NCBI RefSeq assembly: GCF_024700885.2
Contig: NZ_CP117016.1
Length of the DNA: 64,000 bases
DNA from: Escherichia coli
GTDB taxonomy: Bacteria > Pseudomonadota > Gammaproteobacteria > Enterobacterales > Enterobacteriaceae
Strand: one strand, 5' to 3'
In this document: one piece after another, positions 1 to 64,000 of the stretch
Position numbering within the stretch: the stretch's first letter is position 1
How the letters are laid out: each line of letters begins with the position of its first letter
Program-made: the position numbers and the translations under genes
The notes under the pieces: generated by a model
The model's database searches: none
What the model was told of the DNA's origin: nothing
What the model saw: the letters and a program-made list of their open reading frames with translations, nothing else

Positions 1-1
1 T

Positions 2-670
2 AGCCCGGAGTTTGCGCTTAAGTTTAACCAGACCGTGCTGAAAGAGTCAGAGCGCTTTATCAATGAGATGTCACATCGCATCGCGCGTGACCAGCTTGCC
101 TTTGCAGAAACGGAGATGGAAAAGGCACGCCAGCGTCTGGACGCCAGCAAAGCGGAATTGCTCTCTTATCAGGACAACAACAACGTTCTGGATCCACAGG
201 CACAGGCACAGGCGGCGAGCACGTTAGTCAATACGCTGATGGGCCAGAAGATCCAGATGGAAGCGGATCTGCGTAACTTGCTGACGTATCTGCGTGAGGA
301 CGCCCCGCAAGTAGTGAGTGCGCGTAATGCGATTCAGTCATTGCAGGCACAAATCGATGAAGAACAAAGCAAAATCACTGCGCCACAGGGTGACAAGCTA
401 AACCGTATGGCAGTGGATTTTGAAGAAATCAAATCAAAAGTAGAGTTCAACACCGAGCTGTACAAACTGACCCTGACCTCCATTGAAAAGACCCGTGTAG
501 AAGCGGCTCGTAAGCTCAAGGTGCTGTCAGTGATCAGTTCGCCACAGTTGCCGCAGGAATCGTCTTTTCCAAATATCCCTTATTTGATCGCCTGCTGGTT
601 ACTGGTGTGCTGCCTGCTGTTCGGCACCCTGAAACTGTTGCTGGCTGTTATTGAAGATCACCGAGACTAA
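2..670 (+). CDS. kpsE: Capsule export inner-membrane protein KpsE (polysaccharide co-polymerase family), C-terminal part; 5' end lies outside the window
   Basis: Open frame runs from the window edge; translation has a coiled-coil-rich periplasmic region and a C-terminal hydrophobic segment, and sits directly upstream of kpsD-kpsU-kpsC-kpsS in the conserved region 1 order. Confidence 0.85.
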   Translation, partial: SPEFALKFNQTVLKESERFINEMSHRIARDQLAFAETEMEKARQRLDASKAELLSYQDNNNVLDPQAQAQAASTLVNTLMGQKIQMEADLRNLLTYLREDAPQVVSARNAIQSLQAQIDEEQSKITAPQGDKLNRMAVDFEEIKSKVEFNTELYKLTLTSIEKTRVEAARKLKVLSVISSPQLPQESSFPNIPYLIACWLLVCCLLFGTLKLLLAVIEDHRD

Positions 671-690
671 CGCTGTCGCTGAATGAGTTT

Positions 691-2370
691 GTGATGAAAT
701 TATTTAAATCAATTTTACTGATTGCCGCCTGTCACGCGGCGCAGGCCAGCGCGGCCATTGATATTAACGCTGACCCAAACCTTACAGGAGCCGCGCCGCT
801 TACCGGTATTCTGAACGGGCAACAGTCGGATACGCAAAACATGAGCGGCTTCGACAATACCCCGCCGCCCTCACCGCCGGTGGTAATGAGCCGTATGTTT
901 GGTGCTCAACTTTTCAACGGCACCAGCGCGGATAGCGGTGCGACGGTAGGATTCAACCCTGACTATATTCTGAATCCGGGTGATAGCATTCAGGTTCGCT
1001 TGTGGGGTGCGTTCACCTTTGATGGTGCGTTACAGGTTGATCCCAAAGGTAATATTTTCCTGCCGAACGTTGGTCCGGTGAAAGTTGCTGGCGTCAGTAA
1101 TAGTCAGCTAAATGCCCTGGTCACATCCAAAGTGAAGGAAGTATACCAGTCCAACGTCAACGTCTACGCCTCCTTATTACAGGCGCAGCCAGTAAAAGTG
1201 TACGTGACCGGATTTGTGCGTAATCCTGGTCTGTATGGCGGTGTGACGTCTGATTCGTTACTCAATTATCTGATCAAGGCTGGCGGCGTTGATCCAGAGC
1301 GCGGAAGTTACGTTGATATTGTGGTCAAGCGCGGTAACCGCGTGCGCTCCAACGTCAACCTGTACGACTTCCTGCTGAACGGCAAACTGGGGCTTTCGCA
1401 GTTCGCCGATGGTGACACCATCATCGTCGGGCCGCGTCAGCATACTTTCAGCGTTCAGGGCGATGTCTTTAACAGCTACGACTTTGAGTTCCGCGAAAGC
1501 AGCATTCCCGTAACAGAAGCGTTGAGCTGGGCGCGCCCTAAGCCTGGCGCGACTCACATTACGATTATGCGTAAACAGGGGCTGCAAAAACGCAGCGAAT
1601 ACTATCCGATCAGTTCTGCACCAGGCCGTATGTTGCAAAATGGCGATACCTTAATCGTGAGCACTGACCGCTATGCCGGCACCATTCAGGTGCGGGTTGA
1701 AGGCGCGCACTCTGGTGAACATGCCATGGTACTGCCTTATGGTTCCACTATGCGTGCGGTTCTGGAAAAAGTCCGCCCGAACAGCATGTCGCAGATGAAC
1801 GCGGTTCAGCTTTATCGCCCATCAGTAGCTCAGCGTCAGAAAGAGATGCTGAATCTCTCGCTGCAAAAACTGGAGGAAGCCTCACTTTCTGCCCAGTCAT
1901 CCACCAAAGAAGAAGCCAGCCTGCGAATGCAGGAAGCACAACTGATCAGCCGCTTTGTGGCGAAAGCACGCACCGTGGTTCCGAAAGGTGAAGTGATCCT
2001 CAACGAATCCAATATTGATTCTGTTCTGCTTGAAGATGGCGACGTCATCAATATTCCGGAGAAAACATCGCTGGTTATGGTTCATGGCGAAGTGCTGTTC
2101 CCGAACGCGGTGAGCTGGCAGAAGGGTATGACCACCGAGGATTACATCGAGAAATGTGGTGGCCTGACGCAGAAATCGGGTAACGCCAGAATTATCGTCA
2201 TTCGTCAGAACGGTGCAGCCGTCAACGCAGAAGATGTGGATTCACTCAAACCGGGCGATGAGATTATGGTTCTGCCGAAATATGAATCGAAAAACATTGA
2301 AGTTACCCGTGGTATTTCCACCATCCTCTATCAGCTGGCGGTGGGTGCAAAAGTGATTCTGTCTTTGTAA
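691..2370 (+). CDS. kpsD: Capsule polysaccharide export outer-membrane/periplasmic protein KpsD (Wza/OPX family)
   Basis: About 558 aa with an N-terminal signal peptide (MKLFKSILLIAACHAAQA); position between kpsE and kpsU. Confidence 0.9.
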   Translation: MMKLFKSILLIAACHAAQASAAIDINADPNLTGAAPLTGILNGQQSDTQNMSGFDNTPPPSPPVVMSRMFGAQLFNGTSADSGATVGFNPDYILNPGDSIQVRLWGAFTFDGALQVDPKGNIFLPNVGPVKVAGVSNSQLNALVTSKVKEVYQSNVNVYASLLQAQPVKVYVTGFVRNPGLYGGVTSDSLLNYLIKAGGVDPERGSYVDIVVKRGNRVRSNVNLYDFLLNGKLGLSQFADGDTIIVGPRQHTFSVQGDVFNSYDFEFRESSIPVTEALSWARPKPGATHITIMRKQGLQKRSEYYPISSAPGRMLQNGDTLIVSTDRYAGTIQVRVEGAHSGEHAMVLPYGSTMRAVLEKVRPNSMSQMNAVQLYRPSVAQRQKEMLNLSLQKLEEASLSAQSSTKEEASLRMQEAQLISRFVAKARTVVPKGEVILNESNIDSVLLEDGDVINIPEKTSLVMVHGEVLFPNAVSWQKGMTTEDYIEKCGGLTQKSGNARIIVIRQNGAAVNAEDVDSLKPGDEIMVLPKYESKNIEVTRGISTILYQLAVGAKVILSL

Positions 2371-2379
2371 GGAGTTGAA

Positions 2380-3120
2380 ATGAGCAAAGCAGTTATTGTC
2401 ATTCCGGCTCGTTATGGCTCATCGCGCCTGCCGGGTAAGCCACTGCTCGATATTGTTGGTAAACCGATGATCCAGCATGTTTACGAGCGTGCGTTACAGG
2501 TGGCGGGCGTTGCGGAAGTTTGGGTGGCAACAGACGATCCGCGTGTTGAACAGGCCGTGCAGGCATTTGGCGGGAAAGCCATCATGACGCGCAACGATCA
2601 TGAATCCGGCACCGATCGGCTGGTCGAGGTGATGCATAAAGTCGAGGCAGATATCTACATTAACCTGCAGGGCGACGAACCAATGATTCGCCCGCGGGAT
2701 GTAGAAACGCTGTTACAAGGAATGCGTGATGACCCCGCGTTGCCAGTGGCAACGCTATGCCACGCGATTTCTGCCGAAGAAGCTGCTGAGCCAAGCACGG
2801 TAAAAGTGGTGGTAAATACCCGCCAGGATGCGCTTTATTTCAGCCGTTCGCCTATTCCGTATCCGCGTAATGCTGAAAAAGCGCGCTACCTGAAACACGT
2901 TGGTATTTACGCTTATCGTCGCGATGTGCTGCAAAACTACAGCCAGTTACCGGAGTCCATGCAGGAGCAGGCAGAATCACTGGAGCAGCTGCGGTTGATG
3001 AGCGCGGGGATCAACATCCGCACATTTGAGGTTGCCGCAACCGGTCCGGGCGTCGACACCCCAGCATGCCTGGAAAAAGTGCGCGCCCTGATGGCACAGG
3101 AACTGGCTGAAAACGCATGA
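2380..3120 (+). CDS. kpsU: CMP-Kdo synthetase (3-deoxy-manno-octulosonate cytidylyltransferase), capsule-specific paralogue
   Basis: 246 aa; N-terminal [16 protein letters not shown] nucleotidyltransferase motif typical of KdsB/KpsU; RBS GGAG upstream. Confidence 0.9.
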
Positions 3121-5144
3121 TTGGCATTTTCTCGTCCGGTATCTGGCGTATTCCGCATCTGGAGAAATTTCTGGCGCAACCGTGCCAGAAACTTTCTCTG
3201 CTGCGCCCTGTTCCGCAAGAAGTTGATGCTATCGCCGTGTGGGGACATCGTCCCAGCGCGGCGAAACCAGTCGCCATCGCCAAAGCAGCGGGAAAACCCG
3301 TCATTCGTCTGGAAGATGGATTTGTGCGTTCGCTGGATCTTGGCGTCAATGGCGAGCCGCCGCTTTCTCTGGTGGTGGATGATTGTGGCATTTACTACGA
3401 TGCCAGCAAGCCTTCAGCACTGGAGAAACTGGTACAGGATAAAGCCGGAAATACAGCTCTGATAAGTCTGGCCAGAGAAGCGATGCACACCATCGTGACC
3501 GGGGATTTGTCGAAATATAACCTGGCACCTGCGTTTGTGGCTGATGAGTCAGAACGTTCAGACATCGTTCTGGTTGTCGATCAGACATTTAATGATATGT
3601 CAGTGACGTATGGCAATGCTGGCCCGCATGAGTTTGCTGCCATGCTGGAAGCCGCGATGGCGGAAAATCCTCAAGCCGAAATTTGGGTGAAGGTGCACCC
3701 AGATGTACTGGAAGGAAAGAAAACAGGTTATTTCGCTGATCTGCGCGCCACGCAACGAGTACGTTTGATTGCTGAGAATGTCAGCCCGCAGTCGCTGTTG
3801 CGACACGTTTCCCGGGTTTACGTCGTGACCTCCCAGTATGGCTTTGAAGCCTTGCTGGCAGGAAAACCAGTAACATGTTTCGGCCAGCCCTGGTATTCAG
3901 GTTGGGGCTTAACCGACGATCGTCATCCACAGTCCGCTTTGTTATCTGCCCGACGCGGTTCTGCCACGCTGGAGGAACTTTTTGCCGCTGCATACCTGCG
4001 TTACTGTCGCTATATCGATCCGCAAACGGGAGAAGTAAGCGATATATTTACTGTGCTGCAATGGCTGCAATTACAACGTCGACATCTGCAACAGCGTAAT
4101 GGTTATTTATGGGCGCCAGGCTTAACGCTGTGGAAGTCAGCGATCCTGAAACCTTTCTTGCAAACGGCAACAAACCGGCTGAGTTTTTCACGTCGTTGTA
4201 CTGCGGCGAGCGCCTGCGTGGTATGGGGTGTAAAGGGAGAACAGCAATGGCGAGCCGAAGCGCAACGAAAATCACTGCCGTTATGGCGAATGGAAGATGG
4301 TTTTCTGCGTTCATCCGGACTTGGCTCTGACCTTTTGCCGCCGCTATCGTTGGTCCTGGATAAACGCGGGATCTACTATGACGCCACGCGCCCCAGCGAC
4401 CTGGAAGTGTTGCTTAATCACAGCCAGTTAACACTGGCGCAGCAGATGCGAGCTGAGAAGTTGCGGCAACGGGTGGTTGAAAGCAAACTGAGCAAATACA
4501 ACCTAGGGGCCGATTTCTCTCTGCCTGCCGAAGCCCAAGATAAAAAAATCATCCTGGTGCCGGGTCAGGTAGAAGACGATGCCTCAATTAAAACAGGCAC
4601 TGTGTCGATTAAGAGCAACCTTGAGTTATTACGCACAGTACGCGAGCGCAATCCGCACGCCTACATTGTTTATAAACCGCACCCGGATGTACTGGTGGGG
4701 AATCGCAAGGGCAATATTCCGACAGAACTAATTGCTGAACTCGCTGATTATCAGGCACTGGACGCAGATATTATTCAATGCATTCAGCGCGCAGATGAAG
4801 TGCACACCATGACATCATTGTCCGGGTTTGAAGCGTTATTACATGGCAAGCAAGTTCATTGTTACGGCCTGCCCTTCTATGCCGGTTGGGGTTTAACCGT
4901 TGATGAACATCACTGCCCGCGCCGCGAACAAAAATTAACGTTAGCAGATTTGATCTATCAGGCGTTGATTGTTTATCCAACCTATATCCACCCAACACGG
5001 CTACAACCTATTACGGTTGAAGAGGCGGCGGAATATTTGATCCAGACGCCGCGCAAGCCGATGTTTATTACCCGAAAAAAAGCGGGACGAGTCATACGCT
5101 ATTACCGCAAATTAATTATGTTCTGCAAGGTCAGATTTGGCTAA
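3117..5144 (+). CDS. kpsC: Capsule beta-Kdo transferase KpsC (tandem duplicated domains)
   Basis: 675 aa; internal duplication visible in the translation (two copies of ...GFVRS.GLG...PPLSLV.D..GIYYDA... and ...[12 protein letters not shown]...); start overlaps kpsU stop (ATGA). Confidence 0.9.
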
Positions 5145-5178
5145 ACAATTTCATAGTTGACTATTACACAAATTATTT

Positions 5179-6414
5179 ATGCAAGGTAATGCACTAACCG
5201 TTTTATTATCCGGTAAAAAATATCTGCTATTGCAGGGGCCAATGGGACCCTTTTTCAGTGATGTTGCCGAGTGGCTAGAGTCATTAGGTCGTAACGCTGT
5301 GAATGTAGTATTCAACGGCGGGGATCGTTTTTACTGCCGTCATCGACAATACCTGGCTTACTACCAAACGCCGAAAGAGTTTCCCGGATGGTTACGGGAT
5401 CTCCATCGGCAATATGACTTTGATACCATCCTCTGCTTTGGTGACTGCCGCCCATTGCACAAAGAAGCAAAACGCTGGGCAAAGTCGAAAGGGATCCGCT
5501 TTCTGGCATTTGAGGAAGGATATTTACGCCCGCAATTTATTACCGTTGAAGAAGGCGGAGTGAACGCATATTCATCGCTACCGCGCGATCCGGATTTTTA
5601 TCGTAAGTTACCAGATATGCCTGCGCCGCACGTTGAGAACTTAAAACCTTCAACGATGAAACGCATTGGCCATGCGATGTGGTATTACCTGATGGGCTGG
5701 CATTACCGTCATGAGTTCCCTCGCTACCGCCACCACAAATCATTTTCCCCCTGGTATGAAGCTCGTTGCTGGGTTCGTGCGTACTGGCGCAAGCAACTTT
5801 ACAAGGTAACACAGCGTAAAGTATTGCCGCGGTTAATGAATGAGCTGGATCAGCGTTATTATCTTGCCGTTTTGCAGGTGTATAACGATAGCCAGATTCG
5901 TAACCACAGCAATTATAACGATGTGCGAGATTATATTAATGAAGTCATGTACTCATTTTCGCGTAAAGCGCCAAAAGAAAGTTATTTGGTGATCAAGCAC
6001 CATCCAATGGATCGTGGTCACAGACTCTATCGACCATTAATTAAACGGTTGAGTAAGGAATATGGCTTAGGTGAGCGCGTCATTTATGTGCACGATCTCC
6101 CGATGCCGGAATTGTTACGCCACGCAAAAGCGGTGGTGACAATTAACAGTACGGCGGGGATATCTGCGCTGATTCACAACAAACCACTCAAAGTGATGGG
6201 CAATGCCCTGTACGACATCAAAGGCTTGACGTATCAAGGGCATTTGCACCAGTTCTGGCAGGCCGATTTTAAACCGGATATGAAACTGTTTAAGAAGTTT
6301 CGGGGGTATTTATTGGTGAGGACGCAGATTAATGGGGTTTATTATGGTGATAGATGTTTTGAACATGATATTAAGGTGGATAAGGATTCTTGGAGTCTTA
6401 CACGTCAAGTTTGA
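5179..6414 (+). CDS. kpsS: Capsule beta-Kdo transferase KpsS
   Basis: About 400 aa, same fold family as the KpsC domains; last gene of region 1; the precise start codon is uncertain. Confidence 0.85.
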   Translation: MQGNALTVLLSGKKYLLLQGPMGPFFSDVAEWLESLGRNAVNVVFNGGDRFYCRHRQYLAYYQTPKEFPGWLRDLHRQYDFDTILCFGDCRPLHKEAKRWAKSKGIRFLAFEEGYLRPQFITVEEGGVNAYSSLPRDPDFYRKLPDMPAPHVENLKPSTMKRIGHAMWYYLMGWHYRHEFPRYRHHKSFSPWYEARCWVRAYWRKQLYKVTQRKVLPRLMNELDQRYYLAVLQVYNDSQIRNHSNYNDVRDYINEVMYSFSRKAPKESYLVIKHHPMDRGHRLYRPLIKRLSKEYGLGERVIYVHDLPMPELLRHAKAVVTINSTAGISALIHNKPLKVMGNALYDIKGLTYQGHLHQFWQADFKPDMKLFKKFRGYLLVRTQINGVYYGDRCFEHDIKVDKDSWSLTRQV

Positions 6415-6574
6415 AGATTAATATTTTTTAACAAAAATGGCTAATCATTACTTGTTAACCATTTAGTAAACTGCAAAAACACGAAATTATCAATTATACA
6501 AAACTTCAAGATTATTAATTAAATAACAAAAAAACGAACATATCTTAACTTTATGAAAAATAAATAATAATATA

Positions 6575-7711
6575 TTAATACAAACTCTCTAACTTATCTT
6601 TTTTAATTTTTGTATCTTCTTTTAAATACTCACACAGCCAGCGAATACGTTGCTTAAAACTCATATTTTCAAGCGATGAAAATGAATATGACAAAATGTA
6701 TTTTTGAATATACTCAGGACAAGACTCAATATTTAATATGTCATCGCCAACGTGAAATAAATTATGTTTATAATAAGATAATATCTTTTTAGGAATAAAA
6801 ACATTTTCTTTGCAATTACCATTGACTATAACACCGCATGGTATTTTACGAGAATGAAACTGAACTTCCATTGCTGATATATCTGTTAATGCATATGATA
6901 CTTTTATATTATTAGTTATCTTTCTTCGTAATTTAATTAGGGGGAATCGAGTTCCTTCAATGAATCCATTTGTTATTTTATAAACAATTAAACCAGCTTT
7001 CGTGAAAAGCCTAATACTCTCATTAAGAATGGCTTTGTATTTATGATCTCGATGACCTATGTTTGGATGTGCTTGTATATAAAGAATATTTATTTTTTTG
7101 ATTTTACAAAATTTTATTATCTTATGTGTGGTTTCATTATTTATCGAACTATAATTTTCTTCTGGGATTCCCCCCTCCCATGTTGGAGCATATACAGCAG
7201 AACGAGAATTTACATCAAACTGAAAATAATTATGTCCAATGAAAGTATTTCCTAATTTAATTACTTTCCCATTTCTAATATCGAATGGTGTAAAAATTCC
7301 GGACTTAAGGTATCTATCAATACCTACATCTCCAGAAGTGACTACGTAATCATAAATTTTTATAATCGGTTTTACAGAAGCAAGTTTATGGCTTTCACCA
7401 TGTGTAACAAAAACGTGAATCAGGTTTCTATTTGCCACAATACGACAATTTGATTGAGCGTTGAATAAATAGAAAACAATTTTACCATTATTAAAAACCA
7501 AGTCTGAATTTTTCTTAATAAATTTAAATGAAATATTATGTTTATTAAACTCCTCAGTAAATTTTTTTTCTATTTCTTTATAGTACTTACAATACACACT
7601 TATGCAATCCTCCACATTGAATACTTGTGCCTGAAAATAACGAATTAACTGTTCCAAAGCTCCTTCAATTTTTGTATCAATATATAAATAGTATAGGTTA
7701 TTAACAGACAC
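6575..7711 (-). CDS. Region 2 TagF-like CDP-polyol phosphotransferase (teichoic-acid-type)
   Basis: 378 aa; contains the YAPTWEG motif characteristic of CDP-glycerol/ribitol phosphotransferases (TagF/TagB family); AT-rich codon usage. Confidence 0.6.
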   Translation of the reverse strand: MSVNNLYYLYIDTKIEGALEQLIRYFQAQVFNVEDCISVYCKYYKEIEKKFTEEFNKHNISFKFIKKNSDLVFNNGKIVFYLFNAQSNCRIVANRNLIHVFVTHGESHKLASVKPIIKIYDYVVTSGDVGIDRYLKSGIFTPFDIRNGKVIKLGNTFIGHNYFQFDVNSRSAVYAPTWEGGIPEENYSSINNETTHKIIKFCKIKKINILYIQAHPNIGHRDHKYKAILNESIRLFTKAGLIVYKITNGFIEGTRFPLIKLRRKITNNIKVSYALTDISAMEVQFHSRKIPCGVIVNGNCKENVFIPKKILSYYKHNLFHVGDDILNIESCPEYIQKYILSYSFSSLENMSFKQRIRWLCEYLKEDTKIKKDKLESLY

Positions 7712-7727
7712 AATATATACCTTTTAT

Positions 7728-9101
7728 TTATCGCCCATCTTTTCTAACGTCTATAATAAGACCCGTGCTATTAGCTCCTAATACTTTGAGGCTTGTCAGG
7801 GCAACATCTCTAGGATCTAATAATAACTCTGCAGGTTCAATGCCAAAGTTGATGGTACGCATTGGAGTTGCAGTTCGTTCAGGGTTAATACAGTTTACTT
7901 TAATATTTTCAGATGACCATTCCTCAGCTATTGCTTGTGTAAAGTTTACGATAGCAGCTTTTGATGAGGAATAAAGAGCATAATATGAACGGCCACGCGT
8001 GTATGAACTTGAAGTAAAATTAAGTAGCATCCCTGAAGATTTCTTCAAATATTGCTTGGATGCCATCGCTATATTTACAGCCCCAATAAAATTTATATTT
8101 ATTAGAGTATGAACTTCTTCATTTGTTAACATATCAATAGGTTTTTTTATCAAAACCCCAGCAGTATTAATGATATAATCGATGCAACCTAACTTTTTCT
8201 CCATTTGAGCAAGATAGTTTTTTACACACTCAATATCAACAATATCAACATTATTGAAGCTACGGCTAGCAATTTCAACATTCGCGCCTAATAAAATAGC
8301 TGCTTTCTTTATCTCAAGACCAATCCCGCTGTTTCCACCAAATATAATTATATTTTTACCTTTGATATAATCGAGATTATCACCAGTGTTAAATGAAATT
8401 TTATTTGCTTCCTGAAGAAGCTTCTCAGCAATAAAAAGATCAATTGGGTGTGTAACTTTCATGTTTGATTCAGCACCAACCACAGTTGCTACACGTACAC
8501 CAGGTACCATTGAGCGTACAACACCACAATCACAAGTAAAACTAAATCGCTGAGCATTGATGGCACGTTGATAGGCCTGTTTCAGCGTCCCTAATTTAAA
8601 TGCCTGAGGGGTCTGGCCCCGGCGCATTACAGCCCTGTTTGGAATATTAGAAATACATCCATCGTCATACACTTCGACGAGCGTATCAGCGGATGGAATT
8701 ACAACATCTACAGCCTCAAAATTTCTTAAAGCATCAATGCAATTATTAATAATTGATTCATTAATTAATGGTCTTACTGCATCATGAAGTAAAATATTAG
8801 AATTGTTATCTTCTCCCTCAAGACCTTGTAATGCAGAATAGGTTGAATCAAATCGCTCTTTTCCACCATTAAAAACTTTTGTAACTTTTTTCCATTGATT
8901 TTTTTTTACAAATTTCCAAATTAGGTCCACATAACTTGGGTGAGATACGATAATAATTTCATCAATATTCAATGATTTTTCAAAAGCTTCTACTGTGTAC
9001 TCAATTACAGCCTTACCTGCTAATTTTGTAAATTGTTTCGGAAGTGTACCGCCAAATCTTGCCCCCATACCCCCCGATAGAATAACAGCAATATTTTTCA
9101 T
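7728..9101 (-). CDS. Bifunctional CDP-polyol synthase: N-terminal IspD/TarI-like cytidylyltransferase fused to C-terminal short-chain dehydrogenase/reductase (Haemophilus Bcs1-like CDP-ribitol synthase architecture)
   Basis: N-terminus MKNIAVILSGGMGARFG..LPKQF (cytidylyltransferase); C-terminal half has the SDR glycine-rich NAD(P) motif IIIFGGNSGIGLE. The track ORF begins 30 codons upstream, but the ATG at 9101 is preceded by a GGTGGA RBS and matches the family N-terminus. Confidence 0.7.
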   Translation of the reverse strand: MKNIAVILSGGMGARFGGTLPKQFTKLAGKAVIEYTVEAFEKSLNIDEIIIVSHPSYVDLIWKFVKKNQWKKVTKVFNGGKERFDSTYSALQGLEGEDNNSNILLHDAVRPLINESIINNCIDALRNFEAVDVVIPSADTLVEVYDDGCISNIPNRAVMRRGQTPQAFKLGTLKQAYQRAINAQRFSFTCDCGVVRSMVPGVRVATVVGAESNMKVTHPIDLFIAEKLLQEANKISFNTGDNLDYIKGKNIIIFGGNSGIGLEIKKAAILLGANVEIASRSFNNVDIVDIECVKNYLAQMEKKLGCIDYIINTAGVLIKKPIDMLTNEEVHTLININFIGAVNIAMASKQYLKKSSGMLLNFTSSSYTRGRSYYALYSSSKAAIVNFTQAIAEEWSSENIKVNCINPERTATPMRTINFGIEPAELLLDPRDVALTSLKVLGANSTGLIIDVRKDGR

Positions 9102-9201
9102 TTTTCCACCATATAATTTTATAAATGCAATAAATATAAGAATCATTAAATATGACACAACATGATATTTAAAATGTTGTGTCATACACAAACAAATAAA
9201 A

Positions 9202-12200
9202 TTAATGAATAATCTTCTTAGATAGCTTAATTATTACATTACCCAGCACTGGCTTTAATATTGGATTAAATGCCGTTTTGCCAGCAAGTCTAACAATTTT
9301 TTTATTTGAATCAGAGAAGAACATTTCAGGATTTCGTTCAAGTTTATTGAGAAGTCTTATCTTTCTGCTGTCAGAAGTTTGTGCTGCTAAATGTTGATTA
9401 ATTTTAGCCGGTTCTTTTATCTTTACTTTTGAAGTATTAGTTGGTAGTACTTTTTGCTTGGCGTTACTAGGTTTAGCAGATAAGGCTTTAGGGTTTTTAA
9501 GATATTCTTGATATTCTTTTTTTATCGAAGGTGTTGATCTTGCTAAACTCATTTTAATAGATCTTGTAAAAGCACCAACTGGTTTTCCTTGTTTTAATAA
9601 GGCTAAAGATTCTGAAGTGATTGCTGGTGCAAATTCCCTTAATGCTCCCAGAGATGCTTCAGAGTATAACAAATGAGCCATTGAGTTTACTAATACCGGA
9701 TCATCTTGATGATCTCTATACCATTCAAAAGCAAAGCTTGAGAAGTGACGCTCAATTGTGCTTACATCAGATGTGAAGGGTAAGCTATAAAATTCGTTCA
9801 CGAAATTTTTCAAGTACTTACCTAGAGACCAATAGAGTTCAGCATCAAACCTAGCCCGAGCAATAACAGGTACAATTTTTTTTAATTCTCGCTTATAGCC
9901 CGTGACAGTACCATGTGGACAATTAGCAAATATAGCCTCGACAGGAATGAGTGATATATTATTAGTGCTATAATTTATTCTAATATCATTATCAATGGAT
10001 GGGAGAATACTTCGATAATAATAGAATACGCATTCGGAAGGCTTATCAAAAGCATTATCTATAAGTTTTCTTAAACATGTCTGTGTATACCCTCTGGCCC
10101 AATATTCTACGAATGCATATTTTTCATCCGGATTGATTTCTTGTTTGATATAATCAATAACGATCTTTCTCTCTTCTTTAGCCTTCTCAATCAAATAATC
10201 ATGATACTTTGTGGATTTGCTAAAAAACTCTCTGAGTGCAACAAGTTCTGCAGGGCTAATTTTAGAGGATTTGTTGAGCCCAGTTTCTGGAAAAAGCTTT
10301 TGAAATAAATTATGACTGATACTTAATGAAGAAATTAACTTATCATAATTATCAACACCAACCAAATTACCAAAATTAGAGAAAAACTCATCATCAATAC
10401 TTTCAATCATTGCAGGAACACGCCATGCTCGACGAGAACCATAAAAATATTTCGTTTTGATATTCAGTTTTTTCAAACTAACATATGCGTCAGCAATTTC
10501 TTTAAGAAAATGTCCATCTCGCGACACAAAATATAATGTTTCAATCCCTCTATCAATGGCATCCCTAATACACCAAGCAACATATGGAACCATATAACCT
10601 GAGACATGCGCGTAACAGAAATAATCTTTTTCATTAATGCTATTAAAACGCATTCGAGATAACAGACCGGTCAGAAGATAAGAATTGTAATTTCGTATTT
10701 TATTAATCAAAGCAGTTTCATAAGCATTGATTTTCGGTATTTTATGTATTTGAGGTTTTATTCCTAATTCCTTAGCTTTTGTTCCATCTGATGTAGCATT
10801 ATCACCATAATGAATCCATTCTTTAAAGCGCCAAGGAGAATGGTCTTTATAAACCCTAAGATATAACTGCTGGCTTGCTTTTTGCACACCATACTCAGAG
10901 GATAGATACAACGGCAACTTATTTAATAAAGGACTTACGTGAGCCAGCATATTCGAAATAACTTCTTTAGGTAGATACATGTCCGATATTAATACAACCG
11001 TTTCATTCTCTTTAACCAGTTGCTCGGCTTTTTTCACCATCTCATCTATGGGAATTACGTTTTCATATTCAGCCTGTACTTCCCAATCCATTAGCTTAGT
11101 AATTTGACTGTCATTTAGATTATATACTGATTGTATTCTTGAGAATATGTCTCGATAGCTAATTTCATAATGTCCAATGGTCTTGATCAATAACTCTCGG
11201 CAATTTGCTTCTGCTTGCATCCTGATATTAACATAATCAGTATGGAAGATTTCAGGGAACCCCTCATCAGAAGCTTTTATTAATTCCATAACCTTATAGA
11301 AAATACCTTTTGGAATTAAGCATTTACGTCCAATAAGAGTATCAAAAACATCAAAACTATAAAACGTTGGCAAAACCCCTTTATTACCAATTTTAAATTG
11401 ATTCGTTTGATTAATTATATTTTCAAATGTATTTTCATCATCATACGACCAAAATAACTCTTTTATTTTTTCAAGATTATTATCAGAATAAGTTTGATAT
11501 TCATCAATAGCATTAATTAACTCACCAAAACTTTGACACATTTTTCCTGATGTGTGCGATTGATAATCATAAAGCATGATGTGTTTTTCATCGTCAAAAT
11601 CAAAAATATATCTAATGAAATTCTTAACACCTGCAGATACCAAATCATAATAAATTGACGAATAATCTATTATTGCCAGATCAATTTTATTGAAAATTTC
11701 ATATATATCATTCTTATTATCCCAGAAAATAATATTTCTATATTGACCCACCTGTTTTTGAAGTGTTTTAAAATAAAAATCATTAGATATTTCAGGATGC
11801 AATTTAATAATTAGGCATAAATTATTTTTCTCTAGTGTTTTAGATAAAATATTTATATCCTTAATCGCCAAATAGAGGAAATTCTTAGGATTTTTCTCTC
11901 TAAATGTCGGCGCGTACAATGCTAGCTTCGTATCTTTAGGCAACCCAGCCTGAGAAATAATATCATGATTATAAGTAACTACAGGCTCGTATAATGATTG
12001 ATAAATGCAACGTGGGTAACCACCTCTTATAATTTGGTCATCAGTTAAATCCAGCTGTTCTTTAAAATGTTTCTCCATAAATGGAGACGTTACCAAAAAA
12101 CACATATTATTGCTGAATTGCTCATTATATGTTATGTGCTTTTTAGCGATTCTTTGATATAAATATTCTCTATCAGCCTTCTTCTCTATTTGCTTTAATC

Positions 12201-12525
12201 CAACACCATGATACAAATTTAATATTTTAGTATTTAACAACTCTTTTGGGTATATTTCCTTACAATGCTCATTTACATAAACACCAGCAGCATTTAATAA
12301 TTGAGCACCTTCTTTTGATTTAAAATGACATGCATTAAAACCTAACGATTTAATATAGTCTACATTTTTCTGATCACCACTGATATAACAAGCAAAAATA
12401 TCAGGTCGATAGTTTGAAATATATATAAACAGATATTTCACATTCCCTGTAAATAGACCGGCACTATTAAATAACCAGATGTTATCTTTAGTATAATTAT
12501 TAATTACATAGTTAATATCTTGCAT
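9202..12525 (-). CDS. Multi-domain capsule polymerase: TagF-like polyol-phosphate transferase domain, HAD-like phosphatase domain, a further C-terminal domain and a lysine-rich tail
   Basis: 1107 aa; LYAPTFR motif (TagF family) in the N-terminal third; FDVFDTLIGRK (HAD motif I) and HYGDNATSDG (HAD motif III/IV-like) mid-protein; basic Lys-rich C-terminus; AT-rich. Confidence 0.6.
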   Translation of the reverse strand: MQDINYVINNYTKDNIWLFNSAGLFTGNVKYLFIYISNYRPDIFACYISGDQKNVDYIKSLGFNACHFKSKEGAQLLNAAGVYVNEHCKEIYPKELLNTKILNLYHGVGLKQIEKKADREYLYQRIAKKHITYNEQFSNNMCFLVTSPFMEKHFKEQLDLTDDQIIRGGYPRCIYQSLYEPVVTYNHDIISQAGLPKDTKLALYAPTFREKNPKNFLYLAIKDINILSKTLEKNNLCLIIKLHPEISNDFYFKTLQKQVGQYRNIIFWDNKNDIYEIFNKIDLAIIDYSSIYYDLVSAGVKNFIRYIFDFDDEKHIMLYDYQSHTSGKMCQSFGELINAIDEYQTYSDNNLEKIKELFWSYDDENTFENIINQTNQFKIGNKGVLPTFYSFDVFDTLIGRKCLIPKGIFYKVMELIKASDEGFPEIFHTDYVNIRMQAEANCRELLIKTIGHYEISYRDIFSRIQSVYNLNDSQITKLMDWEVQAEYENVIPIDEMVKKAEQLVKENETVVLISDMYLPKEVISNMLAHVSPLLNKLPLYLSSEYGVQKASQQLYLRVYKDHSPWRFKEWIHYGDNATSDGTKAKELGIKPQIHKIPKINAYETALINKIRNYNSYLLTGLLSRMRFNSINEKDYFCYAHVSGYMVPYVAWCIRDAIDRGIETLYFVSRDGHFLKEIADAYVSLKKLNIKTKYFYGSRRAWRVPAMIESIDDEFFSNFGNLVGVDNYDKLISSLSISHNLFQKLFPETGLNKSSKISPAELVALREFFSKSTKYHDYLIEKAKEERKIVIDYIKQEINPDEKYAFVEYWARGYTQTCLRKLIDNAFDKPSECVFYYYRSILPSIDNDIRINYSTNNISLIPVEAIFANCPHGTVTGYKRELKKIVPVIARARFDAELYWSLGKYLKNFVNEFYSLPFTSDVSTIERHFSSFAFEWYRDHQDDPVLVNSMAHLLYSEASLGALREFAPAITSESLALLKQGKPVGAFTRSIKMSLARSTPSIKKEYQEYLKNPKALSAKPSNAKQKVLPTNTSKVKIKEPAKINQHLAAQTSDSRKIRLLNKLERNPEMFFSDSNKKIVRLAGKTAFNPILKPVLGNVIIKLSKKIIH

Positions 12526-12784
12526 TTATAAAACGCTCTCTGAATTTTTTACTTATGATAAACACCACATAATTGTGGTAATATTATATTTAACTAAAAG
12601 TGTGAATATTTATAGTGGAGTTTATAATTCAAATCATGACTTATAGCCTATTATCTTATTTATTTAAATCTGAATCATGTACGCATATAAAAGACAAACG
12701 ATTTATTTTAAAGAAAAAACAAATAAAGGAAATTATAACTTACAGTAATTAGAAGACTATTTAGTCTGATTGTTATATAAAATC

Positions 12785-13441
12785 TTATTCTTGTTTATAC
12801 TCATCGATCCCCTCCTGAACATCCTCATAAAAACTAACCACATTGTCATCCTTAAACACAATCGCCACATCACAAAACTCTTTCAATGAATTCAAACTAT
12901 GTGAAACCATTAAAAAACTAGATTCTTTATGCCTTTCTTTAAACAATTGAGCGCATTTTTCTTTAAACCTGGCATCACCGACTGCAGTTACTTCATCGAC
13001 GATATAATAATCAAACTTAAATGCCATGCTTAAACCAAAGCCTAAACGCGATCGCATACCAGATGAGTAAGTTTTAATCGGCATATCGAAGTACTTACCG
13101 AGTTCGGCAAATTCTTCGACAAACTCAATTTTCTCTTTCAGCTCTTCTTGCTTCGCGTATAACCGCGCAACAAATTTTACGTTTTCGCGTCCGGTTAAAC
13201 TTCCCTGAAATCCACCTGCGAGGCCGACTGGCCATGATATTGTTTTATTAGTGATGATCTTTCCACTGTCGGGGCGGTCAATGCCGCCAATCATTCTCAG
13301 TAACGTTGATTTACCCGCTCCGTTGCGACCAATAAAGGCAACACTTTTTCCTGAAGGGATTTCAATATTTAAATCCTTAAAGACATAATGTCGACCCGCT
13401 GGCGTGCGATATGACTTCGTCAAATTTTCAATCTTAATCAT
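12785..13441 (-). CDS. kpsT: Capsule export ABC transporter ATP-binding protein KpsT
   Basis: 218 aa; Walker A GRNGAGKST, ABC signature YSSGMRSRL, Walker B YYIVDE; overlaps the kpsM stop. Confidence 0.92.
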   Translation of the reverse strand: MIKIENLTKSYRTPAGRHYVFKDLNIEIPSGKSVAFIGRNGAGKSTLLRMIGGIDRPDSGKIITNKTISWPVGLAGGFQGSLTGRENVKFVARLYAKQEELKEKIEFVEEFAELGKYFDMPIKTYSSGMRSRLGFGLSMAFKFDYYIVDEVTAVGDARFKEKCAQLFKERHKESSFLMVSHSLNSLKEFCDVAIVFKDDNVVSFYEDVQEGIDEYKQE

Positions 13442-14214
13442 GATGTCAGCATTGCCTCTTCACGCGTTCGGTATAAAGCCAGACCGATGAACAGGGTGAC
13501 CAGAGTGAACATTGCAAGGTAGTTCAGACTAACGCCTTCGCTGATATAGCCAGGCATAACTGCCTCGCGGCTTAACTCTACGACATGCACTAATGGGTTC
13601 CAGAGTAGATATGACCAGTATTGCTTTGGAATTGAGTGCAGAGGGAACATGATGCAGGAGATGAAATACAGCGGCTTAAGCAGTATCGGCAGGACCTTTT
13701 GCATTTCAGGGAAAGTCTTACCAACGACCATGAATATTAAGCCGACGCCACATGAAAGAATGATTAACAAACTCCAGGTGAGCACAAGTTGTAAAAAATT
13801 TGTTATCTCGAAATATTCGCCTGCCATCCTGACAATGAGCATAAGCAGAATATAAACAGCAACGTAAATCAGCGTCTCAAGCAGGGCGCGCGCAATGATC
13901 GTATCGATGGGTTTTACTGGGCGATAATTAAACAGCCCCAGGTTCGCTTCAATAGCACTTACAGAACGTTTGCTGATACTGCTAAAGATAAAAAAGGGAA
14001 TCAGGCCATTAAGTAAAAACACCGGGAATGAGATGTCTGGCATCGTGCGGTGCATAATGTAACCAAAAATGCCCAACAGTATCAGCAAATGCGCAGAGGG
14101 TTCGAGAATCGCCCACAGATATCCCAGACGGAACTTACCAAAGCGTGTTCGTATTTCTCGTAGAAATAATGCCTCTACGGTGACTTTCTGGACTTCAAAT
14201 CCACTTCTTGCCAT
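13438..14214 (-). CDS. kpsM: Capsule export ABC transporter permease KpsM
   Basis: Polytopic ABC-2 type permease; start chosen at MARSGFEVQK (about 258 aa) rather than the longer track ORF, because an ops-like element lies inside the longer ORF. Confidence 0.88.
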   Translation of the reverse strand: MARSGFEVQKVTVEALFLREIRTRFGKFRLGYLWAILEPSAHLLILLGIFGYIMHRTMPDISFPVFLLNGLIPFFIFSSISKRSVSAIEANLGLFNYRPVKPIDTIIARALLETLIYVAVYILLMLIVRMAGEYFEITNFLQLVLTWSLLIILSCGVGLIFMVVGKTFPEMQKVLPILLKPLYFISCIMFPLHSIPKQYWSYLLWNPLVHVVELSREAVMPGYISEGVSLNYLAMFTLVTLFIGLALYRTREEAMLTS

Positions 14215-14243
14215 TTGATGATGTGATCCTAATCTCTTCAGGT

Positions 14244-14255
14244 ACGCTACCGCCC
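14244..14255 (-). promoter_or_regulatory. ops-like element (RfaH recruitment site, JUMPstart) in the region 3 leader about 30 nt upstream of the kpsM start
   Basis: Minus strand reads GGCGGTAGCGTA, matching the ops core GGCGGTAG at the position expected ahead of kpsM. Confidence 0.65.
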
Positions 14256-14349
14256 TTGGCTTAACAGCTACCAATACACTGGAGGTAATGCTTATTTGTA
14301 ACTGGATAAAATTTACTCAGACGGTTTGACCTTTTTAATAGCCGCAAAA

Positions 14350-14616
14350 AATTTCAGCAGAAATTATTTCCGCAGGGATAAATAGATCTATTTCCGTCTC
14401 GTTTCTTCTAATCCATTCTTCAGGCATGAATGTATTCGGTCTTCTGGTAATTTCAGAAAACTGGCCGTTTTAGAATGTAAAGTTAATTTCTCAGGAAATT
14501 ATTTCTACCTCTTTTTGCTTAACCAATATGGCTTGAAAAAGACGTAAAGCAGCATGCGTTCTGGATTACTCCGGAACACACTTATTCAAAATGGGCTGCT
14601 AATTTCGCAAGAAATT
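14350..14616. repeat. Three copies of a palindrome AATTTC-N4-GAAATT, each followed by ATTT(C/T), in the kps region 3 upstream/leader region; degenerate half-copies continue to about 15070
   Basis: Read directly: aatttcagcagaaatt (about 14350), aatttctcaggaaatt (about 14485), aatttcgcaagaaatt (about 14601); half-sites near 14449, 15000 and 15058. Confidence 0.7.
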
Positions 14617-15386
14617 ATTTTTTACTATTACTGTTAACTACTTGATTATAATACCACCTATGAATTTTATGCGTAACAATACCTGCAATCTGTTTCAAAC
14701 CAGAACACACGCGATTGATTACCAATAAATTGTTCACCGAGAAACTATTTCCCTATTTAAAATTCACTCGTGTACTTCTTATTTATATCTACAGCCCCCT
14801 CTTTACAGCCATATTTGTGATTTATATCACATTTAAATGGTGTTATTTAAGTTGCATCAATAATCCCGAAGGTAATTATTTTCGTCGATTAAAATATACA
14901 TCTTGATTATTTTGTGTATTTATTTTAACCAGTGTTACAACCAACACCATCCCTCAGTAGATATACCTGAGCAGACATTTCTTAAAATTGACGAATAGTT
15001 TCCCTGGAAATTATTATGCTTATTTGAAATTCCCTTTCTGATTATCTCCAGTAATTTTACTAATTTCCAGGCTACACAAAATACAGATCACATAAGAATT
15101 ATCCTATATGTTTTGACCTATCAATTGTTACTCAATGATTTATTACAACTATTAATAATCATAATGTGTCAAAACACTTAAGCATCTTTACAGTCTTAGA
15201 AAGGTGTCGATTAACGAAGGCTACATGGTGAAAAACAGGTTCCTTCAGTGTTACCGAATATTCCGTGGTGGGCTGGAGGGAGATAATTCTTGCTACATCG
15301 AAACTCAGCCCGGTGAGCGGGTTTGACAGTTCCGCACTCACCATTGGGCTAAGGGTTATCAGGTGGGGTTAAGGAAATGGCAATAC

Positions 15387-15923
15387 CTACCCCCGTCCAA
15401 ACTCCAGCCGCTGCACATTCACCATCCCAGGCTTCTCAGCAGCACTGACATCAATTTGTGTCACCCGCAGCGCATATTTTTCATCCAGCGCGTTTAACCA
15501 GTTCAGCAGATCATTAAATACCACAGGATCTATCCAGACCTGGATATTCTCCCCGCGCTCGGCTATTCGCTTAATGACCACTGAATGCGCCGAAGCACTG
15601 TCGCTGATGACCCGCGATACCTGTGCTGGCGTTGTCGTGCCGGATTTTCGCGCCGCAATAATATCCGGCGCGGCGCTCTTCAGTCGCGCGTTCATCGCCA
15701 CCAGCTGCTGCAACATCGTCTCCTGTTGCTCAATCCGTTCGCTCAACGGCTGCCAGATGAGAACGTAATATCCGGCGCTAAACAGGAACACTACCGCTGC
15801 CAGTAACATGCCTTTTTCACGCGGAGAACGCCCCGCCAGGTGTTGTGTCAGCCAGTGTTCGCCACGGCTTAACTGGCGTTCACGCCATTGCTGAAAATAG
15901 TGAATAAATTTATCGCGTAACAT
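15387..15923 (-). CDS. gspM: Type II secretion system protein M
   Basis: 178 aa, single N-terminal TM segment; last gene of the gsp operon; I recall the matching 178-aa YghD in K-12. Confidence 0.8.
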   Translation of the reverse strand: MLRDKFIHYFQQWRERQLSRGEHWLTQHLAGRSPREKGMLLAAVVFLFSAGYYVLIWQPLSERIEQQETMLQQLVAMNARLKSAAPDIIAARKSGTTTPAQVSRVISDSASAHSVVIKRIAERGENIQVWIDPVVFNDLLNWLNALDEKYALRVTQIDVSAAEKPGMVNVQRLEFGRG

Positions 15924-15924
15924 G

Positions 15925-17103
15925 TTATTTCCTCCGCAACGTTACGCCGCCGGAAACCGCATCACCCTCTTTCTGTAACGCGTCCTGTTGCACAACATAA
16001 TCTGCCGCCAGTGCGCTACGCAGTTTGTCGAAGCTGGCAAAGTTCGCAGCCCGTAGCTGAAGGTGAAGCGTCTGGCGTTTTTGATCAAAGGTGAAACCAC
16101 GCATTTCGATGTCGGAAAGTGACGCTGATTTCAGGGTACTGGCGATCGCTGACAATTCTGCGAGCAGCCGGGTATCGTCGGCCTGTGGGCGATATTTTTT
16201 CAGCGCCATCGTCACCTGAGAGCGTAAATTCACAATCCGCTTCTGCTCCGGGAATAGCGTTAAGAACTGTTTCTCCGCCTGGGTGCGGCTTTGCGCCACC
16301 TGTTCGCTGACGCTCCATAACGTCACGCCCCGTTCCACTACCAGCGCAACCAGAATCAGCAATATCGGCAGAATCATCACCCGCCAGCGCGCCCACTGTT
16401 TTCGGTAGCTGACACGAGGCTGCCACGGCCCTGTTAGCAGGTTCCCTTCCGGTTCGCCATAAGTGATAATGGCTGGCAGAGCCGTAACGGTCAGGCGTTC
16501 GGCGTCCGCACCAGCCCATGCAGACAGTTCTTCCGGTGCAATGCCGACCACGGTTAGTGAAAGCGGTATATCCTGCTCATTGAGCTGTGCGCGGAACATG
16601 ACCGGAGCCAGCGCCCGCCCGGCGCTCCATCCCCGGCATTCATCGATGCGGCAGATAACCCGTTGCGCATCGCCAGCCATAAACCCACAAGGAATAGACA
16701 TCCAGTCCGGCGCGACGGTAGCGCGGGTGATGCCGTTTGCCTGCAACCACTGCGCAATGTTGCGCATATGCTGCTGGTGAATCACAGCTACGGTTGCCAG
16801 TTGCTGGTCGATTTTCAACGGGGCGAAATGCAGTTCATCGATATCCTGGTTCAGCTCTTCTTCCAGCAAGGCGGGCAGAATCGTCGGTATCTGCTTGCGG
16901 GGCACATCAGGCAGTTCAACCTGCCAGACGCTGATCCATTCGCCGGGAATGTAGAGTCGAATCGCATCAGTTTGCAGCCATTGCTGGAGACATTCATCAG
17001 CAACGTCAGGCCAGATGCCGCACTCCACGTCGGCGGTACGACGCTGCCAACGGATGGGAGCGGAAGCGCAAAGCGGGAAAAAAATCTCAAGCATGGAACT
17101 CAC
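15925..17103 (-). CDS. gspL: Type II secretion system protein L
   Basis: 392 aa, bitopic with central TM; position between gspK and gspM. Confidence 0.8.
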   Translation of the reverse strand: MSSMLEIFFPLCASAPIRWQRRTADVECGIWPDVADECLQQWLQTDAIRLYIPGEWISVWQVELPDVPRKQIPTILPALLEEELNQDIDELHFAPLKIDQQLATVAVIHQQHMRNIAQWLQANGITRATVAPDWMSIPCGFMAGDAQRVICRIDECRGWSAGRALAPVMFRAQLNEQDIPLSLTVVGIAPEELSAWAGADAERLTVTALPAIITYGEPEGNLLTGPWQPRVSYRKQWARWRVMILPILLILVALVVERGVTLWSVSEQVAQSRTQAEKQFLTLFPEQKRIVNLRSQVTMALKKYRPQADDTRLLAELSAIASTLKSASLSDIEMRGFTFDQKRQTLHLQLRAANFASFDKLRSALAADYVVQQDALQKEGDAVSGGVTLRRK

Positions 17104-18077
17104 TCACTTTCTCCTGTCTGATGCCAGAGAACAGAAAAGTGTTGTGGGCCCATGCGGACAATTAACGAATTCATCGTCAGTTCAATCTCATTCACGGTGA
17201 TATCTGAACGCAGCCAGAAGTAATTGCTGTCCACGCTCAGGACGGTTTTTAGCTGTTTTTTAGTACGCTCATCGACGTCTGCAAGTAGCGGCTGAGCAAG
17301 AAACTGATCGACATCTTCCCAGCCCTTCGCCGGACGTTGTTGTAATAACGCCCGCGCCTGAACAGGGCTTAACCACGGGTCAAACAGCGCCTCAAGAATC
17401 ACACTTTGCGTGACATCTAATGTATTGATGTTGATTTGCTGGCGGGTCATCGGCAGCGCACAGACCAGCGGTTTCAGTTTTTGATAAAGTCCGGCGTCCA
17501 TTCCCTGCACCACGCGCATCTCGCTGATATCAGCCAGCGGTTGATTAGCGGCGTAAAACGGCACCGAACGGGCGAGATACTCGCTGTCTTCACGGCCCAG
17601 ACGCGTCTGCACGCTGCGGTCTTCGTCAATAAACTCCCACAGGCTTTCGGCTATCAGTTCGGCCCGATAAGCAGGCACATCGAGGCGCGAGATCAGGGCA
17701 ATCAGTTGTTGTACCGCGAGCGGACGCGACGCCGTCGTCGGCTGAGCGAGGGCATTCAGGTTAAAGCAGGTCTGTGCGTCACGCAGAGTGACGGCGATTT
17801 GCCCCTGCGGCAGTGGGAAAAAACGCGGGCCGGAAGCCCACGGCTGCGCCAGATGCACGCGCTTTTCATTTTTCAGGCTCAGACTGAGTGCGCTCAACGC
17901 CAGGCTTTCCGCACTGGCGCTGTACCACAGCGCCTGCTGGTACTCCTGCTGGCTGCGCGTTCGCCCAAGTTGTTGCTGCATTCGCCCGGAAAGCGTGATG
18001 GTCACCAGCATCATAACCGCCAGCAATACCAGCACCACGACCAATGCCATTCCGCGTTTTGGTGGTGAGGTGATCAT
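17100..18077 (-). CDS. gspK: Type II secretion minor pseudopilin K
   Basis: 325 aa; N-terminal hydrophobic pseudopilin-like segment (GMALVVVLVLLAVMMLV); operon position. Confidence 0.8.
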   Translation of the reverse strand: MITSPPKRGMALVVVLVLLAVMMLVTITLSGRMQQQLGRTRSQQEYQQALWYSASAESLALSALSLSLKNEKRVHLAQPWASGPRFFPLPQGQIAVTLRDAQTCFNLNALAQPTTASRPLAVQQLIALISRLDVPAYRAELIAESLWEFIDEDRSVQTRLGREDSEYLARSVPFYAANQPLADISEMRVVQGMDAGLYQKLKPLVCALPMTRQQININTLDVTQSVILEALFDPWLSPVQARALLQQRPAKGWEDVDQFLAQPLLADVDERTKKQLKTVLSVDSNYFWLRSDITVNEIELTMNSLIVRMGPQHFSVLWHQTGESE

Positions 18078-18679
18078 GATAATTGCGGCCCGCGTAACAA
18101 CCAGATGCGTTCAATCTCGCCCCATTGCGGCAAATGCAGGGTTATGCGTACTGCCACAGGAATCGCCTGCACTGATGACCAGCTCTCCTGCCAGCGCGTG
18201 CCGTCGTAGAACTGCAAACGGAGCGAATCCGCCGGGATTAATTTTTGCGTTGTTGGCTTCACGCTGCCTGCCGCATCGGTCAGTGGCCAGGCTAACCGTT
18301 CGAGATAACCACCATGAATGCGGTAACCGACGGTGAGCAGATTACTGCGCGGCAGACGCATCAACGGATTAACCACGCCGCCGCGCACAAAACGCATCCC
18401 TTCACTCTCAGACGCCAGCACGCCAGCGCCCGCCAGTAACGCTGGTTCACGCTGGCCCTGATCGCCTCTTACCGGACGCGGCATCATTTGTGTCAGATCG
18501 TGGTTCAAAAAACTCATCGTTTGCTGCATGAGGTTTAGTTTTTGATCGTGTCCGGCGACGGCGCTATTCACGCGTGTAACGCCGTTTGTCACCTGCTGCG
18601 CCATCAGTGCCAGTGAGGCAAAAATGGCTATCGCCACCAGCATTTCCAGTAACGTGAAACCAGCGCTAGCTCTTCTCAC
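18074..18679 (-). CDS. gspJ: Type II secretion minor pseudopilin J
   Basis: 201 aa; prepilin-type N-terminus GFTLLEMLVAIAIF. Confidence 0.85.
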   Translation of the reverse strand: MRRASAGFTLLEMLVAIAIFASLALMAQQVTNGVTRVNSAVAGHDQKLNLMQQTMSFLNHDLTQMMPRPVRGDQGQREPALLAGAGVLASESEGMRFVRGGVVNPLMRLPRSNLLTVGYRIHGGYLERLAWPLTDAAGSVKPTTQKLIPADSLRLQFYDGTRWQESWSSVQAIPVAVRITLHLPQWGEIERIWLLRGPQLS

Positions 18680-19047
18680 TGTTGGCCTCCCACGGCGCTA
18701 AACCAGGCGCGTCGTGACTGAATCACCGACGAAAAGTCTTCGTGACGGCTGACTTCAATATCCACCGCCTGAAGTAGCGCGTTACCGGTATTCAGCGGTG
18801 TGGTTCGCCAGTACCAGCGGCTTCCTGCCATATCACTCTCGCCCTGGTGCCTGACCGCTCGTTGTTCACGGGTCATCAGGTAAAGCAGCGCAGTCTGGTT
18901 TTCAGCTACCCAGCCCGCTACCGTTTTCTCCTCAAGGATTTGCTGATTACTCAGCGCACCGCTGGCAATCTGTAACACCGCCGTGGCAGCCAGCGCAAAA
19001 ATCGCCAGCGCGAGCATCACTTCCAGCAAGGTAAATCCGCGCTTCAT
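18676..19047 (-). CDS. gspI: Type II secretion minor pseudopilin I
   Basis: 123 aa; prepilin-type N-terminus MKRGFTLLEVMLALAIF. Confidence 0.85.
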   Translation of the reverse strand: MKRGFTLLEVMLALAIFALAATAVLQIASGALSNQQILEEKTVAGWVAENQTALLYLMTREQRAVRHQGESDMAGSRWYWRTTPLNTGNALLQAVDIEVSRHEDFSSVIQSRRAWFSAVGGQQ

Positions 19048-19607
19048 GGCATCCTCTCATCACATTGATTGAGGGATAACGCGCCATCGTGCGCCAGCTT
19101 TACCGCCCAACATGCGTTTTGCGCCGCCGAGTAGAAGCGCAGCGTAAACGGCGTGGCAGGTTCAAAAGGCGAAAAACGGATCTGCGGCGTCTTCTTTTTC
19201 GCCTCTTTTTGCAGCTCCAGTTCAATATCGTGCAGCGTCAGGCGACGGCGTTGCAGCTCCAGCGCATATTCCTTCTGCCAGATATCACTTCCGGGTTGTA
19301 ACAGCATTTGCACCTGTTTCGGCACCGTAACCTGTGCCGATAACCGGGTCGCAGAAACGGGCAACCATTGCCCGTGACGACGCTGCATAAACTGGTAACC
19401 TGGCGGGTCGATTAGCACACCGAGTGTTTGCCCTTCGATCACTGCCCTGTCCTTAAACTGCGCAAAGCGAGTCAGAAAATCCTGCGCCGCTTTTTTCGCA
19501 GGCGGCTCTGAAGCGGTCGCAAACGTCTGTACCACGCCCGCACTGGCAAGGCCGATAAGGAAAATCACCAGCATGATTTCCAGAAGTGTGAATCCGCGTT
19601 CAGGCAC
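19044..19607 (-). CDS. gspH: Type II secretion minor pseudopilin H
   Basis: 187 aa; prepilin-type N-terminus RGFTLLEIMLVIFLIG. Confidence 0.85.
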   Translation of the reverse strand: MPERGFTLLEIMLVIFLIGLASAGVVQTFATASEPPAKKAAQDFLTRFAQFKDRAVIEGQTLGVLIDPPGYQFMQRRHGQWLPVSATRLSAQVTVPKQVQMLLQPGSDIWQKEYALELQRRRLTLHDIELELQKEAKKKTPQIRFSPFEPATPFTLRFYSAAQNACWAVKLAHDGALSLNQCDERMP

Positions 19608-19610
19608 TGA

Positions 19611-20066
19611 TTACTGAAACTCCTGCAAATTCCAGTTACCGATATCTGCGCCAGCGCCCTCCCCGTTTTCCTGACCATCTGCTCCCAGGGTATAAACATC
19701 AAACAGCCCTTTTTCACCCGGGCTGAGATACTGATAATCATTGCCCCACGGATCTTTTGGCAGTCGTTTAATGTACCCACCGGTACGGTAGTTACGGGAA
19801 TCCGCCATATTGGCCGGTTGCTGGATCAGCGCCTCAAGCCCCTGTTCTGTGGTCGGATAACGCCCGTTATCCAGTCGGTACATATCCAGCGCATTCTCCA
19901 GCGCCACGATATCGCTGATGGCTTTTTGCCGATCCGCTTTCTCTTTATTGCCCAACAGGTTAGGCACCACCAGACTTGCCAGGACGCCAAGAATAACAAT
20001 CACCACCATCACTTCCAGCAGGGTAAAACCTGCCCGTGGTTTTTGTGTGCGGGATAACGAATTCAT
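19611..20066 (-). CDS. gspG: Type II secretion major pseudopilin G
   Basis: Prepilin N-terminus AGFTLLEVMVVIVILGVLASLVVPNL; start placed at MNSLSRTQK (the track ORF is 9 codons longer). Confidence 0.85.
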   Translation of the reverse strand: MNSLSRTQKPRAGFTLLEVMVVIVILGVLASLVVPNLLGNKEKADRQKAISDIVALENALDMYRLDNGRYPTTEQGLEALIQQPANMADSRNYRTGGYIKRLPKDPWGNDYQYLSPGEKGLFDVYTLGADGQENGEGAGADIGNWNLQEFQ

Positions 20067-20082
20067 GTGATAACTCCGTAAA

Positions 20083-31524: not shown

Positions 31525-31947
31525 TTATTTCGCCAACACCGCTGCTGCCGCTTTCGCGACCTGCGCATCCTGTGCTCCGGTTAAACCAGAAACGCCCACG
31601 GCACCAATAATTTGCCCATCCACAACAACCGGTACGCCGCCTTCCAGCGACGTCAGTAACGGCGCAGTCACGAACGCGGTACGTCCGTTGTTCACCATCT
31701 CTTCATAGCCCTTAGTTTCACGACGCCCCAGCGCGGCGGTACGCGCTTTCTCCTGGGAGATGTAAGCCGCAATCGGCGCGCAATCGTCCATGCGACTTAA
31801 CGCCAGCAGATGACCGCCGTCATCGGCAACAGCAATGGAAACTGACCAGTTGTTTTTCTGAGCCTCTTCCTGACCTGCGGCAATAATTGCACTCGCCATT
31901 TGCTGGCTAAGAATGACTTTAGTTTTCATTTTGTTATTCCTTTTCAA
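31525..31947 (-). CDS. glcG: GlcG (DUF336 family, possible haem-binding) protein
   Basis: Small ORF between glcF and glcB; the start is probably at an internal Met giving about 134 aa. Confidence 0.8.
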   Translation of the reverse strand: MKRNNKMKTKVILSQQMASAIIAAGQEEAQKNNWSVSIAVADDGGHLLALSRMDDCAPIAAYISQEKARTAALGRRETKGYEEMVNNGRTAFVTAPLLTSLEGGVPVVVDGQIIGAVGVSGLTGAQDAQVAKAAAAVLAK

Positions 31948-33157
31948 GGGCTTGTTCTACAATTTCAATCCAGTGACGCACAGAGGTACGACCGGCGCTC
32001 GCCAGATGCGTCTGGCAACCAATGTTGGCGGTGACGATCATTTCCGGTTTGCCGCTTTCCAGCGCATTCATTTTGTTATCCCGCAGCTGGCGCGCCAGAT
32101 CGGGATGCGTTAACGCATATGTTCCCGCTGAACCGCAGCACAGATGGCTGTCGGGAACGTCCGTTAAGGTAAATCCAAGACGAAGTAACACTTTTTCCAC
32201 TTCGCCGTTCAGCTTTTGCGCATGTTGCAGGGTACACGGGCAGTGGAAGGCCAGTTTTTTATCGCCGCGAATTGCCAGTTTTTCCAGCGGTTCCTCGCGC
32301 AGAAGTTCGACTAAATCGACCGCCAGCTCACTGACCTGACGCGCTTTATCGGCATACAACGCATCGTTTTTCAGCATCTGCCCATACTCTTTGACAAACG
32401 CGCCACAACCGCTGGCGGTTTGCAAAATTGCCTCGGCACCTGCTTCAATCGCGGGCCACCAGGCATCAATATTATTGCGCGCCCGCGCCAGCCCTTTCTC
32501 TTGCGCATTAAGATGATAGTCCACCGCGCCACAACAGCCTGCTTCGTTAGCTGGCATGACGCTGATCCCCAGACGATCCAGCACTCGCGCAGTTGCCGCG
32601 TTGGTGTTGGGCGAAAGCGTAGGCTGGGCGCAGCCTTCCAGCATTAAAACCCGACGCTTATGGCGCAGCGGTGGACGCGGTTTAGCTTTCACGGTTTCAG
32701 CAGGCAGTTTTGCTCTGACCTGTTCCGGTAAAAACGGTCGCAGCACCAGCCCTACCTGCGTCAGCGCACGGAAGACCGCCGGACGCGGCACTACCTGGCG
32801 CAATCCTTCGCGCAGCATTCGCTCCGGCAGTGGGCGTTTCACTTTCTGCTCGACAATATCACGCCCGATATCCAGCAAATTGTGATAGCGCACACCAGAA
32901 GGACAGGTGGTTTCACAATTGCGGCAAGTGAGACAGCGATCGAGATGCTCCTGTGTTTTAAGCGTGACTTCGTTGCCTTCCAGCACCTGTTTAATCAGAT
33001 AGATGCGCCCGCGCGGCCCGTCCAGTTCATCGCCCAGGAGCTGATAGGTTGGGCAGGTTGCGGTACAAAATCCGCAGTGAACACAGGCGCGCAGGATGCT
33101 GTCGGCTTCCAGCGCCCGCGCGTTCTGCCGCATCTCTTCGGTTAATTGGGTTTGCAT
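31934..33157 (-). CDS. glcF: Glycolate oxidase iron-sulfur subunit
   Basis: Two 4Fe-4S ferredoxin-type cysteine clusters (CVHCGFCTATCP, CLTCRNCETTCP) plus CCG-type cysteine-rich domains; start placed at MQTQLTEEM (about 407 aa), the track ORF being over-extended. Confidence 0.88.
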   Translation of the reverse strand: MQTQLTEEMRQNARALEADSILRACVHCGFCTATCPTYQLLGDELDGPRGRIYLIKQVLEGNEVTLKTQEHLDRCLTCRNCETTCPSGVRYHNLLDIGRDIVEQKVKRPLPERMLREGLRQVVPRPAVFRALTQVGLVLRPFLPEQVRAKLPAETVKAKPRPPLRHKRRVLMLEGCAQPTLSPNTNAATARVLDRLGISVMPANEAGCCGAVDYHLNAQEKGLARARNNIDAWWPAIEAGAEAILQTASGCGAFVKEYGQMLKNDALYADKARQVSELAVDLVELLREEPLEKLAIRGDKKLAFHCPCTLQHAQKLNGEVEKVLLRLGFTLTDVPDSHLCCGSAGTYALTHPDLARQLRDNKMNALESGKPEMIVTANIGCQTHLASAGRTSVRHWIEIVEQALEKE

Positions 33158-33167
33158 AGCCTGCTCC

Positions 33168-34220
33168 TTAAAGCTCCGCGTACATGCGACCGGGATTAAA
33201 CACGCCGCAAGGGTCGAGCTGCTGTTTAAGCTGCTGGTGATAGCGGAATAAAGGAGCCGGTAGCGGGGCAAAACCACCATCTCCGGCACTAAAGCGGGTC
33301 GCATGACCGCCAGCGTTGCGGGCGATGCGATGGATTTGATTGTCATCGGCTGTCGATTTCAGCCAGCGTAGCGCCCCGCCCCAGTCGATCAGTTGCTCGC
33401 CGGGTAAATCTATCATCGGCGCATCGCTGGGTAAGGAAATGCGCCATAAGGTACCTGGTAACGAGAAGAACGGCAGTTGTTGTTCACGCAATTGCTGCCA
33501 GAACTGACCCGCAACCTCTTCGCCCCCCAGCAGTTCACGCGCTGCTTTTACCGATCCTTCGCCGCCCTCAAGGCGGATCCACAACGCATTGTCGAAGTAA
33601 CATAAGCCACTAATGGGTAATGGCTGGAGTTGCCACTGGGCGATTTCATTCATGGCTTCTTGCAGGCTGATTTCCCGACGCAGGCTCAGGGAGGCGCGCG
33701 GTCGCGGTAACACTTTCATCGAGATTTCAGTGAGCACGCCAAGACAACCGTAGCTTCCGGCCATTAACCGTGAGAGATCGTATCCGGCAACGTTTTTCAT
33801 CACTTCGCCACCAAAACGCAGATGTTTTCCAGTGCCGGTAATGATGCGCGTGCCGAGGACAAAATCGCGGACCGAACCGCTCCACGGGCGACGCGGCCCC
33901 GCCAGCCCGCAGGCGATCATCCCGCCCCAGGTGGCTTCTTCACCATAATGCGGCGGCTCGCAGGGGAGCATTTGCCCGGCGCTCTCCAGCGCCGCTTCAA
34001 TCGCCACCAGCGGCGTTCCGGCACGCGCGGTTATCACCAGCTCGGTCGGGTCGTAATTAACAATGCCTCGATGACAACGCACATCCAGCGTTTGCCCGGT
34101 GACAGGGCGACCTAAAAAGGCTTTGCTATTGCTGCCCTGAATCACCAGCGGCGTTTTATCGCTAATCGCCTGATTCACCTGGTCCAGCAGCGCCTGGCTG
34201 TAATCACACTCGCGTAGCAT
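33168..34220 (-). CDS. glcE: Glycolate oxidase FAD-binding subunit
   Basis: 350 aa FAD-binding PCMH-type domain protein; operon position. Confidence 0.88.
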   Translation of the reverse strand: MLRECDYSQALLDQVNQAISDKTPLVIQGSNSKAFLGRPVTGQTLDVRCHRGIVNYDPTELVITARAGTPLVAIEAALESAGQMLPCEPPHYGEEATWGGMIACGLAGPRRPWSGSVRDFVLGTRIITGTGKHLRFGGEVMKNVAGYDLSRLMAGSYGCLGVLTEISMKVLPRPRASLSLRREISLQEAMNEIAQWQLQPLPISGLCYFDNALWIRLEGGEGSVKAARELLGGEEVAGQFWQQLREQQLPFFSLPGTLWRISLPSDAPMIDLPGEQLIDWGGALRWLKSTADDNQIHRIARNAGGHATRFSAGDGGFAPLPAPLFRYHQQLKQQLDPCGVFNPGRMYAEL

Positions 34221-35719
34221 CAGAAACGCTCCAGTTCAGGGAAAGGTAAATGACCGTGATGCACATGCATGGCACCAAATTCAGCACAGCGGTGTAGCGT
34301 GGGAATGTTTTTCCCAGGGTTCAGCAAACCATCGGGGTCAAACGCCGCCTTGACCGCATGGAAGGTCGTGATTTCATCGCTGTTGAACTGGGCGCACATT
34401 TGATTGATTTTTTCGCGCCCGATGCCATGTTCCCCACTGATGCTGCCGCCAACTTCAACGCAGAGTTCGAGGATCTTCCCGCCCAGCTCTTCCGCGCGGG
34501 CAAATTCACCGGGTTCGTTGGCATCGAAAAGGATTAACGGGTGCATGTTGCCGTCTCCGGCATGAAAGACGTTGGCAACGCGTAAATCATATTGCTGCGA
34601 TAAACGGGCAATGCCTTCCAGTACGCCAGGCAGAGCGCGGCGCGGGATGGTGCCATCCATGCAGTAGTAATCCGGGGAGATTCGTCCTACCGCCGGGAAC
34701 GCATTTTTGCGACCGGCCCAGAAACGTACGCGCTCTGCTTCGTCCTGTGCCAGACGGACGTCAGTCGCGCCCGCTTTCAACAAGATGTCGTTAACCCGCT
34801 CGCAGTCTTCCTGTACGTCAGACTCCACGCCGTCCAGCTCGCATAACAAAATCGCTTCGGCGTCGACCGGATAACCGGCATGAATAAAATCTTCCGCCGC
34901 GCGGATCGACAGGTTATCCATCATCTCCAGCCCGCCGGGGATAATGCCATTGGCGATGATGTCACCAACCGCAAGTCCGGCTTTTTCTACCGAGTCAAAG
35001 CTGGCTAACAGAACCCGCGCCACGGGCGGCTTCGGCAACAGCTTCACCGTTACTTCGGTGGTCACGCCGAGCATACCTTCCGATCCGGTGAACAGCGCCA
35101 GCAGGTCAAAACCAGGCGAATCCAGCGCGTCCGATCCCAGCGTCAGCGCCTCGCCGTCCAGAGTTTGAACTTCAATTTTCAGCAGGTTATGTACGGTCAG
35201 ACCATATTTCAGGCAGTGAACGCCACCGGCATTTTCCGCCACATTGCCGCCAATCGAACAGGCGATTTGTGAGGAAGGATCCGGCGCGTAATAGAGATTA
35301 TGCGGCGCAACGGCTTGGGAGATCGCCAGGTTACGCACGCCCGGCTGCACGCGCGCGCGGCGGCCAATGGGGTTAATGTCGAGGATCTCTTTAAAGCGCG
35401 CCATCACCAACAACACACCTTTTTCCAGCGGCAGCGCGCCACCAGAAAGCCCGGTGCCTGCACCACGGGTCACCACCGGTACACGCAGGCGGTGGCAGAC
35501 AGCCAGAATCGCCGTCACCTGTTCCATCTGCTTTGGCAAAACAACCAGTAATGGACGCGTGCGATACGCGCTCAACCCGTCACACTCGTAAGGAATGATC
35601 TCCTCATCGGTATGCAGGATCTCCAGTCCAGGGACATGCTCACGCAGTGCCATCAGTACCGATGTGCGGTCGACATCGGGTAAAGCGCCATCAAGACGCT
35701 CTTCGTACAAGATGCTCAT
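34220..35719 (-). CDS. glcD: Glycolate oxidase subunit GlcD (FAD-linked oxidase)
   Basis: 499 aa; FAD-binding domain plus C-terminal FAD-oxidase domain; first gene of glcDEFGBA. Confidence 0.9.
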   Translation of the reverse strand: MSILYEERLDGALPDVDRTSVLMALREHVPGLEILHTDEEIIPYECDGLSAYRTRPLLVVLPKQMEQVTAILAVCHRLRVPVVTRGAGTGLSGGALPLEKGVLLVMARFKEILDINPIGRRARVQPGVRNLAISQAVAPHNLYYAPDPSSQIACSIGGNVAENAGGVHCLKYGLTVHNLLKIEVQTLDGEALTLGSDALDSPGFDLLALFTGSEGMLGVTTEVTVKLLPKPPVARVLLASFDSVEKAGLAVGDIIANGIIPGGLEMMDNLSIRAAEDFIHAGYPVDAEAILLCELDGVESDVQEDCERVNDILLKAGATDVRLAQDEAERVRFWAGRKNAFPAVGRISPDYYCMDGTIPRRALPGVLEGIARLSQQYDLRVANVFHAGDGNMHPLILFDANEPGEFARAEELGGKILELCVEVGGSISGEHGIGREKINQMCAQFNSDEITTFHAVKAAFDPDGLLNPGKNIPTLHRCAEFGAMHVHHGHLPFPELERF

Positions 35720-35969
35720 GAGTAGGCTTCGCTTTGTTGTGTTGTGTGGCAGCTGATTTTTGCGCGCTGCTTCTGTGAACAGTTATTAAGCGGGCTTTTC
35801 GTTTTCGTCTATCTCTTTAGCTACCGGTCAGACCATTTTTTTTCCAGCTCTGTGACCTTGTCTTGGTTAACTTAATGTTAAATTGATGTAACATAATCAC
35901 TTACGTGATGTGCGTGTTTTGCGAGTTAAGAACAGAAAAATTGGTCCTACCTGTGCACGAGGTCCGGGA

Positions 35970-36734
35970 ATGAAAGATGAACGTCGCCCTATTTGCGAAG
36001 TGGTTGCAGAGAGTATCGAACGGTTAATTATCGACGGCGTACTGAAGGTCGGTCAGCCGCTTCCCTCGGAACGTCGACTGTGTGAAAAGCTCGGCTTCTC
36101 ACGCTCCGCACTGCGTGAAGGGCTGACCGTGCTGCGCGGGCGCGGGATTATTGAAACAGCGCAGGGTCGCGATTCTCGTGTCGCACGGCTTAATCGGGTG
36201 CAGGACACCAGCCCGCTGATCCATCTGTTCAGTACGCAGCCGCGAACGCTGTATGATCTGCTCGACGTTCGCGCATTACTGGAGGGCGAATCGGCAAGGC
36301 TGGCGGCAACGCTGGGAACCCAGGCTGATTTTGTTGTGATAACCCGCTGTTATGAAAAAATGCTCGCCGCCAGTGAGAACAACAAAGAGATTTCGCTGAT
36401 CGAACATGCGCAGTTGGATCACGCTTTCCATCTCGCCATTTGTCAGGCTTCTCACAATCAGGTGCTGGTGTTTACACTGCAATCATTGACCGACTTGATG
36501 TTTAATTCAGTGTTTGCCAGCGTAAATAATCTCTACCATCGACCACAGCAAAAAAAGCAGATCGATCGCCAGCATGCGCGGATCTACAACGCGGTGTTGC
36601 AGCGGCTGCCGCACGTCGCCCAGCGCGCAGCACGCGATCATGTGCGGACCGTGAAAAAGAATCTCCACGATATCGAGCTGGAAGGTCACCATTTGATTCG
36701 CTCGGCGGTGCCGCTGGAGATGAACCAGAGTTAG
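35970..36734 (+). CDS. glcC: Glycolate operon transcriptional activator (GntR/FadR family)
   Basis: N-terminal winged HTH (RLCEKLGFSRSALREGLTVL); divergent from glcD; start taken at MKDERRPI (about 254 aa). Confidence 0.88.
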   Translation: MKDERRPICEVVAESIERLIIDGVLKVGQPLPSERRLCEKLGFSRSALREGLTVLRGRGIIETAQGRDSRVARLNRVQDTSPLIHLFSTQPRTLYDLLDVRALLEGESARLAATLGTQADFVVITRCYEKMLAASENNKEISLIEHAQLDHAFHLAICQASHNQVLVFTLQSLTDLMFNSVFASVNNLYHRPQQKKQIDRQHARIYNAVLQRLPHVAQRAARDHVRTVKKNLHDIELEGHHLIRSAVPLEMNQS

Positions 36735-36740
36735 CTGGTA

Positions 36741-37883
36741 TTAAATCTGCTTTTCATACAATCGGTAACGCTTGTACGGCTCCGCCCCAATGCGTTCCAG
36801 CATGTTATTCATGCCTGTATTGGTTTCGAGGATCCATGACATTTCCAGCGCATCGATCTTCCGGCGGGCAAACGGATCGCGTAAGGCTTCAATCAATAAC
36901 AGCGCAATCACCGGGCCGATGCGGCTAAACTGATACTCGTCCCGCACGCCCATCAGCGGTACTCGCGCAGTTCGCACACCGCTGACTTTTAAACGCCACA
37001 GCAATTTTGCCCAGCCGAAGGGAAAGAGCGATCCGTTCAGATCGGCAATCGCCTCGTTGATGTTTGGCAAGCCGACAATAAACGCGCAGGGTGCAGAATC
37101 AATCTCAGCGATGTAGATCATATCGTCCGGCACCAGATATTTAAGTTGATCGCCCATGGTCGCGAATTCATGTTCGGTAAACGGCACAAATCCCCAGTTG
37201 TGCTGCCAGCCAGAGTTGAAAATCTCACGCAGGATCTGCATCTCTTCGGCAAACCGCTGGCGATTGATGCAGCGAATGGTCACCTTCTTACGCACCTGAT
37301 CCATCAGTTTTTTTAGCGCCGGAGAGAAAGTGAGATCGGTTCGCTGCATCCACCACGCCAGTAAATCAATGCCTTTGTGATAACCCAATTGTTCAATATG
37401 CGCGGCATACCACGGTTTGCCATGTGGCATCATCGCACAGGGTGGTGTGTCAAAACCTTCAATCAGTAATCCGCTTTCCTGATTGATATTCAGGCTGAAA
37501 GGCCCGCTGATCTTACTTGCACCTTGTGACTTCAACCACGCTTCCGCTGCGCCAAACAACGCGGCAAAAACCTGCGGATCATCAATGGCGTCAATCATGC
37601 CGAAATGACCGGTATCTTCGCCGTAACGCTCACGGTGCAAGGTATCGATTTGCGCGGTAATTCGCCCAACTATCTGCCCGGCTTTTTTTGCCACCCACGC
37701 CTGCCAGATGATATGGTCCGTCCCCGGATTCTTCGTAGACAAATGCTCGCTGCGTTCAATGAATAAAGGGGGTATCCAGTTTGGATCATCGGGATAAAGT
37801 GATGACGGAAAAGCGATAAATGCCTTAAGGTCATTTTTATTAATTACTTTTTCAATTTTAATCATCAGCAGATCGCATTCCAT
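36741..37883 (-). CDS. yghO: YghO-family protein, candidate acyl-CoA N-acyltransferase (GNAT-like fold); possible lipid N-acyltransferase
   Basis: About 375-380 aa soluble protein divergent from the lipid operon; family assignment from memory; function inferred from genomic context only. Confidence 0.5.
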   Translation of the reverse strand: MECDLLMIKIEKVINKNDLKAFIAFPSSLYPDDPNWIPPLFIERSEHLSTKNPGTDHIIWQAWVAKKAGQIVGRITAQIDTLHRERYGEDTGHFGMIDAIDDPQVFAALFGAAEAWLKSQGASKISGPFSLNINQESGLLIEGFDTPPCAMMPHGKPWYAAHIEQLGYHKGIDLLAWWMQRTDLTFSPALKKLMDQVRKKVTIRCINRQRFAEEMQILREIFNSGWQHNWGFVPFTEHEFATMGDQLKYLVPDDMIYIAEIDSAPCAFIVGLPNINEAIADLNGSLFPFGWAKLLWRLKVSGVRTARVPLMGVRDEYQFSRIGPVIALLLIEALRDPFARRKIDALEMSWILETNTGMNNMLERIGAEPYKRYRLYEKQI

Positions 37884-38159
37884 ATCTCTGTGGATAACAA
37901 ATAATTAACGGTGACAAACAGATTGCAACAGCAACGAACGGCACCTTAATAATCAACCCAATGAATACAAACGACGAATAAATAGTATTTATTAATGATT
38001 ACGATAAGGTTAGAGACTACACAGAAGCGCCACAATGCCTTTTGTCGATTTAAGGCGACCGGACAAGGCTTCTTCTTAATATATTCACAAATTAAATATC
38101 ATTCACAATAAAAACAAAAAAACTCAAACTCATTATTTAAATCAATGTTCATTTTCACA

Positions 38160-38227
38160 CTGATGAAAATACTATCTCATTTATCTTTTATGCCTATATA
38201 ATCCACCGCATTATTGTCATTTTATTT
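38160..38227 (+). promoter_or_regulatory. Candidate promoter for the lipid-biosynthesis operon in the AT-rich yghO-divergent intergenic region
   Basis: TATAAT hexamer at about 38197-38202, some 25-55 nt upstream of the candidate start codons; AT-rich upstream tract. Confidence 0.3.
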
Positions 38228-39979
38228 TTGATATCCAATTTTTTCGTGGTGTATATGTCTAATAAAATCTTTACGCATTCCCTACCTATGCGCTATGCCG
38301 ATTTTCCAACGCTGGTTGATGCTTTGGACTACGCCGCTCTGAGTAGCGCCGGAATGAATTTTTATGACAGACGTTGCCAACTTGAAGATCAACTGGAATA
38401 TCAGACGTTAAAAGCGCGTGCCGAAGCTGGTGCGAAGCGGTTGTTATCGCTGAACCTGAAAAAAGGCGATCGCGTGGCGCTGATTGCCGAAACCAGTAGC
38501 GGGTTCGTAGAGGCTTTTTTTTCCTGCCAGTATGCCGGCTTAGTCGCCGTCCCGTTGGCGATTCCAATGGGCGTCGGTCAGCGGGATTCCTGGAGCGCCA
38601 AACTGCAGGGTTTACTGGCAAGTTGCCAGCCCGCAGCCATTATCACTGGTGATGAGTGGTTACCGCTGGTCAATGCCGCGACGCATAACAACAACCCCGA
38701 ATTACATGTTTTAAGCCACGCCTGGTTTAAGACATTACCGGAAGCCGATGTTGCGCTCCAGCGTCCAGTTCCGAACGATATCGCCTACCTCCAGTACACT
38801 TCCGGCAGCACCCGTTTTCCCCGTGGCGTCATTATCACCCATCGCGAAGTGATGGCTAATCTACGTGCTATAAGCCACGATGGCATTAAATTACGCCCTG
38901 GCGACCGCTGCGTCTCCTGGCTGCCTTTCTACCATGATATGGGACTGGTCGGCTTTCTCCTGACCCCCGTCGCCACGCAGCTTTCAGTAGATTATTTGCG
39001 CACTCAGGATTTTGCCATGCGTCCTCTGCAATGGCTTAAATTGATCAGTAAAAATCGCGGCACCGTTTCCGTTGCGCCGCCGTTTGGCTATGAATTGTGC
39101 CAGCGCCGCGTGAATGAAAAAGATCTCGCTGAACTGGATCTTTCCTGCTGGCGCGTCGCTGGTATTGGTGCAGAACCCATCTCCGCAGAACAACTCCATC
39201 AATTCGCTGAATGTTTCCGTCAGGTCAACTTTGACGATAAAACTTTCATGCCGTGCTACGGACTGGCAGAAAATGCGCTGGCTGTCAGCTTCTCTGATGA
39301 AGCTTCCGGGGTTGTGGTTAACGAAGTGGATCGCGACATCCTCGAATATCAGGGCAAAGCCGTCGCGCCGGATGCTGAAACACGCGCCGTATCGACTTTC
39401 GTCAACTGCGGTAAAGCGTTGCCGGAACATGGCATTGAAATCCGCAATGAAGCAGGTATGCCGGTCGCGGAACGTGTGGTAGGCCATATTTGCATCTCCG
39501 GCCCCAGCCTGATGAGCGGTTACTTTGGCGACCAGATTTCACAAGACGAGATTGCCGCGACGGGCTGGTTAGACACCGGCGACCTCGGTTATCTGCTGGA
39601 CGGTTATCTGTATGTCACCGGACGCATTAAAGATCTGATTATTATTCGTGGCCGTAATATCTGGCCGCAGGATATTGAATATATTGCGGAACAGGAACCG
39701 GAAATTCATTCTGGCGATGCGATTGCTTTTGTTACCGCCCAGGAAAAAATCATTTTGCAGATCCAGTGTCGGATCAGCGATGAAGAACGTCGCGGGCAGC
39801 TTATCCACGCGCTGGCAGCACGGATCCAAAGCGAATTTGGCGTGACCGCGGCTATCGATCTGTTGCCGCCCCACAGTATTCCCCGAACGTCCTCCGGCAA
39901 GCCTGCCCGTGCGGAAGCGAAAAAACGTTATCAGAAGGCTTATGCTGCAAGCCTTCATGTGCAGGAATCCCTGGCATGA
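38228..39979 (+). CDS. Fatty acyl-AMP ligase / acyl-ACP synthetase (adenylate-forming enzyme)
   Basis: About 575-583 aa; AMP-binding signature LQYTSGSTRFPRGV; C-terminal lysine region; the true start may be the ATG at 38255. Confidence 0.8.
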   Translation: MISNFFVVYMSNKIFTHSLPMRYADFPTLVDALDYAALSSAGMNFYDRRCQLEDQLEYQTLKARAEAGAKRLLSLNLKKGDRVALIAETSSGFVEAFFSCQYAGLVAVPLAIPMGVGQRDSWSAKLQGLLASCQPAAIITGDEWLPLVNAATHNNNPELHVLSHAWFKTLPEADVALQRPVPNDIAYLQYTSGSTRFPRGVIITHREVMANLRAISHDGIKLRPGDRCVSWLPFYHDMGLVGFLLTPVATQLSVDYLRTQDFAMRPLQWLKLISKNRGTVSVAPPFGYELCQRRVNEKDLAELDLSCWRVAGIGAEPISAEQLHQFAECFRQVNFDDKTFMPCYGLAENALAVSFSDEASGVVVNEVDRDILEYQGKAVAPDAETRAVSTFVNCGKALPEHGIEIRNEAGMPVAERVVGHICISGPSLMSGYFGDQISQDEIAATGWLDTGDLGYLLDGYLYVTGRIKDLIIIRGRNIWPQDIEYIAEQEPEIHSGDAIAFVTAQEKIILQIQCRISDEERRGQLIHALAARIQSEFGVTAAIDLLPPHSIPRTSSGKPARAEAKKRYQKAYAASLHVQESLA

Positions 39980-40890
39980 ATCAAACTGTCGCGGTGACGG
40001 GCGCTACCGGGTTTATCGGTAAATATATTATCGATAACCTGCTCGCCCGCGGCTTTCACGTTCGCGCATTGACGCGTACTGCCCGCGCTCACGTCAATGA
40101 CAATCTCATCTGGGTGCGCGGTTCTCTGGAAGATACTCATTCACTTAGCGAACTGGTTGCCGGAGCCAGCGCGGTGGTCCATTGCGCCGGACAAGTGCGC
40201 GGGCACAAAGAAGAGATTTTTACCCGCTGTAACGTTGACGGCAGCCTGCGACTGATGCAAGCGGCAAAAGAGAGCGGCTTTTGCCAACGTTTTCTGTTTA
40301 TCTCTTCGCTGGCGGCGCGCCATCCCGAACTCTCCTGGTACGCAAATTCCAAACACGTCGCCGAACAACGGCTGACCGCAATGGCTGACGAAATTACGCT
40401 GGGCATTTTTCGCCCGACAGCCGTGTATGGTCCCGGCGATAAAGAGTTAAAACCGCTGTTTGACTGGATGCTGCGCGGCCTACTGCCACGACTTGGTGCG
40501 CCAGATACACAGCTCTCTTTCCTGCACGTCACCGATTTCGCGCAAGCCGTGGGGCAGTGGTTAAGCGCCGAAACTGTACAGACGCAAACCTATGAATTAT
40601 GCGATGGCGTCGCCGGCGGCTATGACTGGCAACGCGTAAGACAGCTTGCCGCCGACGCCCGTTGCGGTTCCGTTCGAATGGTTGGTATTCCTCTGTCGGT
40701 ACTCACCTGCCTTGCGGATATCAGTACTGCGTTGAGTCGCCTGGCAGGTAAAGAACCTATGCTGACCCGCTCGAAAATTCGTGAATTAACCCACGCCGAC
40801 TGGTCGGCAAATAATAACCGTATTTCTGAAGATATTAATTGGTTTCCCGGGATTAGCCTGGAACACGCATTACGCAACGGGCTATTTTGA
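39976..40890 (+). CDS. NAD(P)-dependent epimerase/dehydratase-family reductase (extended SDR), candidate 3-keto reductase
   Basis: 304 aa; Rossmann motif VTGATGFIGKYI; YxxxK catalytic motif (YANSK); start overlaps upstream stop (ATGA). Confidence 0.75.
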   Translation: MNQTVAVTGATGFIGKYIIDNLLARGFHVRALTRTARAHVNDNLIWVRGSLEDTHSLSELVAGASAVVHCAGQVRGHKEEIFTRCNVDGSLRLMQAAKESGFCQRFLFISSLAARHPELSWYANSKHVAEQRLTAMADEITLGIFRPTAVYGPGDKELKPLFDWMLRGLLPRLGAPDTQLSFLHVTDFAQAVGQWLSAETVQTQTYELCDGVAGGYDWQRVRQLAADARCGSVRMVGIPLSVLTCLADISTALSRLAGKEPMLTRSKIRELTHADWSANNNRISEDINWFPGISLEHALRNGLF

Positions 40891-40921
40891 TTGTCTTGTT
40901 TAAAGGTGTGTTAACGTTTCT

Positions 40922-41170
40922 ATGGTAAATCGTGAAATAGTAATGGATTACATCCTTTCCTGTTTACAGGATTTGGTCGAAAACGGTGTGGAAATTAAGC
41001 CCGACAGCGATCTCGTCAACGATCTTGGCCTGGAGTCGATCAAAGTGATGGATCTCTTAATGATGCTGGAAGACAGATTCGATATTTCCATTCCTATTAA
41101 TATTCTGCTGGATGTCAAAACCCCTGCGCAATTAATGGAAACACTACTTCCATGGCTGGAGAATAAATAA
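40922..41170 (+). CDS. Dedicated acyl carrier protein
   Basis: 82 aa acidic protein with the phosphopantetheine attachment motif DLGLESIKVMDL. Confidence 0.75.
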   Translation: MVNREIVMDYILSCLQDLVENGVEIKPDSDLVNDLGLESIKVMDLLMMLEDRFDISIPINILLDVKTPAQLMETLLPWLENK

Positions 41171-42342
41171 TGGGGCTATACGATAAATATGCGCGCCTTG
41201 CTGGCGAGCGACTGCAATTTAGTGACAACGGGTTAACACCGTTTGGCACCTGTATTGATGAAGTGTATTCCGCCACCGAAGGTCGGATTGGCAATAAAAA
41301 AGTGATTCTGGCCGGGACCAATAATTATCTCGGTTTAACCTTTAATCATGATGCCATCGCCGAAGGTCAGGCAGCGTTAGCGGCCCAAGGCACCGGCACC
41401 ACCGGTTCTCGTATGGCAAACGGCAGTTATGCGCCGCATCTGGCGTTAGAGAAAGAGATCGCCGAGTTTTTTAATCGCCCTACCGCTATCGTTTTTTCAA
41501 CCGGTTATACCGCTAATTTAGGCGTCATCAGCGCACTTGCCGACCATAACGCCGTGGTGTTACTGGATGCCGACAGCCACGCCAGTATTTATGACGCCTG
41601 TTCTCTCGGTGGCGCGGAAATTATTCGTTTCCGCCATAACGATGCTAAAGATCTGGAACGGCGCATGGTTCGCCTCGGTGAACGGGCAAAAGAGGCGATT
41701 ATCATCGTTGAAGGCATCTACAGTATGCTCGGTGACGTTGCGCCGCTGGCGGAAATTGTTGATATCAAACGTCGTCTCGGTGGTTATTTGATTGTCGATG
41801 AAGCGCATTCGTTTGGCGTGTTAGGCGCAACGGGGCGCGGACTGGCTGAAGCCGTTGGCGTTGAAGATGATGTGGATATTATCGTTGGTACCTTCAGTAA
41901 AAGTCTGGCCTCGATTGGCGGTTTTGCTGTCGGTTCGGAAGCGATGGAAGTGTTGCGCTACGGCAGCCGCCCGTATATTTTTACCGCCTCTCCTTCTCCG
42001 TCCTGCATTGCGACCGTGCGCTCGTCGTTAAGAACCATTGCCTCACAACCAGAGTTGCGGCAAAAGCTGATGGATAATGCCAACCATCTGTATGACGGTC
42101 TGCAAAAACTGGATTATGAGTTAAGTTCACATATTAGCCCGGTAGTGCCAGTAATAATCGGTTCGAAAGAGGAAGGTTTACGCATCTGGCGCGAGCTTAT
42201 TTCGCTGGGCGTTTATGTGAATCTTATCCTGCCACCTGCCGCGCCTGCAGGCATCACGCTGCTGCGCTGTAGCGTAAACGCTGCCCACAGTCGTGAGCAA
42301 ATTGATGCCATCATTCAAGCGTTCGCTACTCTGAAGCAGTAA
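41170..42342 (+). CDS. PLP-dependent alpha-oxoamine synthase (serine palmitoyltransferase / 8-amino-7-oxononanoate synthase family)
   Basis: 390 aa; PLP-lysine motif GTFSKSLASIGGF and DEAHSFG motif typical of the AOS family; start overlaps the ACP stop. Confidence 0.8.
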   Translation: MGLYDKYARLAGERLQFSDNGLTPFGTCIDEVYSATEGRIGNKKVILAGTNNYLGLTFNHDAIAEGQAALAAQGTGTTGSRMANGSYAPHLALEKEIAEFFNRPTAIVFSTGYTANLGVISALADHNAVVLLDADSHASIYDACSLGGAEIIRFRHNDAKDLERRMVRLGERAKEAIIIVEGIYSMLGDVAPLAEIVDIKRRLGGYLIVDEAHSFGVLGATGRGLAEAVGVEDDVDIIVGTFSKSLASIGGFAVGSEAMEVLRYGSRPYIFTASPSPSCIATVRSSLRTIASQPELRQKLMDNANHLYDGLQKLDYELSSHISPVVPVIIGSKEEGLRIWRELISLGVYVNLILPPAAPAGITLLRCSVNAAHSREQIDAIIQAFATLKQ

Positions 42343-42348
42343 TGTGAG

Positions 42349-42378
42349 CCCGCTGTGGTGTTGCGCCACGGCGGGTTT
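42349..42378 (+). terminator. Rho-independent terminator at the end of the + strand biosynthetic operon, overlapping the 3' end of the convergent permease gene
   Basis: GC-rich inverted repeat cccgctgtgg-N7-ccacggcggg followed by TTT. Confidence 0.55.
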
Positions 42379-43456
42379 AATGTTGTCTGTCATACCAATA
42401 CACCAGGCTCAACGCCACCAGCACAAACGCTACCGGTAAACCGAGCGCGGTAACAGGTGCGCTCAACGCAAATAGCAATCCCAGATTGACCATGATTTGA
42501 TAGCTGATCCAGGTAAGTAAGCCCACGATGACGCCTACAGCGAGACGGCTACCCATCCCAGGCGAACGCGGGGCACTAAAGGTAAACGGCACAGCCAGCA
42601 AAATCATCGCCAGGGTCAGGATGGGTTGTCCCAGTTTTTCCCACAGTGCAAGGCGGTATTCGCTGCTGGGTTGCCCAGTTTCCTGCAAATAATGGATGTA
42701 ATGATTAAGTTGACGGACAGAAAAAGTATTTCCCGGCATCGATAACTCTTCAAGATTCATACTGGTGAAGGCCGATTGCCAGGCAAGATTATCTGATGTT
42801 TCCAGCGTTTCTTTGCCATTCAACCATTTTTTATGATTCACACCATGCAGGATCCATGTTTTGTCGTCTTCAATGGAGGCACTGCGTGCAAAAATGTAGG
42901 ATTCGAGCGAGAGATCGTCGCGATAATGAAATATCTCCACGCCCACAGGCTGGCCCTGCTCGTTCAGCGATTTCACCGTCACAAATTCATTACCGCGCCT
43001 GGCCCAAAGCATATTGCCGGTAATGTCATCGTCCTCCCCCAACGCGGTGGCAGTCGATTTGATTTGCAGCGCCTGTTGCTGCAATGGCGACGCCACCCAC
43101 TCATCTATCGCGCCTAACGAAACAGTCCACAATATCCCGGCAACCAGCGCCACCAGTGCAATACGGAAGATAGAAAACCCAGTGCTGCGAATGGCGGTAA
43201 GCTCACTGTTTTTCGATAACTGCCCCAGGCCAACAATCCCTCCCAATAATGCGATAAACGGCGAAAGTTCGACCAGTGTACGCGGTAAGGTCATCAGCAC
43301 CACCAGCACCGCCTGAGTCCAGCGATAACCGCCCGGGCTGACATCATCCAGTTCGTTAATCAGGTTGAAGGTGGTAAAAAGCGGCAGCAATAGCCCTGCG
43401 GCGGCGGCAAAACCGAGAAAGAGATGACGGATTAAATAGCGACTGAAAACATTCAT
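42377..43456 (-). CDS. LptG-like permease (YjgP/YjgQ family) paralogue
   Basis: About 359 aa from MNVFSRYLIRHLF; six-TM permease architecture with a periplasmic domain, as in LptF/LptG; start overlaps the upstream gene stop (ATGA). Confidence 0.7.
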   Translation of the reverse strand: MNVFSRYLIRHLFLGFAAAAGLLLPLFTTFNLINELDDVSPGGYRWTQAVLVVLMTLPRTLVELSPFIALLGGIVGLGQLSKNSELTAIRSTGFSIFRIALVALVAGILWTVSLGAIDEWVASPLQQQALQIKSTATALGEDDDITGNMLWARRGNEFVTVKSLNEQGQPVGVEIFHYRDDLSLESYIFARSASIEDDKTWILHGVNHKKWLNGKETLETSDNLAWQSAFTSMNLEELSMPGNTFSVRQLNHYIHYLQETGQPSSEYRLALWEKLGQPILTLAMILLAVPFTFSAPRSPGMGSRLAVGVIVGLLTWISYQIMVNLGLLFALSAPVTALGLPVAFVLVALSLVYWYDRQH

Positions 43457-44523
43457 CGGGAAAATTTCTGCAGCAAAGAGAAGTCGCGTGCGACCAGCAT
43501 CAGCAGGCCCATTAGCATGAGTCCGGGTACTAACCACAAACCAGGAATGAGGGGAATCGCGCCGTTAGCCACCAGCGTACGGCAGACGTCGCCGCCATAA
43601 AAAATGGCAATAAACAGCAACGTCAGTGGCAATAATGTTGAAAATCGCCCTTGCCGCGGTTTTACCCGACTTAATGAAATGGCCAGCAGCGCCATCAACA
43701 ATGCTGTCAGGCCACGGCTTTGTCGCCATTGCAGTTCGGCATGATCGGCTGGAAAGACGGAGCGCGCCAGCTCCGTGACCGATTTCGCTTTGCGTTTGAC
43801 GTTAGGGCTTTGATCCAGCGGATTCAGATGTAATTGCAGATTACGGTAGATCTGTTCGTTGTCGTCACGCCCCTGATGATCGAGAAGATAGGCAGTGCCG
43901 TTGTGCAACATAACAGTCGGTTTCTCAGGTGATGGGTCAACCACATCAACCGAACGGGCGCGGAAAATGCGGGTTCGATTGGCAGTAGAAGTATAAATCA
44001 GCGCGTCAGTCAGGCGATTATTATCCTGATCAACCGTCTGCGAAAGGATCATTCGTCCGTTATCGTTAGTGTTAAATTTCTTTGCCCGCAACTGGCGAAC
44101 ATCCAGCTCCGACTGTGACTGTTGCTCCAGTTGATAAATCTGCGCATAAGCCCACGGACGACCATACATCGACAGAAGGGTGACAAAAATACTTAGCGGT
44201 ATCGCCAGATAAAGAACGGCTTTGTACAAGCGTCCCGGACTGCCCCCCGCCGCGGAGATAGCGGTAATTTCCGAGTCGGTATACATTTGCCCTAGCGTCA
44301 CGCCAACTGAAGCATATAGTCCAACAGGTAACAGCATCTCCAGTGCAATCAGCACTTTGTAGAAAACGATATCCAGCACAACATCAAGAGCTAATGTCCC
44401 ATTTGCCGCTTCGGTCAGATAACGCTGTGCGGAGTAGCTGGCGAAAATAAAGATCAGAAACCCGACGATAATCAGCACCAGACGGCGCGTACCACGCATG
44501 ATGTAGTGTTCAACCAGCTTCAT
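43453..44523 (-). CDS. LptF-like permease (YjgP/YjgQ family) paralogue
   Basis: 356 aa; N-terminus MKLVEHYIMRGTRRLVLIIVGFLIF resembles LptF/LptG N-termini; paired with the downstream LptG-like gene. Confidence 0.7.
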   Translation of the reverse strand: MKLVEHYIMRGTRRLVLIIVGFLIFIFASYSAQRYLTEAANGTLALDVVLDIVFYKVLIALEMLLPVGLYASVGVTLGQMYTDSEITAISAAGGSPGRLYKAVLYLAIPLSIFVTLLSMYGRPWAYAQIYQLEQQSQSELDVRQLRAKKFNTNDNGRMILSQTVDQDNNRLTDALIYTSTANRTRIFRARSVDVVDPSPEKPTVMLHNGTAYLLDHQGRDDNEQIYRNLQLHLNPLDQSPNVKRKAKSVTELARSVFPADHAELQWRQSRGLTALLMALLAISLSRVKPRQGRFSTLLPLTLLFIAIFYGGDVCRTLVANGAIPLIPGLWLVPGLMLMGLLMLVARDFSLLQKFSR

Positions 44524-44553
44524 CTCGCTAACGCCCTAAATCCTTTGAATTTT

Positions 44554-45117
44554 TTATTCATTGATCAGTTTCTGCGCCAGCGCAATGACATGATCTACCT
44601 CTTCCGGCGTCAGGCTGCCGTCCTTTGCCCACTGAATTTGCCCGTCTTTATTCAGCACCAGAATGGTTGAACTCTGCTCCGGCAACCGCCAGGCAACGCG
44701 TCCCAGTCCATTGCCGTCAATAACGAATTGCGCCCACGGATAGCGGCGTTTATTTTTTTCGATTTTGCCAACGACAAAATAGCCAGTACCAAAGATGGCA
44801 TCATCGGTGTTCACAATGGTGGTGGGCTGAAAACGATCCTGCGGAAAGTTTGCCGCTTCAACCGCTTTAATTAACAGTGAGTTCTTTTTCTTCGCCGACT
44901 TACGCCCGGCGATATACTGAATAATGCGGACTTTTCCCGCCAGCTGTGTGCTGTTCCACTTTTGGTAGTGAATTTCGTCGTCGCTATTCAGAAGCAACTC
45001 ACCGCCTTCCTGGATATAAACAGGGGTAACCGTTTTGCCAGTGACGAAATTGTGTGCCTGCACACCCGGGGCTAAGAGCATGATAATCAGCGCAATAATC
45101 AAACGAGATGACATCAT
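44554..45117 (-). CDS. Periplasmic protein with signal peptide (possibly YtfJ-like family)
   Basis: 187 aa; cleavable signal MMSSRLIIALIIMLLAPGVQA; family assignment tentative. Confidence 0.5.
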   Translation of the reverse strand: MMSSRLIIALIIMLLAPGVQAHNFVTGKTVTPVYIQEGGELLLNSDDEIHYQKWNSTQLAGKVRIIQYIAGRKSAKKKNSLLIKAVEAANFPQDRFQPTTIVNTDDAIFGTGYFVVGKIEKNKRRYPWAQFVIDGNGLGRVAWRLPEQSSTILVLNKDGQIQWAKDGSLTPEEVDHVIALAQKLINE

Positions 45118-45125
45118 TGCTCCGG

Positions 45126-45950
45126 TTATAGCGGAAAACGCGAAATCAGCAGCTCTAAGCGCTGGCGAATATCGCTATCCAGCGCCACCGGTGCATCATA
45201 CGACTGGCGGTTTTCCATATCATCCGCCACCATGTCGTCGTGTTTATCCCCCATCAGGCCATTAATGGCGGCGAGGAAGCGGGAAATCTGTAACGCTTCT
45301 TTATTTTCAGGATCAAGCGATCTTAAGGTGTCGTAATAAGAAACCTGCTGGCTGATGATTTTTCGCACATCATGAAATTCCCTGCCGGTTAGTCGCGGTT
45401 TGGCAATTATCTCTTTCAGGGTATGCATTTGCTTTTGCCGATAGGCAATAAAACCGCTTACGCTTTCTAACTGGCTATGGCGTAATGAATAGTTCACCAA
45501 CGACCAGACCGGAGAGCTTAAATAAACCCGTAACAGGTTGCCGTAATACGACACAATATTTTTCTTACCGTTACGAAAGCCGTCCTGAAAACGCCCCAAA
45601 AAAACGGTCGTTTTGCCGAATAAAAATCCGGCCTGATGCTTCTTTAAATACAGCCGTTGCGCAAAGCGCAGATGCTTGTAGCGCGCTCGCATGTATTTAT
45701 ACTTTTTGCGCTCGTCTGTCGTCAGTTCATCGCCTTTCGCCTGTTTGCGGATTAAACGCAGTAGCTCCTGACGATTAACACCATCCAGCCAGAATTTCAG
45801 GCATAACGCGTAATTATCATGGATGATTTCGGTGGTACAACTTAGTGCGATAGTCGGCGGCAAACTGACCTGTGCATCAACGACATCATCTTCTTCAATC
45901 GCAACAAATAGACGCTCGCTAGCCTCAAGCGGGAAATATTTTCTCATCAT
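45126..45950 (-). CDS. Hypothetical cytoplasmic protein, basic and Lys/Arg-rich
   Basis: 274-aa ORF tightly packed between the flippase gene and the periplasmic protein gene; no motif recognised by eye. Confidence 0.5.
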   Translation of the reverse strand: MMRKYFPLEASERLFVAIEEDDVVDAQVSLPPTIALSCTTEIIHDNYALCLKFWLDGVNRQELLRLIRKQAKGDELTTDERKKYKYMRARYKHLRFAQRLYLKKHQAGFLFGKTTVFLGRFQDGFRNGKKNIVSYYGNLLRVYLSSPVWSLVNYSLRHSQLESVSGFIAYRQKQMHTLKEIIAKPRLTGREFHDVRKIISQQVSYYDTLRSLDPENKEALQISRFLAAINGLMGDKHDDMVADDMENRQSYDAPVALDSDIRQRLELLISRFPL

Positions 45951-47299
45951 CAGGATTTCTCTCCGGCTGCGTTATAAAGCAAGGAATGGCGCTGAAAAAA
46001 TGCCTTTAAGGTTGGAATTAGCGAGAGCACCACATCCAGACATTGCCCAGCGAAGTAAGCAAATGCAGCCCCCAGCACGCCAAACAGATGACAGAACATG
46101 AACAGCAATACGATGTAGCCGATTGAGGCGATGGTTTGCGCCACGAGAAAAGCACGCTGTTTTCCCGCCATCAATAGCAATGACTCCTGTGGGAAGCCCA
46201 GCATTGAAATCACAATTGCGCCTAGCATCACCTGAATCAGGTCATACGCTTCGAGATACTTAACGCCAAACACCAGCGAAATGAGTGGCTTGCCGACGAT
46301 CAACACCACGAGCGCCACCAGAATACCGATTCCGCCCGCCAGTAAACCGGACTTCACGCCTAACAACCACGGCCTGGTGGTGCGCGGATCTAAACGCATC
46401 ACCTCTGGGTAAAAACTTTTACCCAGCAAACCCGCTGGCGTTCCGGCGGCGTCGAAGAATGTCATGGCGATTTTAAATAACCCGGCGGCAGCGGGTCCTA
46501 ACACGATCCCCACCAACACTGTGCTGCACGAGTTACGCGCCGACCAGATGGAGTGGGCAATGTTGGTTGACCAGACAAAACTCCACGCGCCTTTAATGTG
46601 TCGGGCAGACTCAAACAGATTCAATTTGAAGGCGTTATGGATATTTCTGCGGCGTAATTCGCGCGCGGCAAACCACCAGTACATGGTGCCGCCAACCAGA
46701 TTCGATGCGTACCAGGCAATAACAAAACCCGCAAAACCAAAATCAAAATACCAGGCTACGACGCTCCCCGCTGCGCGCAGAAAAGGTTTCGTCGCCTGCT
46801 GTACAGCAATCAAATCGAAGCGATCTACCGCACGCAGAATGCCGGTCGGCGTGGAGGAAGCCATTGAAGGAATGAGCGTGCAATACAGCGCTGCCAGCCA
46901 AAAGCTTTGGTCATCCAGACCTAATGAATGGGAAAGAAAAGGGAGTAAGGCAATGCCGCCGACAATCGCCACCGCGCCGCTGACGATATCCAGCGAGAAG
47001 GAAAATGAGACGACATTGCGGAATTGCTGCGGATTATTGTTGGTTAATGCTGGTGTTCCGTACTGCACCACCAACTGCCATGTCTGAAACTTAATAAAAT
47101 CGCTGATCGACTTGGCGTACGATTGCACAATCACCAGTACGCCAAACATGGCGGGCGTCATCCCTTTACCGGCACACGAGAGCGCCAACAGACCTAGCAA
47201 GGCGCTCACGACATTACTGGAGCCTAACCAGGCGCTATTGCGAATAATGGTGCGAAACGCGCCATCTGCAAACCAATGTTTGATGTTAAAACCCGCCAA
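45950..47299 (-). CDS. yghQ: MOP-superfamily (Wzx-like) polytopic flippase/exporter
   Basis: 449-aa ORF, highly hydrophobic with many predicted TM helices; I recall the K-12 counterpart as yghQ; start codon uncertain. Confidence 0.65.
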   Translation of the reverse strand: MAGFNIKHWFADGAFRTIIRNSAWLGSSNVVSALLGLLALSCAGKGMTPAMFGVLVIVQSYAKSISDFIKFQTWQLVVQYGTPALTNNNPQQFRNVVSFSFSLDIVSGAVAIVGGIALLPFLSHSLGLDDQSFWLAALYCTLIPSMASSTPTGILRAVDRFDLIAVQQATKPFLRAAGSVVAWYFDFGFAGFVIAWYASNLVGGTMYWWFAARELRRRNIHNAFKLNLFESARHIKGAWSFVWSTNIAHSIWSARNSCSTVLVGIVLGPAAAGLFKIAMTFFDAAGTPAGLLGKSFYPEVMRLDPRTTRPWLLGVKSGLLAGGIGILVALVVLIVGKPLISLVFGVKYLEAYDLIQVMLGAIVISMLGFPQESLLLMAGKQRAFLVAQTIASIGYIVLLFMFCHLFGVLGAAFAYFAGQCLDVVLSLIPTLKAFFQRHSLLYNAAGEKS

Positions 47300-47344
47300 T
47301 TCAGCCTGACCTTATCGTTGATAGTAAAAAGTATCCCGCCAGCC

Positions 47345-48103
47345 TTAAGTTAAACTTCGGCGGTCAGAAACGATGGCAACCAGAGAAACCGCCTTCTGTG
47401 CCTGTTCCAGCACTTCGCTGTAGGGCGCTCTGGAATCAATCTCAAGAATTTTTGTGCCGTTATAGCCAATCGTCGACATGACGCCGATTTTGTCCTGCAG
47501 CTCGGCATAGTCATGGTCAGGCTTGCGGGAGATGGCAGTATCAATATCAATCCCCAAACGAATGATTAATTCAGGACGGTATTGCGCCATTTTTTGGTAT
47601 AAACGCCGTTCGCGCTGCGCCAGAAACATGCTGATTTTCCCGGTCGCACGTTCGACGCCGATCCCCGGTCCGTCATAATAAAAGCCCGAAATTTCAGCCT
47701 GCGGGAAGCGATCGCTGACCACCAGAACGCCACTTTGCGCCAGTCGCTGAACCTTGCGTAGATTCGCCATTCTTCGCAGCGAGAAGCAGTACATAATCAC
47801 CGCCGCCCATAGCGCTGGAGATTTGGTTTTCATGCTTTGGGTTTTCGAGGATTTGGCCGCCAGTCGCCGTTCGAGCCAGACGCCAACCAACGGCAATCGT
47901 TTGATTGTGTCGCCGTCTTCGCCCGAGAGCAGCCCCAGATAGCGCCGCTCGGTTTGCCAGTGTTGTTGCAGCGATTTCACCAGGTCGGTGGTCAGTGTGG
48001 ATTTACCGGTGCCATCACACCCGACCACCGCAATCAGCCCCGGAATGTAGTTGGGCTGCGGCACGGTTGTACTATTAACAGTTTGTGTTTGTAGTGCATC
48101 CAT
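47345..48103 (-). CDS. yghR: P-loop NTPase, kinase-like (YghR/S/T family)
   Basis: 252 aa; N-proximal Walker A VVGCDGTGKST; DRF motif; no ABC signature motif seen. Confidence 0.7.
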   Translation of the reverse strand: MDALQTQTVNSTTVPQPNYIPGLIAVVGCDGTGKSTLTTDLVKSLQQHWQTERRYLGLLSGEDGDTIKRLPLVGVWLERRLAAKSSKTQSMKTKSPALWAAVIMYCFSLRRMANLRKVQRLAQSGVLVVSDRFPQAEISGFYYDGPGIGVERATGKISMFLAQRERRLYQKMAQYRPELIIRLGIDIDTAISRKPDHDYAELQDKIGVMSTIGYNGTKILEIDSRAPYSEVLEQAQKAVSLVAIVSDRRSLT

Positions 48104-48134
48104 TCGTTAAATCATCCCCTATCCATTTTGGTGA

Positions 48135-48848
48135 TCAGGAAAGCACGGCGTGAATTGCGCGTAGTGACGCTTGCATAATTTCATCGGCTGGTTGCCGACC
48201 ATCCAGTTCAAGGATCTTTGCGCCATTGAATGTCAGTTGCGGCGTAACGGCGATTTTTTCCTGTAACGCTGCCAGTTGGTGGTCAGGTTTACGCGAAAAC
48301 GCGGTTTGTTCATCAATGCCAAGACGAATCAACAATACGGGCAAATAAGACGCCATCCATTGGTACAGCTTCAGCTCGCGCTGCCTTAACATTTTTATCC
48401 AACCGTTACCGCCCGTGGTTTTTGCCAATTGCGGGCCATCAAAGCGAAAACCCGGCACTTCAACCTGCGGGTAGCGGTCGGTGATGAGCAGATAGCCTTG
48501 CTGGCTTTTACACAACATTTTGCGAAACTTATACGCCCGCCAGCAGGAAAGCAGATAGATAACCAGCGCAGTAATATTGCCAGGCGGTGTTGAGGGCTTT
48601 TCGTGCACATGTGCCGCTTTACTTCGCAGATAACGCCCAAAAGGTGCGCCAATAACAGGGAGCTGTGAAATCCATTCGCCAATTCGCCCGGACGATTGCC
48701 CGAGATAAATGTGTTCTGTTGGCATTCTTGCTGCCAGTTCATTTACCAGGCTTGCCGTGAGGGTCGATTTACCTGAACCATCACATCCTACAATGGCAAT
48801 AACACGCACTGGCGTGGAATTAATTATTGACATATTACGTTGATTCAC
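48135..48848 (-). CDS. yghS: P-loop NTPase, kinase-like (YghR/S/T family paralogue)
   Basis: 237 aa; Walker A IVGCDGSGKST; DRYP motif; same architecture as yghR. Confidence 0.7.
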   Translation of the reverse strand: MNQRNMSIINSTPVRVIAIVGCDGSGKSTLTASLVNELAARMPTEHIYLGQSSGRIGEWISQLPVIGAPFGRYLRSKAAHVHEKPSTPPGNITALVIYLLSCWRAYKFRKMLCKSQQGYLLITDRYPQVEVPGFRFDGPQLAKTTGGNGWIKMLRQRELKLYQWMASYLPVLLIRLGIDEQTAFSRKPDHQLAALQEKIAVTPQLTFNGAKILELDGRQPADEIMQASLRAIHAVLS

Positions 48849-49021
48849 GAAAAACCCGGCAGCAAATAATGTATTGAATATTACGTGGTCCGTGCTCAGA
48901 ATATCCGTTCAACCTTATTGTGACAATGGTTAATTGTGACATTGACCTGAATTACGCTTTCATAAAAACATATTAACCAAATAAATATTTTTAATGGATA
49001 TTCAAATTAAAGGATATATTC

Positions 49022-49714
49022 ATGCAGTCAATAACACCTCCATTAATTGCCGTTATTGGTAGCGATGGTTCAGGCAAGTCAACGGTGTGTGAACATCTCA
49101 TTACCGTTGTCGAAAAATATGGTGCTGCCGAAAGAGTTCATTTAGGAAAACAAGCCGGAAATGTCGGTCGTGCAGTGACAAAATTACCGTTGATGGGAAA
49201 ATCCTTACATAAAACAATTGAACGAAATCAGGTGAAAACAGCAAAAAAATTGCCTGGCCCTGTTCCGGCGCTGGTAATTACAGCGTTTGTCGCCCGTCGC
49301 TTACTGCGCTTTCGTCATATGCTTGCCTGTCGTCGTCGCGGGTTAATTGTTCTAACCGACCGTTATCCTCAGGACCAAATTCCTGGCGCTTACGATGGTA
49401 CAGTGTTCCCACCTAACGTTGAAGGCGGCCGGTTTGTCTCATGGCTGGCAAGCCAGGAACGTAAAGCATTTCACTGGATGGCGAGCCATAAGCCTGATCT
49501 GGTCATCAAACTCAATGTTGACCTTGAAGTTGCCTGCGCGCGTAAACCCGACCATAAACGGGAATCGCTGGCGAGGAAGATTGCAATAACGCCACAGTTA
49601 ACCTTTGGTGGTGCACAACTGGTTGATATCGATGCCAATCAGCCACTGGAAAAGGTGCTGGTTGATGCAGAAAAAGCGATTACGGATTTTATGACCGCGC
49701 GTGGTTATCACTAG
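49022..49714 (+). CDS. yghT: P-loop NTPase, kinase-like (YghR/S/T family paralogue)
   Basis: 230 aa; Walker [16 protein letters not shown] motif; divergent from yghS. Confidence 0.7.
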
Positions 49715-49727
49715 CCAAAAATGGAAA

Positions 49728-49754
49728 TGCCCGATCGCCAGGACCGGGCATTTT
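49728..49754. terminator. Bidirectional stem-loop terminator between convergent yghT and pitB
   Basis: tgcccg-N11-cgggca followed by TTTT on + and by a T-rich tract on -. Confidence 0.5.
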
Positions 49755-49762
49755 CAGGAAGG

Positions 49763-51262
49763 TTAAATCAACTGCAATGCTATCCAGTACAACCCACCAG
49801 ACAGAAAAATCGCCGCTGGTAAAGTAAACACCCACGCCATCAGGATGCTGGTTACCGTTTTACGCTGTAACCCACCGCCGTCCACCACCATCGTCCCTGC
49901 TACCGCAGATGAGAGGACGTGTGTTGTGGAAACAGGCATCCCAATATAACTGGCAAGGCCGATAGATACCGCCGCCGTCATCTGCGCCGCCATCCCTTGC
50001 GCATACGTCATGCCGCGCTTACCAATCTTCTCACCGATGGTCATCGCTACACGACGCCAGCCAATCATGGTGCCAATGCCGAGCGCCAGTGCTACCGCCA
50101 TGATGATCCACACCGGAGCGTACTCAATGGTGCTTAACATATCGCTGCGCAATTTTTTCAGCAGGTTCTGATCTTCTTTACTGACACCTGGCAGTTTCGC
50201 CAGCTTCGCAGAGGTATCAGAGATGCACAGCATAATGCGGCGCAGCTGGCTGCGCTGACTCACGCTTAACGGCTCGTAGCTTTCCATATTACCTGGCAAC
50301 ATCGTTTTAACGCGCGCAATCGCATCAAAGGTATTTGCCGGATGACAATGAAACTCCGTTACTTGCGTGCCATCAGTCGATGCCGCAGGCAATGGAGGTT
50401 CCATCGCAATCAACTTCTGCGGCAGTTCAGGATGCTGTTGCAGATAGTGTTCAAAGTTGGTGACGGCATCGCGAGTACGGGTAATTTCATAGCCGGACGC
50501 ATTCATATTGACGACGAAACCAGCAGGGGCAATCCCCACCAGTACCAACATCACCAGGCCGATCCCTTTCTGCCCGTCGTTCGCGCCGTGCGAAAACGCC
50601 ACGCCCGCAGCGGAAACAATCAGCGCAATACGCGTCCAGAATGGTGGCTTACGTTTGCCTTTTTTCTTTTTGCGATCTTCCGGAATGCGGTGAATACGGT
50701 CACGCTTTTTCGTCCCGCTCCAGTAGCGGCGCAGCAGGAATATCAGGCCTCCCGCAATGACCAGGCCGACGATAGGGGAAACAATCAGCGAGGAGAAAAT
50801 TTTGGTCACTTCACGCAGGTTTAACGCATCCATCACCGATGAGCCGGTTAACAGCGCGTTGGTTAAACCGATGCCGATAATCGCACCAATCAAGGTATGC
50901 GAACTGGAGGCCGGTAAACCAAAGAACCACGTTCCCAGGTTCCAGATAATCGCCGCCAGCAGCATGGAAAAGACCATCGCCAGGCCGTGAGTTGACCCCA
51001 TATTCAGCAACAAATCGGTTGGCAACATATGGACAATGGCATAGGCAACGCTAAGTCCGCCTAGCAATACGCCAAAAAAGTTAAAAAATGCCGCCATCAC
51101 CACGGCAAGCTGTGGCTGCATGGCACGAGTATAAATAACGGTTGCCACCGCATTCGCCGTGTCATGAAAACCATTGATTGCTTCGTAGAACAACACAAAT
51201 GCCAGAGCAAGTAATAACAAAAGCCCTGTGTATATATCAAGGCCAACAAATAAATTTAGCAT
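49763..51262 (-). CDS. pitB: Low-affinity inorganic phosphate transporter (PiT family)
   Basis: 499 aa polytopic PHO4-family transporter; position next to gss. Confidence 0.88.
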
Positions 51263-51503
51263 ATATTAGATTACGCCATTTTGAATTTACGAACGGACGC
51301 ATTATCAGTGACTTTAACGGCGTGGGCAAAGTGAAATATCATTTTTTAACGATAAAAAGAGTGTTATTTCTTGTGTATCAGATAATAAGCATTCATTCAA
51401 AACCTTTAGAAATAATCAAAACACAGGTATTCCACTGGTTAATACATTCACATATGAAATGAATAAATATTGGAATATATAAATATTGAATATTTTGATT
51501 AAT

Positions 51504-51538
51504 CCCTGCACTGATTATTCTTCATAATCAGTGCGGGG
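51504..51538 (-). terminator. Long stem-loop just downstream of the gss stop
   Basis: Near-perfect 15-bp inverted repeat ccctgcactgattat / ataatcagtgcgggg. Confidence 0.5.
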
Positions 51539-51553
51539 TTGCTACAACATGTA

Positions 51554-53413
51554 TTACTCTTTCACCACAATTAACGGTTCAATATCACTCTCTTTTTTAA
51601 TGACCAGTGATTCATCACCGCGCAAACACGTCCCACCGTAGTTGCCGCCAACGGTGAAGGTACATACCTGAATGTATTTACCGTCCACTTTCGGCAAACA
51701 CCACAGTTGCTGATAGATGTTTTTCTGCTCGGCAAATTTACCGCTGGTTTTGTCCAGCACCTCTTCATGATGGCTGACGAGGTCGATGTTACTGCCACAG
51801 CGACCGGCGATCGGTTTCACTGCGTAACCTGTTTTTACCAGTTCATCATTAACAGTGAAATCGGTATCCAGCAGGTAACGATGGTGCGGGAACAGCGACC
51901 AGAGGATCGGCAGAATCGCTTTGTTGCCGGGGATCACTGTCCACAGAGGTTCAAAGACCAGCACTTCCGGGCGCAGCAATACGTCGATAAGACGCACTTC
52001 ATTTTGCGGATGACCGGTACGGATCGGCACCGCAGCAAACTCACGGTCGCTAACTTCACGAATCTGATCAAACGCGGTTTCCCACGCCCAGGTTTTCCAC
52101 ACGCAGTTAACCAGTCGCCCTTCCCCATCAATCAGTTGCCCGGCAGCATCCCAGCCCAGTTCATCCAGCCCGCGCAAGATACGCGTTTCAAAGCCCGCCT
52201 GGTGCAGCGCCTGCTCCATAAACTGCGCGTGATAGTTTTCCTCGATATCTTTGTCCTGCATGATATGGACAAACGGACGTGCACGACTGTGTTTCCAGGC
52301 ACCAGCCAGTTCGTTAATCAGCCCTTCCGCCGGATTGAAGCCGTTGCCTTTATAGCCATGCTCCGCCCAACGTTCGAGGATCAAGCCAGCTTCGGTATGA
52401 CAGGAGGCGGAGTCGGCGTTGTATTCGTAAACCTTCAGACCACGCTCATCCATGCAGAAATCCATACGACCGGTGATCATATGGTGACGGCGACGCTGCC
52501 AGGAGAGACGCAAACGTGGCCAGAGGATTTTCGGAATGTCGAACAGCGCCAGCAGGTTGTCATCTTTCAGCACCTTGTCGGTTGCGTGAAGATACATCAG
52601 GTGCAGCTCGTTGGTGGCTTTAATCAGCTCCTGCTCGGCGCTCTCGGTAATGGTGTAGTAATGATACGGATCCTGATTGATCACCTGACCGTTGGCCTGC
52701 ACATAGGCGTTTTGCAGCGGATCTTTTTCATCCAGCCATTTACCGTCAAACTGGCCTTTGTTTTCCAGACGCGCTCCGCTGATTTTCAGCAGCTCGCCTG
52801 CAATTTCCGGCTGCGGTAAGCTGTATTCAGTATCTTCCGTCTGGATCATCCAGCCCAGAATGGTGGTGTCATCAAAAGTGTCTTTAAGGGTATAGCAGCC
52901 GTTTTCGACCACCATCTCCAGTTCGCGCGTCCACTGTTGCCCTTGCGGCAACGGGGAATGAATCACGTTCTGTTCCGCAATACGGACTTTGTTGCCATGT
53001 AATTGGGTAATGATGGCGACATGGCCAGTGTCTTTAAATTCACCGCCTTTATCCCAGATAAGAAGCGCACCCGCGACCGGTGCACGCGGCGAGCCATTAG
53101 GAAATGCCTGCAATGGCAGGATGTTGTCATTAACCACTTCACGCAGGAAGCGCAGCGAGAAAATCTCCCACGCCATACCCACGTCAGTAAAGACCACACC
53201 GTAATTCAGAAAGAGAAAACGGCGAGCAAATTCAACGCATTGCCATTTGTGGCCCATATATTCGTCGTCGATATAGCTACGGAATACGGCGTCATCTTCG
53301 TATTCCTGCGGATCGAGAGAACTGTAATCTGAAGAGTAGATTGCTACCCCACCTGGGGCGTAGCCCAATAATGTCCCGAACGGGGCATCCTGGCTGGTCG
53401 TTCCTTTGCTCAT
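51554..53413 (-). CDS. gss: Bifunctional glutathionylspermidine synthetase/amidase
   Basis: About 619 aa; N-terminal CHAP amidase region and C-terminal ATP-grasp synthetase; sequence MSKGTTSQDAPFGTLLGYAPGG. Confidence 0.92.
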   Translation of the reverse strand: MSKGTTSQDAPFGTLLGYAPGGVAIYSSDYSSLDPQEYEDDAVFRSYIDDEYMGHKWQCVEFARRFLFLNYGVVFTDVGMAWEIFSLRFLREVVNDNILPLQAFPNGSPRAPVAGALLIWDKGGEFKDTGHVAIITQLHGNKVRIAEQNVIHSPLPQGQQWTRELEMVVENGCYTLKDTFDDTTILGWMIQTEDTEYSLPQPEIAGELLKISGARLENKGQFDGKWLDEKDPLQNAYVQANGQVINQDPYHYYTITESAEQELIKATNELHLMYLHATDKVLKDDNLLALFDIPKILWPRLRLSWQRRRHHMITGRMDFCMDERGLKVYEYNADSASCHTEAGLILERWAEHGYKGNGFNPAEGLINELAGAWKHSRARPFVHIMQDKDIEENYHAQFMEQALHQAGFETRILRGLDELGWDAAGQLIDGEGRLVNCVWKTWAWETAFDQIREVSDREFAAVPIRTGHPQNEVRLIDVLLRPEVLVFEPLWTVIPGNKAILPILWSLFPHHRYLLDTDFTVNDELVKTGYAVKPIAGRCGSNIDLVSHHEEVLDKTSGKFAEQKNIYQQLWCLPKVDGKYIQVCTFTVGGNYGGTCLRGDESLVIKKESDIEPLIVVKE

Positions 53414-53617
53414 CACTTTACCTTTAACAATACAACCTAAGCAGTTGGCGTAATTGTTGTGCTCTGATTACCTGCTCAGCGACATTAACCGGACAGAGGT
53501 CAGACTAATCATACACCTCATCGCAGCGGCTGGCGCAAAGGGTTAAAAAATTCACATTCTGTACAGCAAGTGACCTGCTACACTGCTTCAACACTACCAC
53601 TGAGAAGGCAACTCACT

Positions 53618-54484
53618 ATGACAGACAATACTTATCAGCCCGCGAAAGTCTGGACGTGGGATAAATCCGCTGGCGGCGCGTTCGCCAATATCAATCGCCC
53701 GGTTTCTGGTCCGACGCATGAAAAAACGCTGCCGGTGGGCAAACATCCGCTGCAACTCTATTCGCTGGGAACGCCGAACGGTCAGAAAGTAACGATTATG
53801 CTTGAGGAGCTGCTGGAGCTGGGCGTTACTGGCGCAGAGTACGATGCCTGGCTGATACGCATAGGCGATGGCGATCAATTCTCCAGCGGCTTTGTCGAAG
53901 TGAACCCGAATTCGAAGATTCCGGCATTGCGCGATCATACTCATAATCCACCGATCCGCGTGTTTGAGTCTGGATCGATTCTGCTTTATCTGGCGGAGAA
54001 ATTTGGCTACTTCCTGCCGCAGGATCTGGCAAAGCGTACTGAAACGATGAACTGGCTGTTCTGGCTACAGGGGGCTGCACCGTTCCTCGGCGGTGGTTTT
54101 GGTCACTTTTACCATTACGCGCCGGTGAAAATTGAGTACGCCATCAATCGCTTTACCATGGAAGCCAAGCGCCTGCTCGACGTGCTGGATAAGCAACTGG
54201 CGCAGCATAAGTTTGTTGCAGGCGATGAGTACACCATTGCGGATATGGCGATTTGGCCGTGGTTTGGCAACGTGGTGTTAGGCGGCGTGTATGATGCCGC
54301 AGAGTTTCTGGATGCGGGAAGTTATAAACACGTACAACGCTGGGCGAAAGAATTGGGCGAACGTCCGGCAGTGAAGCGTGGGCGTATTGTTAACCGCATC
54401 AACGGACCGCTGAACGAGCAGTTGCATGAACGCCATGACGCCAGTGATTTCGAGACGAATACGGAAGATAAGCGTCAGGGGTAA
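53618..54484 (+). CDS. yghU: Glutathione S-transferase-like protein (nu class)
   Basis: About 288 aa from MTDNTYQPAKVWTWD; GST N- and C-terminal domains. Confidence 0.85.
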   Translation: MTDNTYQPAKVWTWDKSAGGAFANINRPVSGPTHEKTLPVGKHPLQLYSLGTPNGQKVTIMLEELLELGVTGAEYDAWLIRIGDGDQFSSGFVEVNPNSKIPALRDHTHNPPIRVFESGSILLYLAEKFGYFLPQDLAKRTETMNWLFWLQGAAPFLGGGFGHFYHYAPVKIEYAINRFTMEAKRLLDVLDKQLAQHKFVAGDEYTIADMAIWPWFGNVVLGGVYDAAEFLDAGSYKHVQRWAKELGERPAVKRGRIVNRINGPLNEQLHERHDASDFETNTEDKRQG

Positions 54485-54514
54485 GTCGCAACATTGGCAG
54501 GCTTATCGCTATGT

Positions 54515-54546
54515 AGCCGGATAAAGCATTTACGCCGCATCCGGCT
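54515..54546. repeat. REP element between convergent yghU and hybG
   Basis: agccggataaagcatttacgccgcatccggct matches the REP palindrome pattern. Confidence 0.7.
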
Positions 54547-54553
54547 TTAATCA

Positions 54554-54802
54554 TCACGCGCTGGTAATGTCGTAATCCATTTGGCGCAGTGCGTCTAATG
54601 TGGCTTTGGCTTCATCTTCGTCGATGATACTCATGGCAAATCCGACGTGTACCAGTACCCACTGGCCCAGCAGATCGGCAGGGTTACCTTCACAAATCAG
54701 GGCGATATTCACGTCGCGCTTGATACCACATACTTCAACCTGCGCAAGCTGGTGAATATCTTCACCGACAGCCAGCACCTGGCCTGGAACGCCAATACAC
54801 AT
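54554..54802 (-). CDS. hybG: Hydrogenase maturation chaperone (HypC family)
   Basis: 82 aa; N-terminal MCIGVPGQV motif. Confidence 0.9.
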
Positions 54803-54814
54803 TGTTAACTCCGG

Positions 54815-55156
54815 TTATTCAACTTCAATACTTTTGACGATCAGCGAATCGCCGGTATCGACACGCAACCGCTCGCCATGACAGATCGGACACTGCGCAT
54901 CGTGCTGATGAATCTCCACCACCTGGCTGCAATCCCAGCACCAGGCCTGGGCGGGTTTATAGACGATATGTAAATCGCACCCTTGCGCCACCGTTCCGTG
55001 GCAGACAATTTCAAAACTAAAACGGACGGCGCTCTCCTCAACGCAGGAGAGCGCGCCAATTTCCAGCCACACGGCGGTGACGCGCTTAACATCGTGCTGC
55101 TCCGCCTGCCGTTGGATAATTTCAACGGCGCTCTGGCAAAGCGACAACTCATGCAT
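54815..55156 (-). CDS. hybF: Hydrogenase nickel-incorporation protein (HypA family)
   Basis: 113 aa from MHELSLCQSAVEII; zinc-finger cysteines CWDC...CPICHG. Confidence 0.9.
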   Translation of the reverse strand: MHELSLCQSAVEIIQRQAEQHDVKRVTAVWLEIGALSCVEESAVRFSFEIVCHGTVAQGCDLHIVYKPAQAWCWDCSQVVEIHQHDAQCPICHGERLRVDTGDSLIVKSIEVE

Positions 55157-55637
55157 TTTCGCCACTCCTGCGGCCAAACAGCAGGGCGCGACGCCCTGCG
55201 TGTGGTACATCCGGATTCGTGACTGGCAGCGAAAGGATCATTCGTGCGCAGTCATCCGTCAGGCGTTGGCCCTCTTCAATCGACATGCTGTGCGAAAGCG
55301 GTGACATCAGCGAACAGGAGAGATATTGAGAAACACCGTCCAGTTCGCCAACGGTAAAGGTCATAGTGCCATACGGCAGTTGCAGACCAATTTTTTCACT
55401 CACTTTGCGCAGCGGCCAGAGTTGATCCGGGCCGGGGAAGATAACTGCACTCAGCATCCACGGGGTGATCACACACCCCGTCCACTGACCTTCGAACAGC
55501 GTAAAGTCAGAAACATACACCGGCATTGAAGGATGCAGAAAAGAGAGAGCATGCATCGAACGCCGGGCAATTTCTTCAAAAGCTGCCTGTACTTGCGCCT
55601 TCGGGGAGGTCTGGAAACCTGCTATCTCTTCAGTCAT
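55149..55637 (-). CDS. hybE: Hydrogenase-2 operon chaperone
   Basis: About 162 aa from MTEEIAGFQ; operon position. Confidence 0.85.
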   Translation of the reverse strand: MTEEIAGFQTSPKAQVQAAFEEIARRSMHALSFLHPSMPVYVSDFTLFEGQWTGCVITPWMLSAVIFPGPDQLWPLRKVSEKIGLQLPYGTMTFTVGELDGVSQYLSCSLMSPLSHSMSIEEGQRLTDDCARMILSLPVTNPDVPHAGRRALLFGRRSGENA

Positions 55638-56124
55638 GAGTCGCCTCCCGTGGGATGGCTTCCACGCCTGATTCGCGCAGCGCAGCCAGAACCTGCTCAA
55701 GCGCAGGTTCAATCATCGCTTCGACCGTCGGCGTTAAGCCGATGTGTGGCTCCAGCGATTCCGGGATCACGCCGACCAGCGTCAGCTTTTTCGGAAACTC
55801 ACCGGTGAAGTGCAGGGCCGACAATACGTCGGCCAAGCCAAGCTGATGCGGAGAGATTTTGTTGGTAAACAACGCCGGAACTTCTTCATCCCGCAGGATC
55901 ATCATCGTTCCCGGCGCGTTCTTTTTCGACACAATGGCATCCGCAATAATCAGATGATCGCGATTTGCCATGTCGCCAAGCAGCTCCATTCCCGCCGTGC
56001 CGCCATCGAGGATCTCAACATAATCCGGCAGAATGTATCGTTGCTCTAACGCTTCGACAATCCGCACACCGATGGCTTCATCGGTCAGCAAAATATTGCC
56101 AACCCCTAAGACTAAAATACGCAT
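55630..56124 (-). CDS. hybD: Hydrogenase-2 maturation endopeptidase
   Basis: About 164 aa from MRILVLGVGNILLTDE (HycI/HyaD/HybD family); TAATG overlap with the hybC stop. Confidence 0.88.
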   Translation of the reverse strand: MRILVLGVGNILLTDEAIGVRIVEALEQRYILPDYVEILDGGTAGMELLGDMANRDHLIIADAIVSKKNAPGTMMILRDEEVPALFTNKISPHQLGLADVLSALHFTGEFPKKLTLVGVIPESLEPHIGLTPTVEAMIEPALEQVLAALRESGVEAIPREATHD

Positions 56125-57827
56125 TACAGAACCTTCACTGAAACCACTTCGTTGCCGTCGGCATCCACTACGTGTACCGCACAGGCCATGCACGGGTCGA
56201 AGGAGTGAATGGTACGCACCACTTCCAGCGGTTTATTCGGATCAGCAACCGGTGTACCCACCAGCGACTGCTCGTAAGGACCGACGTCATCATTGAAGTT
56301 ACGCGGGCCAGAGTTCCAGGTTGATGGAACAACTGCCTGGTAGTTGCTGATGATACCGTCTTTGATCACCATCCAGTGAGAGAGCATACCGCGCGGCGCT
56401 TCGAGGAAGCCAACACCTTTGAACTCACCCGTTGCCGGAATGTTCGGTTTCACGAAGGTGGTGTGATCGCCTTTGCCGATATTGGTGATCAGTGCACTGT
56501 ATTGATTTTGCAGGATATCCTGCAATTCGCAGCAGTGAACGGTACGACCAATAATACGGCCCAACGTGGAGTGCAGCTGTGCCACTTCCAGCGTATTGCC
56601 AGTCAGTTTCTGATAAATCGCAACGATTTCATTCAGTTTGTTCTGGGTAGACTCGCGTCCTGCCGCCAGTTTCACCAGCATGTTAGCCAGCGGACCCACT
56701 TCTACCGTTTTGCCGTAGAAAGTCGGTGATTTCACCCAGGAATATTTACCGTCGTCAGACCAACCATCATAAGCCGGAATGGTGGTACCTTCCCACGGTG
56801 CCTGCGGCGCTTCGTCTTTATACCAGGAGTGCTTCGCGCTCTCCTGAATGCCTTTAATCAGGTATTCATCGGAGTGGGAAGTGATCGGGCGATACGAGGA
56901 CAGATCCGCATTCTCAATGTAGCCGCCCGGGAACAGGAAGCTGCCGTTTTTGCTGTCGGTCGGGAATTCCGGCACGCTCAGGTAGTTCACCGCACCTTTA
57001 CCACGCGTCAGCCATTCCGGGTAGAACGCGGCGATAACCGCGGTATCAACCTTGTAAACCTGCTCAACAAAGTCACTCAGCTTGTCGATGAAGGACTTGA
57101 TGTACATCAGGCGCTCAAGGTTCAGCACGCCCAGACCGTCGAGGTTGATTGGGTTCGCGACCCCACCTACCGCCAGGTTCTGAATATGCGGCGTTTTACC
57201 GCCCAGCAGCGCCACAACGCGGTTAGCGTCACGCTGGCACTCCAGCGCCTGCAGGTAGTGCGCTACAGCAATCAGGTTCACTTCCGGCGGCAGTTTCATT
57301 GCCGGGTGACCCCAGTAGCCATTGGCGAAAATGCCCAACTGACCGCTGGCAACCAGATCTTTGATCTTGTTCTGAACTTTGGTGAACTCTTCCGGGCTGT
57401 TCAGATGCCAGGTCGAAACACCTTTCAGCATTTCGGAGGCTTTGGTTGGATCAGCTTGCAGTGCAGAAGTGATGTCCACCCAGTCCAGCGCCGAAAGCTG
57501 ATAGAAATGAACAATATGGTCATGCGTGGTGTGCGCAGCCAGAATGATGTTACGGATGTATTGCGCGTTAACCGGAACGTCGATATTCAGCGCACTTTCT
57601 GCCGCACGAACGGAAGACAGCGCGTGAGTGGTTGTACATACGCCACAGATACGTTGCACAATCATCCATGCATCGCGCGGATCGCGGTTTTTCACGATCT
57701 CTTCCATGCCGCGCCACATGGTACCGGAAGCCCATGCTTTCGAAACGACGCCATTTTCGATTTCGCAATCGATGCGTAAATGCCCCTCAATACGGGTTAC
57801 CGGATCAATAGTAATTCTCTGGCTCAT
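56124..57827 (-). CDS. hybC: [NiFe] hydrogenase-2 large subunit
   Basis: 567 aa; N-terminal RICGVCTTTH and C-terminal DPCMACAVH nickel-binding motifs. Confidence 0.95.
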   Translation of the reverse strand: MSQRITIDPVTRIEGHLRIDCEIENGVVSKAWASGTMWRGMEEIVKNRDPRDAWMIVQRICGVCTTTHALSSVRAAESALNIDVPVNAQYIRNIILAAHTTHDHIVHFYQLSALDWVDITSALQADPTKASEMLKGVSTWHLNSPEEFTKVQNKIKDLVASGQLGIFANGYWGHPAMKLPPEVNLIAVAHYLQALECQRDANRVVALLGGKTPHIQNLAVGGVANPINLDGLGVLNLERLMYIKSFIDKLSDFVEQVYKVDTAVIAAFYPEWLTRGKGAVNYLSVPEFPTDSKNGSFLFPGGYIENADLSSYRPITSHSDEYLIKGIQESAKHSWYKDEAPQAPWEGTTIPAYDGWSDDGKYSWVKSPTFYGKTVEVGPLANMLVKLAAGRESTQNKLNEIVAIYQKLTGNTLEVAQLHSTLGRIIGRTVHCCELQDILQNQYSALITNIGKGDHTTFVKPNIPATGEFKGVGFLEAPRGMLSHWMVIKDGIISNYQAVVPSTWNSGPRNFNDDVGPYEQSLVGTPVADPNKPLEVVRTIHSFDPCMACAVHVVDADGNEVVSVKVL

Positions 57828-59002
57828 GCTTTGCTCGCCTCATGACGATTATGATCGTTTTGTTTTAAAGGAGGAAGTATCGGCAGTAGACGAATGAGTA
57901 CGATGTAAGCGCAAATCTCAATAGCCACAAAACCAATAGAAATCAACAGTTCTTCCCAGGTCGGGAAGTAGGCGTAACCGCCGCCCGGGTTGAATGCCAC
58001 CAGCGAATAGGTCAGACGCCAGGTTGCACAACCTAACAGCGCGCTCAGTGCTGACAGGAACAGCATGCGGGAATCATTACGCAGCTTCGCCACACGCAGA
58101 ACGACCAGCGGGAAGAGCATCAGCAGGACTTCAATCCAGAACATCACGGAATAGAAGTCACCGGCAAACGCTAACGACAGCTTGTCGCGATAGATAAGCT
58201 CGCCAAAGCGCAGCACGATGAAAATCGCCAGCAACACACTGATGGTGTTGGTCAGCTTGACGAACAGGCTCTTTTCATCTGGACCGTTGCCACGCAGACC
58301 CGCCTGCACCAGCGAACCTTCAAAGATGACAATCGAGAAGCCCATGATGAACGCCGTCAGCAGCGAGAACAGCGGCAACATTTCATAGCTCTGCCACAAC
58401 GGATGCACCTTGTAGCCCGCCGAGATCATCAGCGACCCCATTGAAGACTGGTGCATGGTCGGCAACAGCGCGCCAAGTGCAATGATGAAGAACATCACCT
58501 TGTTCAGACGCTTGAGAGAAACCTTCCAGCCCAGACGTTCAAACAGTGCCGGAGCAAACTCCAGTGCCATCACACCGATGTAGATGGTCATACAGACCGC
58601 CGTCTCGAACAGTACCGAGTTCACGTTGAAGTGACCCGGAATGTAGAAGTACGGCAGGTTCCAGTAGCGACCCACGTCGATAGTGATCGACAAGCCACCC
58701 AGTGAGTAACCAAACAGACTCGCCAACAGTGCCGGACGCACCAGCGGATGGTATTGCCCACGGTTAAAGACGTATACCGCCCACGCCAGCGCCCAGCCGC
58801 CACAGGCAAAGCCGGTGCCAATCAGCAGGTCAAACGCGATCCACACGCCCCACGGGAAGCCGCCGTTCAGGTCAGAGACAGAGCCCAGACCGAACACCAG
58901 ACGCTTCACAATCAGGAGCATACAGATGACGATTAACGGTCCAAAAATCATGACCGGTTTACTGATGATTTTGCCGCCCAGCGGTTGTGGATCATGACTC
59001 AT
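57824..59002 (-). CDS. hybB: Hydrogenase-2 integral membrane subunit (NrfD/PsrC family)
   Basis: 392 aa polytopic membrane protein; operon position. Confidence 0.9.
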
Positions 59003-59978
59003 GATCGTCTCCTCCGTCGTGATGGTCGTTTTTGGTGTTGCGACGAACCAGCACGGTTAAGCCCGCCAGCACAGCCAGTGGTAGCATCATGCCTTTATAC
59101 AGGGTGTGTTGAATATTTTCGGAACGCGCACCGGTAGAAAGATCGTCCAGTTTCGGCAGGTCGAGATTTTCATAAGGCACACCCGTCAGTACCAGAACCT
59201 GAGTACCGCCGCCCTCTTTCTCGCCGTACAGATGCGGATAATATTTCGGCACCGTATGCAGGTAAGTGTCGCCAGATTTCAGCGTCTGACGCGGATAGTG
59301 GTATTCGCTGCCTGGCTTCAGCGCCAGACGTTTTTTCGCCTCAGCCATCAGCTCTTCACGCGTACCAAAAATCACCGCGCCCGCCGGGCACACTTCTACG
59401 CAGCCAGGCAGACCGCCTTTATCAAGACGTTCCACACCTTTCTGGTTGCACAGTTCACACTTATGCAGCGCACCAAATGGGTTGTTGTAGTCGTACTTCG
59501 GCACGTTGTATGGGCAGGCGACCATGCAGTAACGGCAGCCAGTGCACACATCTTTGTCGTAATGGACAATGCCGGTTTTCGGATCTTTTTTCAGCGCAGA
59601 GACCGGGCACACAGAGACACAATTCGGATCGACGCAGTGCATACACTGTTTCTTAATGTACGCGTAGCCGTTCTCCTCCTGGTCTTTGTTGACCCCCGAG
59701 CCGCTGGTCCACACCTGAATGATGTTATTGGTGTACGGCGACAGTTTGTCGTTGTTCGACCAGGTCTGTTCCCCTTGTGGGTTACGTTCAGGGAAGTTGA
59801 TATCCTGACACTTGGTGACGCAAGCCTGGCAGCCTACGCACAAAGTCGAGTCGTACAACATCCCCAGCGATCCCGGAATTGGCGGGCGGTTTTCGGCAGC
59901 CGCATGGCTAACAGACGGCAGTGCGCCCGTCAGCAATGCCCCGCAGGAGGCTGCTTTAATAAAATTACGTCTGTTCAC
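58992..59978 (-). CDS. hybA: Hydrogenase-2 ferredoxin-type 4Fe-4S subunit
   Basis: 328 aa; Tat-type signal (NRRNFIKAA); multiple CxxCxxCxxxCP clusters; C-terminal TM anchor. Confidence 0.92.
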
Positions 59979-59980
59979 GG

Positions 59981-61099
59981 TTATTCTCCCCGTGAGTCAG
60001 CGTTATCTTTCTTTTGCTGACGACCCAGTTCACGCACCGCCATCACGCTGACACCGGCAACCAGCCCAACCACACCGCCGAGCAAACCAATAGCGCCCGC
60101 AGAGACGTTGCCGCCTTCTTTAGCGTTAACATCCGGTTTCTGTGAACGCGGAGTCTGGTTTTCGACGTTGGCAAGCTGATGGATGCCTTTATGGAAGCCG
60201 ATACCTTCTTCGTTACAGCCATAGCACGGGTGACCAATCGCCACCGGCCACACACCGCCAACGTCACAGAATTGCAGCGTTGAGCAGTTGCCGTAAGTTT
60301 CTGGCCCTTTACAGCCGAGGTGGTACAGGCACCAGCCTTCGCGGTGGCCTTCATCACCGAACTCTTTGGCAAAACGACCAGCATCGAAGTGCGGGCGACG
60401 TTCGCAGTGTTCATGAATCAGACGACCGTAGGCGAAAGTCGGACGGTTTTTATCATCCAGCTTCGGTGGTTTGCCGTAAGTGATGATGTGCGCAACGGTC
60501 GCGAGGAAGTTGTGCGGGTTCGGCGGGCAGCCCGGAATATTGATAACGGTTTTGCCTGGCAGAACTTCTTGCAGGCTGACTGCGCCAGTTGGGTTAACTC
60601 CAGCTGCGGCAACACCGCCCCACGCAGAGCAGGAACCGATAGCGATAATGGCTGCTGCGCCTTCCGCCGCTTTGCGGATGTGATCCACAATCGGCTCACC
60701 GGCAACCATGCAATAAATACCATTATCTTTTAATGGGATGGAACCATCCACCACTAACACATACTGCCCTTTGTACTTCTCGAGAGCGTTATGTTTGTTC
60801 TCTTCGACCTGATGACCGAAGGCGGCGGAAAGCACTTCGTGATACTCCAGAGAGATAGTCTCCAGCACGAGATTTTCTACCGTTGGATGCGTTGCACGAA
60901 GCAGAGATTCCGTACAACCGGTACACTCCTGCGCGCCAATCCAGATAACTGGCGGACGCTGCGGGTTAGTAACCGATTCGGCCATCTCTGCAGCGGCTTT
61001 GCTACTTAACCCCATGGTGGCGGCTAATGCTGCACAAAGCTTCATGAAATCACGACGGTTAATGCCGTGAGAATGGATGAGGGTGTTATCTCCAGTCAT
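59981..61099 (-). CDS. hybO: [NiFe] hydrogenase-2 small subunit
   Basis: 372 aa; twin-arginine signal ([13 protein letters not shown]); Fe-S cysteine ligands. Confidence 0.95.
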
Positions 61100-61287
61100 T
61101 TATAGTTATTCCGTTGCGAAGACCTGGCATATATTTTGCCTCAATCGCAAAATCAATAATGCGATCGATGCGCCATTTACCACACATTTATTATGGTTAT
61201 CGATATCATGATACTGCGGCGGGGCGCTAAAACGAAGGGAAGAAGCATTAGTGTAATTAATTAAAGCAAGATAATACGTATGTTTGA

Positions 61288-61575
61288 TCAATTTTCGAGG
61301 CGATAACCGGCCATAAAAAAGCGCAACGTAGAACAGGAATTATTCTCACGAAAGAAATCCATTACCATCTCTTTATCCAGTCCATAGCGGCGCGTCAGAA
61401 TACCCGCTTCCCAGGCGCTAAGCTGGCGATCTCCGGTCTTTTCGTACATCCGGTGTGAGTAGCCTAATACAAAACCGCGTTTATAATCGGCACAGTATTT
61501 TGTCACATTAACCGCACTGTCGGCATGCGTTGCTTTTAATCCCGCCATTAAGCCTTTACCAAAATGGTTATTCAT
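61288..61575 (-). CDS. yghW: Small conserved protein YghW (DUF2623)
   Basis: 95-aa ORF upstream of the hyb operon, matching the K-12 neighbourhood as I recall it. Confidence 0.7.
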
Positions 61576-61693
61576 CGTTCACCTCATTCGCTATATATTG
61601 TCATATATAGCGATATTTTAGGCAAAGAACGACTTTTGCGCACGCTATTTTTTCATGCTTGTTTAAGACGTAATCCCGTAAGAGATAAACCTA

Positions 61694-64000: not shown

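Follow-up and report, generated by a model that had tools for sequence, protein, structure and literature searches.

The window, the whole 64,000-nucleotide stretch of Escherichia coli DNA that we analysed, contains a capsule locus of the ordinary E. coli group 2 type, which depends on an ABC transporter; region 2 is the serotype-specific middle of this locus. Judging from its sequence, region 2 is probably a K18/K22-type member of the K18/K22/K100 ribose-ribitol-phosphate family, with enzymology like that of Haemophilus influenzae type b (Hib). A preliminary description of this DNA had predicted a ribitol-phosphate capsule of the K18/K22/K100 kind, which is borne out by a CDP-ribitol synthase and a polymerase collinear with Hib Bcs3. 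The serotype, left undecided in that description, is now narrowed: not K100, and most likely K18/K22.

Organisation of the capsule locus

Three minus-strand ORFs, at 6575-7711 (378 aa), 7728-9191 (487 aa in the mechanical ORF list) and 9202-12525 (1107 aa), lie exactly where a three-gene region 2 had been proposed. This block sits between kpsEDUCS and kpsTM. NCBIfam matches on the flanks comprise KpsE, a polysaccharide export protein (KpsD), KpsU (KdsB type), KpsS, KpsT and KpsM, with a weak match for KpsC, and the RefSeq annotation of an identical locus (L001) is concordant with the flanking-gene assignments. The genes and the element discussed below are as follows.

1..670, plus strand: 3' part of kpsE, region 1 (TIGR01010 BexC/CtrB/KpsE, profile positions 152-362; RefSeq KpsE in L001); its start is upstream, outside the window
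694..2370, plus strand: kpsD, periplasmic/outer-membrane export protein, region 1 (polysaccharide export family matches; RefSeq CDS of 1677 nt in L001)
2380..3120, plus strand: kpsU, CMP-Kdo synthetase, region 1 (385.8 bits to NF009905, whose cutoff is 255)
3117..5144, plus strand: kpsC, beta-Kdo transferase extending the poly-Kdo linker, region 1 (675 aa, named 'capsular polysaccharide biosynthesis protein' by RefSeq; its equivalents in homologous loci match PF05159)
5179..6414, plus strand: kpsS, first beta-Kdo transferase, region 1 (NF050054 KpsS, E 8.9e-119)
6575..7711, minus strand: Bcs2-like 378-aa protein, a diverged TagF/TagB-like GT-B enzyme and candidate ribitol-phosphate transition (priming) transferase
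7728..9101, minus strand: fused CDP-ribitol synthase, Bcs1-type (NF001183, SDR matches, TarI PDB matches, RefSeq start)
12785..13441, minus strand: kpsT, ABC transporter ATPase, region 3 (TagH/Wzt-type ABC ATPase matches; RefSeq CDS)
13438..14214, minus strand: kpsM, ABC transporter permease, region 3 (NF050053 KpsM, E 2.3e-55; RefSeq CDS of 258 aa, replacing a 278-aa mechanical ORF)
14244..14254, minus strand: ops element GGCGGTAGCGT, 30 nt upstream of the kpsM start

Positions 6500-13000 have a GC content of 0.25-0.36, whereas the kps region 1 genes on the left have 0.45-0.56 and kpsM/T have 0.41-0.44, confirming that region 2 is AT-rich relative to its flanks. Low GC is the standard ground for reading a kps region 2 as horizontally acquired, and such an origin is plausible here from base composition. 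The ops element is the single exact match in the window, although the match count is not significant by itself (at least one match in 32 of 100 shuffles). It is its position upstream of kpsM that fits the known kps architecture, in which RfaH is loaded at ops and transcription then continues from region 3 into region 2.

The CDP-ribitol synthase and the polymerase

The second gene had been described as a fused cytidylyltransferase-SDR enzyme of the CDP-ribitol synthase kind, an assignment that our matches uphold. Its cytidylyltransferase half matches the NCBIfam model for D-ribitol-5-phosphate cytidylyltransferase (NF001183) at 172.2 bits, above the cutoff of 166, its best PDB matches are TarI (4jis and 6xhp), and SDR matches cover aa 276-476 of the 487-aa ORF. 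Along its entire length the enzyme shares 46% identity with the Bcs1-like protein of a Hib-like locus, and its K100 orthologue (98.9% identical) is assigned to PIRSF036586 CDP-ribitol_syn (2.6e-162) in the kTYPr supplement. The RefSeq start, an ATG at 9101 with a GGTGG Shine-Dalgarno-like motif upstream, gives 457 aa; this is probably the true length, the TTG start of the 487-aa ORF being too long.

The 1107-aa protein, also said to be a multi-domain polymerase, is collinear from residue 14 to residue 1020 with Bcs3, the capsule polymerase of Hib (structure 8a0c; E 1.2e-179), and shares its CroT-CrpP-CriT order.

11377..12525, minus strand: CroT domain, aa 1-383, TagF-like ribitol-5-phosphate transferase (PF04464 at aa 12-372, E 1.8e-35; aligns to Bcs3 CroT)
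10756..11376, minus strand: CrpP domain, aa 384-590, HAD-type ribose-5-phosphate phosphatase (collinear with Bcs3 CrpP)
9466..10755, minus strand: CriT domain, aa 591-1020, PRPP-dependent ribofuranosyltransferase (collinear with Bcs3 CriT)
9202..9465, minus strand: C-terminal tail, aa 1021-1107, plus the stop codon (the Bcs3 alignment ends at query residue 1020)

All the catalytic and binding residues named in PMC10299916 are kept. In CroT, H106, G109 and H243 correspond to Bcs3 H96, G99 and H233; in CrpP, D392 and K549 to D386 and K548; and in CriT, S668/R669/D670, S697/R698/R702, E807, T814 and E863 to S678/R679/D680, S707/R708/R712, E818, T825 and E874. The alignment to Bcs3 gave no match to its SH3b domain in the tail (aa 1021-1107), where the alleles of the window and of K100 share 98.9% identity.

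These features also bear on the glycerol-phosphate (K2) capsule that the preliminary description had kept as an alternative. The Pfam family called 'CDP-glycerol glycerophosphotransferase' does include the N-terminus of the polymerase, and the product name in RefSeq is of this family too. However, CroT carries the glycine (G109) of the HGVG motif that has been tied to ribitol-phosphate transfer, the glycerol-phosphate transferases having proline at that position (Cifuente et al. 2023, PMC10299916), and the polymerase carries the ribose-adding CrpP and CriT domains. The sole nucleotide-activating enzyme of region 2 is of the CDP-ribitol synthase type, a TarI-like part fused to an SDR; we found neither a glycerol-3-phosphate cytidylyltransferase nor a LicD-type CpsC homologue in region 2. 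Moreover, K2 ranks with the commonest K types (PMC13171598), yet region 2 was matched in just 132 of 5426 complete E. coli genomes. The chance of a K2-type polymer is thus vanishingly small, and we exclude it.

Probable assignment to K18/K22 within the family

The K18/K22 (kTYPr K18_K22) and K100 loci have the same three region 2 genes as the window, of the same lengths, in the same order and on the same strand as kpsMT. Among the 132 matches in complete genomes there are only two variants, one of the window type (18 genomes, each with a region identical to the window's) and one of the K100 type (114 genomes). Against the latter variant (L002) the three proteins are identical at 367/378 (97.09%), 452/457 (98.91%) and 907/1107 (81.93%) positions.

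K100 itself, the sister type, is a ->3)Ribf(1->2)ribitol-5-P capsule that cross-reacts with Hib and is common in ST131. It shares the three-gene architecture and has 378-aa and CDP-ribitol synthase genes 97-99% identical to the window's, and a typing tool without a K18/K22 reference could return K100 as the best match. It is the polymerase that makes K100 highly improbable for the window and leads us to reject it: the protein is only 82% identical to the allele of the KL100 reference CP013658, of EC958 and of 112 other genomes, the polymerase cores of CP013658 and EC958 being 100% identical to that of L002. The low value arises from a divergent cassette of about 2.6 kb inside the gene.

9650..12250, minus strand: divergent cassette of the polymerase gene, window compared with K100 (from DNA identity to the K100 locus)

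Within the cassette the DNA identity drops from 97-99.6% to 70-79%, recovering on both sides. It corresponds to aa 91-958, spans all three catalytic domains and holds 196 of the 200 differing positions, the others being given as 34, 74, 91... (at the N-terminal edge) and 1050.

The assignment to K18/K22 therefore rests on the exclusion of K100 together with a fingerprint of three identities. The kTYPr supplement gives 97.098, 98.908 and 82.13% for genes 7, 8 and 9 of K18_K22 against K100, with the same lengths of 1107 and 485 aa, and the agreement of our three values with these makes K18/K22 the most likely identity. For the polymerase, 81.93% here and 82.13% as published are about two residues apart, and the alleles may not be identical.

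A rival reading is an unserotyped sibling of K18/K22 and K100, with a related but chemically distinct ribose-ribitol-phosphate polymer and possibly an unnamed Kaptive-style KL type. The window is known by its identity fingerprint and not by a direct match to a K18/K22 reference sequence, and further variants exist, among them a polymerase in metagenomes (P0166, 76% identical) and a 92%-identical 378-aa gene (P0049). The published K18 polymerase of an NCTC strain is moreover described as two ORFs, STI11141.1 and STI11142.1 (Cifuente et al., PMC10299916), unlike the intact gene of the window; the kTYPr K18_K22_9 entry is also intact at 1107 aa, and the two NCTC ORFs may result from a frameshift or from faulty assembly. 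The database of Gladstone et al. includes an unnamed KL138, sister of KL100. KL138 belongs to ST131 clade A and, with branch lengths of about 0.034 each, is closer to KL100 than is the window locus (88.4% DNA identity); it is probably a different locus. We nevertheless regard an unserotyped sibling as unlikely. The gene 7 identity equals the published one and those of genes 8 and 9 fall within about two residues; it would be surprising if an independent third variant gave the same three values, and the complete genomes contain just the two variants. The K18/K22-type locus of the window is already catalogued, and unserotyped siblings exist. K18 and K22 themselves are indistinguishable from the locus, the acetyltransferase being encoded elsewhere (PMC13171606).

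The 378-aa gene as a counterpart of bcs2

The 378-aa protein, labelled 'hypothetical' by RefSeq, had been called TagF-like. As a direct sequence match this label fails, since none was found in Pfam, NCBIfam or PDB; as remote homology it holds. With the family profile, hundreds of proteins are matched at E <= 1e-10, and PF04464 is present in 39 of 55 sampled distant relatives. The invariant motifs of the family, (T)HGES.K, YAPTWEGG, HPN.GHR and D.SAME, parallel HG..K, YAPT.R, HP and DYSS of the TagF family, including the two histidines essential in TagF-like enzymes. Structure prediction, conserved motifs and transitive homology together place the protein in a putative diverged TagF/TagB-like branch, and by synteny the gene is the counterpart of Hib bcs2.

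In all eight genomic contexts, each a capsule locus, the family adjoins CDP-ribitol synthase genes, and this strict pairing argues for CDP-ribitol as the substrate. In Hib, Bcs1 and Bcs3 suffice for polymer synthesis in vitro (PMC10299916), which leaves Bcs2 free for another role. As a model we take CpsA (TagB-like), the transition transferase for the glycerol-phosphate capsules of Actinobacillus pleuropneumoniae, which is not needed for polymerisation (Litschko et al. 2024, PMC11666461). Both proteins are small members of the TagF/TagB superfamily, encoded in a region 2 of ABC-transporter type next to a CDP-polyol gene. CpsA, however, is readily recognised as a PF04464 protein, uses CDP-glycerol and has a LicD-type CpsC partner, whereas the 378-aa family misses the Pfam threshold, pairs with CDP-ribitol synthases and lacks a CpsC partner in region 2. 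By this analogy the Bcs2-like family is most plausibly a candidate ribitol-phosphate priming ("transition") transferase. It is possible, though doubtful, that the protein has the GT-B fold but another role, whether epimerase-like catalysis, the regulation or termination of chain length, or service as a non-catalytic scaffold in the complex for polymerisation and export; the reach of the profile to PF04464 proteins, the retained TagF-type motifs and the pairing with CDP-ribitol synthases speak against this.

Proposed pathway and relation to known systems

Relative to Hib cap region 2 (bcs1-bcs4; Bcs3 PDB 8A0C, 8A0M), the window has a Bcs1-type synthase, a homologue in the Bcs2 position and a CroT-CrpP-CriT polymerase, but its genes are arranged differently, with the polymerase first, a bcs4 (PF05704) homologue is absent from the region, the polymerase lacks the SH3b polymer-binding domain and the export genes are kps, not bex/hcs. 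The expected linkage is Ribf(1->2)ribitol, phosphorylated at O-2 of the ribose, in contrast to Hib, which has Ribf(1->1)ribitol and the phosphate at O-3. With the Gram-positive wall teichoic acid enzymes (TarI/TarJ, TarL/TarK, TagF) the system shares CDP-ribitol formation by a TarI-like enzyme plus a reductase, GT-B TagF-like transfer and two essential histidines. Here, however, a single fusion protein covers both steps to CDP-ribitol, and the polymer would alternate ribose and ribitol phosphate, on a poly-Kdo phosphatidylglycerol lipid, with export by KpsMT/ED.

The pathway steps have been shown in Hib and are proposed here by homology. Transcription of region 2 would occur by RfaH/ops-dependent read-through from the kpsM promoter. 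The 457-aa Bcs1-like enzyme would reduce ribulose-5-phosphate to ribitol-5-phosphate and couple this with CTP to give CDP-ribitol. The 1107-aa Bcs3-like polymerase would then add one repeat unit per cycle, CriT transferring ribose-5-phosphate from PRPP to the terminal ribitol, CrpP removing the 5-phosphate from the ribose and CroT transferring ribitol-5-phosphate from CDP-ribitol to the ribose. The K18/K22 product would be ->2)-beta-D-Ribf-(1->2)-D-ribitol-(5-P->, K18 being the O-acetylated form by way of an acetyltransferase outside the locus. KpsS and KpsC would make the poly-Kdo glycolipid, and the polymer would be exported by KpsMT together with KpsED. In addition to these steps, the Bcs2-like 378-aa protein, as a transition transferase, may place the first ribitol-phosphate onto the poly-Kdo.

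Organisation of the capsule locus

A mechanical ORF list recovered the three genes of region 2 exactly where the preliminary description had placed them:

6575-7711, minus strand, ORF of the 378-aa protein
7728-9191, minus strand, ORF of the fused enzyme, 487 aa by the mechanical list
9202-12525, minus strand, ORF of the 1107-aa polymerase

For the fused enzyme, RefSeq prefers an ATG at 9101 with a GGTGG motif upstream, giving a protein of 457 aa. The strong AT-richness claimed for region 2 also holds, with a GC content of 0.25–0.36 (6500-13000) compared to 0.45–0.56 in the genes on its left and 0.41–0.44 in the two genes on its right. The left flank carries kpsE (truncated at the window start), kpsD, kpsU, kpsC and kpsS on the plus strand, and the right flank carries kpsT and kpsM on the minus strand, which they share with the region 2 genes. 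NCBIfam models matched KpsE, KpsD (type), KpsU, KpsS, KpsT and KpsM in these flanks. RefSeq concurs on the flanking genes and, in an identical locus, places kpsF immediately upstream of the window. This is an E. coli group 2 capsule locus with standard flanks, in which regions 1 and 3 surround a serotype-specific region 2. The window matches the E. coli MLI114 chromosome (NZ_CP117013.1) at 100% identity.

An ops element, GGCGGTAGCGT, lies 30 nt upstream of the kpsM start annotated by RefSeq (14214, 258 aa). The mechanical ORF at 13438-14274 is longer (278 aa, from a TTG at 14274) and would cross the ops element at 14244-14254, making the RefSeq start the sensible one. When 6300-15400 was scanned for promoters and terminators, promoter-like sites were fewer than in shuffled sequence, and no tRNA genes were found within the window.

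Directly after kpsM, 15387-31846 holds a complete T2SS-beta (gsp) set, from yghD/gspM to gspC with gspS2 and pppA, accompanied by sslE, encoding a secreted lipoprotein metalloprotease, and followed by the glc operon. T2SS-beta, sslE and glc are the usual chromosomal surroundings of kps loci of this sort. Conservation of the 1.1-kb spacer at 14275-15390 extends to 1691 genomes. Further along, the genes of 43290-49558 are annotated as a fatty acyl-AMP ligase, an NAD-dependent epimerase, an acyl carrier protein and a serine palmitoyltransferase (spt), after which come genes paralogous to lptF and lptG, which encode LPS export permeases; the cluster adjoins yghO and a 'lipopolysaccharide biosynthesis protein'. 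Serine palmitoyltransferase next to additional LptF/G copies is an unusual pairing in E. coli.

A CDP-ribitol synthase and a Bcs3-type polymerase

The middle gene had been described as a fused cytidylyltransferase-SDR enzyme, and a TarI-type half and an SDR half do lie in one polypeptide. The N-terminal half matches the NCBIfam D-ribitol-5-phosphate cytidylyltransferase model NF001183 (172.2 bits against a curated cutoff of 166), and its best PDB matches are the teichoic-acid enzymes TarI 4jis (1e-34) and 6xhp, which score above IspD. The C-terminal half is matched by many SDR models (aa 276-476 of the 487-aa ORF). Compared end to end with the Bcs1-like protein of a Hib-like locus, the whole enzyme shows 46% identity, and the kTYPr supplement (PMC13171606) places its K100 orthologue (98.9% identical) in PIRSF036586 'CDP-ribitol_syn' (2.6e-162). 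We therefore predict a bifunctional CDP-ribitol synthase of Bcs1/Acs1 type, combining reductase and pyrophosphorylase.

The polymerase is collinear over residues 14-1020 with Bcs3 of Haemophilus influenzae type b (Hib; PDB 8A0C, E 1.2e-179), whereas Pfam recovers only its N-terminal TagF-like part (PF04464, aa 12-372, E 1.8e-35). Bcs3 comprises three fused enzymes, the ribitol-5-phosphate transferase CroT, the HAD phosphatase CrpP and the PRPP-dependent ribofuranosyltransferase CriT (Cifuente et al. 2023, PMC10299916). We transferred the key residues named in that study through the Bcs3 alignment, with positions checked by script, and find all of them kept. In CroT these are H106, G109 and H243 (Bcs3 H96, G99 and H233, where H96 and H233 are the essential histidines), and in CrpP the nucleophile D392 (D386) and the motif III lysine K549 (K548). 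In CriT they are S668/R669/D670 (S678/R679/D680), S697/R698/R702 (S707/R708/R712), E807 (E818), T814 (T825) and E863 (E874), which take in the D680/E818 pair and the PRPP-binding residues. The multi-domain polymerase recognised earlier is thus Bcs3-like, and is predicted to make a ribose-ribitol-phosphate polymer from PRPP and CDP-ribitol. Within its HGVG motif, G109 lies three residues past the catalytic histidine, at the position where glycine marks transferases of ribitol phosphate and proline those of glycerol phosphate (PMC10299916).

The SH3b-like polymer-binding domain of Bcs3 (Bcs3 1037-1115) has no counterpart in the window polymerase, where the alignment ends at residue 1020 of 1107. 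This agrees with the E. coli K18 homologues of Bcs3, which are without SH3b (PMC10299916); SH3b is an accessory, non-catalytic feature. Elsewhere in the family, some Bcs3-like polymerases, the metagenome proteins P0186 and P0191 (1259-1260 aa), bear an extra TPR domain matched by several TPR Pfam families. It is reminiscent of the Actinobacillus pleuropneumoniae polymerase CpsD, whose TPR permits use of a poly(glycerol phosphate) primer.

Assignment of the K type

The capsule had initially been narrowed to a ribitol- or glycerol-phosphate polymer of the K18/K22/K100 or K2 type. The type of the CDP-ribitol synthase, G109 and the ribose-adding domains together decide for ribitol rather than glycerol, so that the ribitol part of that proposal stands and a K2-type capsule is excluded. 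Against K2, a glycerol-phosphate type, region 2 has only three genes, its nucleotide-activating enzyme is of ribitol type and its CroT carries the ribitol-type glycine.

Region 2 is present in 132 of 5426 complete E. coli genomes, in two versions only. The window version (at least 99% identity) occurs in 18 genomes and a variant, 88% identical across the whole region, in 114. The polymerase core of the variant is 100% identical in CP013658 (uk_P46212) and in the ST131 strain EC958, and the Gladstone et al. database uses CP013658 as its KL100/K100 reference; judged by this sequence match, the 114-genome variant is K100. The window proteins compare with those of the K100-type variant locus at 367/378 (97.09%), 452/457 (98.91%) and 907/1107 (81.93%) identity. 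The published values for K18_K22_7, _8 and _9 against K100_7, _8 and _9 are 97.098, 98.908 and 82.13%, with gene 9 encoding 1107 aa in both types (PMC13171606 supplement). Since the first identity is exact and the other two are within about two residues of the published ones, we assign the window, with fairly high confidence, to the K18_K22 type. K100 itself was rejected for the window, as the polymerase has 82% amino acid identity to the KL100 reference and its core falls to 60–80% by megablast band, or 70–79% by alignment. We also considered KL138 (Gladstone et al.) and dropped it, as it occurs in ST131 clade A and is nearer KL100 than the window locus is.

Reference strains of K18a, K18ab and K22 (GCA_977946865, GCA_977946875 and GCA_977947955) have identical clusters, and the acetyltransferase separating K18 from K22 must be outside the cluster (PMC13171606); the locus alone therefore cannot tell K18 from K22. 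EC0026B (ST484) and MLI114 both have an identical locus, but publications on them report neither a K nor an O type. The K18 polymer is ->2)-beta-D-Ribf-(1->2)-D-ribitol-(5-P-> (PMC10299916). The same study found the K18 polymerase of one NCTC strain as two ORFs (STI11141.1 and STI11142.1), a split that guided the design of Bcs3 truncations, and an intact homologue in a non-serotyped strain. Since kTYPr K18_K22_9 and the window gene are both intact, a frameshift or an error in the NCTC assembly probably accounts for the split.

The two serotypes differ by an intragenic cassette

Over 6750-9500, the DNA of the window and that of the K100 locus are 97–99.6% identical, and this span takes in the genes for the 378-aa protein and the CDP-ribitol synthase as well as the polymerase 3' end. 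Identity then falls to 70–79% at about 9650-12250 before climbing back to 94% at the polymerase 5' end. Of the 200 amino acid differences between the two polymerases, 196 fall within residues 91-958. As the differences are confined largely to a stretch of about 2.6 kb, the serotypes differ essentially by one intragenic cassette. Rodriguez, Jann and Jann are said to have described K22, in 1988, as the non-acetylated form and to have placed the K100 phosphodiester on ribose O-3. Because the polymers differ in the ribose position bearing the phosphodiester, divergence limited to CroT might be expected. This is ruled out, however, since the cassette covers CroT, CrpP and CriT, with identities to K100 of 83.6, 76.3 and 79.8%, respectively, compared to 98.9% in the C-terminal tail. 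The window/K100 pair is in effect a natural chimera for mapping the part of the polymerase behind the O-2 versus O-3 phosphodiester linkage.

The 378-aa protein belongs to a diverged TagF/TagB branch

The first region 2 gene had been called TagF-like. Direct searches of the 378-aa protein against NCBIfam, PDB by sequence and Pfam (PF04464, E <= 0.001) gave no match, nor did its family profile against PDB sequences. The family is well conserved, at about 380 aa, and comprised 288 clusters at E <= 0.001 in the first search, with members in E. coli, E. marmotae, Rahnella, Plesiomonas, Acinetobacter and Psychrobacter. None of these clusters has a precomputed Pfam domain, and PF04464 appeared in only 3 of 36 family members even at E <= 0.1. 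Invariant residues include H99, H104-G-E-S, K109, Y174-A-P-T-W-E-G-G, H215-P-N, G219-H-R and D277.S-A-M-E.

With the direct searches empty, homology had to be traced through distant relatives. A family-profile search of 1.84 billion representative proteins gave 1230 matches at E <= 0.001, of which 669 were at E <= 1e-10, and PF04464 (E <= 0.001) was found in 39 of 55 distant relatives sampled from this list. An AlphaFold model built from the family alignment predicts a GT-B fold (pLDDT 86.5, pTM 0.84). When the family was compared by hhalign with an alignment of CroT domains (E 4e-4, probability 35%), YAPTWEG paired with YAPTfRe, HPN with HPe and TDISAME with VDYSSIYY. With the PF04464-bearing relatives as the decisive evidence and the hhalign result beside them, the family is placed, via intermediates, within the TagF/TagB superfamily as a diverged branch. 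The TagF-like label is thus upheld at the superfamily level, but not as a direct PF04464 match. The branch is a large, unnamed and Pfam-invisible one, to which the protein at the Hib bcs2 position probably belongs.

We inspected the surroundings of family genes in eight loci: two other E. coli kps region 2 types (L003 and L005), Psychrobacter (L007), Acinetobacter (L008), Plesiomonas (L009), an assembly labelled Mannheimia haemolytica (L010), Neisseria perflava (L011) and a metagenome contig (L012). The family gene directly adjoins an IspD + SDR fusion gene in all eight, and seven of them clearly lie in an ABC-transporter capsule cluster. Putative polymerases vary by locus and include Bcs3-like proteins, separate PF04464 genes, GT2 genes and others. 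In L003 (6654-12187) and in L005/L006 (7264-14075) we observe the same 457-aa CDP-ribitol synthase and a 58–63%-identical family member together with different small PF04464 genes (and an added GT2 gene in L005/L006), without a Bcs3-like polymerase; these loci predict other ribitol-phosphate capsules.

The gene order of L010 is export genes, Bcs1-like gene, family gene, a gene for a 1209-aa protein that matches the Bcs3 structure at 1901 bits, a PF05704 gene and two KpsC/S-like genes. This is the Hib cap order, and the family gene therefore sits at the bcs2 position there. Its product is 35% identical to the window 378-aa protein (E 9e-65) and stands in here for Hib Bcs2. At this locus (GCA_054660935.1, contig BAAGAW010000054.1, positions 3262-18301), another species of Pasteurellaceae could encode a ribose-ribitol-phosphate capsule like that of Hib, or the assembly may be contaminated or carry the wrong label.

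A possible role in priming

H. influenzae serotypes a and b both have ribitol-phosphate capsules. Of their region II gene pairs, only bcs1/acs1 and bcs2/acs2 are common to the two (PMC6790013). In vitro, Bcs1 and Bcs3 suffice for the Hib polymer, and Bcs2 carries no assigned function (PMC10299916). In the glycerol-phosphate capsules of A. pleuropneumoniae, a TagB-like transition transferase, CpsA, has been described (Litschko et al. 2024, PMC11666461), and the 378-aa family would be its ribitol counterpart. By this analogy, the family could be a ribitol-phosphate transition transferase that attaches an initial ribitol-5-phosphate, taken from CDP-ribitol, to the poly-Kdo glycolipid, a suggestion we rate at somewhat less than an even bet. 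A full-text literature search for a ribitol-phosphate transition transferase found no paper.

Capsule synthesis from this locus would then proceed in four steps. In the first, ribulose-5-phosphate, NADPH and CTP would be converted to CDP-ribitol. In the second, CriT would put ribose-5-phosphate (from PRPP) on ribitol, CrpP would dephosphorylate it and CroT would add ribitol-5-phosphate from CDP-ribitol to the ribose. In the third, the Bcs2-like enzyme may prime the poly-Kdo glycolipid. In the fourth, KpsS/C would build the poly-Kdo glycolipid and KpsMT/ED export the polymer, with RfaH acting at ops to allow read-through from kpsM into region 2. The first, second and fourth steps draw on established knowledge of homologous systems and on the residues and architecture conserved here. 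The third is suggested by the superfamily membership of the 378-aa protein, its strict pairing with CDP-ribitol synthase, the dispensability of Bcs2 for Hib polymerisation and the CpsA analogy (PMC11666461). The same reading would extend to every ribitol-phosphate capsule exported by an ABC transporter, with Hib, Hia and E. coli K18/K22/K100 primed in this way along with unnamed types. Among the latter we would include, with no greater confidence, types in E. coli, Acinetobacter, Psychrobacter, Neisseria, Mannheimia and Plesiomonas.

Implications

The locus itself is already known, as K18/K22 and K100 region 2 are in the 2026 E. coli typing catalogues (PMC13171606, PMC13171598), and the mechanism of the polymerase family was dissected for Hib in 2023. 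The present assignments are of value for annotation, given that RefSeq names the 1107-aa polymerase 'CDP-glycerol glycerophosphotransferase family' and the Bcs2-like 378-aa protein 'hypothetical'. Moreover, typing tools without a K18/K22 reference could report K100 for this locus, an error of some consequence given the cross-reactivity of K100 with Hib and its tracking in ST131. Finally, the pairing of the Bcs2-like gene with CDP-ribitol synthase across genera makes the lipid attachment of ribitol-phosphate capsules, including that of the Hib vaccine antigen, directly testable.

Follow-up and report, generated by a model that had tools for sequence, protein, structure and literature searches.

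The capsule polymerase gene lies in the serotype-specific part (region 2) of a group 2 (kps) capsule locus of E. coli, within the 64,000-nucleotide stretch of DNA analysed here (the window). Region 2 has a low GC content (0.28-0.34) and sits between kpsFEDUCS and kpsMT. It holds three genes, encoding the polymerase, a CDP-ribitol synthase and a protein of 378 aa, in the same order as in the K18_K22 reference cluster (Table 1). The leader of region 3 carries an ops element; in E. coli kps regulation, ops has a role in the RfaH-dependent extension of transcription beyond region 3 into region 2. The synthase scored 172.5 against NCBIfam NF001183 (D-ribitol-5-phosphate cytidylyltransferase; cutoff 166) and also gave SDR matches. 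Its length is 457 aa from the RefSeq start (7728..9101), as against 485 aa in the kTYPr catalogue.

Table 1. Features of the capsule locus and of the polymerase, in window positions.
Feature	Position	Strand	Basis or remarks
kpsF, E, D, U, C, S (region 1 + kpsC/kpsS)	35..6414	plus	ORFs; RefSeq annotation of the identical locus of strain MLI114
Uncharacterised GT-B protein (378 aa), TagF-like invariant motifs	6575..7711	minus	candidate ribitol-phosphate priming (transition) transferase
CDP-ribitol synthase (Bcs1-like), putative donor supply for CroT	7728..9191	minus	NCBIfam, SDR matches, RefSeq annotation
Capsule polymerase gene	9202..12525	minus	1107 aa + stop codon; full-length Bcs3 homologue; corresponds to K18_K22_9 (kTYPr)
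C-terminal helical bundle	9205..9375	minus	aa 1051-1107; four predicted helices, pLDDT ~90
Disordered Lys-rich linker	9376..9483	minus	aa 1015-1050; pLDDT 30-51, no secondary structure
CriT, PRPP-dependent ribofuranose-5-phosphate transferase	9484..10746	minus	aa 594-1014; predicted function
CrpP, HAD-like phosphatase with helical cap	10747..11388	minus	aa 380-593; aligns with Bcs3 CrpP 374-591
CroT, TagF-like ribitol-5-phosphate transferase using CDP-ribitol	11389..12525	minus	aa 1-379; predicted function
kpsT, region 3 ABC exporter	12785..13441	minus	RefSeq annotation of the identical MLI114 locus
kpsM, region 3 ABC exporter	13438..14214	minus	RefSeq annotation of the identical MLI114 locus
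ops element GGCGGTAG	14247..14254	minus	sequence search; immediately upstream of kpsM, in the leader of region 3

The polymerase ORF opens with an ATG, and its coordinates in the ORF listing include the stop codon. Judged by sequence comparison, it is a real gene. A chance reading frame is excluded because several complete E. coli genomes carry the same protein at 100% identity, annotated as a CDS, and because it has 232 homologues (E <= 1e-10). A phmmer search of the PDB matched aa 14-1020 to chain residues 4-1030 of Bcs3 (8a0c/9h50; E = 1e-179), the Haemophilus influenzae type b (Hib) capsule polymerase whose structures are PDB 8A0C, 8A0M and 9H50 (Cifuente et al. 2023, PMC10299916). The AF2 model (pLDDT 89.1) likewise aligned by Foldseek with 8a0m_C, and also with 8a0c, over about 1030 columns (E = 9e-86, TM 0.79, 34% identity). 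The five residues validated by mutagenesis in Bcs3, H96, H233, D386, D680 and E818, correspond to H106, H243, D392, D670 and E807; the first four do not vary across an alignment of 37 homologues (A1), in which E807 reaches a conservation of at least 90%. The first-pass annotation had described a multi-enzyme capsule polymerase, and the full-length homology to Bcs3, the conserved catalytic residues and the kps setting all bear this out.

The homology spans three catalytic domains, CroT, CrpP and CriT, arranged as in Bcs3. The motifs quoted earlier are all present: LYAPTFR at aa 203-209 (11899..11919; YAPTFR, aa 204-209, lies in CroT), FDVFDTL at aa 391-397 (11335..11355) and GDNATSD at aa 574-580 (10786..10806). 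The presumed TagF-like phosphotransferase region is CroT, which aligns with Bcs3 CroT residues 1-373 and contains the conserved catalytic histidines H106 and H243. It is covered by the only Pfam family found in the protein, PF04464 (TagF-type; aa 12-372, E = 1.8e-35, model positions 11-363 of 367), and its fold matches TagF (3l7j) and TarL (8va1) in Foldseek. A search of NCBIfam with the polymerase returned no family. In Pfam, the HAD profiles remained below threshold and the C-terminal domain had no match; these two domains are therefore recognised through the solved structure of Bcs3.

In CrpP, the nucleophile D392 (Bcs3 D386), motif II S514/D515, motif III K549 (Bcs3 K548) and the motif IV acidic residues D575/D580 are all invariant in A1. 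Motif I has only its first Asp, the +2 position being F394, exactly as in Bcs3 CrpP. The core and the helical cap are modelled with pLDDT > 90 and superpose on Bcs3, so that the HAD fold proposed for the centre of the protein passes the check on both residues and structure. CriT aligns with Bcs3 CriT 592-1036 (D670 = D680, E807 = E818), and the ribofuranosyltransferase of Thermobacillus composti (7shg) appears as a secondary fold match of the model. The C-terminal domain had been thought to be either a glycosyltransferase or a novel module; the former holds and the latter does not, as it has the known CriT ribofuranosyltransferase fold (8A0C; related 7SHG).

By homology with Bcs3, a polymerisation cycle can be proposed. 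In Bcs3, CriT moves ribofuranose-5-phosphate from PRPP, CrpP strips the 5-phosphate and CroT uses CDP-ribitol to attach ribitol-phosphate (PMC10299916); the traits that define the Bcs3 type include a head-to-tail dimer and the making of ribosyl-ribitol-phosphate polymer from PRPP and CDP-ribitol. In the window, CriT would add ribofuranose-5-phosphate from PRPP to the chain, CrpP would take the 5-phosphate off the new terminal ribose, and CroT would add ribitol-phosphate from CDP-ribitol supplied by the adjacent Bcs1-like enzyme. The finished chain would leave through KpsMT/KpsED. We infer the substrates and the order of steps by analogy with Bcs3, and the linkages from the published polymer. 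The earlier suggestion that an embedded phosphatase trims a phosphorylated intermediate agrees with the published Bcs3 mechanism (PMC10299916) and is supported. The literature searched contained no biochemical work on the E. coli polymerase. For K18, the structure in the literature is ->2)-beta-D-Ribf-(1->2)-D-ribitol-(5->P->; PMC10299916 describes K18 as Ribf(1->2)ribitol in which 5-P->2 Ribf follows, and the Hib polymer as Ribf(1->1)ribitol followed by 5-P->3 Ribf. This implies that the acceptor regiospecificities of both CriT and CroT differ from those of the Hib enzyme.

Which serotype the locus specifies was judged from the kTYPr catalogue. In its 485-aa form, the synthase has the same MD5 as K18_K22_8, and the locus is therefore of the K18/K22 type; the synthase of EC958, a KL100 strain, has instead the MD5 of K100_8. 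The identities to EC958 are 82% for the polymerase, 99% for the synthase and 97% for the 378-aa ORF, matching the published K18_K22 versus K100 values (82.13, 98.9 and 97.1). Among 5426 complete genomes, the polymerase alleles formed two groups only, 18 at >=99% identity and 113 at ~88%. An apparent third allele (78.5% identity, 42% coverage) proved to be a K100 gene truncated by IS1 and not a new type. The K18 and K22 clusters are identical, and the acetyltransferase relevant to O-acetylation is probably encoded at another site in the genome.

The MD5 match of the synthase, the identities to EC958 and the two allele groups weigh against the locus being of the K100 type or an unnamed relative, with ->3)-Ribf-(1->2)-ribitol-5-P as its product in place of the 2-linked polymer. 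Such a reading can appeal to the K100 polymerase itself (EC958, WP_001152330.1; K100_9), which has the same length (1107 aa, no gaps), architecture and three-gene region 2, and gene ends that are nearly identical. It can also appeal to the MD5 of the polymerase, which differs from the one that the supplement lists for K18_K22_9. That digest, however, also stands beside K154 rows, and the MD5 column is therefore unreliable there; it appears to be misaligned in those rows, or else the reference differs by a few residues. On balance, we consider a K100 assignment unlikely and retain K18/K22. Residues 1-100 and 951-1107 of the two polymerases are 94-100% identical, whereas aa ~100-950 are only 66-86% identical (~70-77% nucleotide identity, nt 301-2700). 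The centre of the polymerase thus looks like a recombination block carrying the K18/K22 versus K100 serotype difference. K100, described by Rodriguez et al. 1988 and Tsui et al. 1988, reportedly has its ribitol-P on O3 of the ribose (O2 in K18/K22).

The third region 2 gene encodes a protein with no match in NCBIfam and no sequence match in the PDB; in Pfam, it gave only a sub-threshold match to DUF7014. It has 288 homologues, and all of the 120 listed are named 'hypothetical'. The family has the invariant motifs H104-G-E-S, Y174-APTWEGG, H215-P-N and D277/S279, and the AF2 model (pLDDT 86.6) gave fold matches to Bcs3 and to GT-B enzymes. A BLASTP comparison with CroT yielded nothing beyond weak, out-of-register matches and a short shared YAPT motif, and so offers no support for close homology. 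The family adjoins a CDP-ribitol synthase in all four other loci read; the capsule loci in which the two occur together have KpsC/KpsS and come from E. coli, Acinetobacter and Psychrobacter. The 378-aa protein may represent an undescribed family of ribitol-phosphate transition transferases, joining the poly-Kdo anchor to the polymer. The paper on transition transferases (PMC11666461) does not mention Bcs2, Bcs4, K18 or K100.

With its TagF-like invariant motifs, its GT-B fold and a CDP-ribitol synthase always alongside in the loci read, the 378-aa protein might even be the enzyme that adds ribitol-phosphate in elongation, CroT performing another step such as priming. We hold this to be very improbable: Bcs3 was the sole polymerase when Hib polymer synthesis was reconstituted in vitro (Cifuente et al., PMC10299916), the catalytic histidines of CroT are conserved in the window polymerase, and some loci with the 378-aa family also have separate TagF-like transferases of their own. 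That the TagF-like domain polymerises glycerol-phosphate from CDP-glycerol, with the HAD and C-terminal domains accessory or inactive, could be read from the RefSeq product name (CDP-glycerol glycerophosphotransferase family protein) and from PF04464 being named after a glycerophosphotransferase, but is rejected as extremely improbable, since the locus has a CDP-ribitol synthase and no CDP-glycerol synthase, the closest solved relative, Bcs3, uses CDP-ribitol, and the conserved catalytic residues of CrpP and CriT argue against decay. The RefSeq name denotes the family and does not assign a substrate. We conclude that the ORF very probably encodes a ribosyl-ribitol-phosphate group 2 capsule polymerase, a three-enzyme machine of the Bcs3 type, most likely that of K18/K22.

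The polymerase departs from Bcs3 at the C-terminus. Bcs3 has 1215 aa and an SH3b polymer-binding domain, whereas the window polymerase has 1107 aa and, in the corresponding place, the disordered Lys-rich linker. An SH3b domain was sought after CriT and is absent: the homology to Bcs3 ends at about aa 1020, and the model is then disordered, followed by helices only. The Lys-rich tail of the first-pass annotation is real, albeit moderate, with 16 K in the 93 residues of aa 1015-1107 (17%, against 9% over the whole polymerase). The bundle that ends the protein has a hydrophobic moment of 0.45-0.56; its motif is kept in Gram-negative homologues (~1080-1110 aa) and missing from Gram-positive ones (~1020-1049 aa), and it probably serves membrane or partner association.

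The SH3b domain is also missing from the homologues of E. coli K18, S. epidermidis and C. botulinum (supplement of the Bcs3 paper, PMC10299916) and is therefore not universal in the Bcs3-type family. The alignment to Bcs3 in that supplement includes the homologues from E. coli K18 together with STP42972.1, an E. coli homologue fused into a single polypeptide. In the K18 genome of the same paper, CroT and CrpP-CriT are two ORFs, in contrast to their fusion in the window; the fused STP42972.1 resolves this seeming conflict. Previous work already covers the family and its mechanism, the members in E. coli and the absence of SH3b. Disruption of SH3b inactivates Bcs3 in vitro (PMC10299916), and since the domain is missing here, polymer handling must differ. 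The polymerase may hold its polyanionic product via the linker at aa 1015-1050 or via a partner protein; if so, this would be another solution to processivity than that of Bcs3. The joint reading, in which product holding is linker- or partner-based and the 378-aa protein is an undescribed family of priming transferases, is possible, though we rate it as rather doubtful.

The Hib vaccine antigen is made by an enzyme of the same class as this polymerase. Chemically, the polymers of E. coli K100 and, by extension, of K18/K22 are closely related to it, and the title of Tsui et al. 1988 describes K100 as cross-reactive with Hib. The near-isogenic K18/K22 and K100 polymerases, one linkage apart, could be used to map the determinants of CroT regiospecificity, and both could yield defined ribosyl-ribitol-phosphate antigens enzymatically.

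Among known systems, Bcs3 is the nearest: the two enzymes share domain order, about 1000 homologous residues, catalytic residues and a C-terminal helical tail, and both loci have a Bcs1-type CDP-ribitol synthase. The same pair of HAD phosphatase and PRPP-dependent ribofuranosyltransferase is found in the dual enzyme of T. composti (7SHG; Kelly et al. 2022), which matched the polymerase model with a Foldseek E = 4e-20 but low TM (0.24/0.42), and in the E. coli Kdo/Ribf capsule enzymes (K13_K23 to K19 set). In those enzymes, however, the pair is combined with Kdo transferases or other modules and not with a TagF-like ribitol-phosphate transferase. Conversely, the TagF/TarL wall teichoic acid polymerases and the TagF-like capsule polymerases Cps3D/Cps7D of Actinobacillus pleuropneumoniae have the fold and the two catalytic histidines in common with CroT but are without the phosphatase and ribofuranosyltransferase domains, Cps3D/Cps7D having TPR domains and hexose transferases instead.

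The 1107-residue protein carries the three motifs quoted in the first-pass annotation, LYAPTFR (aa 203-209), FDVFDTL (aa 391-397) and GDNATSD (aa 574-580), and its tail is rich in lysine (17% of the last 93 residues against 9% of the whole protein). Pfam recognised a single family in it, the TagF-type PF04464 (aa 12-372, E = 1.8e-35), and an NCBIfam search recognised none; without structure-based resources, therefore, the other ≈700 residues look unassigned. A search of PDB sequences returned one strong match, to Bcs3, the capsule polymerase of Haemophilus influenzae type b (Hib) (E = 1e-179, aa 14-1020 versus chain residues 4-1030). An AlphaFold2 model, built from an alignment of 37 collected homologues, had a mean pLDDT of 89.1. 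Compared with the PDB using Foldseek, it matched Bcs3 (8A0M and 8A0C; E ≈9e-86, TM 0.79, 34% identity over ≈1030 columns), followed by a Thermobacillus composti ribofuranosyltransferase-phosphatase (7SHG, E = 4e-20), TagF (3L7J, E ≈4e-15) and TarL (8VA1, E ≈3e-11). Bcs3 consists of a TagF-like ribitol-5-phosphate transferase (CroT, 1-373), a HAD-like phosphatase (CrpP, 374-591), a PRPP-dependent ribofuranose-5-phosphate transferase with a new GT fold (CriT, 592-1036), an SH3b polymer-binding domain (1037-1115) and, at the C-terminus, amphipathic helices (PMC10299916). Mutation of H96, H233, D386, D680 or E818 inactivates it (PMC10299916). These residues align with H106, H243, D392, D670 and E807 of the window protein. 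Across the 37 aligned sequences the first four are invariant and E807 is conserved to at least 90%; S514, K549, D575 and D580 of HAD motifs II-IV are invariant too. Of the HAD DxD motif the protein has the first Asp only, as does Bcs3 CrpP; D395 of FDVFDTL lies three residues after D392 and not at the canonical +2 position of the general acid. The polymerase thus belongs to an already described family, with structure and mechanism reported in 2023.

Positions of the features discussed (nucleotides of the window unless marked aa)
Feature	Position	Strand	Remarks
378-aa hypothetical protein	6575..7711	-	region 2 gene adjoining the synthase gene
CDP-ribitol synthase (predicted, Bcs1-type)	7728..9191	-	start ambiguous
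Polymerase ORF	9202..12525	-	ATG start, 1107 residues
CroT domain	aa 1-379		mapped from Bcs3
CrpP domain	aa 380-593		mapped from Bcs3
CriT domain	aa 594-1014		mapped from Bcs3
Lys-rich linker of polymerase	9376..9483	-	aa 1015-1050
Region 2	6000..13000		28-34% GC
ops element GGCGGTAG	14247..14254	-	≈33 nt upstream of RefSeq kpsM start (14214)
1527-aa ORF	22246..26829	-	beyond the gsp type II secretion operon

The polymerase ORF, found with identical sequence in several complete E. coli genomes, lies in the serotype-specific region 2 of a classical E. coli group 2 capsule locus. In the MLI114 annotation, kpsF, kpsE, kpsD, kpsU (kdsB), kpsC and kpsS stand on one flank, and kpsT and kpsM followed by the gsp operon on the other. 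These flanking genes have 50-58% GC, and the much lower GC of region 2 is consistent with a foreign source for its serotype-specific genes. These are three in number and code for the polymerase, a bifunctional cytidylyltransferase/SDR protein and a 378-aa hypothetical protein. The second of these scored above the curated cutoff of the D-ribitol-5-phosphate cytidylyltransferase subfamily and also matched SDR reductases; its sequence identifies it as a predicted Bcs1-type CDP-ribitol synthase. Its start differs between sources: 487 aa from a TTG in the mechanical ORF, 485 aa in kTYPr (a catalogue of E. coli K loci) and 457 aa in RefSeq, which begins at 9101 with MKNIAV. The 28-30 additional N-terminal residues of the longer forms are hydrophobic and may be untranslated. 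An ops element at this place, just upstream of kpsM, would be expected if transcription running from region 3 into region 2 depends on RfaH. The GGCGGTAG octamer occurs five times in the window compared with 1.2 expected by chance; the other copies, at 5724, 34687, 50092 and 57167, are all on the (-) strand.

These data establish the homology, fold, catalytic residues and donor supply of the polymerase, and its substrates and order of steps would be those of Bcs3. By this homology, each repeating unit would be added in three steps: CriT would transfer Ribf-5-P from PRPP to the terminal ribitol, CrpP would then take off the 5-phosphate, and CroT would add ribitol-phosphate from CDP-ribitol. The earlier proposal that an embedded phosphatase trims a phosphorylated intermediate is thus confirmed as to the domain and supported as to its interpretation. 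It needs correction at one point only: of the two options offered for the C-terminal domain, glycosyltransferase or novel module, the first holds, since CriT is a transferase and a known module.

Among 5426 complete E. coli genomes, the polymerase gene was present at ≥99% identity in 18 and as an allele of ≈88% nucleotide identity in 113; one further match was an IS1-truncated copy of this second allele, which is that of strain EC958, typed KL100/K100. At the protein level, the window and EC958 share 82% identity in the polymerase, 99% in the synthase and 97% in the 378-aa protein, and the kTYPr values for K18_K22 versus K100 are 82.13% (gene 9), 98.908% (gene 8) and 97.098% (gene 7) (PMC13171606). 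The decisive test was the MD5 digest of the 485-aa synthase, which equals that printed for K18_K22_8; that of the EC958 synthase equals K100_8. The window locus is therefore most likely, from its sequence, of the K18/K22 type. For the polymerase, the digest differed from the one given beside K18_K22_9, a value to which we gave no weight because it also stands beside unrelated K154 rows. The K18 and K22 clusters are identical, and the serotypes differ only in O-acetylation, thought to be encoded elsewhere in the genome. This exact locus is already catalogued in kTYPr (2026). Aligned with its K100 counterpart (L002:3190-6513), the polymerase gene is mosaic, with 93.7% identity over nt 1-300, 70-77% over nt 301-2700, 84.3% over nt 2701-3000 and ≈99% over nt 3001-3321. 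Since the proteins encoded by the flanking genes share 97-99% identity, the serotype difference falls within the central ≈2.5 kb, which spans all three catalytic domains and looks like a recombination block. In strain EC190759 (L003:9190-12416), an IS1A insertion truncates the K100 polymerase gene, and region 1 is missing together with the remainder of region 2; in TUM13770, the annotation breaks the region 2 genes of the K100 type into several pieces, three CDS of the polymerase family and three labelled hypothetical. Disruption of K100 region 2 appears to be a recurrent route to capsule loss.

The 378-aa protein had no match in Pfam, NCBIfam or PDB sequences, and among 120 listed of its 288 homologues all named entries are 'hypothetical'. 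The invariant residues of the family (H-G-E-S, YAPTWEGG, H-P-N, D-x-S) resemble the TagF signature, and a confident model (pLDDT 86.6) has a GT-B fold with Bcs3 as top PDB match, though at a TM of only 0.48. In all four other loci considered (two other E. coli K loci, one Psychrobacter, one Acinetobacter), all of the KpsC/KpsS type, a homologue lies one or two genes from a Bcs1-like CDP-ribitol synthase, and CrpP-CriT is variably present. We infer that its function is linked to ribitol-phosphate; like CpsA/CpsC (PMC11666461), to which we draw the analogy, the protein may be a priming (transition) transferase that joins the polymer to the Kdo linker.

The window polymerase differs from Bcs3 in lacking the SH3b domain, the homology ending near aa 1020. 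At this position the model has the disordered Lys-rich linker (pLDDT 30-51), which might bind the polyanionic product, and then four helices (aa 1051-1106). The helical-tail motif is kept in homologues of ≈1080-1110 aa, mostly Gram-negative, and is missing from Gram-positive ones of ≈1020-1049 aa, in agreement with the published specificity of the terminal helices for Gram-negative systems (PMC10299916). The linkages, taken from the literature on the assigned serotype K18, are Ribf(1->2)ribitol and 5-P->2 Ribf (PMC10299916), so acceptor regiospecificity would be unlike that of Hib in both transferase domains. E. coli members were already discussed in the 2023 Bcs3 paper, whose supplement reports K18 homologues without SH3b as well as a fused E. 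coli homologue, STP42972.1 (PMC10299916). In the K18 genome used there, CroT and CrpP-CriT are two ORFs (STI11141.1, STI11142.1) (PMC10299916), whereas the window polymerase is fused, like K18_K22_9 and K100_9 of kTYPr (both 1107 aa).

Follow-up and report, generated by a model that had tools for sequence, protein, structure and literature searches.

The element that lies upstream of kpsM in the Escherichia coli group 2 capsule cluster analysed here is, with high confidence, a JUMPstart/ops element in the leader that precedes kpsMT (region 3), and KpsM starts at the ATG at position 14214. The literature on E. coli group 2 capsules already describes such an element, its position and its function, and what is reported below is the correct recognition of a known feature. 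The whole stretch of DNA that was analysed (64,000 nt, hereafter the window) includes the whole of a group 2 capsule (kps) cluster, with the type II secretion genes yghD/gsp as its neighbours. The layout is that of a group 2 capsule: kpsD, kpsU, kpsC and kpsS are on the plus strand (691-6414), and the minus strand carries kpsM, kpsT and three genes of low GC content. The features that matter for the argument are the following.

6575..12525, minus strand: serotype-specific region 2, three co-directional genes, 28-34% GC.
12526..12784, minus strand: gap between kpsT and region 2, 259 nt, AT-rich, with a weak hairpin and then a T-run at 12580..12563.
12785..13441, minus strand: kpsT, ABC transporter ATPase, 218 aa, whose ATG overlaps the kpsM stop codon (ATGA).
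13438..14214, minus strand: kpsM, ABC-2 type capsule exporter permease, 258 aa, beginning MARSGFEVQ; it is the PGAP CDS in the identical strain MLI114.
14215..14242, minus strand: non-coding spacer between ops and the ATG, 28 nt (25-34 nt in other genera).
14243..14254, minus strand: ops 12-mer GGCGGTAGCGTA, read on the non-template (coding) strand, identical to the consensus GGCGGTAGCGTG at 11 of 12 positions, with A at position 12.
14243..14281, minus strand: JUMPstart element, 39 nt, CAGTGTATTGGTAGCTGTTAAGCCAAGGGCGGTAGCGTA, matching Rfam RF01707.
14256..14274, minus strand: putative JUMPstart hairpin, from the Rfam consensus structure.
14272..14274, minus strand: in-frame TTG that opens a 278-aa ORF and with which the JUMPstart stem begins; not the real start.
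14282..15060, minus strand: long AT-rich part of the region 3 leader that precedes JUMPstart, extending to the PR3 start expected from literature distances.

The minus strand of the window reads …CAGTGTATTGGTAGCTGTTAAGCCAAGGGCGGTAGCGTAcctgaagagattaggatcacatcatcaaATGGCAAGAAGT…, in which the ops 12-mer forms the 3′ end of a full-length JUMPstart. The Rfam covariance model RF01707 matches with 58.5 bits (the gathering score is 35) over model positions 1-38 of 38, with an E value of 2.3e-12 for a 2-kb region and of 7.2e-11 for the whole 64-kb window. Like other members of the family, the element is a full-length match well over the gathering score and lies just 5′ of a polysaccharide gene cluster; it differs from the model by one extra loop base and by a final A instead of G. 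The 12-nt ops consensus GGCGGTAGnnTG, whose invariant core consists of positions 1-8 and T11, fits at positions 1-11. The first-pass annotation, made from the sequence alone, had seen an ops-like site on the minus strand about 30 nt before the ATG of a 258-aa KpsM, and direct reading bears this out: 28 nt separate the last base of ops from the A of the ATG, and the first base of ops is 40 nt from it. The element and kpsM are on the same strand, and kpsT and then region 2 follow downstream. Over 2 kb around the site, the window shows 100% identity to E. coli MLI114; of 5426 complete E. coli genomes, 1706 have a match to this stretch, and the 120 nt around the site have a match in 1681 E. coli genomes.

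This geometry is that of the known systems. According to a review of group 2 capsules, the promoter PR3 is 741 bp 5′ of the kpsM initiation codon and ops 28 bp 5′ of it; RfaH-mediated read-through is essential for region 2, and the RfaH dependence is stated for K5 (PMC8960920). In so far as the K5/K1 system is summarised in that review (Stevens et al. 1997, via PMC8960920), the region 3 ops is at the same distance from kpsM as in the window, 28 bp, and the two also share a long PR3 leader, kpsMT followed by a co-directional region 2, and a KpsM of 258 aa. The difference lies in region 2, which is in the window of a polyol-phosphate type, with a glycerophosphotransferase-family protein and an IspD/SDR fusion, and is neither the K1 nor the K5 set.

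The most direct evidence from another strain concerns CFT073 (K2). Hustmyer et al. (2022) detected the RfaH ChIP-seq signal through the kps unit, and the RNAP occupancy of this unit falls towards background at its distal end when rfaH is deleted (PMC9765446). The CFT073 kps ops, GGCGGTAGCATA, is 40 nt before the 777-nt c3698 (kpsM) (PMC9765446 Data set S2). The site in the window shares with it the position at -40 relative to a 777-nt kpsM, the A at position 12, the location in a leader and the non-template strand; the two differ in that the CFT073 site has A at position 10, the window having GGCGGTAGCGTA, and the U1 and E69 alleles have the CFT073 form. The exact 12-mer of the window, GGCGGTAGCGTA, is present at CFT073 c1882, where it is bound by RfaH (PMC9765446). 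From the near identity in sequence and geometry with the orthologous sites, we infer that RfaH binding and the RfaH dependence of region 2 hold in this strain as well. The proposal of the first-pass annotation that the site fits RfaH-dependent antitermination of a region 3-region 2 transcript thus agrees, by analogy, with the full JUMPstart on the coding strand, its place in the kpsMT leader and the geometry reported for CFT073 and K5.

The mechanism would then be as follows. RNA polymerase would start at PR3, by the literature distances some 0.74-0.85 kb upstream, and transcribe the leader. When it reaches ops, the non-template strand GGCGGTAGCGTA would be exposed in the transcription bubble and form a small hairpin recognised by RfaH, which would load there and remain on the polymerase. 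The loaded RfaH would suppress pausing, Rho-dependent termination and silencing by H-NS/StpA, so that the modified polymerase would pass kpsM, kpsT and the gap of 259 nt and enter the AT-rich region 2. Translation of KpsM would begin at the ATG at 14214 and give 258 aa, the TTG at 14274 being left unused. The refolded KOW domain of RfaH may help to recruit a ribosome to the first gene after ops: a ribosome-recruitment proposal for RfaH is mentioned by Zuber et al. (PMC5995543), and the weak Shine-Dalgarno sequence of kpsM would fit this idea.

Several features of the locus bear on this scheme. Using the literature distances, the PR3 start is expected near 14955 (741 nt) or near 15060 (846 nt, an estimate from CFT073 RNA-seq); a promoter-like site, TGGAAA-17-GATAAT, is found at 15069..15041 on the minus strand, a position that disagrees with the 741-nt distance. 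The GC content is 28-37% in region 2 and the leader, versus 50-57% in the flanks. Within region 3, kpsT adjoins kpsM and is translationally coupled to it through the ATGA overlap. The gap lies between kpsT and region 2, so that read-through must cross 12526..12784, and it is presumably the point where RfaH matters. The hairpin of the gap (12563-12580) is palindromic (ACCACATAATTGTGGT) and has a terminator-like score on both strands. Another terminator-like hairpin followed by a T-run (GCGGAAATAATTTCTGC TGAAATTTTT) is present in the leader at 14357-14373 on the minus strand, about 100 nt 5′ of ops, and hence before the point where RfaH could load. Its local fold has a z score of -2.95 in the allele of the window; the divergent allele Nord8 does not retain it (z -0.29).

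It may be asked whether JUMPstart acts also, or instead, as an RNA element, the UUGGU/GCCAA hairpin of the transcript being regulatory by protein binding or in an sRNA-like manner. The Rfam model includes a 5-bp hairpin, which in the window consists of a 5′ arm UUGGU (14274..14270), a loop (14269..14261) and a 3′ arm GCCAA (14260..14256). In an alignment of 10 JUMPstarts from 8 genera or contexts, 96% of the cells of the arms pair, one pair is changed on both sides and two pairs on one side only, and conservation extends to the 5′ half of JUMPstart, outside ops. On the contrary, covariation in the hairpin of these 10 JUMPstarts is not above that of column shuffles, 175-217 of 500 of which reach the observed values. 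The hairpin is not the minimum free energy structure either: the folding of the JUMPstart 39-mer is no better than that of shuffled sequences (z +0.85), and the leader segment 14200-14400 has a folding z score of -0.73. Thermodynamically, nothing supports a structured RNA at JUMPstart, and the view of the RF01707 family as an RNA structure is supported here neither by folding nor by covariation. Moreover, the documented mechanism is the recognition of non-template DNA (PMC5995543). A regulatory role of the transcript hairpin is therefore improbable, if less so than the alternatives considered below, and recognition of ops as DNA by RfaH is the reading that we retain.

The position of the kpsM start determines whether the element lies in a leader or in a gene. 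The ATG at 14214..14212 opens an ORF from 14214 to 13438, 777 nt in length, that is, 258 aa and a stop codon. Its product matches Pfam ABC2_membrane (PF01061) with an E value of 1.9e-15 and the KpsM structure PDB 8tsh_C with an E value of 9e-61, in an alignment that begins at residue 20 of the 278-aa form. The longest ORF is open from the TTG at 14274 to 13438, codes for 278 aa and, as the first-pass annotation had pointed out and as the ORF list and direct reading confirm, runs through ops (…KPRAVAYL…). The N-terminal peptide of this form would begin MVAVKPRAVAYLK. The first-pass annotation had preferred the shorter start, a preference upheld by the RefSeq calls, by distant homology, by the loci of other genera and by the codon-position signature.

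The comparison with annotated kpsM starts that the first-pass annotation had suggested gives a CDS of 777 nt in 8 of 8 RefSeq/PGAP records (MLI114 and seven further alleles). The exact 258-aa protein is present on at least 1000 contigs, versus 6 for the exact 278-aa protein, and the length is 258 aa in 106 of the best 120 closest clusters at 90% identity. When the 278-aa form was used as the query against 1.84 billion representatives clustered at 50% identity, 150 matches were listed; among these, 126 are full-length homologues with less than 60% identity, of which 81 have an alignment that starts at query residues 20-24, and none of the 126 aligns before residue 14. Subject residue 1 is aligned with query residue 21 in 11 of the 150 matches listed, several of which are close fragments. 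The N-termini of distant homologues (MARTGLEVQ, MARTSLEIQ, MSRTPFQIQ, MRRSPLAVQ, MKRSSLEIQ) follow the pattern M[ARKS]R[ST]…[EQ][VI]Q. Distant metagenomic KpsM homologues (P0019, P0022 and P0030, 44-51% identity) were considered as well; they have no JUMPstart upstream and are silent on the arrangement of ops and start.

Seven loci of other Enterobacterales were compared, from Pantoea, Ewingella, Yersinia bercovieri, Phytobacter, Rahnella, Enterobacter asburiae and one further assembly, whose KpsM proteins are 69-86% identical to that of the window. All seven have an Rfam JUMPstart (42-58 bits) that ends 25-34 nt before the ATG of MARSG[F/L]EVQ, an N-terminus found in 8 of 8 loci when the window is included. 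As in the window, kpsT and then variable biosynthesis genes follow. Unlike the window, these loci have the canonical …GCGTG, spacers that are unrelated in sequence, and no in-frame start codon 5′ of ops (0 of 7); an in-frame stop codon lies between ops and the ATG in 5 of the 7. The spacers measure 25, 27, 27, 29, 31 and 34 nt in the other genera and 28 nt in the window, and the differences are not multiples of 3. In the alignment of the 8 kpsM loci, the variable sites of codons 2-40 are distributed as 15/6/37 over codon positions 1/2/3. On the contrary, the 24 nt directly 5′ of the ATG are all variable (8/8/8) and have no periodicity, and the ops 12-mer is almost invariant. The coding signature of kpsM begins at codon 2.

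These results weigh heavily against a KpsM of 278 aa that would start at the TTG at 14274 and have ops/JUMPstart within its coding region, a possibility which we consider very remote. What speaks for it is, first, that the ORF is open, and that the TTG and the open 20-codon extension are kept in 10 of 10 Escherichia alleles examined (8 from E. coli, E69 and E. whittamii). In the alignment of the 8 E. coli alleles (about 86-100% identity), no variant breaks the frame of the extension: the sole indel is 5′ of JUMPstart, and the 4 variable sites from the TTG to the ATG keep the frame. Since the extension is open in all of them, Escherichia sequences alone are uninformative on the choice between the long and the short start. 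An open extension within Escherichia is unsurprising, because about 38% of 20-codon stretches, (61/64)^20, are free of stop codons by chance. The conservation of the TTG requires no coding explanation either, because this TTG is the start of the JUMPstart stem (UUGGU, Rfam consensus cUGGu), and there is no Shine-Dalgarno pairing 5′ of it (the best duplex is at -0.7 kcal/mol). The true start has a Shine-Dalgarno-like AGGA at 14230..14227, 12 nt before the ATG, which is weak and distant, with a best anti-SD duplex at -4.0 kcal/mol. Residues 1-13 of the long form are unmatched by any homologue among the matches listed, and the other-genus loci (n=7), with their in-frame stops or their lack of an in-frame start 5′ of ops, their spacer lengths and the absence of a codon-position pattern in the 24 nt before the ATG, speak against it.

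Two further points can be raised in favour of the long form. It has been deposited in GenBank on 6 contigs (EGD9304444.1 and TXU54848.1 among others), where the additional residues correspond to 14215-14274 of the window on the minus strand. In addition, ops-like sites can fall in or beside coding sequence: CFT073 has 34 intragenic ops-like sites (PMC9765446). In E. coli VTB96935v (locus L017, 2500-2538), a JUMPstart with 36 of 37 positions identical to that of the window heads the O-antigen cluster at the junction of galF and the O185 O-antigen genes. The PGAP start of the first glycosyltransferase gene of this locus is a GTG at ops positions 10-12, and there is no ATG between that GTG and the conserved N-terminal region, which means that an annotated start can overlap ops. 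The argument of the first-pass annotation, that an ORF which crosses ops is to be rejected, is a heuristic and not a rule. The short kpsM start is right because independent evidence agrees on it, and not because of the read-through argument.

The choice of the start has practical consequences, and the value of the finding is mainly there, in the annotation of the kpsM start and in the design of constructs. kpsM should be annotated from the ATG at 14214, with 258 aa. The 278-aa call swallows JUMPstart/ops, and any deletion or fusion that takes the long start as its boundary would delete or disturb the site at which RfaH loads and on which the expression of region 2 depends. The primers for the deletion of the capsule cluster in two papers begin exactly at TTGGTAGCTGTTAAGCC…, which is the start of the long ORF (PMC12361893, PMC13172090), so that those deletions end inside JUMPstart; it appears that the 278-aa call guided the design of the primers in both PMC12361893 and PMC13172090. 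That a long mis-start is present in public annotation is a second, minor point of this work.

That the motif is a chance match without function at the kps locus is effectively refuted already: the 11-nt core pattern taken alone is expected 0.37 times per window, but the match covers the full 38 positions of JUMPstart (E 7e-11 for the window), the segment from the hairpin to the ATG is nearly invariant (4 variable sites in 8 aligned E. coli kps alleles) and its 120-nt surroundings recur in the 1681 genomes mentioned above, a JUMPstart is also found 5′ of kpsM in the seven other-genus loci, and the orthologous site is bound by RfaH in vivo. The bare short motif is statistically unremarkable, since GGCGGTAGNNT, the core pattern, occurs once in the window versus 0.37 expected, and 33 of 100 shuffles contain at least one match; the full JUMPstart context is far beyond chance.

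The octamer GGCGGTAG occurs 5 times in the window, the ops site included, versus 1.2 expected; none of 100 shuffles reaches 5, and all occurrences are on the minus strand. The other four (5724, 34687, 50092 and 57167) were rejected as ops sites: they lack T11 and the JUMPstart context. Three of them fall in an ORF of the strand that carries them, and the fourth is antisense to kpsS. The three that are inside minus-strand ORFs are in one common frame (xxG GCG GTA Gxx), and the excess of the octamer is probably an effect of codon usage.

The only base of ops that departs from the consensus is the last one: the window has …GCGTA, with A at position 12, instead of …GCGTG. The first-pass annotation had considered that the final two bases differ (TA rather than TG); this is correct for A12, but T11 agrees with the consensus. 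Positions 1-11 are the same in the window as in the canonical ops sites of rfaQ/waaQ, wzx/rfb, wza and tssH (GGCGGTAGCGTG), which have G at position 12; each of these sites, like that of the window, belongs to the leader of a long operon that was acquired horizontally and is silenced by H-NS. According to Zuber et al. (PMC5995543), the pause-inducing dinucleotide T11-G12 is common to the validated E. coli targets, and its G12 occupies position +1 of the consensus pause. The substitution G12C abolishes the pause at U11 and retains the recruitment of RfaH (PMC5995543), and A12 is therefore compatible with function. As a matter of fact, the RfaH-bound kps and c1882 sites of CFT073 both have A12 (PMC9765446). 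By analogy with them, A12 can be regarded as a variant of the ops signal, of a kind known to be natural and functional, and gives no ground for excluding the site. Since A12 is not the G12 common to the validated targets, it may be that the ops pause is weaker here.

In a sample of 18 kps sites, A12 is found in 11 of 11 group 2 kps sites of Escherichia (the 8 E. coli alleles, E69, E. whittamii and, from the literature, CFT073) and G12, in the canonical …GCGTG, in 7 of 7 kpsM-linked JUMPstarts of the other Enterobacterales genera. A contig scan with GGCGGTAGNNTNNNTGAAGAG, a pattern of 16 specified bases for which about 140 chance matches are estimated in 298 Gb, returned, as real kps leaders among the matches listed, only those of E. 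coli E69 and E. whittamii. To judge from these sequences, A12 looks like a derived variant that is specific to the kps lineage of Escherichia. This is a small addition, and nothing in it is new for the established model of RfaH in capsule expression. One could go further and propose that A12 is a derived, lineage-specific tuning of the ops signal, which seems to us doubtful. If it were so, A12 could weaken the pause and make the loading of RfaH, and thereby the expression of region 2 and of the capsule, more sensitive to the level of RfaH or to the elongation rate, for example with temperature. The same pattern may equally be read as a neutral substitution that has become fixed.

Other variants of the element were encountered. 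In E. coli AR435 (locus L018, 2494-2531), a JUMPstart 5′ of wzi, in a group 1-type capsule locus, has an ops that ends in …GCGTC (C12), and the opposite strand is annotated with a 40-aa "hypothetical protein" across the element. A kpsM of E. marmotae type (locus L146, 1425-1500; 88% identical) adjoins an upstream glycerophosphotransferase gene, and Rfam finds no JUMPstart there; the upstream sequence resembles a decayed JUMPstart (…ttggttttagaaagttaggggaatagtgaaccta… versus …ttggtagctgttaagccaagggcggtagcgtacctg…), and the protein still begins MVRSGFEVQ.

Regarding region 2 itself, one gene codes for a 1107-aa protein of the CDP-glycerol glycerophosphotransferase family (Glyphos_transf in Pfam) and another for a 487-aa IspD-like cytidylyltransferase fused to a short-chain dehydrogenase; the 378-aa region 2 protein has no Pfam match. 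Judged by its predicted products, this set of genes points to a K antigen that contains a polyol phosphate. Last, we note that elsewhere in the window, at 29056-29277 on the plus strand, there is a full-length match (299 bits) to the Rfam C0719 sRNA (RF00117), which is unrelated to ops and kpsM.

Follow-up and report, generated by a model that had tools for sequence, protein, structure and literature searches.

The window, by which we mean the whole 64,000-nucleotide (64-kb) stretch of Escherichia coli DNA analyzed here (contig NZ_CP117016.1), includes a capsule (kps) locus in which kpsM, encoding 258 amino acids, runs along the minus strand from an ATG at 14214. Downstream of kpsM lie kpsT and then a region 2 of the CDP-glycerol type, and yghD and the gsp genes are located upstream of it on the same strand. 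The intergenic interval in front of kpsM contains a set of repeated palindromes, and over the kpsM-upstream region the stretch is 100% identical to E. coli MLI114. A JUMPstart/ops element is present on the minus strand close to the kpsM start, and ops has been placed 28 bp upstream of kpsM (PMC8960920). The JUMPstart element at 14243-14281 and the kpsM ATG at 14214, both on the minus strand, identify the interval as the leader of region 3, as the original prediction had proposed.

In K5 strains, transcription begins at a position 741 nt ahead of kpsM, and the region 3 promoter (PR3) has a -10 element and no -35 element (PMC8960920). The resulting 741-nt untranslated region (UTR; Stevens et al., 1997; Xue et al., 2009, as summarized in PMC8960920) has been said to moderate "the extent of transcription that reaches kpsM" (PMC8960920). 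It is the same locus as the one considered here, and the palindrome elements make up most of it. The K5 start was transferred to the window via an alignment with the leader of Nissle (K5), which contains a 116-nt gap and one extra A in Nissle. As the start thus maps to about 15070, beyond every copy of the palindrome, all six copies should be transcribed, at +59 to +721 of the inferred transcript. The A+T content of the leader is 59-76% in 78-nt windows and about 66% overall, and its sense strand is poor in C (14% C, 20% G), which is consistent with avoidance of Rho loading before RfaH loads at ops. No convincing small open reading frame was found in it. The features of the leader, in order of window coordinates, are as follows.

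14243-14281, minus strand: JUMPstart/ops element (Rfam RF01707, 58.5 bits, E = 4e-12), the recruitment site of RfaH, located at the leader's 3' end
14350-14365, minus strand: P1, AATTTC-AGCA-GAAATT (sense AAUUUC-UGCU-GAAAUU), perfect, +706 to +721
14485-14500, minus strand: P2, AATTTC-TCAG-GAAATT, perfect, +571 to +586
14495-14610, no strand assigned: 116-bp module of the long-form leader, missing in the common 741-nt (K5-type) form
14554-14581, minus strand: second hairpin (hairpin B) in the P3 module, sense GUGUGUUCCGGAGUAAUCCAGAACGCAU, consensus fold of -13.5 kcal/mol in the sense strand
14601-14616, minus strand: P3, AATTTC-GCAA-GAAATT, perfect, +455 to +470, in long-form leaders only
14731-14753, minus strand: S4, degenerate copy, sense GGGAAAUAGUUUC-UCGG-UGAACA, +325 to +340
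14862-14877, minus strand: S5, degenerate copy, sense AAUAAUUAC-CUUC-GGGAUUAUU, +194 to +209
14997-15013, minus strand: S6, one-mismatch copy, +59 to +74, its left arm UAAUUUCCAGG being the 3' strand of a long-range stem
15061-15071, minus strand: 5'-terminal strand CCUGGAAAUUA, in which the GAAAUU arm occurs for a seventh time, as a half-site, pairing with S6
about 15070-15073, minus strand: PR3 start, inferred by transfer from K5 through the Nissle alignment
15083-15078, minus strand: -10 hexamer TATTTT, read from the sequence, with the start just downstream

Palindrome Copies and Their Distribution

An exact search of the window for AATTTC-N4-GAAATT gave three matches, at 14350, 14485 and 14601, all within the interval; 0.01 are expected by chance in shuffled sequences, and none of 100 shuffles reached three. 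As had been noticed, they share the same arms and differ in their spacers (AGCA, TCAG and GCAA). Each is followed by ATTATTT(C/T), which bears out the trailing ATTT(C/T) originally described, and the measured distances of 135 and 116 bp between perfect copies agree with the claimed spacing of about 115-135 bp. The degenerate half-sites suspected further upstream are real and, in addition, periodic: repeat finding and mismatch searches located copies at 14731 (..GAGAAACTATTTCC), 14862 (AATCCCGAAGGTAATT) and 14997 (AGTTTCCCTGGAAATT, one mismatch), giving start-to-start spacings of 135, 116, 130, 131 and 135 bp among the six. In the sense (kpsM) reading, the element is (G/A)AAAUAAUUUC-N4-GAAAUU. 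The rest of the 64-kb window lacks a perfect copy, and matches with two mismatches are near chance (10 versus 5.3 expected). A near-match at 686-706 was rejected as a further copy, being the start codon region of kpsD.

The leader was found in 1626 of 5426 complete E. coli genomes. The median of one match place per genome across these 1626 genomes excludes a dispersed repeat of the REP/BIME, ERIC or MITE type. When kpsM loci from 43 species were retrieved on the basis of KpsM, palindromes were found upstream of kpsM in Escherichia loci only (3 of the 43 species), and the other 40 species had no repeated-arm palindrome at this position. The absence from other kps leaders for which the original prediction had allowed is thus refuted within Escherichia, where all alleles have palindromes, and is true of the 40 other species. 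In an Rfam scan of the region, JUMPstart alone passes, ssnA stays below threshold (17.3 bits versus a cut-off of 37.3) and the palindromes are unmatched. JUMPstart (RF01707) is likewise a small conserved hairpin, on the same strand of the same leader in an RfaH-dependent polysaccharide operon, but it differs from the palindromes in sequence and in being a single copy beside ops.

Constraint, Modules and Length Polymorphism

Forty-four distinct Escherichia leader alleles, 77-100% identical and collected from genomes and a metagenome scan, were used to estimate constraint by parsimony. The palindrome arms have accumulated 0.33-0.39 steps per site, the remaining leader 0.83-0.86, the four-fold degenerate sites of kpsM 1.27 and the 4-nt centers 2.3-2.7, that is, the arms change at about 0.3 times and the centers at about twice the synonymous rate of kpsM. 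The arms lie below random leader blocks (P = 0.002-0.004) and the centers above four-fold sites (P = 1.5e-4). Conserved arms around a hypervariable center are seen at all six positions, also in a lineage with only 78% overall identity, in which P1, P3 and S6 remain perfect palindromes and differ in their spacers; the arms are kept in E. coli, Escherichia sp. E1V33 and E. whittamii as well. As judged from these substitution counts, purifying selection acts on the arms, and the 4-nt centers can vary freely.

The copies behave similarly when viewed one by one. The arms of P1 are invariant in all 44 alleles. P2 is perfect in 39 of 40 scorable alleles, and its only arm changes are C to U and A to G, both compatible with G-U pairing in the sense strand; a 10-bp insertion splits it in the most divergent lineage. 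P3 is perfect in 18 of the 19 long-form alleles with four different spacers, its sole arm change being an A to G (giving a U-G pair) in E. whittamii. S4 has a nearly invariant left block, GGAAATAGTTTC, and a hypervariable spacer (1, 5, 8 and 4 parsimony steps), and its preferred sense fold is GGGAAA-UAG-UUUCUC (14739-14753). S5 has 10 distinct spacers in the 44 alleles, and S6 is a perfect palindrome in the most divergent lineage.

The palindromes belong to six units of about 130 nt, which show a clear likeness over their first 45 nt or so only and 35-51% identity beyond. Paralogues of the P3 module's hairpin B lie at about 14684-14712 in the S4 module and about 14439-14463 in the P2 module. 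Tandem Repeats Finder reported no array in the leader. Given the regular spacing of 116-135 and the paralogous second hairpins, however, the leader looks, from its sequence, like an old, decayed tandem array. One unit is polymorphic: short-form leaders, including that of K5 Nissle, are 739-745 nt long, have two perfect palindromes and lack the 116-bp unit between P2 and P3, whereas at least 418 of the 1626 kps-positive complete E. coli genomes (about a quarter) possess this module. Its end points fall inside repeated blocks of P2 and P3, (A)AATAATTTC and GAAATTATTT, which makes the exact junction ambiguous, and one palindrome of the short form is a hybrid of the P3 flank and the P2 spacer.

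Could the repeats be recombination sites, switching the length of the leader and hence the capsule on or off by phase variation? The 116-bp copy-number polymorphism ends in repeats, and the indel takes four steps on a gap-free tree, as might be expected of such a switch. However, between the nearest short and long alleles SNPs cluster round the junction, which points to allele exchange rather than repeated precise excision. Furthermore, PR1 and PR3 are identical in encapsulated and unencapsulated subpopulations (King et al., 2015; PMC4468546), and no recombinase gene is adjacent. This idea is largely refuted, and we consider it very improbable.

The copies may instead be functionless relics that an ancient tandem amplification left behind. 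Their similarity would then be maintained through short-patch gene conversion or template switching, between and within palindromes, and their hypervariable centers would be mutation-prone loops. Loss or exchange of the 116-bp module via recombination within repeated blocks would fit such a history, as would spacers that evolve faster than synonymous sites. Some spacers are common to different sites (TTGC/TCAG at S4 and P3, TCGC/TCAC at S4 and S5), as conversion predicts. Against this, the arms stay at about 0.3 times the synonymous rate in all six copies, including those that are mutually different and not homogenized, and they persist in all the lineages named above, down to that of 78% identity. 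The changes that are tolerated, moreover, are non-random in direction, as described below. An explanation in terms of relics is accordingly improbable.

Proposed Pairing in the Leader RNA and Possible Binding of Proteins

A G-U pair on one strand is an A-C mismatch on the other, and a symmetric protein bound to duplex DNA sees both alike. At S5, S4, P3, P2 and P1, the arm changes comprise 16 events between Watson-Crick and G-U pairs in the sense strand (at 7 pair positions) versus one event between Watson-Crick and A-C, counts that may be inflated, since recombination between alleles is evident; purine and pyrimidine transitions in the leader as background are in a ratio of 257:161. The perfect copies P1-P3 alone give 3-4 sense-wobble events versus none. 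As A to G in one arm and T to C in the other are the same lesion on a duplex, this asymmetry disfavors a symmetric DNA-binding dimer. A generic operator of a symmetric dimer, for which equal tolerance in both arms would be expected, does not fit these counts.

Pairing in the sense strand is most evident at P1, which is the core of an extended hairpin spanning 14342-14375. Its flanks, GCGG...UUU(U/G)UUGCGG, lengthen the helix via G-U pairs in the sense strand only, and both the changes in U-tract length and the U/G changes found among alleles retain pairing. All 15 variants of P1 fold better in sense than in antisense, forming a sense hairpin of 12-14 bp (-8.3 to -13.8 kcal/mol, versus -3.6 to -10 in antisense); because the U-tract registers differ among alleles, they were folded per allele, and there is no single consensus structure for the extended hairpin. 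For the window allele, the z-score of P1 is -2.40 in sense and -0.68 in antisense. The corresponding values are -1.54 for P2, whose outer pairs extend the stem over 14473-14511 in long-form alleles, -0.54 for P3 and close to 0 for both S4 and S5. The core hairpins have little stability, with -2.4 to -3.6 kcal/mol in P1-P3 and between about 0 and -1 in S4-S6; apart from P1 and the 5' domain, they do not surpass shuffled sequences in this respect. The conserved inner C...G would close the loop, which is the position at which a G-C pair benefits an AU stem most.

The left arm of S6 pairs with the 5' end of the transcript in a stem of 8-11 bp (15061-15071 with 15003-15013), so that S6 departs from the other copies: folded alone, it has its more stable form in antisense, and A-C changes predominate in it. 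For the 88-nt 5' domain the folding energy is -18.3 kcal/mol (z = -2.93), and its stem shows one compensatory change of A-U to G-C and four one-sided G-U changes. This is the one truly compensatory pair in the leader; elsewhere pairing is preserved through many one-sided G-U changes, and the arms of P1-P3, otherwise invariant and without compensatory swaps, speak neither for nor against it. RNAalifold was applied in sliding windows, a global fold being set aside because the 116-nt gap and implausible long-range pairs dominated it. Summed over the leader, the energies were -213 for the sense strand, versus -101 +/- 17 for column shuffles (z = -6.6), and -135 for the antisense strand, versus -77 +/- 16 (z = -3.5).

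The original prediction had left a choice between binding sites of a dimeric regulator and small RNA hairpins. The latter gains from the transcription of the copies, from conserved arms around hypervariable centers, from G-U changes compatible with the sense strand only, from the sense-only G-U extension of P1 and from conserved structure that is stronger in sense; the former is weakened. As operators, the palindromes would be bound on duplex DNA by a dimeric or tetrameric regulator of the helix-turn-helix type, acting as roadblocks or as a looping scaffold along the leader. Their 6-N4-6 geometry with a free 4-bp center, in which the half-site centers are 10 bp apart, is classical for helix-turn-helix dimers, and old paralogous copies keep the arm sequence itself, beyond mere complementarity. 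The sole perfect CRP core of the 64-kb window, TGTGAT-TTAT-ATCACA at 14816-14831, lies in the leader and is likewise built as 6-N4-6, its arms being invariant and its center variable, which makes protein sites inside the leader plausible; H-NS, SlyA, FNR and Fur have all been reported to bind the PR3 region (PMC8960920). The odd palindrome GGAAAT-A-ATTTC, furthermore, resembles the 15-bp palindromic IclR box of E. coli, TGGAAATNATTTCCA, and with a third GAAAT would make a "three-box" site. An IclR consensus and three-box sites of the IclR family have been documented (PMC8222616). The likeness extends to the IclR core in GGAAAT-A-ATTTC and to a third half-site in alternating orientation, whereas the 4-bp spacing to the third box is unlike the arrangements described for the family (PMC8222616). 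P2 matches the IclR box at 12 of 14 positions (2 mismatches) and P1 at 11 of 14 (3 mismatches), but the window contains no excess of sites with at most 3 mismatches (5 versus 4.15 expected).

Several other observations stand against operators. The strand-asymmetric arm changes (16 versus 1) are not predicted by a symmetric dimer, sites at +59 to +721 past the start are unusually positioned, and the inter-site spacing (116-135 bp) is out of helical phase. The motif is absent from PR1 and from the remaining 63 kb of the window: the co-regulated PR1 region, taken from MLI114, contains neither motif, so that a shared PR1/PR3 operator is excluded. A literature search gave no regulator with such a consensus. 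Operators are therefore rather unlikely; they are kept as an alternative because of the identical arms in old paralogues, the 6-N4-6 geometry and the weakness of the core hairpins.

Comparison with known consensus sequences agrees with the earlier remark that the element is not a standard site for CRP, IHF or SlyA. The AATTTC palindromes do not match the CRP operator (TGTGA-N6-TCACA). The FNR operator (TTGAT-N4-ATCAA) has an equal 4-bp spacer and other arms, and its best leader matches (2 mismatches) lie elsewhere. The SlyA operator, a 12-bp palindrome like TTAGCAAGCTAA, has zero matches with at most 3 mismatches in 14215-15300. Of the consensus matches for FNR, Fur, SlyA, IHF and H-NS, none coincides with the palindromes.

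H-NS deserves separate consideration. The palindromes might be high-affinity nucleation points, with or without SlyA, that organize a silencing filament or bridge along the leader as a part of the switch between 20 and 37 C. H-NS binds on either side of the PR3 start, and its downstream (3') site, at +141 to +219, is essential for repression in the cold (PMC8960920). When these coordinates are mapped onto the window, S5 falls inside the 3' footprint. The leader is AT-rich and the motif has AATT/AAATT tracts. However, neither exact dyad symmetry nor a conserved C...G is needed for H-NS, the best matches to the TCGATAAATT consensus in the leader fall off the palindromes, the published footprints include one of the six copies, and the strand-asymmetric substitutions stay unexplained. 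H-NS nucleation as the reason for the palindromes is thus quite improbable.

Two RNA classes were also rejected. For an intrinsic terminator, sought as a G+C-rich stem of five or more pairs with a U-tract directly behind it, there is one weak candidate, an alternative fold of P1 (GCGGAAA-UAA-UUUCUGC, then UGAAAUUUUU), against 0.7 in shuffles; P2, P3 and S4-S6 have AU stems and no U-tract. An RNA thermometer of the fourU or ROSE type does not fit, as even the closest copy stops 136 nt short of the kpsM ATG and leaves the ribosome-binding site uncovered. For the isolated cores, a folded state is predicted at 20 C as well as at 37 C.

A Proposed Modular Leader RNA

Our tentatively preferred explanation, which has nearly as much for it as against it, is that the palindromes are the stems of reiterated short hairpins in the leader RNA of the kpsMT (region 3) operon. 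The published start site and comparative analysis together show the copies to be transcribed, constrained and pairing-preserving elements of a modular leader, and we infer that the hairpins act in cis on the RNA. The stems would be short, AU-rich tetraloop hairpins, closed by C-G, in the sense leader, and the palindromes would be the best-preserved part of an ancient reiterated module of about 130 nt. Each module would consist of a hairpin A (AAUUUC-N4-GAAAUU, with GAAAU-A before it) and a more variable hairpin B, and five or six modules in tandem would account for nearly the whole leader of 741 or 856 nt from PR3 to JUMPstart/ops. The long, ribosome-free, C-poor leader, folded into a chain of local hairpins, could determine the amount of transcript that persists or is extended as far as ops, the loading site of RfaH, and the 5'-terminal stem closed by the first copy (S6) could protect the 5' end. 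Such a chain might be the physical basis of the published moderation of transcription by the UTR.

Structure alone does not explain why the stems are identical in sequence across copies whose flanks are only 35-50% identical. These identical stems in old copies suggest, from sequence comparison, an additional sequence-specific reader, the exchange of arms between modules, or gene conversion. A more speculative extension is that the leader is a modular RNA "rheostat", in which the interchangeable, sequence-identical stems of five or six tandem two-hairpin modules are read co-transcriptionally to dose the transcript reaching ops and RfaH in a temperature-dependent manner, the number of modules tuning the capsule. 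Its readers could be RNA polymerase through pausing, Rho or an RNase, or an RNA-binding protein specific to the stem, and gain or loss of a module (741 versus 856 nt) would tune the capsule level between E. coli lineages. As a whole, this extension is doubtful.

Known RNA leaders offer partial parallels to the preferred hairpins. The 5' UTR of the Neisseria meningitidis capsule gene cssA is an RNA thermosensor. Thermometers of the cssA type resemble the kps leader in having AU-rich hairpins and a polymorphism in repeat number in front of a thermoregulated ABC-type capsule operon, but the kps hairpins differ in lying 136-800 nt upstream of the kpsM start. Stem-loops at the 5' terminus, of the ompA type, stabilize mRNA; in the kps leader, S6 likewise pairs with about +2 to +12 to form a stem at the extreme 5' end, although only one of the seven kps copies takes part in it and its stabilizing role is putative. 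The pgaA leader and CsrB/RsmZ carry reiterated protein-binding hairpins with a conserved loop (GGA). The kps leader likewise has many copies of one small hairpin along an untranslated RNA, but here the loops are the most variable part and the stems are conserved, with GGA in or near the loop in some copies only.

The palindromes, the modular repeats, the 5' stem and the 741/856-nt polymorphism are apparently undescribed in the literature that was searched, a scope outside which the primary paper on the UTR (Xue et al., 2009) falls. The virulence of extra-intestinal E. coli owes much to group 2 capsules (K1, K2 and K5), whose region 3 promoter is known to depend on an unusually long 5' UTR. This UTR has now been resolved into conserved elements that can be mutated: six hairpin palindromes, a 5' stem, second hairpins and a probable CRP site. 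In addition, the natural polymorphism between five and six modules is open to direct comparison. If it is true that the hairpins control elongation or RNA stability before RfaH is loaded, an RNA layer would be added to the system of H-NS, SlyA and RfaH that regulates these capsules.

Repeat modules and their hairpins

The untranslated leader of the kpsMT transcript, on the minus strand, is composed of modules of about 130 nt, each of which carries one copy of the AATTTC-N4-GAAATT palindrome, either perfect (P1–P3) or degenerate (S4–S6). Every module also contains a second conserved hairpin on the sense strand, for example GUGUGUUCCGGAGUAAUCCAGAACGCAU, the consensus fold of which has an energy of −13.5 kcal/mol.

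Second hairpins of the modules (window coordinates)
14554-14581, sense strand, second hairpin of a module
~14684-14712, sense strand, second hairpin of a module
~14439-14463, sense strand, second hairpin of a module
~14954-14972, sense strand, second hairpin of a module

In the most divergent lineage, the second hairpin of the P2 module has an extra C on one side and an extra G on the other, making the stem one pair longer. This lineage is as follows:

L002 (Esc4) 1502-2658, divergent leader lineage, 78% identical; also L106, L113 and L114

In this lineage the second palindrome is split by a 10-bp insertion, ACGATGGGGC, and the sixth copy instead forms a perfect palindrome.

The 4-nt centres of the palindromes at all six sites (e.g., 14868-14871 and 14737-14740) change at about twice the rate of the four-fold degenerate sites of kpsM (P = 1.5e-4). 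The spacer variants TTGC and TCAG are common to S4 and P3, and TCGC and TCAC to S4 and S5. Possible explanations are hypermutability of the loop, gene conversion between modules, or constraint on the synonymous sites.

A CRP-like core in the leader

14816-14831, perfect CRP core TGTGAT-TTAT-ATCACA, near +240 in the kpsMT leader

This is the only perfect CRP core in the 64-kb window, in which 0.03 would be expected, and it matches the full CRP consensus at 18 of 22 positions. Its arms are unchanged across the 44 distinct Escherichia leader alleles, and its centre varies. A 2022 review on kps regulation makes no mention of CRP. The putative core could alternatively be just one more leader hairpin.

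Ends and flanks of the leader

In the PR3 transcript, a predicted long-range stem (15061-15071/15003-15013) pairs the initial ~12 nt with the left arm of palindrome copy six; a single compensatory change, A-U to G-C, was found in this stem. This stem is of the same kind as the 5′-terminal structures stabilizing mRNAs. A promoter scan returned a sigma-70-like pair, TGGAAA-17-GATAAT (15041-15069, minus strand), about 30 nt within the mapped transcript; it is probably not significant, because the scan gave only two hits in total against 4.8 expected from shuffles.

A G+C-rich inverted repeat, GGTGAGCGG...CCGCACTCACC (15310-15350), lies between yghD and PR3, directly downstream of the former, and may serve as a terminator or insulator separating the gsp operon from kps. 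At the other end, a mechanical ORF list (13438-14274) gives kpsM a TTG start at 14274, with a frame that runs across JUMPstart/ops; the annotated start is the ATG at 14214, which is kept in all alleles.

Module polymorphism

14495-14610, 116-bp module, polymorphic for presence or absence

Of 1626 complete E. coli genomes that are kps-positive, at least 418 possess the long leader (~856 nt); in the well-studied K5/Nissle type the leader measures 741 nt. The 116-bp indel requires four steps on a gap-free tree. SNPs cluster at the junction of the module, a pattern suggesting that alleles were exchanged, rather than the module repeatedly deleted.

Follow-up and report, generated by a model that had tools for sequence, protein, structure and literature searches.

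Does Escherichia coli, described in textbooks as lacking sphingolipids, encode a pathway that makes such a lipid and exports it? The question is raised by the genes between glcC and pitB (36741–49714) in a window of 64,000 nucleotides, i.e. the whole stretch of E. coli DNA that was analysed. The locus holds 13 intact genes, identified as open reading frames and in agreement with RefSeq, which was checked on annotated E. coli chromosomes 100% identical to the window (Table 1). The first-pass annotation had read the region as an unstudied island of twelve lipid-pathway genes. The co-location stands, since it recurs across genera, but the count was one short: the gene for a 274-aa CHAD-fold protein had been missed. 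Nor is the locus rare or sporadic, as an island would be. Of 5426 complete E. coli genomes, 4067 (about 75%) match at least 80% of the biosynthetic operon, at 95–99% DNA identity, and the GC content of the locus (47–53%) is near that of its flanks. It is not unstudied either. A 2022 study dealt with it in strain BL21(DE3) (Padilla-Gomez et al. 2022, PMC9386255), the alpha-oxoamine synthase gene is called 'spt' in RefSeq, and Fig. 2B of a 2026 preprint sets the loci of E. coli and Caulobacter side by side (bioRxiv 10.64898/2026.04.12.717747). Our reading, which we consider quite probable, is that E. coli has here its own form of the proteobacterial sphingolipid locus, making a ceramide-type lipid and delivering it to the outer membrane. 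The identity of the locus and of its core enzymes is thus already known, with core activity shown in 2022 (PMC9386255). What we add is purifying selection on all 13 genes, their conservation in at least 11 genera, the distinct head-group genes and the recurrence of these as a module.

Table 1. Features of the locus, in positions of the 64,000-nucleotide window.
Feature	Position	Strand	Basis
yghO: 380 aa, homologue of bCerS-type ceramide synthase (N-acyltransferase)	36741..37883	-	ORF, homology; RefSeq 'protein YghO'
yghO/aasR divergent spacer, presumed promoters	37884..38254		position only
aasR: fatty acyl-AMP ligase for dedicated ACP	38255..39979	+	NF006624, identity to BL21(DE3) AasR
cerR/epi-like NAD(P)-dependent epimerase/dehydratase-family reductase	39976..40890	+	sub-threshold family matches, locus position
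acpR: dedicated acyl carrier protein, 82 aa	40922..41170	+	ACP family matches, identity to BL21(DE3) AcpR
spt: serine palmitoyltransferase	41170..42342	+	NF047599, conserved catalytic residues
spt/lptG2 hairpin, 16-bp stem, between convergent genes; candidate terminator	42345..42379		consensus match
lptG2: second LptG-like permease	42377..43456	-	TIGR04408
lptF2: second LptF-like permease	43453..44523	-	TIGR04407
ytfJ-like periplasmic protein, signal-peptide-like N-terminal segment	44554..45117	-	TIGR01626
'Ybl138': divergent CHAD-fold protein, 274 aa, pI 9.4	45126..45950	-	fold
yghQ: MOP/Wzx-type flippase, 449 aa	45950..47299	-	weak MOP flippase matches, orthologues beside spt
yghR: thymidylate-kinase-fold P-loop kinase, paralogue 1	47345..48103	-	fold, motifs, 1:1 orthologues
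yghS: thymidylate-kinase-fold P-loop kinase, paralogue 2	48135..48848	-	paralogy with yghR
yghT: thymidylate-kinase-fold P-loop kinase, paralogue 3, divergent transcription	49022..49714	+	fold, motifs, orthologues
yghT/pitB hairpin, 12 pairs, between convergent genes; terminator-like	49725..49753		consensus match

The stop codon of acpR overlaps the start of spt, and lptF2 and lptG2 overlap by 4 nt. The spacer equivalent to that between yghO and aasR is between 271 and 909 bp long in different Enterobacterales, and promoter-like matches within it in the window are not commoner than in shuffled sequence. Promoter and terminator scans showed no enrichment over shuffles except for the two long hairpins between convergent genes, of which the one between spt and lptG2 is likely, from its sequence, to be a bidirectional terminator of both. 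Rfam gave no RNA element in positions 36000–50500, the yghO/aasR spacer included. Several RefSeq names are probably misleading, i.e. 'LPS export permease LptF/LptG', 'dTMP kinase' and, in K-12, 'DNA-binding transcriptional regulator YghO'.

The alpha-oxoamine synthase had been proposed to be serine-palmitoyltransferase-like, and it scores 595.8 bits against the serine palmitoyltransferase equivalog NF047599 (cut-off 500). Clustering with BioF or Kbl had been named beforehand as the observation that would speak against this, and the protein falls short of both of their equivalogs: the scores were 333 bits for BioF (cut-off 426) and 294 for Kbl (cut-off 460), about 90–170 bits short. Among known structures, Sphingomonas SPT scores 372 bits, against 184–199 for Kbl (184 for that of E. 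coli) and about 177 for E. coli BioF. The protein is 47% identical to the S. paucimobilis enzyme, and K265, H159, D231, H234 and R390 are all identical in the alignment. The acyl-ACP synthetase-like ligase and the dedicated ACP of the first-pass annotation were also recovered. The former is a fatty acyl-AMP ligase (NF006624, 871.5 bits, cut-off 600). The latter matches ACP families, carries the motif DLGLESI and is encoded directly upstream of spt, so that a small ACP and a fatty acyl-AMP ligase accompany spt as expected of a dedicated AcpR/AasR pair.

These proteins have close counterparts of demonstrated activity. The BL21(DE3) genes ECD_02850–ECD_02854 (yghO/aca, aasR, epi, acpR, spt) represent this locus in another strain, and their proteins are 96–100% identical to those of the window: 99.0% for Spt, 97.9% for AasR and 100% for AcpR. 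In that strain AasR, AcpR and Spt together yield 3-oxo-sphinganine; Spt was assayed with [14C]serine and its product seen on TLC, with acyl-AcpR preferred, and AcpR carries 4'-phosphopantetheine and labels with beta-alanine (PMC9386255). The study covered five genes under over-expression, and the eight genes from lptG2 to yghT and the native product lay outside its scope. Extracts of BL21(DE3) with an empty vector, in which the native locus is present, contained no 3-oxo-sphinganine (PMC9386255). Native expression is therefore low or conditional, and expression of the locus is probably confined to particular conditions.

The two remaining core genes were assigned by homology and position. The epimerase-family reductase has only sub-threshold matches to SDR and epimerase families in profile searches and no visible signal peptide. 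Its N-terminus (VTGATGFIG) has the Rossmann GxxGxxG pattern, and its place between aasR and acpR is kept in at least 60 loci. It is 32–47% identical to counterparts in spt loci outside Enterobacterales, and only 32% to that of Caulobacter. These are the features of a CerR-type enzyme and suggest that it reduces the ceramide, as had been proposed; it was entered as epi (ECD_02852) in the BL21(DE3) study, and yghO as aca, a homologue of the ceramide N-acyltransferase (bCerS) gene CC_1154 (PMC9386255). YghO had no sequence match in Pfam, NCBIfam or the PDB. It nevertheless shares 42–53% identity with spt-locus genes from many phyla: 42–43% (312 bits) with the gene that follows lptG2, in the bCerS position, in two Caulobacter loci (L078/L079), and 46–53% in other spt loci. 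Hence, the idea that YghO is bCerS-like gained ground, and its homology and linkage to spt point to N-acylation as its putative role.

The arrangement of these genes is not peculiar to the window. The full set of 13 occurs gene for gene in at least 11 named genera of Enterobacterales, with 51–88% protein identity, and Nitrospira, Geobacter, Methylotenera and Caulobacter share the five-gene core. Across 80 spt loci the five core genes lie together, in many cases accompanied by LptF2/G2. Searching proteins with Spt gave only close enterobacterial relatives, so the comparison with Caulobacter was made by scanning genome contigs. Because the set and its core recur so widely, the co-location of the 13 genes is not due to chance. 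All 13 are under purifying selection, with dN/dS values of 0.03–0.13, similar to those of the flanking genes glcC and pitB. The statement that K-12 carries only remnants was correct: the whole stretch between the 5' end of yghO and the 5' part of yghQ has been replaced there by IS5LO/insH9. This IS5-associated deletion removed eight genes and left the yghQ' remnant, yghR, yghS and yghT.

The best-described relative is the Caulobacter crescentus locus CC_1152–CC_1168 (ccna_01212–01226; PMC11324152, bioRxiv 10.64898/2026.04.12.717747). It shares eight genes with that of E. coli: aasR, cerR/epi, acpR, spt, bCerS, lptF2, lptG2 and the MOP flippase gene. The LptF/LptG-like pair and Wzx-like flippase of the first-pass annotation therefore have counterparts there. 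Caulobacter makes ceramide (di)phosphoglycerate, for which it uses CpgB (a ceramide kinase of the DAG-kinase type), a Tam41-like protein, a CDP-alcohol transferase, a phosphoesterase and two nucleotidyltransferases; it also has LptC2. E. coli lacks all of these, and in place of CpgABC it has a trio of P-loop kinases along with proteins of CHAD fold and YtfJ type.

LptG2 (TIGR04408, 304.7 bits) and LptF2 (TIGR04407, 316.9 bits) match the LptG and LptF family models over their full length, like the LptB2FG extractor of LPS, but are only 28% and 29% identical to the housekeeping LptG and LptF, and their presumed cargo is a sphingolipid rather than LPS. LptG2 homologues adjoin spt in many lineages. 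The annotation shows no ABC ATPase gene within the locus, as in Caulobacter, which shares LptB. There, LptG2 binds LptF2 and LptB, and lptF2/G2 can be deleted only in the absence of spt (bioRxiv 10.64898/2026.04.12.717747). A second LptF/LptG pair that sits in an spt locus, differs from the housekeeping one and brings no ATPase gene suggests by analogy a sphingolipid exporter. The periplasmic protein noticed downstream proved to be YtfJ-like (TIGR01626, 215 bits), with the N-terminus MMSSRLIIALIIMLLAPGVQA; it had no relative in the PDB search, and its gene is present only in Enterobacterales versions of the locus.

YghR, YghS and YghT had been described as P-loop kinase-like paralogues. This holds, YghS being 42% and YghT 34% identical to YghR with a common Walker A motif (GxDGxGKST), but their unrelatedness to the known bacterial ceramide kinase had been missed. 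We rejected them as homologues of CpgB: that enzyme is of the LCB5/DAG-kinase type, with a DAGK catalytic domain and GGDG motif, whereas the trio has the P-loop thymidylate kinase fold and the locus contains no DAGK_cat gene. Their fold is closest to that of thymidylate and deoxynucleoside kinases. However, they score only 31.5, 24.7 and 25.4 bits against the dTMP kinase model TIGR00041 (cut-off 83.25), differ from that family by a conserved insert of about 60 residues (YLG..SG..G..I..LPLIG) at the would-be nucleotide acceptor site, and sit in a lipid rather than a nucleotide gene context. Of the 23 members of each paralogue group, 22–23 keep the Walker A, DR[YF]P and RKPDH motifs. YghR has 1:1 orthologues in 22 spt loci, and the trio has 1:1:1 orthologues beside spt in Rhodocyclaceae, Methylotenera, Luteibacter and Dyella. 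Hence, they are three anciently diverged paralogues of the thymidylate kinase fold. There are also kinase-kinase and flippase-kinase fusions, the flippase being of the MOP type, and wider relatives are fused to a GT4 glycosyltransferase; because of the latter, a sugar or other acceptor is possible. YghQ has weak MOP flippase matches and is 27% identical to the flippase of the Caulobacter loci, and its orthologues in Luteibacter and Dyella, 64–65% identical, follow spt.

The 274-aa protein is not a fourth kinase, an idea that we rejected since a Walker A motif is absent and the modelled structure consists of helices only. The modelled helical bundle corresponds to a divergent CHAD fold, an assignment that rests on the fold: the Pfam CHAD model PF05235 matches none of 15 family members. 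One distant homologue (P0372) carries a precomputed PF05235 match. CHAD domains are polyphosphate-binding modules (e.g. Ricinus CHAD 6QV5, PptA 6RN5 and E. coli YgiF 5A61). The protein is basic (pI 9.4), with invariant His, Arg and Lys residues. It differs from known CHAD domains in standing alone, with no CYTH partner, and in that its gene always has those of a MOP flippase and P-loop kinases as neighbours. A CHAD-like domain in the N-terminal half of kinase relatives of about 500 aa, by which these would join kinase and CHAD-like protein in one chain, was also considered and rejected, as neither the A3 profile nor Pfam gave a match.

Kinases, YghQ-type flippase and CHAD-like protein form a putative head-group module that recurs beside spt in Beta- and Gammaproteobacteria. 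It stands as an operon of its own (kinase-kinase-flippase-CHAD-like) in Zymomonas mobilis, Sphingomonas qilianensis and Gluconobacter japonicus, and in loci L086/L087 the same operon includes a yghO-like gene. Its spread covers Enterobacterales, Betaproteobacteria, Rhodanobacteraceae, Zymomonas, Sphingomonas and Acetobacteraceae. We found no earlier description of it, no function assigned to YghR, YghS, YghT, YghQ or the CHAD-fold gene in the searched literature that mentions them, and nothing relevant in a search for CHAD domains and sphingolipids.

These observations suggest the following pathway. AasR would adenylate a fatty acid and load it on AcpR, and Spt would condense acyl-AcpR with L-serine to 3-oxo-sphinganine, as do the 98–100% identical proteins tested elsewhere. 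By homology to the Caulobacter genes, YghO would add the N-acyl chain, the CerR-type reductase would reduce the 3-oxo group, the MOP flippase would carry the lipid across the inner membrane, and LptF2/LptG2 would extract it toward the outer membrane, powered by the housekeeping LptB. Fold and gene association suggest YghR, YghS and YghT as kinases of the lipid or its head group, the basic CHAD-fold protein as a binder of the anionic, phosphate-rich group that they would produce, and YghQ as the flippase of the phosphorylated form; these steps would replace the CpgABC route of Caulobacter. The YtfJ-like protein may be an accessory specific to Enterobacterales. More speculatively, and with considerable doubt, the module might act on sphingolipids by stepwise phosphorylation of ceramide to a pyro- or polyphosphate, which the CHAD-like protein would recognise and YghQ would flip. 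Other MOP flippases handle lipid-pyrophosphate carriers, which is the basis of this analogy.

Could the locus instead be a cryptic relic, whose enzymes work when over-expressed while E. coli makes no sphingolipid and gains no fitness from it? The empty-vector extracts are consistent with this, and we found no report of a sphingolipid from wild-type E. coli in the searchable literature. K-12 grows well after the loss of eight genes, and about a quarter of complete genomes are without the biosynthetic operon. However, all 13 frames are intact, with dN/dS as low as in neighbouring housekeeping genes, at least 11 named genera keep the complete set, and three quarters of complete genomes retain it, all of which makes a relic unlikely. 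We give still less credence to a synthase of the BioF, Kbl, CqsA or cysteate-acyltransferase type, with another amino-lipid or a non-lipid as the product of the cluster. A common fold unites these enzymes, all of which are found among the lower-scoring matches, and Arg378 of the S. paucimobilis SPT is replaced by Leu in the window. Yet this position is hydrophobic in 81 of 81 Spt of ACP-linked loci, Caulobacter included, and with the equivalog passed, the shortfalls for BioF and Kbl, and an SPT-structure score twice theirs, such an enzyme is hardly credible.

The genes beyond the core might also have another purpose. The seven-gene minus-strand operon and yghT could serve LPS or polysaccharide biogenesis and lie beside ceramide genes by chance. 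The PGAP names (LptF, LptG, 'lipopolysaccharide biosynthesis protein', 'dTMP kinase'), the scores of LptF2/G2 above the TIGR equivalog cut-offs and the GT4 fusion of distant kinase relatives would fit. This is very improbable given the low identity of LptF2 and LptG2 to the true LptF and LptG, kinase scores far under the dTMP kinase cut-off, and the dependence of lptF2/G2 deletion on spt in Caulobacter; moreover, the kinases, flippase, CHAD-like gene and LptF2/G2 recur beside spt or bCerS-like genes in unrelated lineages. Equally small is the chance that YghR, YghS and YghT do not act on lipids and are nucleotide kinases or part of a linked defence or stress system. Their nearest folds are those of nucleotide kinases, and they persist in K-12 after the ceramide genes were lost. 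But PADLOC gave no real match and thus no relation to defence systems, one relative has a MOP flippase as its fusion partner, and the kinases always lie beside such a flippase and lipid genes (spt, bCerS-like, LptF/G, PEMT, PAP2, DAGK_cat, CDP-OH-P transferase).

We thus return to the sphingolipid locus as the best explanation. Despite the textbook view, about 75% of complete E. coli genomes carry an intact and selected locus of this kind, which is already in the literature. For work in K-12 there is a practical side: this strain has lost the pathway and still has the yghQ' remnant, yghR, yghS and yghT. In Caulobacter, polymyxin targets anionic sphingolipids, which stand in for lipid A. For this reason the native lipid and the roles of the five accessory genes matter for outer-membrane biology, and they also bear on the host interaction of gut and urinary-tract strains. 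If the pyro- or polyphosphate reading is true, E. coli would be able to make an unseen class of anionic phosphosphingolipids.

Thirteen intact genes make up the locus, which is flanked by glcC and pitB. The first-pass annotation counted 12 and overlooked the gene for a 274-aa protein with a divergent CHAD fold. Gene order and product names are those that RefSeq gives for E. coli chromosomes with 100% identity. The ceramide-like synthesis and export island proposed in the first-pass annotation is confirmed as an observation, and its interpretation is supported by what follows.

Features of the sphingolipid locus and of related segments (positions in the window unless a contig is named)
Feature	Position	Strand	Remark
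Whole locus	36741-49714		bounded by glcC and pitB
yghO		-	
yghO-aasR divergent spacer	37884-38254		271 to 909 bp among Enterobacterales
Operon of fatty acyl-AMP ligase, epimerase/dehydratase-family reductase, acyl carrier protein and spt		+	
spt	41170-42342	+	
Convergent run, from the far end: yghS, yghR, yghQ, 274-aa hypothetical, ytfJ-like, lptF-like, lptG-like		-	
lptF-like/lptG-like pair	42377-44523	-	
Gene of the 274-aa CHAD-like protein	45126-45950	-	
yghS and yghT	48135-49714		
yghT			divergent from yghS
Long hairpins	42345-42379 and 49725-49753		one between the genes of each of two convergent pairs
pitB	49763-51262		phosphate transporter gene
K-12 yghO region	L002 5044-7341		equivalent of window 36741-47299
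Kinase neighbourhood with mixed head-group genes	L085 1097-9016		
Pseudomonas veronii CHAD-like neighbourhood	L092 2983-11566		

The alpha-oxoamine synthase is of the Spt type. It scored 595.8 bits on the NCBIfam serine palmitoyltransferase equivalog NF047599 (cut-off 500) and remained below the equivalog cut-offs of BioF (333 vs 426) and Kbl (294 vs 460). Among solved structures, Sphingomonas paucimobilis SPT gave 372 bits at 47% identity, against 184 for E. coli Kbl and ~177 for BioF, and K265, H159, D231, H234 and R390 (S. paucimobilis numbering) are kept. Hence, clustering with BioF or Kbl, which the first-pass annotation had named as the outcome that would overturn its reading, is ruled out. 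R378 of the S. paucimobilis enzyme is a leucine here, and the position is hydrophobic in 81/81 Spt collected from ACP-linked loci, Caulobacter included. In Sphingomonas SPT, R378 is the PPATP-loop arginine that touches the serine carboxylate, and the two groups of Spt may therefore hold the substrate differently. The ligase and the permease pair proposed from the sequence fit as well. The ligase (AasR) matched the fatty acyl-AMP ligase model with 871.5 bits, and the permease pair matched TIGR04407 (LptF-like) and TIGR04408 (LptG-like). The two share just 29% (LptF) and 28% (LptG) identity with their housekeeping counterparts, and their RefSeq/PGAP name 'LPS export ABC transporter permease LptF/LptG' probably misleads, even though the TIGR equivalog cut-offs are passed.

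We searched all 13 proteins in the 80 loci returned by a scan of genome contigs with an Spt alignment. The complete set was found at 51-88% protein identity in Pseudocitrobacter, Hafnia, a Serratia sp., Shimwellia, Mangrovibacter, Citrobacter youngae, Pluralibacter, Cedecea and Rosenbergiella, where it frequently adjoins pitB, and was only partly kept in Erwinia and Tatumella. The adjacency to pitB, seen in Pseudocitrobacter, Hafnia, C. youngae and Pluralibacter (L004, L005, L006, L015, L016) and likewise in the E. coli window, may be plain synteny or hint at a link with phosphate. The five-gene core (yghO, aasR, cerR, acpR and spt) extends to Nitrospira, Geobacter, Methylotenera, many Gammaproteobacteria and Caulobacter. 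LptF2/G2-like pairs are close to spt in many of the 80 loci, among which the ytfJ-like gene is confined to Enterobacterales. YghO had no sequence match in Pfam, NCBIfam or PDB. In Caulobacter loci, a gene 42-43% identical to it lies immediately after lptG2, at the position of bCerS (CC_1154), consistent with the bCerS-like function suggested for YghO. A search of the yghO-aasR spacer against Rfam gave no match.

Much of this core has been described, and the earlier statement that the locus is unstudied does not hold. Genes ECD_02850-02854 of BL21(DE3), whose products share 96-100% identity with the window proteins (AcpR 100%, Spt 99.0%, AasR 97.9%), were studied by Padilla-Gomez et al. 2022 (PMC9386255). 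AcpR incorporated beta-alanine, and thus carries 4'-phosphopantetheine; AasR was shown by experiment to load AcpR, and Spt to form 3-oxo-sphinganine, favouring acyl-AcpR over acyl-CoA in a [14C]serine assay. The same study listed yghO and the epimerase gene as homologues of the Caulobacter N-acyltransferase and reductase. Extracts of empty-vector BL21(DE3) formed no 3-oxo-sphinganine (PMC9386255), which suggests that native expression is low. The Caulobacter locus CC_1152-CC_1168 also includes LptF2, LptG2, LptC2 and a MOP flippase (PMC11324152). A 2026 preprint reported that LptF2 and LptG2 form a complex and bind LptB, and that their genes tolerate deletion only when spt is absent; it also drew the E. 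coli UTI89 operons next to those of Caulobacter and S. wittichii (Fig. 2B, 10.64898/2026.04.12.717747). The finding as first stated is thus correct and already known.

The earlier statement that K-12 carries only remnants of the region proved accurate. In MG1655, IS5LO (insH9) replaces the segment from the 5' end of yghO through the 5' part of yghQ, leaving yghR, yghS, yghT and a yghQ truncated from 449 to 355 aa. K-12 yghO, whose 5' end overlaps IS5LO, is annotated as 'putative DNA-binding transcriptional regulator'; homology points to a bCerS-type N-acyltransferase. Many SNVs in yghQ have been reported from chlorhexidine-adapted K-12, along with a 2-fold higher MIC of the Keio yghQ deletion (PMC8170033), although the gene is truncated beside IS5 in that strain. 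The signal may stem from faulty read mapping close to the IS element, or the remnant may truly have an effect. Of 5426 complete genomes of the species, 4067 cover at least 80% of the biosynthetic operon, and 4821 contain some part of the region. The GC content (47-53%) is near that of the flanks. Relative to one divergent Escherichia strain (dS 0.1-0.6), dN/dS is 0.03-0.13 for all 13 genes (flanking glcC 0.055, pitB 0.018), which argues against a decaying relic.

YghR, YghS and YghT are paralogues, as proposed, with YghS and YghT 42% and 34% identical to YghR. All three score far under the dTMP kinase cut-off (25 bits vs 83 for YghS and YghT), and the RefSeq/PGAP name 'dTMP kinase' of the latter two is probably misleading. 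Separate orthologues of each were recovered from 22 loci (208-533 bits, against 143-220 bits to the other paralogues), and the trio adjoins spt in one Rhodocyclaceae genome, Methylotenera, Luteibacter and Dyella. These patterns indicate an old triplication of which all three copies were kept. The Walker A, DR[YF]P and RKPDH motifs occur in 22-23 of the 23 members of each group. In contrast, the head-group kinase of Caulobacter, CpgB, is of the DAG-kinase/LCB5 type (PMC10331486) and is absent from the E. coli locus, as are the Caulobacter Tam41-like protein, CDP-alcohol transferase, phosphoesterase and nucleotidyltransferases. The searched literature that mentions yghR, yghS and yghT assigned them no function, and the sphingolipid literature consulted discussed neither the kinases nor the CHAD-like gene.

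A kinase profile search returned 274 representatives at E ≤1e-30. Representatives P0121, P0122, P0124, P0203, P0264 and P0164-P0270 include a large class of ~500-aa proteins, whose N-terminal ~260 aa carry the motif GETDxDLLVD and had no match in a Pfam search, and fusions: YghS-like with YghR-like in tandem, MOP flippase-kinase and GT4-kinase. We inspected the contexts of divergent kinases and CHAD-like homologues. An operon of two kinases, a YghQ-type flippase and a CHAD-like protein occurs in Zymomonas mobilis (L083), Gluconobacter japonicus (L094) and Sphingomonas qilianensis (L093, beside DAGK_cat and a nucleotidyltransferase), and is headed by a yghO-like gene in two metagenomic contigs (L086, L087). 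The taxa bearing this module are sphingolipid producers. Published work confirms production in Zymomonas and, at genus level, in Sphingomonas and Gluconobacter (PMC9386255, PMC11324152). On L085, Caulobacter-type and E. coli-type head-group genes are mixed: the kinase adjoins a PEMT-like methyltransferase, His_Phos_1, PAP2, an LptF/LptG pair, a CDP-alcohol transferase and DAGK_cat. PEMT is also beside the kinase in L084 and L088. In P. veronii (L092), a Tn7-like transposon (TnsA/TnsB/TniB/TniQ) adjoins a CHAD-like homologue with its 242-aa neighbour, and a genuine PF05235 CHAD protein is encoded at a distance of 6 kb. In some lineages, the module may be mobile.

The pathway would begin with the steps established by others, in which AasR charges AcpR and Spt produces 3-oxo-sphinganine. 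By homology to tested Caulobacter genes, YghO would N-acylate this product, the epimerase-family reductase would reduce the 3-oxo group, the MOP flippase would flip the lipid, and LptF2/G2 would extract it with LptB. Our own addition concerns the head group. That the lipid is phosphorylated seems to us about as likely as not. Less probable are the specifics: phosphorylation in the cytoplasm by YghR, YghS and YghT, binding of the phosphate-rich product by the CHAD-fold protein, and its flipping by YghQ. The group that thymidylate kinases phosphorylate is itself a phosphomonoester, and CHAD domains bind polyphosphate; by analogy, the head group may be a pyro- or polyphosphate. A literature search retrieved no link between CHAD domains and sphingolipids. 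The kinase acceptor might instead be a sugar, a possibility raised by the GT4-kinase fusion. The putative head-group part (YghR/S/T, the CHAD-like protein and YghQ) is the portion that we did not find described in the literature, the core being already published. The interest of the locus is modest, and rests on the native lipid and on the kinase/CHAD/flippase module.

Follow-up and report, generated by a model that had tools for sequence, protein, structure and literature searches.

YghO is a predicted tandem-GNAT ceramide synthase of Escherichia coli, disrupted by IS5 in K-12

In textbooks, Escherichia coli exemplifies bacteria whose lipids are limited to glycerophospholipids and LPS. In the window analysed here, a stretch of E. 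coli DNA of 64,000 nucleotides, an intact yghO gene stands beside an operon that includes a gene for serine palmitoyltransferase, and the question is what its product does there. Bacterial ceramide synthase (bCerS, also called CerS or Aca) very probably has its E. coli orthologue in YghO, whose catalytic activity is predicted from homology, fold and gene context. This assignment is already published as a homology-based prediction: 'aca: CC_1154, yghO ECD_02850' is listed as an acyl-CoA N-acyltransferase orthologue (Padilla-Gómez et al., 2022; PMC9386255), the only paper returned by a literature search for yghO and ceramide together, and the possession of ceramide pathway genes by E. coli is likewise in print. 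The support added here consists of a tandem-GNAT structural model, a quantified synteny, two fusions to lipid enzymes, dN/dS values and the exact boundaries of the deletion in K-12.

The open reading frame of yghO (36741..37883, minus strand) runs unbroken over 380 codons from an ATG start in the list of open reading frames, and the surrounding 36500-38300 is 100% identical to E. coli strain 1190, for which the RefSeq genes are glcC, 'yghO: protein YghO' (1143 nt) and 'fatty acyl-AMP ligase'. Both sources match the earlier note, which had read an intact frame for about 380 residues at these coordinates and on this strand. An alternative in-frame ATG at 37865 would give a protein of 374 residues starting with MIKIEK, and this length and type of N-terminus are the norm for nearly all homologues outside E. 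coli. The product had also been taken to be soluble, in agreement with a maximum Kyte-Doolittle value of 1.36 over 19-residue windows and no predicted transmembrane segment. The glcC gene, on the low-coordinate side, ends 6 bp past the stop codon of yghO. On the other side, yghO lies head-to-head with the aasR-cerR-acpR-spt operon (38255-42342), which is on the plus strand, so that the claimed divergence from a biosynthetic operon is correct, and all five synthesis genes (yghO, aasR, cerR, acpR and spt) fall inside 6 kb. The divergent intergenic region (37884..38254) is an AT-rich spacer of 370 bp (GC about 0.39-0.44) that presumably contains the promoters of both yghO and the aasR operon. A scan of 36600-38400 for sigma-70 promoter and terminator consensus sequences gave no excess over shuffled sequence, a repeat search of the spacer found weak AT-rich inverted repeats only, with no clear operator, and an Rfam search of the spacer gave no match.

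The genes of the operon can be assigned to successive parts of sphingolipid synthesis. The first, aasR (38255..39979, plus strand), encodes a fatty acyl-AMP ligase or specialised acyl-ACP synthetase (RefSeq; NCBIfam NF006624, 871 bits, above the cut-off), its start being TTG at 38228 in the mechanically derived frame and 38255 in RefSeq. It is followed on the same strand by a cerR-like gene (39976..40890) for a reductase of the NAD-dependent epimerase/dehydratase (SDR) family, named epi/ECD_02852 in PMC9386255 and predicted to act on the 3-keto group, and by acpR (40922..41170), which encodes a specialised acyl carrier protein of 82 aa according to its ORF, family match and RefSeq. The last gene, spt (41170..42342), matches the serine palmitoyltransferase model NCBIfam NF047599 with 595.8 bits against a cut-off of 500 and is called 'spt' by RefSeq. 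In E. coli BL21, AasR is a specialised acyl-ACP synthetase, AcpR is the carrier for AasR, Spt is a serine palmitoyltransferase preferring acyl-AcpR, and the acpR orthologue ECD_02853 carries 4'-phosphopantetheine (Padilla-Gómez et al., 2022; PMC9386255). Beyond spt, and on the minus strand, lie the lptG paralogue lptG2 (42377..43456; TIGR04408, 304 bits; RefSeq), which encodes a candidate permease subunit for sphingolipid export, and its partner lptF2, an lptF paralogue (43453..44523; TIGR04407, 317 bits; RefSeq). LptF2/G2 of Caulobacter has been implicated in sphingolipid export, and the corresponding locus of E. coli UTI89 has been drawn as a 'sphingolipid operon' (bioRxiv 10.64898/2026.04.12.717747).

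Direct classification of the single YghO sequence matched nothing: there was no Pfam match even at E<=10 and no NCBIfam match, and phmmer against PDB sequences gave chance matches only (E>0.1). Information came solely from the alignment of the family and from structure prediction. The family is large, with 6490 clusters (50% identity) at E<=0.001 and 1119 at E<=1e-30, nearly all of them of 370-400 aa, and an alignment of 91 members was the basis for Pfam counts, a profile and structure prediction. The Pfam GNAT family PF00583 is reached by 9 of the 91 members at E<=0.001 and by 37 at E<=0.1. Positions 303-379 of the family profile can be aligned with the GNAT motif A/B region in 3tt2 (E 0.003) and 2ge3 (E 0.009). 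At the motif A loop (Q/R-x-x-G-x-G/A after beta4) the profile reads 'lGvrkeyrksrlgaglaall' where 3tt2 has 'VGVRRPWRGR----GIALALL', an insertion of four residues, and E. coli YghO reads GVRDEYQFSRIGPVIALL; these columns are weakly conserved across the family. The best-conserved block of the family is (ND)AWxxNWGFVP at 216-228, which opens the C-terminal GNAT domain, in which E341, N349, K365 and Y367 are conserved as well. The N-terminal GNAT domain has the conserved motifs GRI(S/T)A, with the conserved R68, GxFG and GPxxxSxNxExGLLxxGFDxPP.

AlphaFold2, run on the 91-member alignment, gives a globular alpha/beta protein of GNAT fold with high confidence (pLDDT 97.0, pTM 0.93, 371 of 374 residues above 90), and two GNAT domains account for the entire chain. 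This model and the PF00583 matches among family members bear out the placement of YghO in an acyl-CoA N-acyltransferase-like family. The fold check proposed in the earlier note, with a DNA-binding fold lacking an acyltransferase site as the contrary outcome, came out on the opposite side, with a GNAT fold. Neither a helix-turn-helix nor any other DNA-binding domain was found by Pfam or NCBIfam in YghO or the 91-member family. The best structural matches, including those found by Foldseek against the PDB, are acetyl-CoA-dependent enzymes acting on glucosamine, mycothiol, aminoglycosides and a clavulanate intermediate, at 11-17% sequence identity. Since the closest solved structures are thus small-molecule acetyltransferases, the fold alone fixes neither the length of the acyl chain nor the acceptor. 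Against AFDB50, Foldseek recovers family members with a common fold (TM >0.95) under inconsistent names, among them 'N-acetyltransferase', 'DNA-binding transcriptional regulator [Escherichia coli]' and 'dATP pyrophosphohydrolase'.

Three lines of evidence connect YghO with ceramide synthesis, namely identity to a Caulobacter homologue, clustering across phyla and Caulobacter genetics. A comparison with bacterial ceramide synthase had been proposed, and it gives 44% identity over the full length (374/374 residues, E 2e-107) between YghO and the homologue of Caulobacter sp. UNC358MFTsu5.1, whose gene lies 8 kb from aasR-cerR-acpR-spt in the gene order of C. crescentus CC_1165 to CC_1154. The published comparison of CC_1154 with ECD_02850 is nearly the same (44% identity, E 1e-107, 98% coverage). 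CC_1154 of C. crescentus, which is CCNA_01212 and the gene bcerS/cerS (Aca), is needed for dihydroceramide formation, and Caulobacter is the only organism for which bCerS activity is described as demonstrated both genetically and biochemically.

For the clustering, genome contigs were scanned with the pattern AWxxNWG[FYA][VLI]P, which misses Enterobacterales because E. coli carries GWQHNWGFVP; that order was covered by a Serratia contig instead. The comparison covered 80 yghO-related loci, drawn from the gamma-, beta-, alpha- and delta-proteobacteria and from Nitrospirae and Gemmatimonadetes. Of these, 50 were full-size, with complete 10-kb flanks, and neighbours within 10 kb of the yghO relative were sought by tblastn with the proteins of the window. 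At least one of spt, aasR, cerR, acpR and lptF2/G2 occurs within this distance in 68 of the 80 loci and in 46 of the 50 full-size loci (92%), with relatives of AasR found in 44 loci, Spt in 40, AcpR in 35, CerR in 34, LptG2 in 49 and LptF2 in 45. In Nitrosomonas, lptF2/G2 are the only cluster genes adjacent to the yghO relative. The head-to-head arrangement with aasR is kept in 23 of the 44 aasR-bearing loci, and Serratia liquefaciens has the same layout as E. coli. Recurrent clustering across at least six major lineages is far above chance adjacency, and together with the genetics of Caulobacter CC_1154 it agrees with the earlier claim that a GNAT-like N-acylation gene lies near spt in ceramide pathways. 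Two fusions were also found. The first (P0132, 630 aa, from a contig of 3.8 Mb) combines the YghO domain with a fatty-acid hydroxylase domain (PF04116) and is followed by genes for an ACP and a ketoacyl-synthase (KAS). The other (P0191, 940 aa), a fusion of the YghO domain with a fatty acyl-AMP ligase, is only suggestive and may be an assembly artefact, as the contig is of poor quality with many fragmented genes. The enzymatic reading of YghO is thus supported by fold and gene context; the intact frame, from which it had been drawn in the earlier note, does not by itself permit that conclusion.

In MshD and other tandem GNATs, the thioester is bound by one domain and the acceptor pocket is located at the interface. 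By analogy, in YghO, a cytoplasmic protein of about 374 aa with two GNAT domains that would be soluble or peripherally membrane-bound, the C-terminal domain, which keeps motif A/B, most likely binds the acyl thioester, and the conserved residues at the domain interface may form the acceptor site. In the pathway as we picture it, a fatty acid would be loaded onto AcpR by AasR, and Spt would join acyl-AcpR and serine to give 3-ketosphinganine. YghO would then acylate the C2 amine of 3-ketosphinganine with a long-chain group whose donor is most likely acyl-CoA, the 3-keto group would be reduced by the SDR protein CerR, and LptF2/LptG2, with LptB, would export the lipid from the inner membrane. 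The reading frame, fold, homology, gene neighbourhood, fusions and purifying selection are observed here, while we infer the catalytic activity of YghO, its acyl donor, which of acylation and reduction comes first, and the expression of the pathway in E. coli.

The distribution of the locus within the species bears on whether the pathway operates. At least 80% of a 1.8-kb query (36500-38300) is present in 4148 of 5426 complete E. coli genomes, and about 24% of complete genomes have no full-length copy of yghO. Among four E. coli alleles (the window, K-12 and two others; dS 0.07-0.11), the dN/dS of yghO is 0.013-0.063 by the Nei-Gojobori method, indicating strong purifying selection on the protein. 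In K-12, a 1194-bp IS5 stands in place of 37844-46230 of the window (8387 bp), and the promoter and first codons of yghO, aasR, cerR, acpR, spt, lptG2, lptF2, two further genes and the 3' end of yghQ are lost with it. K-12 YghO is otherwise 98% identical, with residues read from the IS5 junction in place of its first beta-strand. In the earlier note, K-12 yghO was said to be annotated as a disrupted regulator-like gene; the disruption by IS5 is real and some entries do read 'DNA-binding transcriptional regulator', but current RefSeq gives the gene a protein product of 378 aa whose N-terminus is foreign, and does not call it a pseudogene. A second deletion, mediated by IS1, has removed yghO and the glc operon in strain ABWA45, where the spt operon is kept.

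E. coli is generally described as without sphingolipids. It may accordingly be asked whether yghO is intact while the pathway is cryptic, being silent or used in rare conditions only, with no ceramide made in ordinary growth. Such crypticity is compatible with YghO being the enzyme and is a real uncertainty, but we regard it as rather doubtful. It would fit with the repeated IS-mediated deletions at the locus (IS5 in K-12 and IS1 in ABWA45), the roughly one quarter of complete genomes that have no full-length yghO, an AT-rich spacer with no strong sigma-70 consensus, and a searched literature in which native sphingolipid production by E. coli is not reported. On the other hand, the gene is retained in most complete genomes, and its dN/dS is low across divergent E. 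coli lineages. Furthermore, BL21(DE3) supplied with 3-ketosphinganine makes sphinganine-like and ceramide-like products, 'possibly by intrinsic enzymes' (Padilla-Gómez et al., 2022; PMC9386255), and the appearance of these products once the substrate is given suggests that the downstream sphingolipid enzymes are expressed in this strain.

YghO might also be a ceramide synthase with another chemistry, in which sphinganine is acylated after the action of CerR, or the acyl donor is acyl-AcpR or the adenylate formed by AasR. Reduction before acylation has been proposed (PMC9386255), and E. coli CerR opens directly with a Rossmann GxxGxxG motif (MNQTVAVTGATGFIG) and shows by eye no obvious signal peptide, which would allow cytoplasmic reduction before acylation. 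The conserved head-to-head pairing of yghO with aasR and the P0191 protein, in which YghO and fatty acyl-AMP ligase domains are fused, would fit a dedicated acyl supply, although the latter may have arisen in assembly. In Caulobacter, loss of cerR leads to a build-up of oxidised ceramide, and the behaviour of CerR is that of a periplasmic protein, so that the data favour cytoplasmic acylation of 3-ketosphinganine followed by reduction by CerR; bCerS is also reportedly active in vitro with acyl-CoA. We thus hold this departure from the pathway outlined above to be unlikely.

The main alternative to a ceramide synthase is an unrelated acetyltransferase, that is, a GNAT enzyme for a substrate outside sphingolipid metabolism, such as an amino sugar, an antibiotic or a protein lysine, to which spt would be an incidental neighbour. 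Homologues are mostly named 'N-acetyltransferase' in databases, YghO is among the candidate GNATs of a published lysine-acetyltransferase screen, and the best structural matches depend on acetyl-CoA, but the sequence identity to these is only 11-17%. In addition, 12 of the 80 related loci have no sphingolipid gene within 10 kb, while clustering with such genes is seen in at least six lineages and in 92% of the full-size loci, the fusion partners are lipid enzymes, and the Caulobacter family member is genetically needed for dihydroceramide. An unrelated function is highly improbable on this evidence. A role for YghO in binding DNA and regulating transcription of the adjoining operon is scarcely credible, since, in spite of a divergent placement typical of local regulators and of some UniProt/NCBI entries (and scattered homologues) named 'DNA-binding transcriptional regulator' or 'DNA-binding protein', no DNA-binding Pfam or NCBIfam domain is found and two GNAT domains with pLDDT >90 cover the whole chain, and such names are inherited annotation noise in a family that also bears the equally unsupported 'dATP pyrophosphohydrolase'.

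With YghO taken as the ceramide synthase, the family names 'protein YghO', 'DNA-binding transcriptional regulator' and 'dATP pyrophosphohydrolase' should give way to bCerS-type tandem-GNAT N-acyltransferase. Most isolates, BL21, UTI89 and many pathogens among them, carry an intact predicted ceramide synthase gene next to spt, which implies a capacity for sphingolipids that was lost in K-12. It is quite possible, and we put it forward tentatively, that most wild E. coli, judged by about three quarters of complete genomes, carry a complete and selectively kept ceramide pathway together with an LptF2/G2 exporter and place a sphingolipid in the outer membrane under some condition; YghO might then take its acyl group from the dedicated system of acyl-AcpR and AasR instead of acyl-CoA. 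If the pathway is used in this way, the IS5 deletion in K-12 has hidden it from decades of E. coli lipid biochemistry. A sphingolipid of E. coli could influence the properties of the outer membrane, polymyxin sensitivity and host signalling.

Among known systems, the ceramide synthase of Caulobacter is most like YghO. Both proteins have about 374-390 aa and no transmembrane segment, and both have spt, acpR, aasR, cerR and lptF2/G2 as partners, whereas the gene arrangement differs: bcerS of Caulobacter is about 8 kb from spt and adjoins lptG2/lptF2, while yghO is head-to-head with aasR. The cluster of E. coli also has no adjacent counterpart of the cpgABC head-group genes of Caulobacter, and yghQ/R/S/T are found there instead. 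The P-loop kinases encoded by yghR/S/T, annotated as an ATP-binding protein and dTMP kinases, were considered as counterparts of the Caulobacter ceramide kinase CpgB, which is described with sphingosine-kinase-type conserved domains and a GGDG motif, and were dropped on a comparison of descriptions only. Tandem GNAT acetyltransferases (MAB_4324, 7q3a; C. acetobutylicum GlcN N-acetyltransferase, 5kf1; ORF14, 2wpw; MshD, 1ozp; Eis) are similar in architecture, and the C-terminal domain of YghO keeps the GNAT motif A/B signature. They share only 11-17% identity with YghO, which is 30-80 residues longer than the closest matches, and they transfer the acetyl group of acetyl-CoA to sugars, thiols or aminoglycosides, whereas a long-chain acyl donor and a lipid amine are predicted for YghO. 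N-myristoyltransferase (2p6e) is structurally less like YghO than these enzymes are; it is eukaryotic, and its acceptor is a protein N-terminal glycine. Eukaryotic ceramide synthases (Lag1, with a TLC domain) have the same net reaction as that predicted for YghO, the N-acylation of a sphingoid base with an acyl thioester, but they are polytopic ER membrane proteins of unrelated fold, in contrast to the soluble alpha/beta GNAT protein YghO, in which Pfam gives no match to the TLC domain of Lag1/CerS and no hydrophobic segment is found. With the activity of YghO as modelled here, its likeness to the eukaryotic enzymes would be a functional convergence and not membership of the same family.

The sphingolipid cluster has been lost from E. 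coli K-12. Comparison with K-12 showed a 1194-bp IS5 in place of positions 37844–46230 (8387 bp) of the window, which removes the 5′ end of yghO, aasR, cerR, acpR, spt, lptG2 and lptF2, together with the YtfJ-family gene, one gene for a hypothetical protein and the yghQ 3′ end, and the whole cluster is therefore absent from that strain. E. coli ABWA45 (NZ_CP022154.1) is rearranged in the same place but in a different way (positions 4866–7039 of locus L083): an IS1 lies directly upstream of aasR, yghO and the glc operon are missing, and aasR-cerR-acpR-spt-lptG2-lptF2 is kept. The yghO/spt locus seems to be prone to IS-mediated deletions.

Second copies of lptG and lptF (window 42377–44523) are convergent with spt. 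At loci of Pseudomonas, Nitrosomonas, Nitrospira and others, the yghO homologue is followed at a distance of about 2 kb by the lptF2-lptG2 pair, and this is so in Nitrosomonas although its 10-kb flanks contain no spt. The arrangement suggests that yghO and lptF2G2 form a tight functional unit. The YghO-family domain is also found in natural fusions. One such protein, P0132 (locus L087, 8001–9893), combines it with a fatty-acid hydroxylase domain (PF04116), and its gene, on a 3.8-Mb contig, has ACP and ketoacyl-synthase genes adjacent to it. In another, P0191 (locus L088, 8001–10823), the partner is a fatty acyl-AMP ligase; many genes on this contig are fragmented.

Matches of the AlphaFold2 model of the YghO family in AFDB50 belong to one structurally uniform family (TM >0.95), within which proteins are named ‘N-acetyltransferase’, ‘DNA-binding transcriptional regulator’, ‘DNA-binding protein’ or ‘dATP pyrophosphohydrolase’. 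The YghO family is not covered by any NCBIfam model, which, together with the mixed names, makes an annotation gap. The start of yghO is itself ambiguous, with two candidate ATGs at window 37863–37883. RefSeq uses the ATG at 37883 (MECDLLMIKIEK..., 380 aa), and homologues in other genera begin where the second ATG lies (37865, MIKIEK..., 374 aa). No strong Shine-Dalgarno sequence was seen by eye before either ATG.

The E. coli cluster is followed (window 44554–49714) by genes for a YtfJ-family protein, a 274-aa hypothetical protein, yghQ and yghR/yghS/yghT. YghQ is a Wzx/polysaccharide-synthesis-like flippase, and YghR, YghS and YghT are P-loop, thymidylate-kinase-like proteins. In Serratia liquefaciens (locus L084, 1–3980), yghQ-like and thymidylate-kinase-like genes adjoin spt too. 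These genes may serve head-group or transport functions in the sphingolipid pathway. Directly downstream of the Serratia yghO homologue lies a gene for a small lipid kinase of the DgkA type (120 aa, PF01219; L084, 10354–10716). This gene could be no more than the housekeeping dgkA, or it could encode a lipid kinase tied to the pathway.

Two points of comparison with the Caulobacter system concern CerR and the candidate head-group genes. The N-terminus of the E. coli CerR homologue is MNQTVAVTGATGFIG (window 39976–40020), with the Rossmann GxxGxxG motif starting at residue 8. No obvious signal peptide was seen there by eye, whereas Caulobacter CerR has been reported to be periplasmic. The genes that follow the E. 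coli cluster carry other annotations than the Caulobacter ceramide kinase CpgB.
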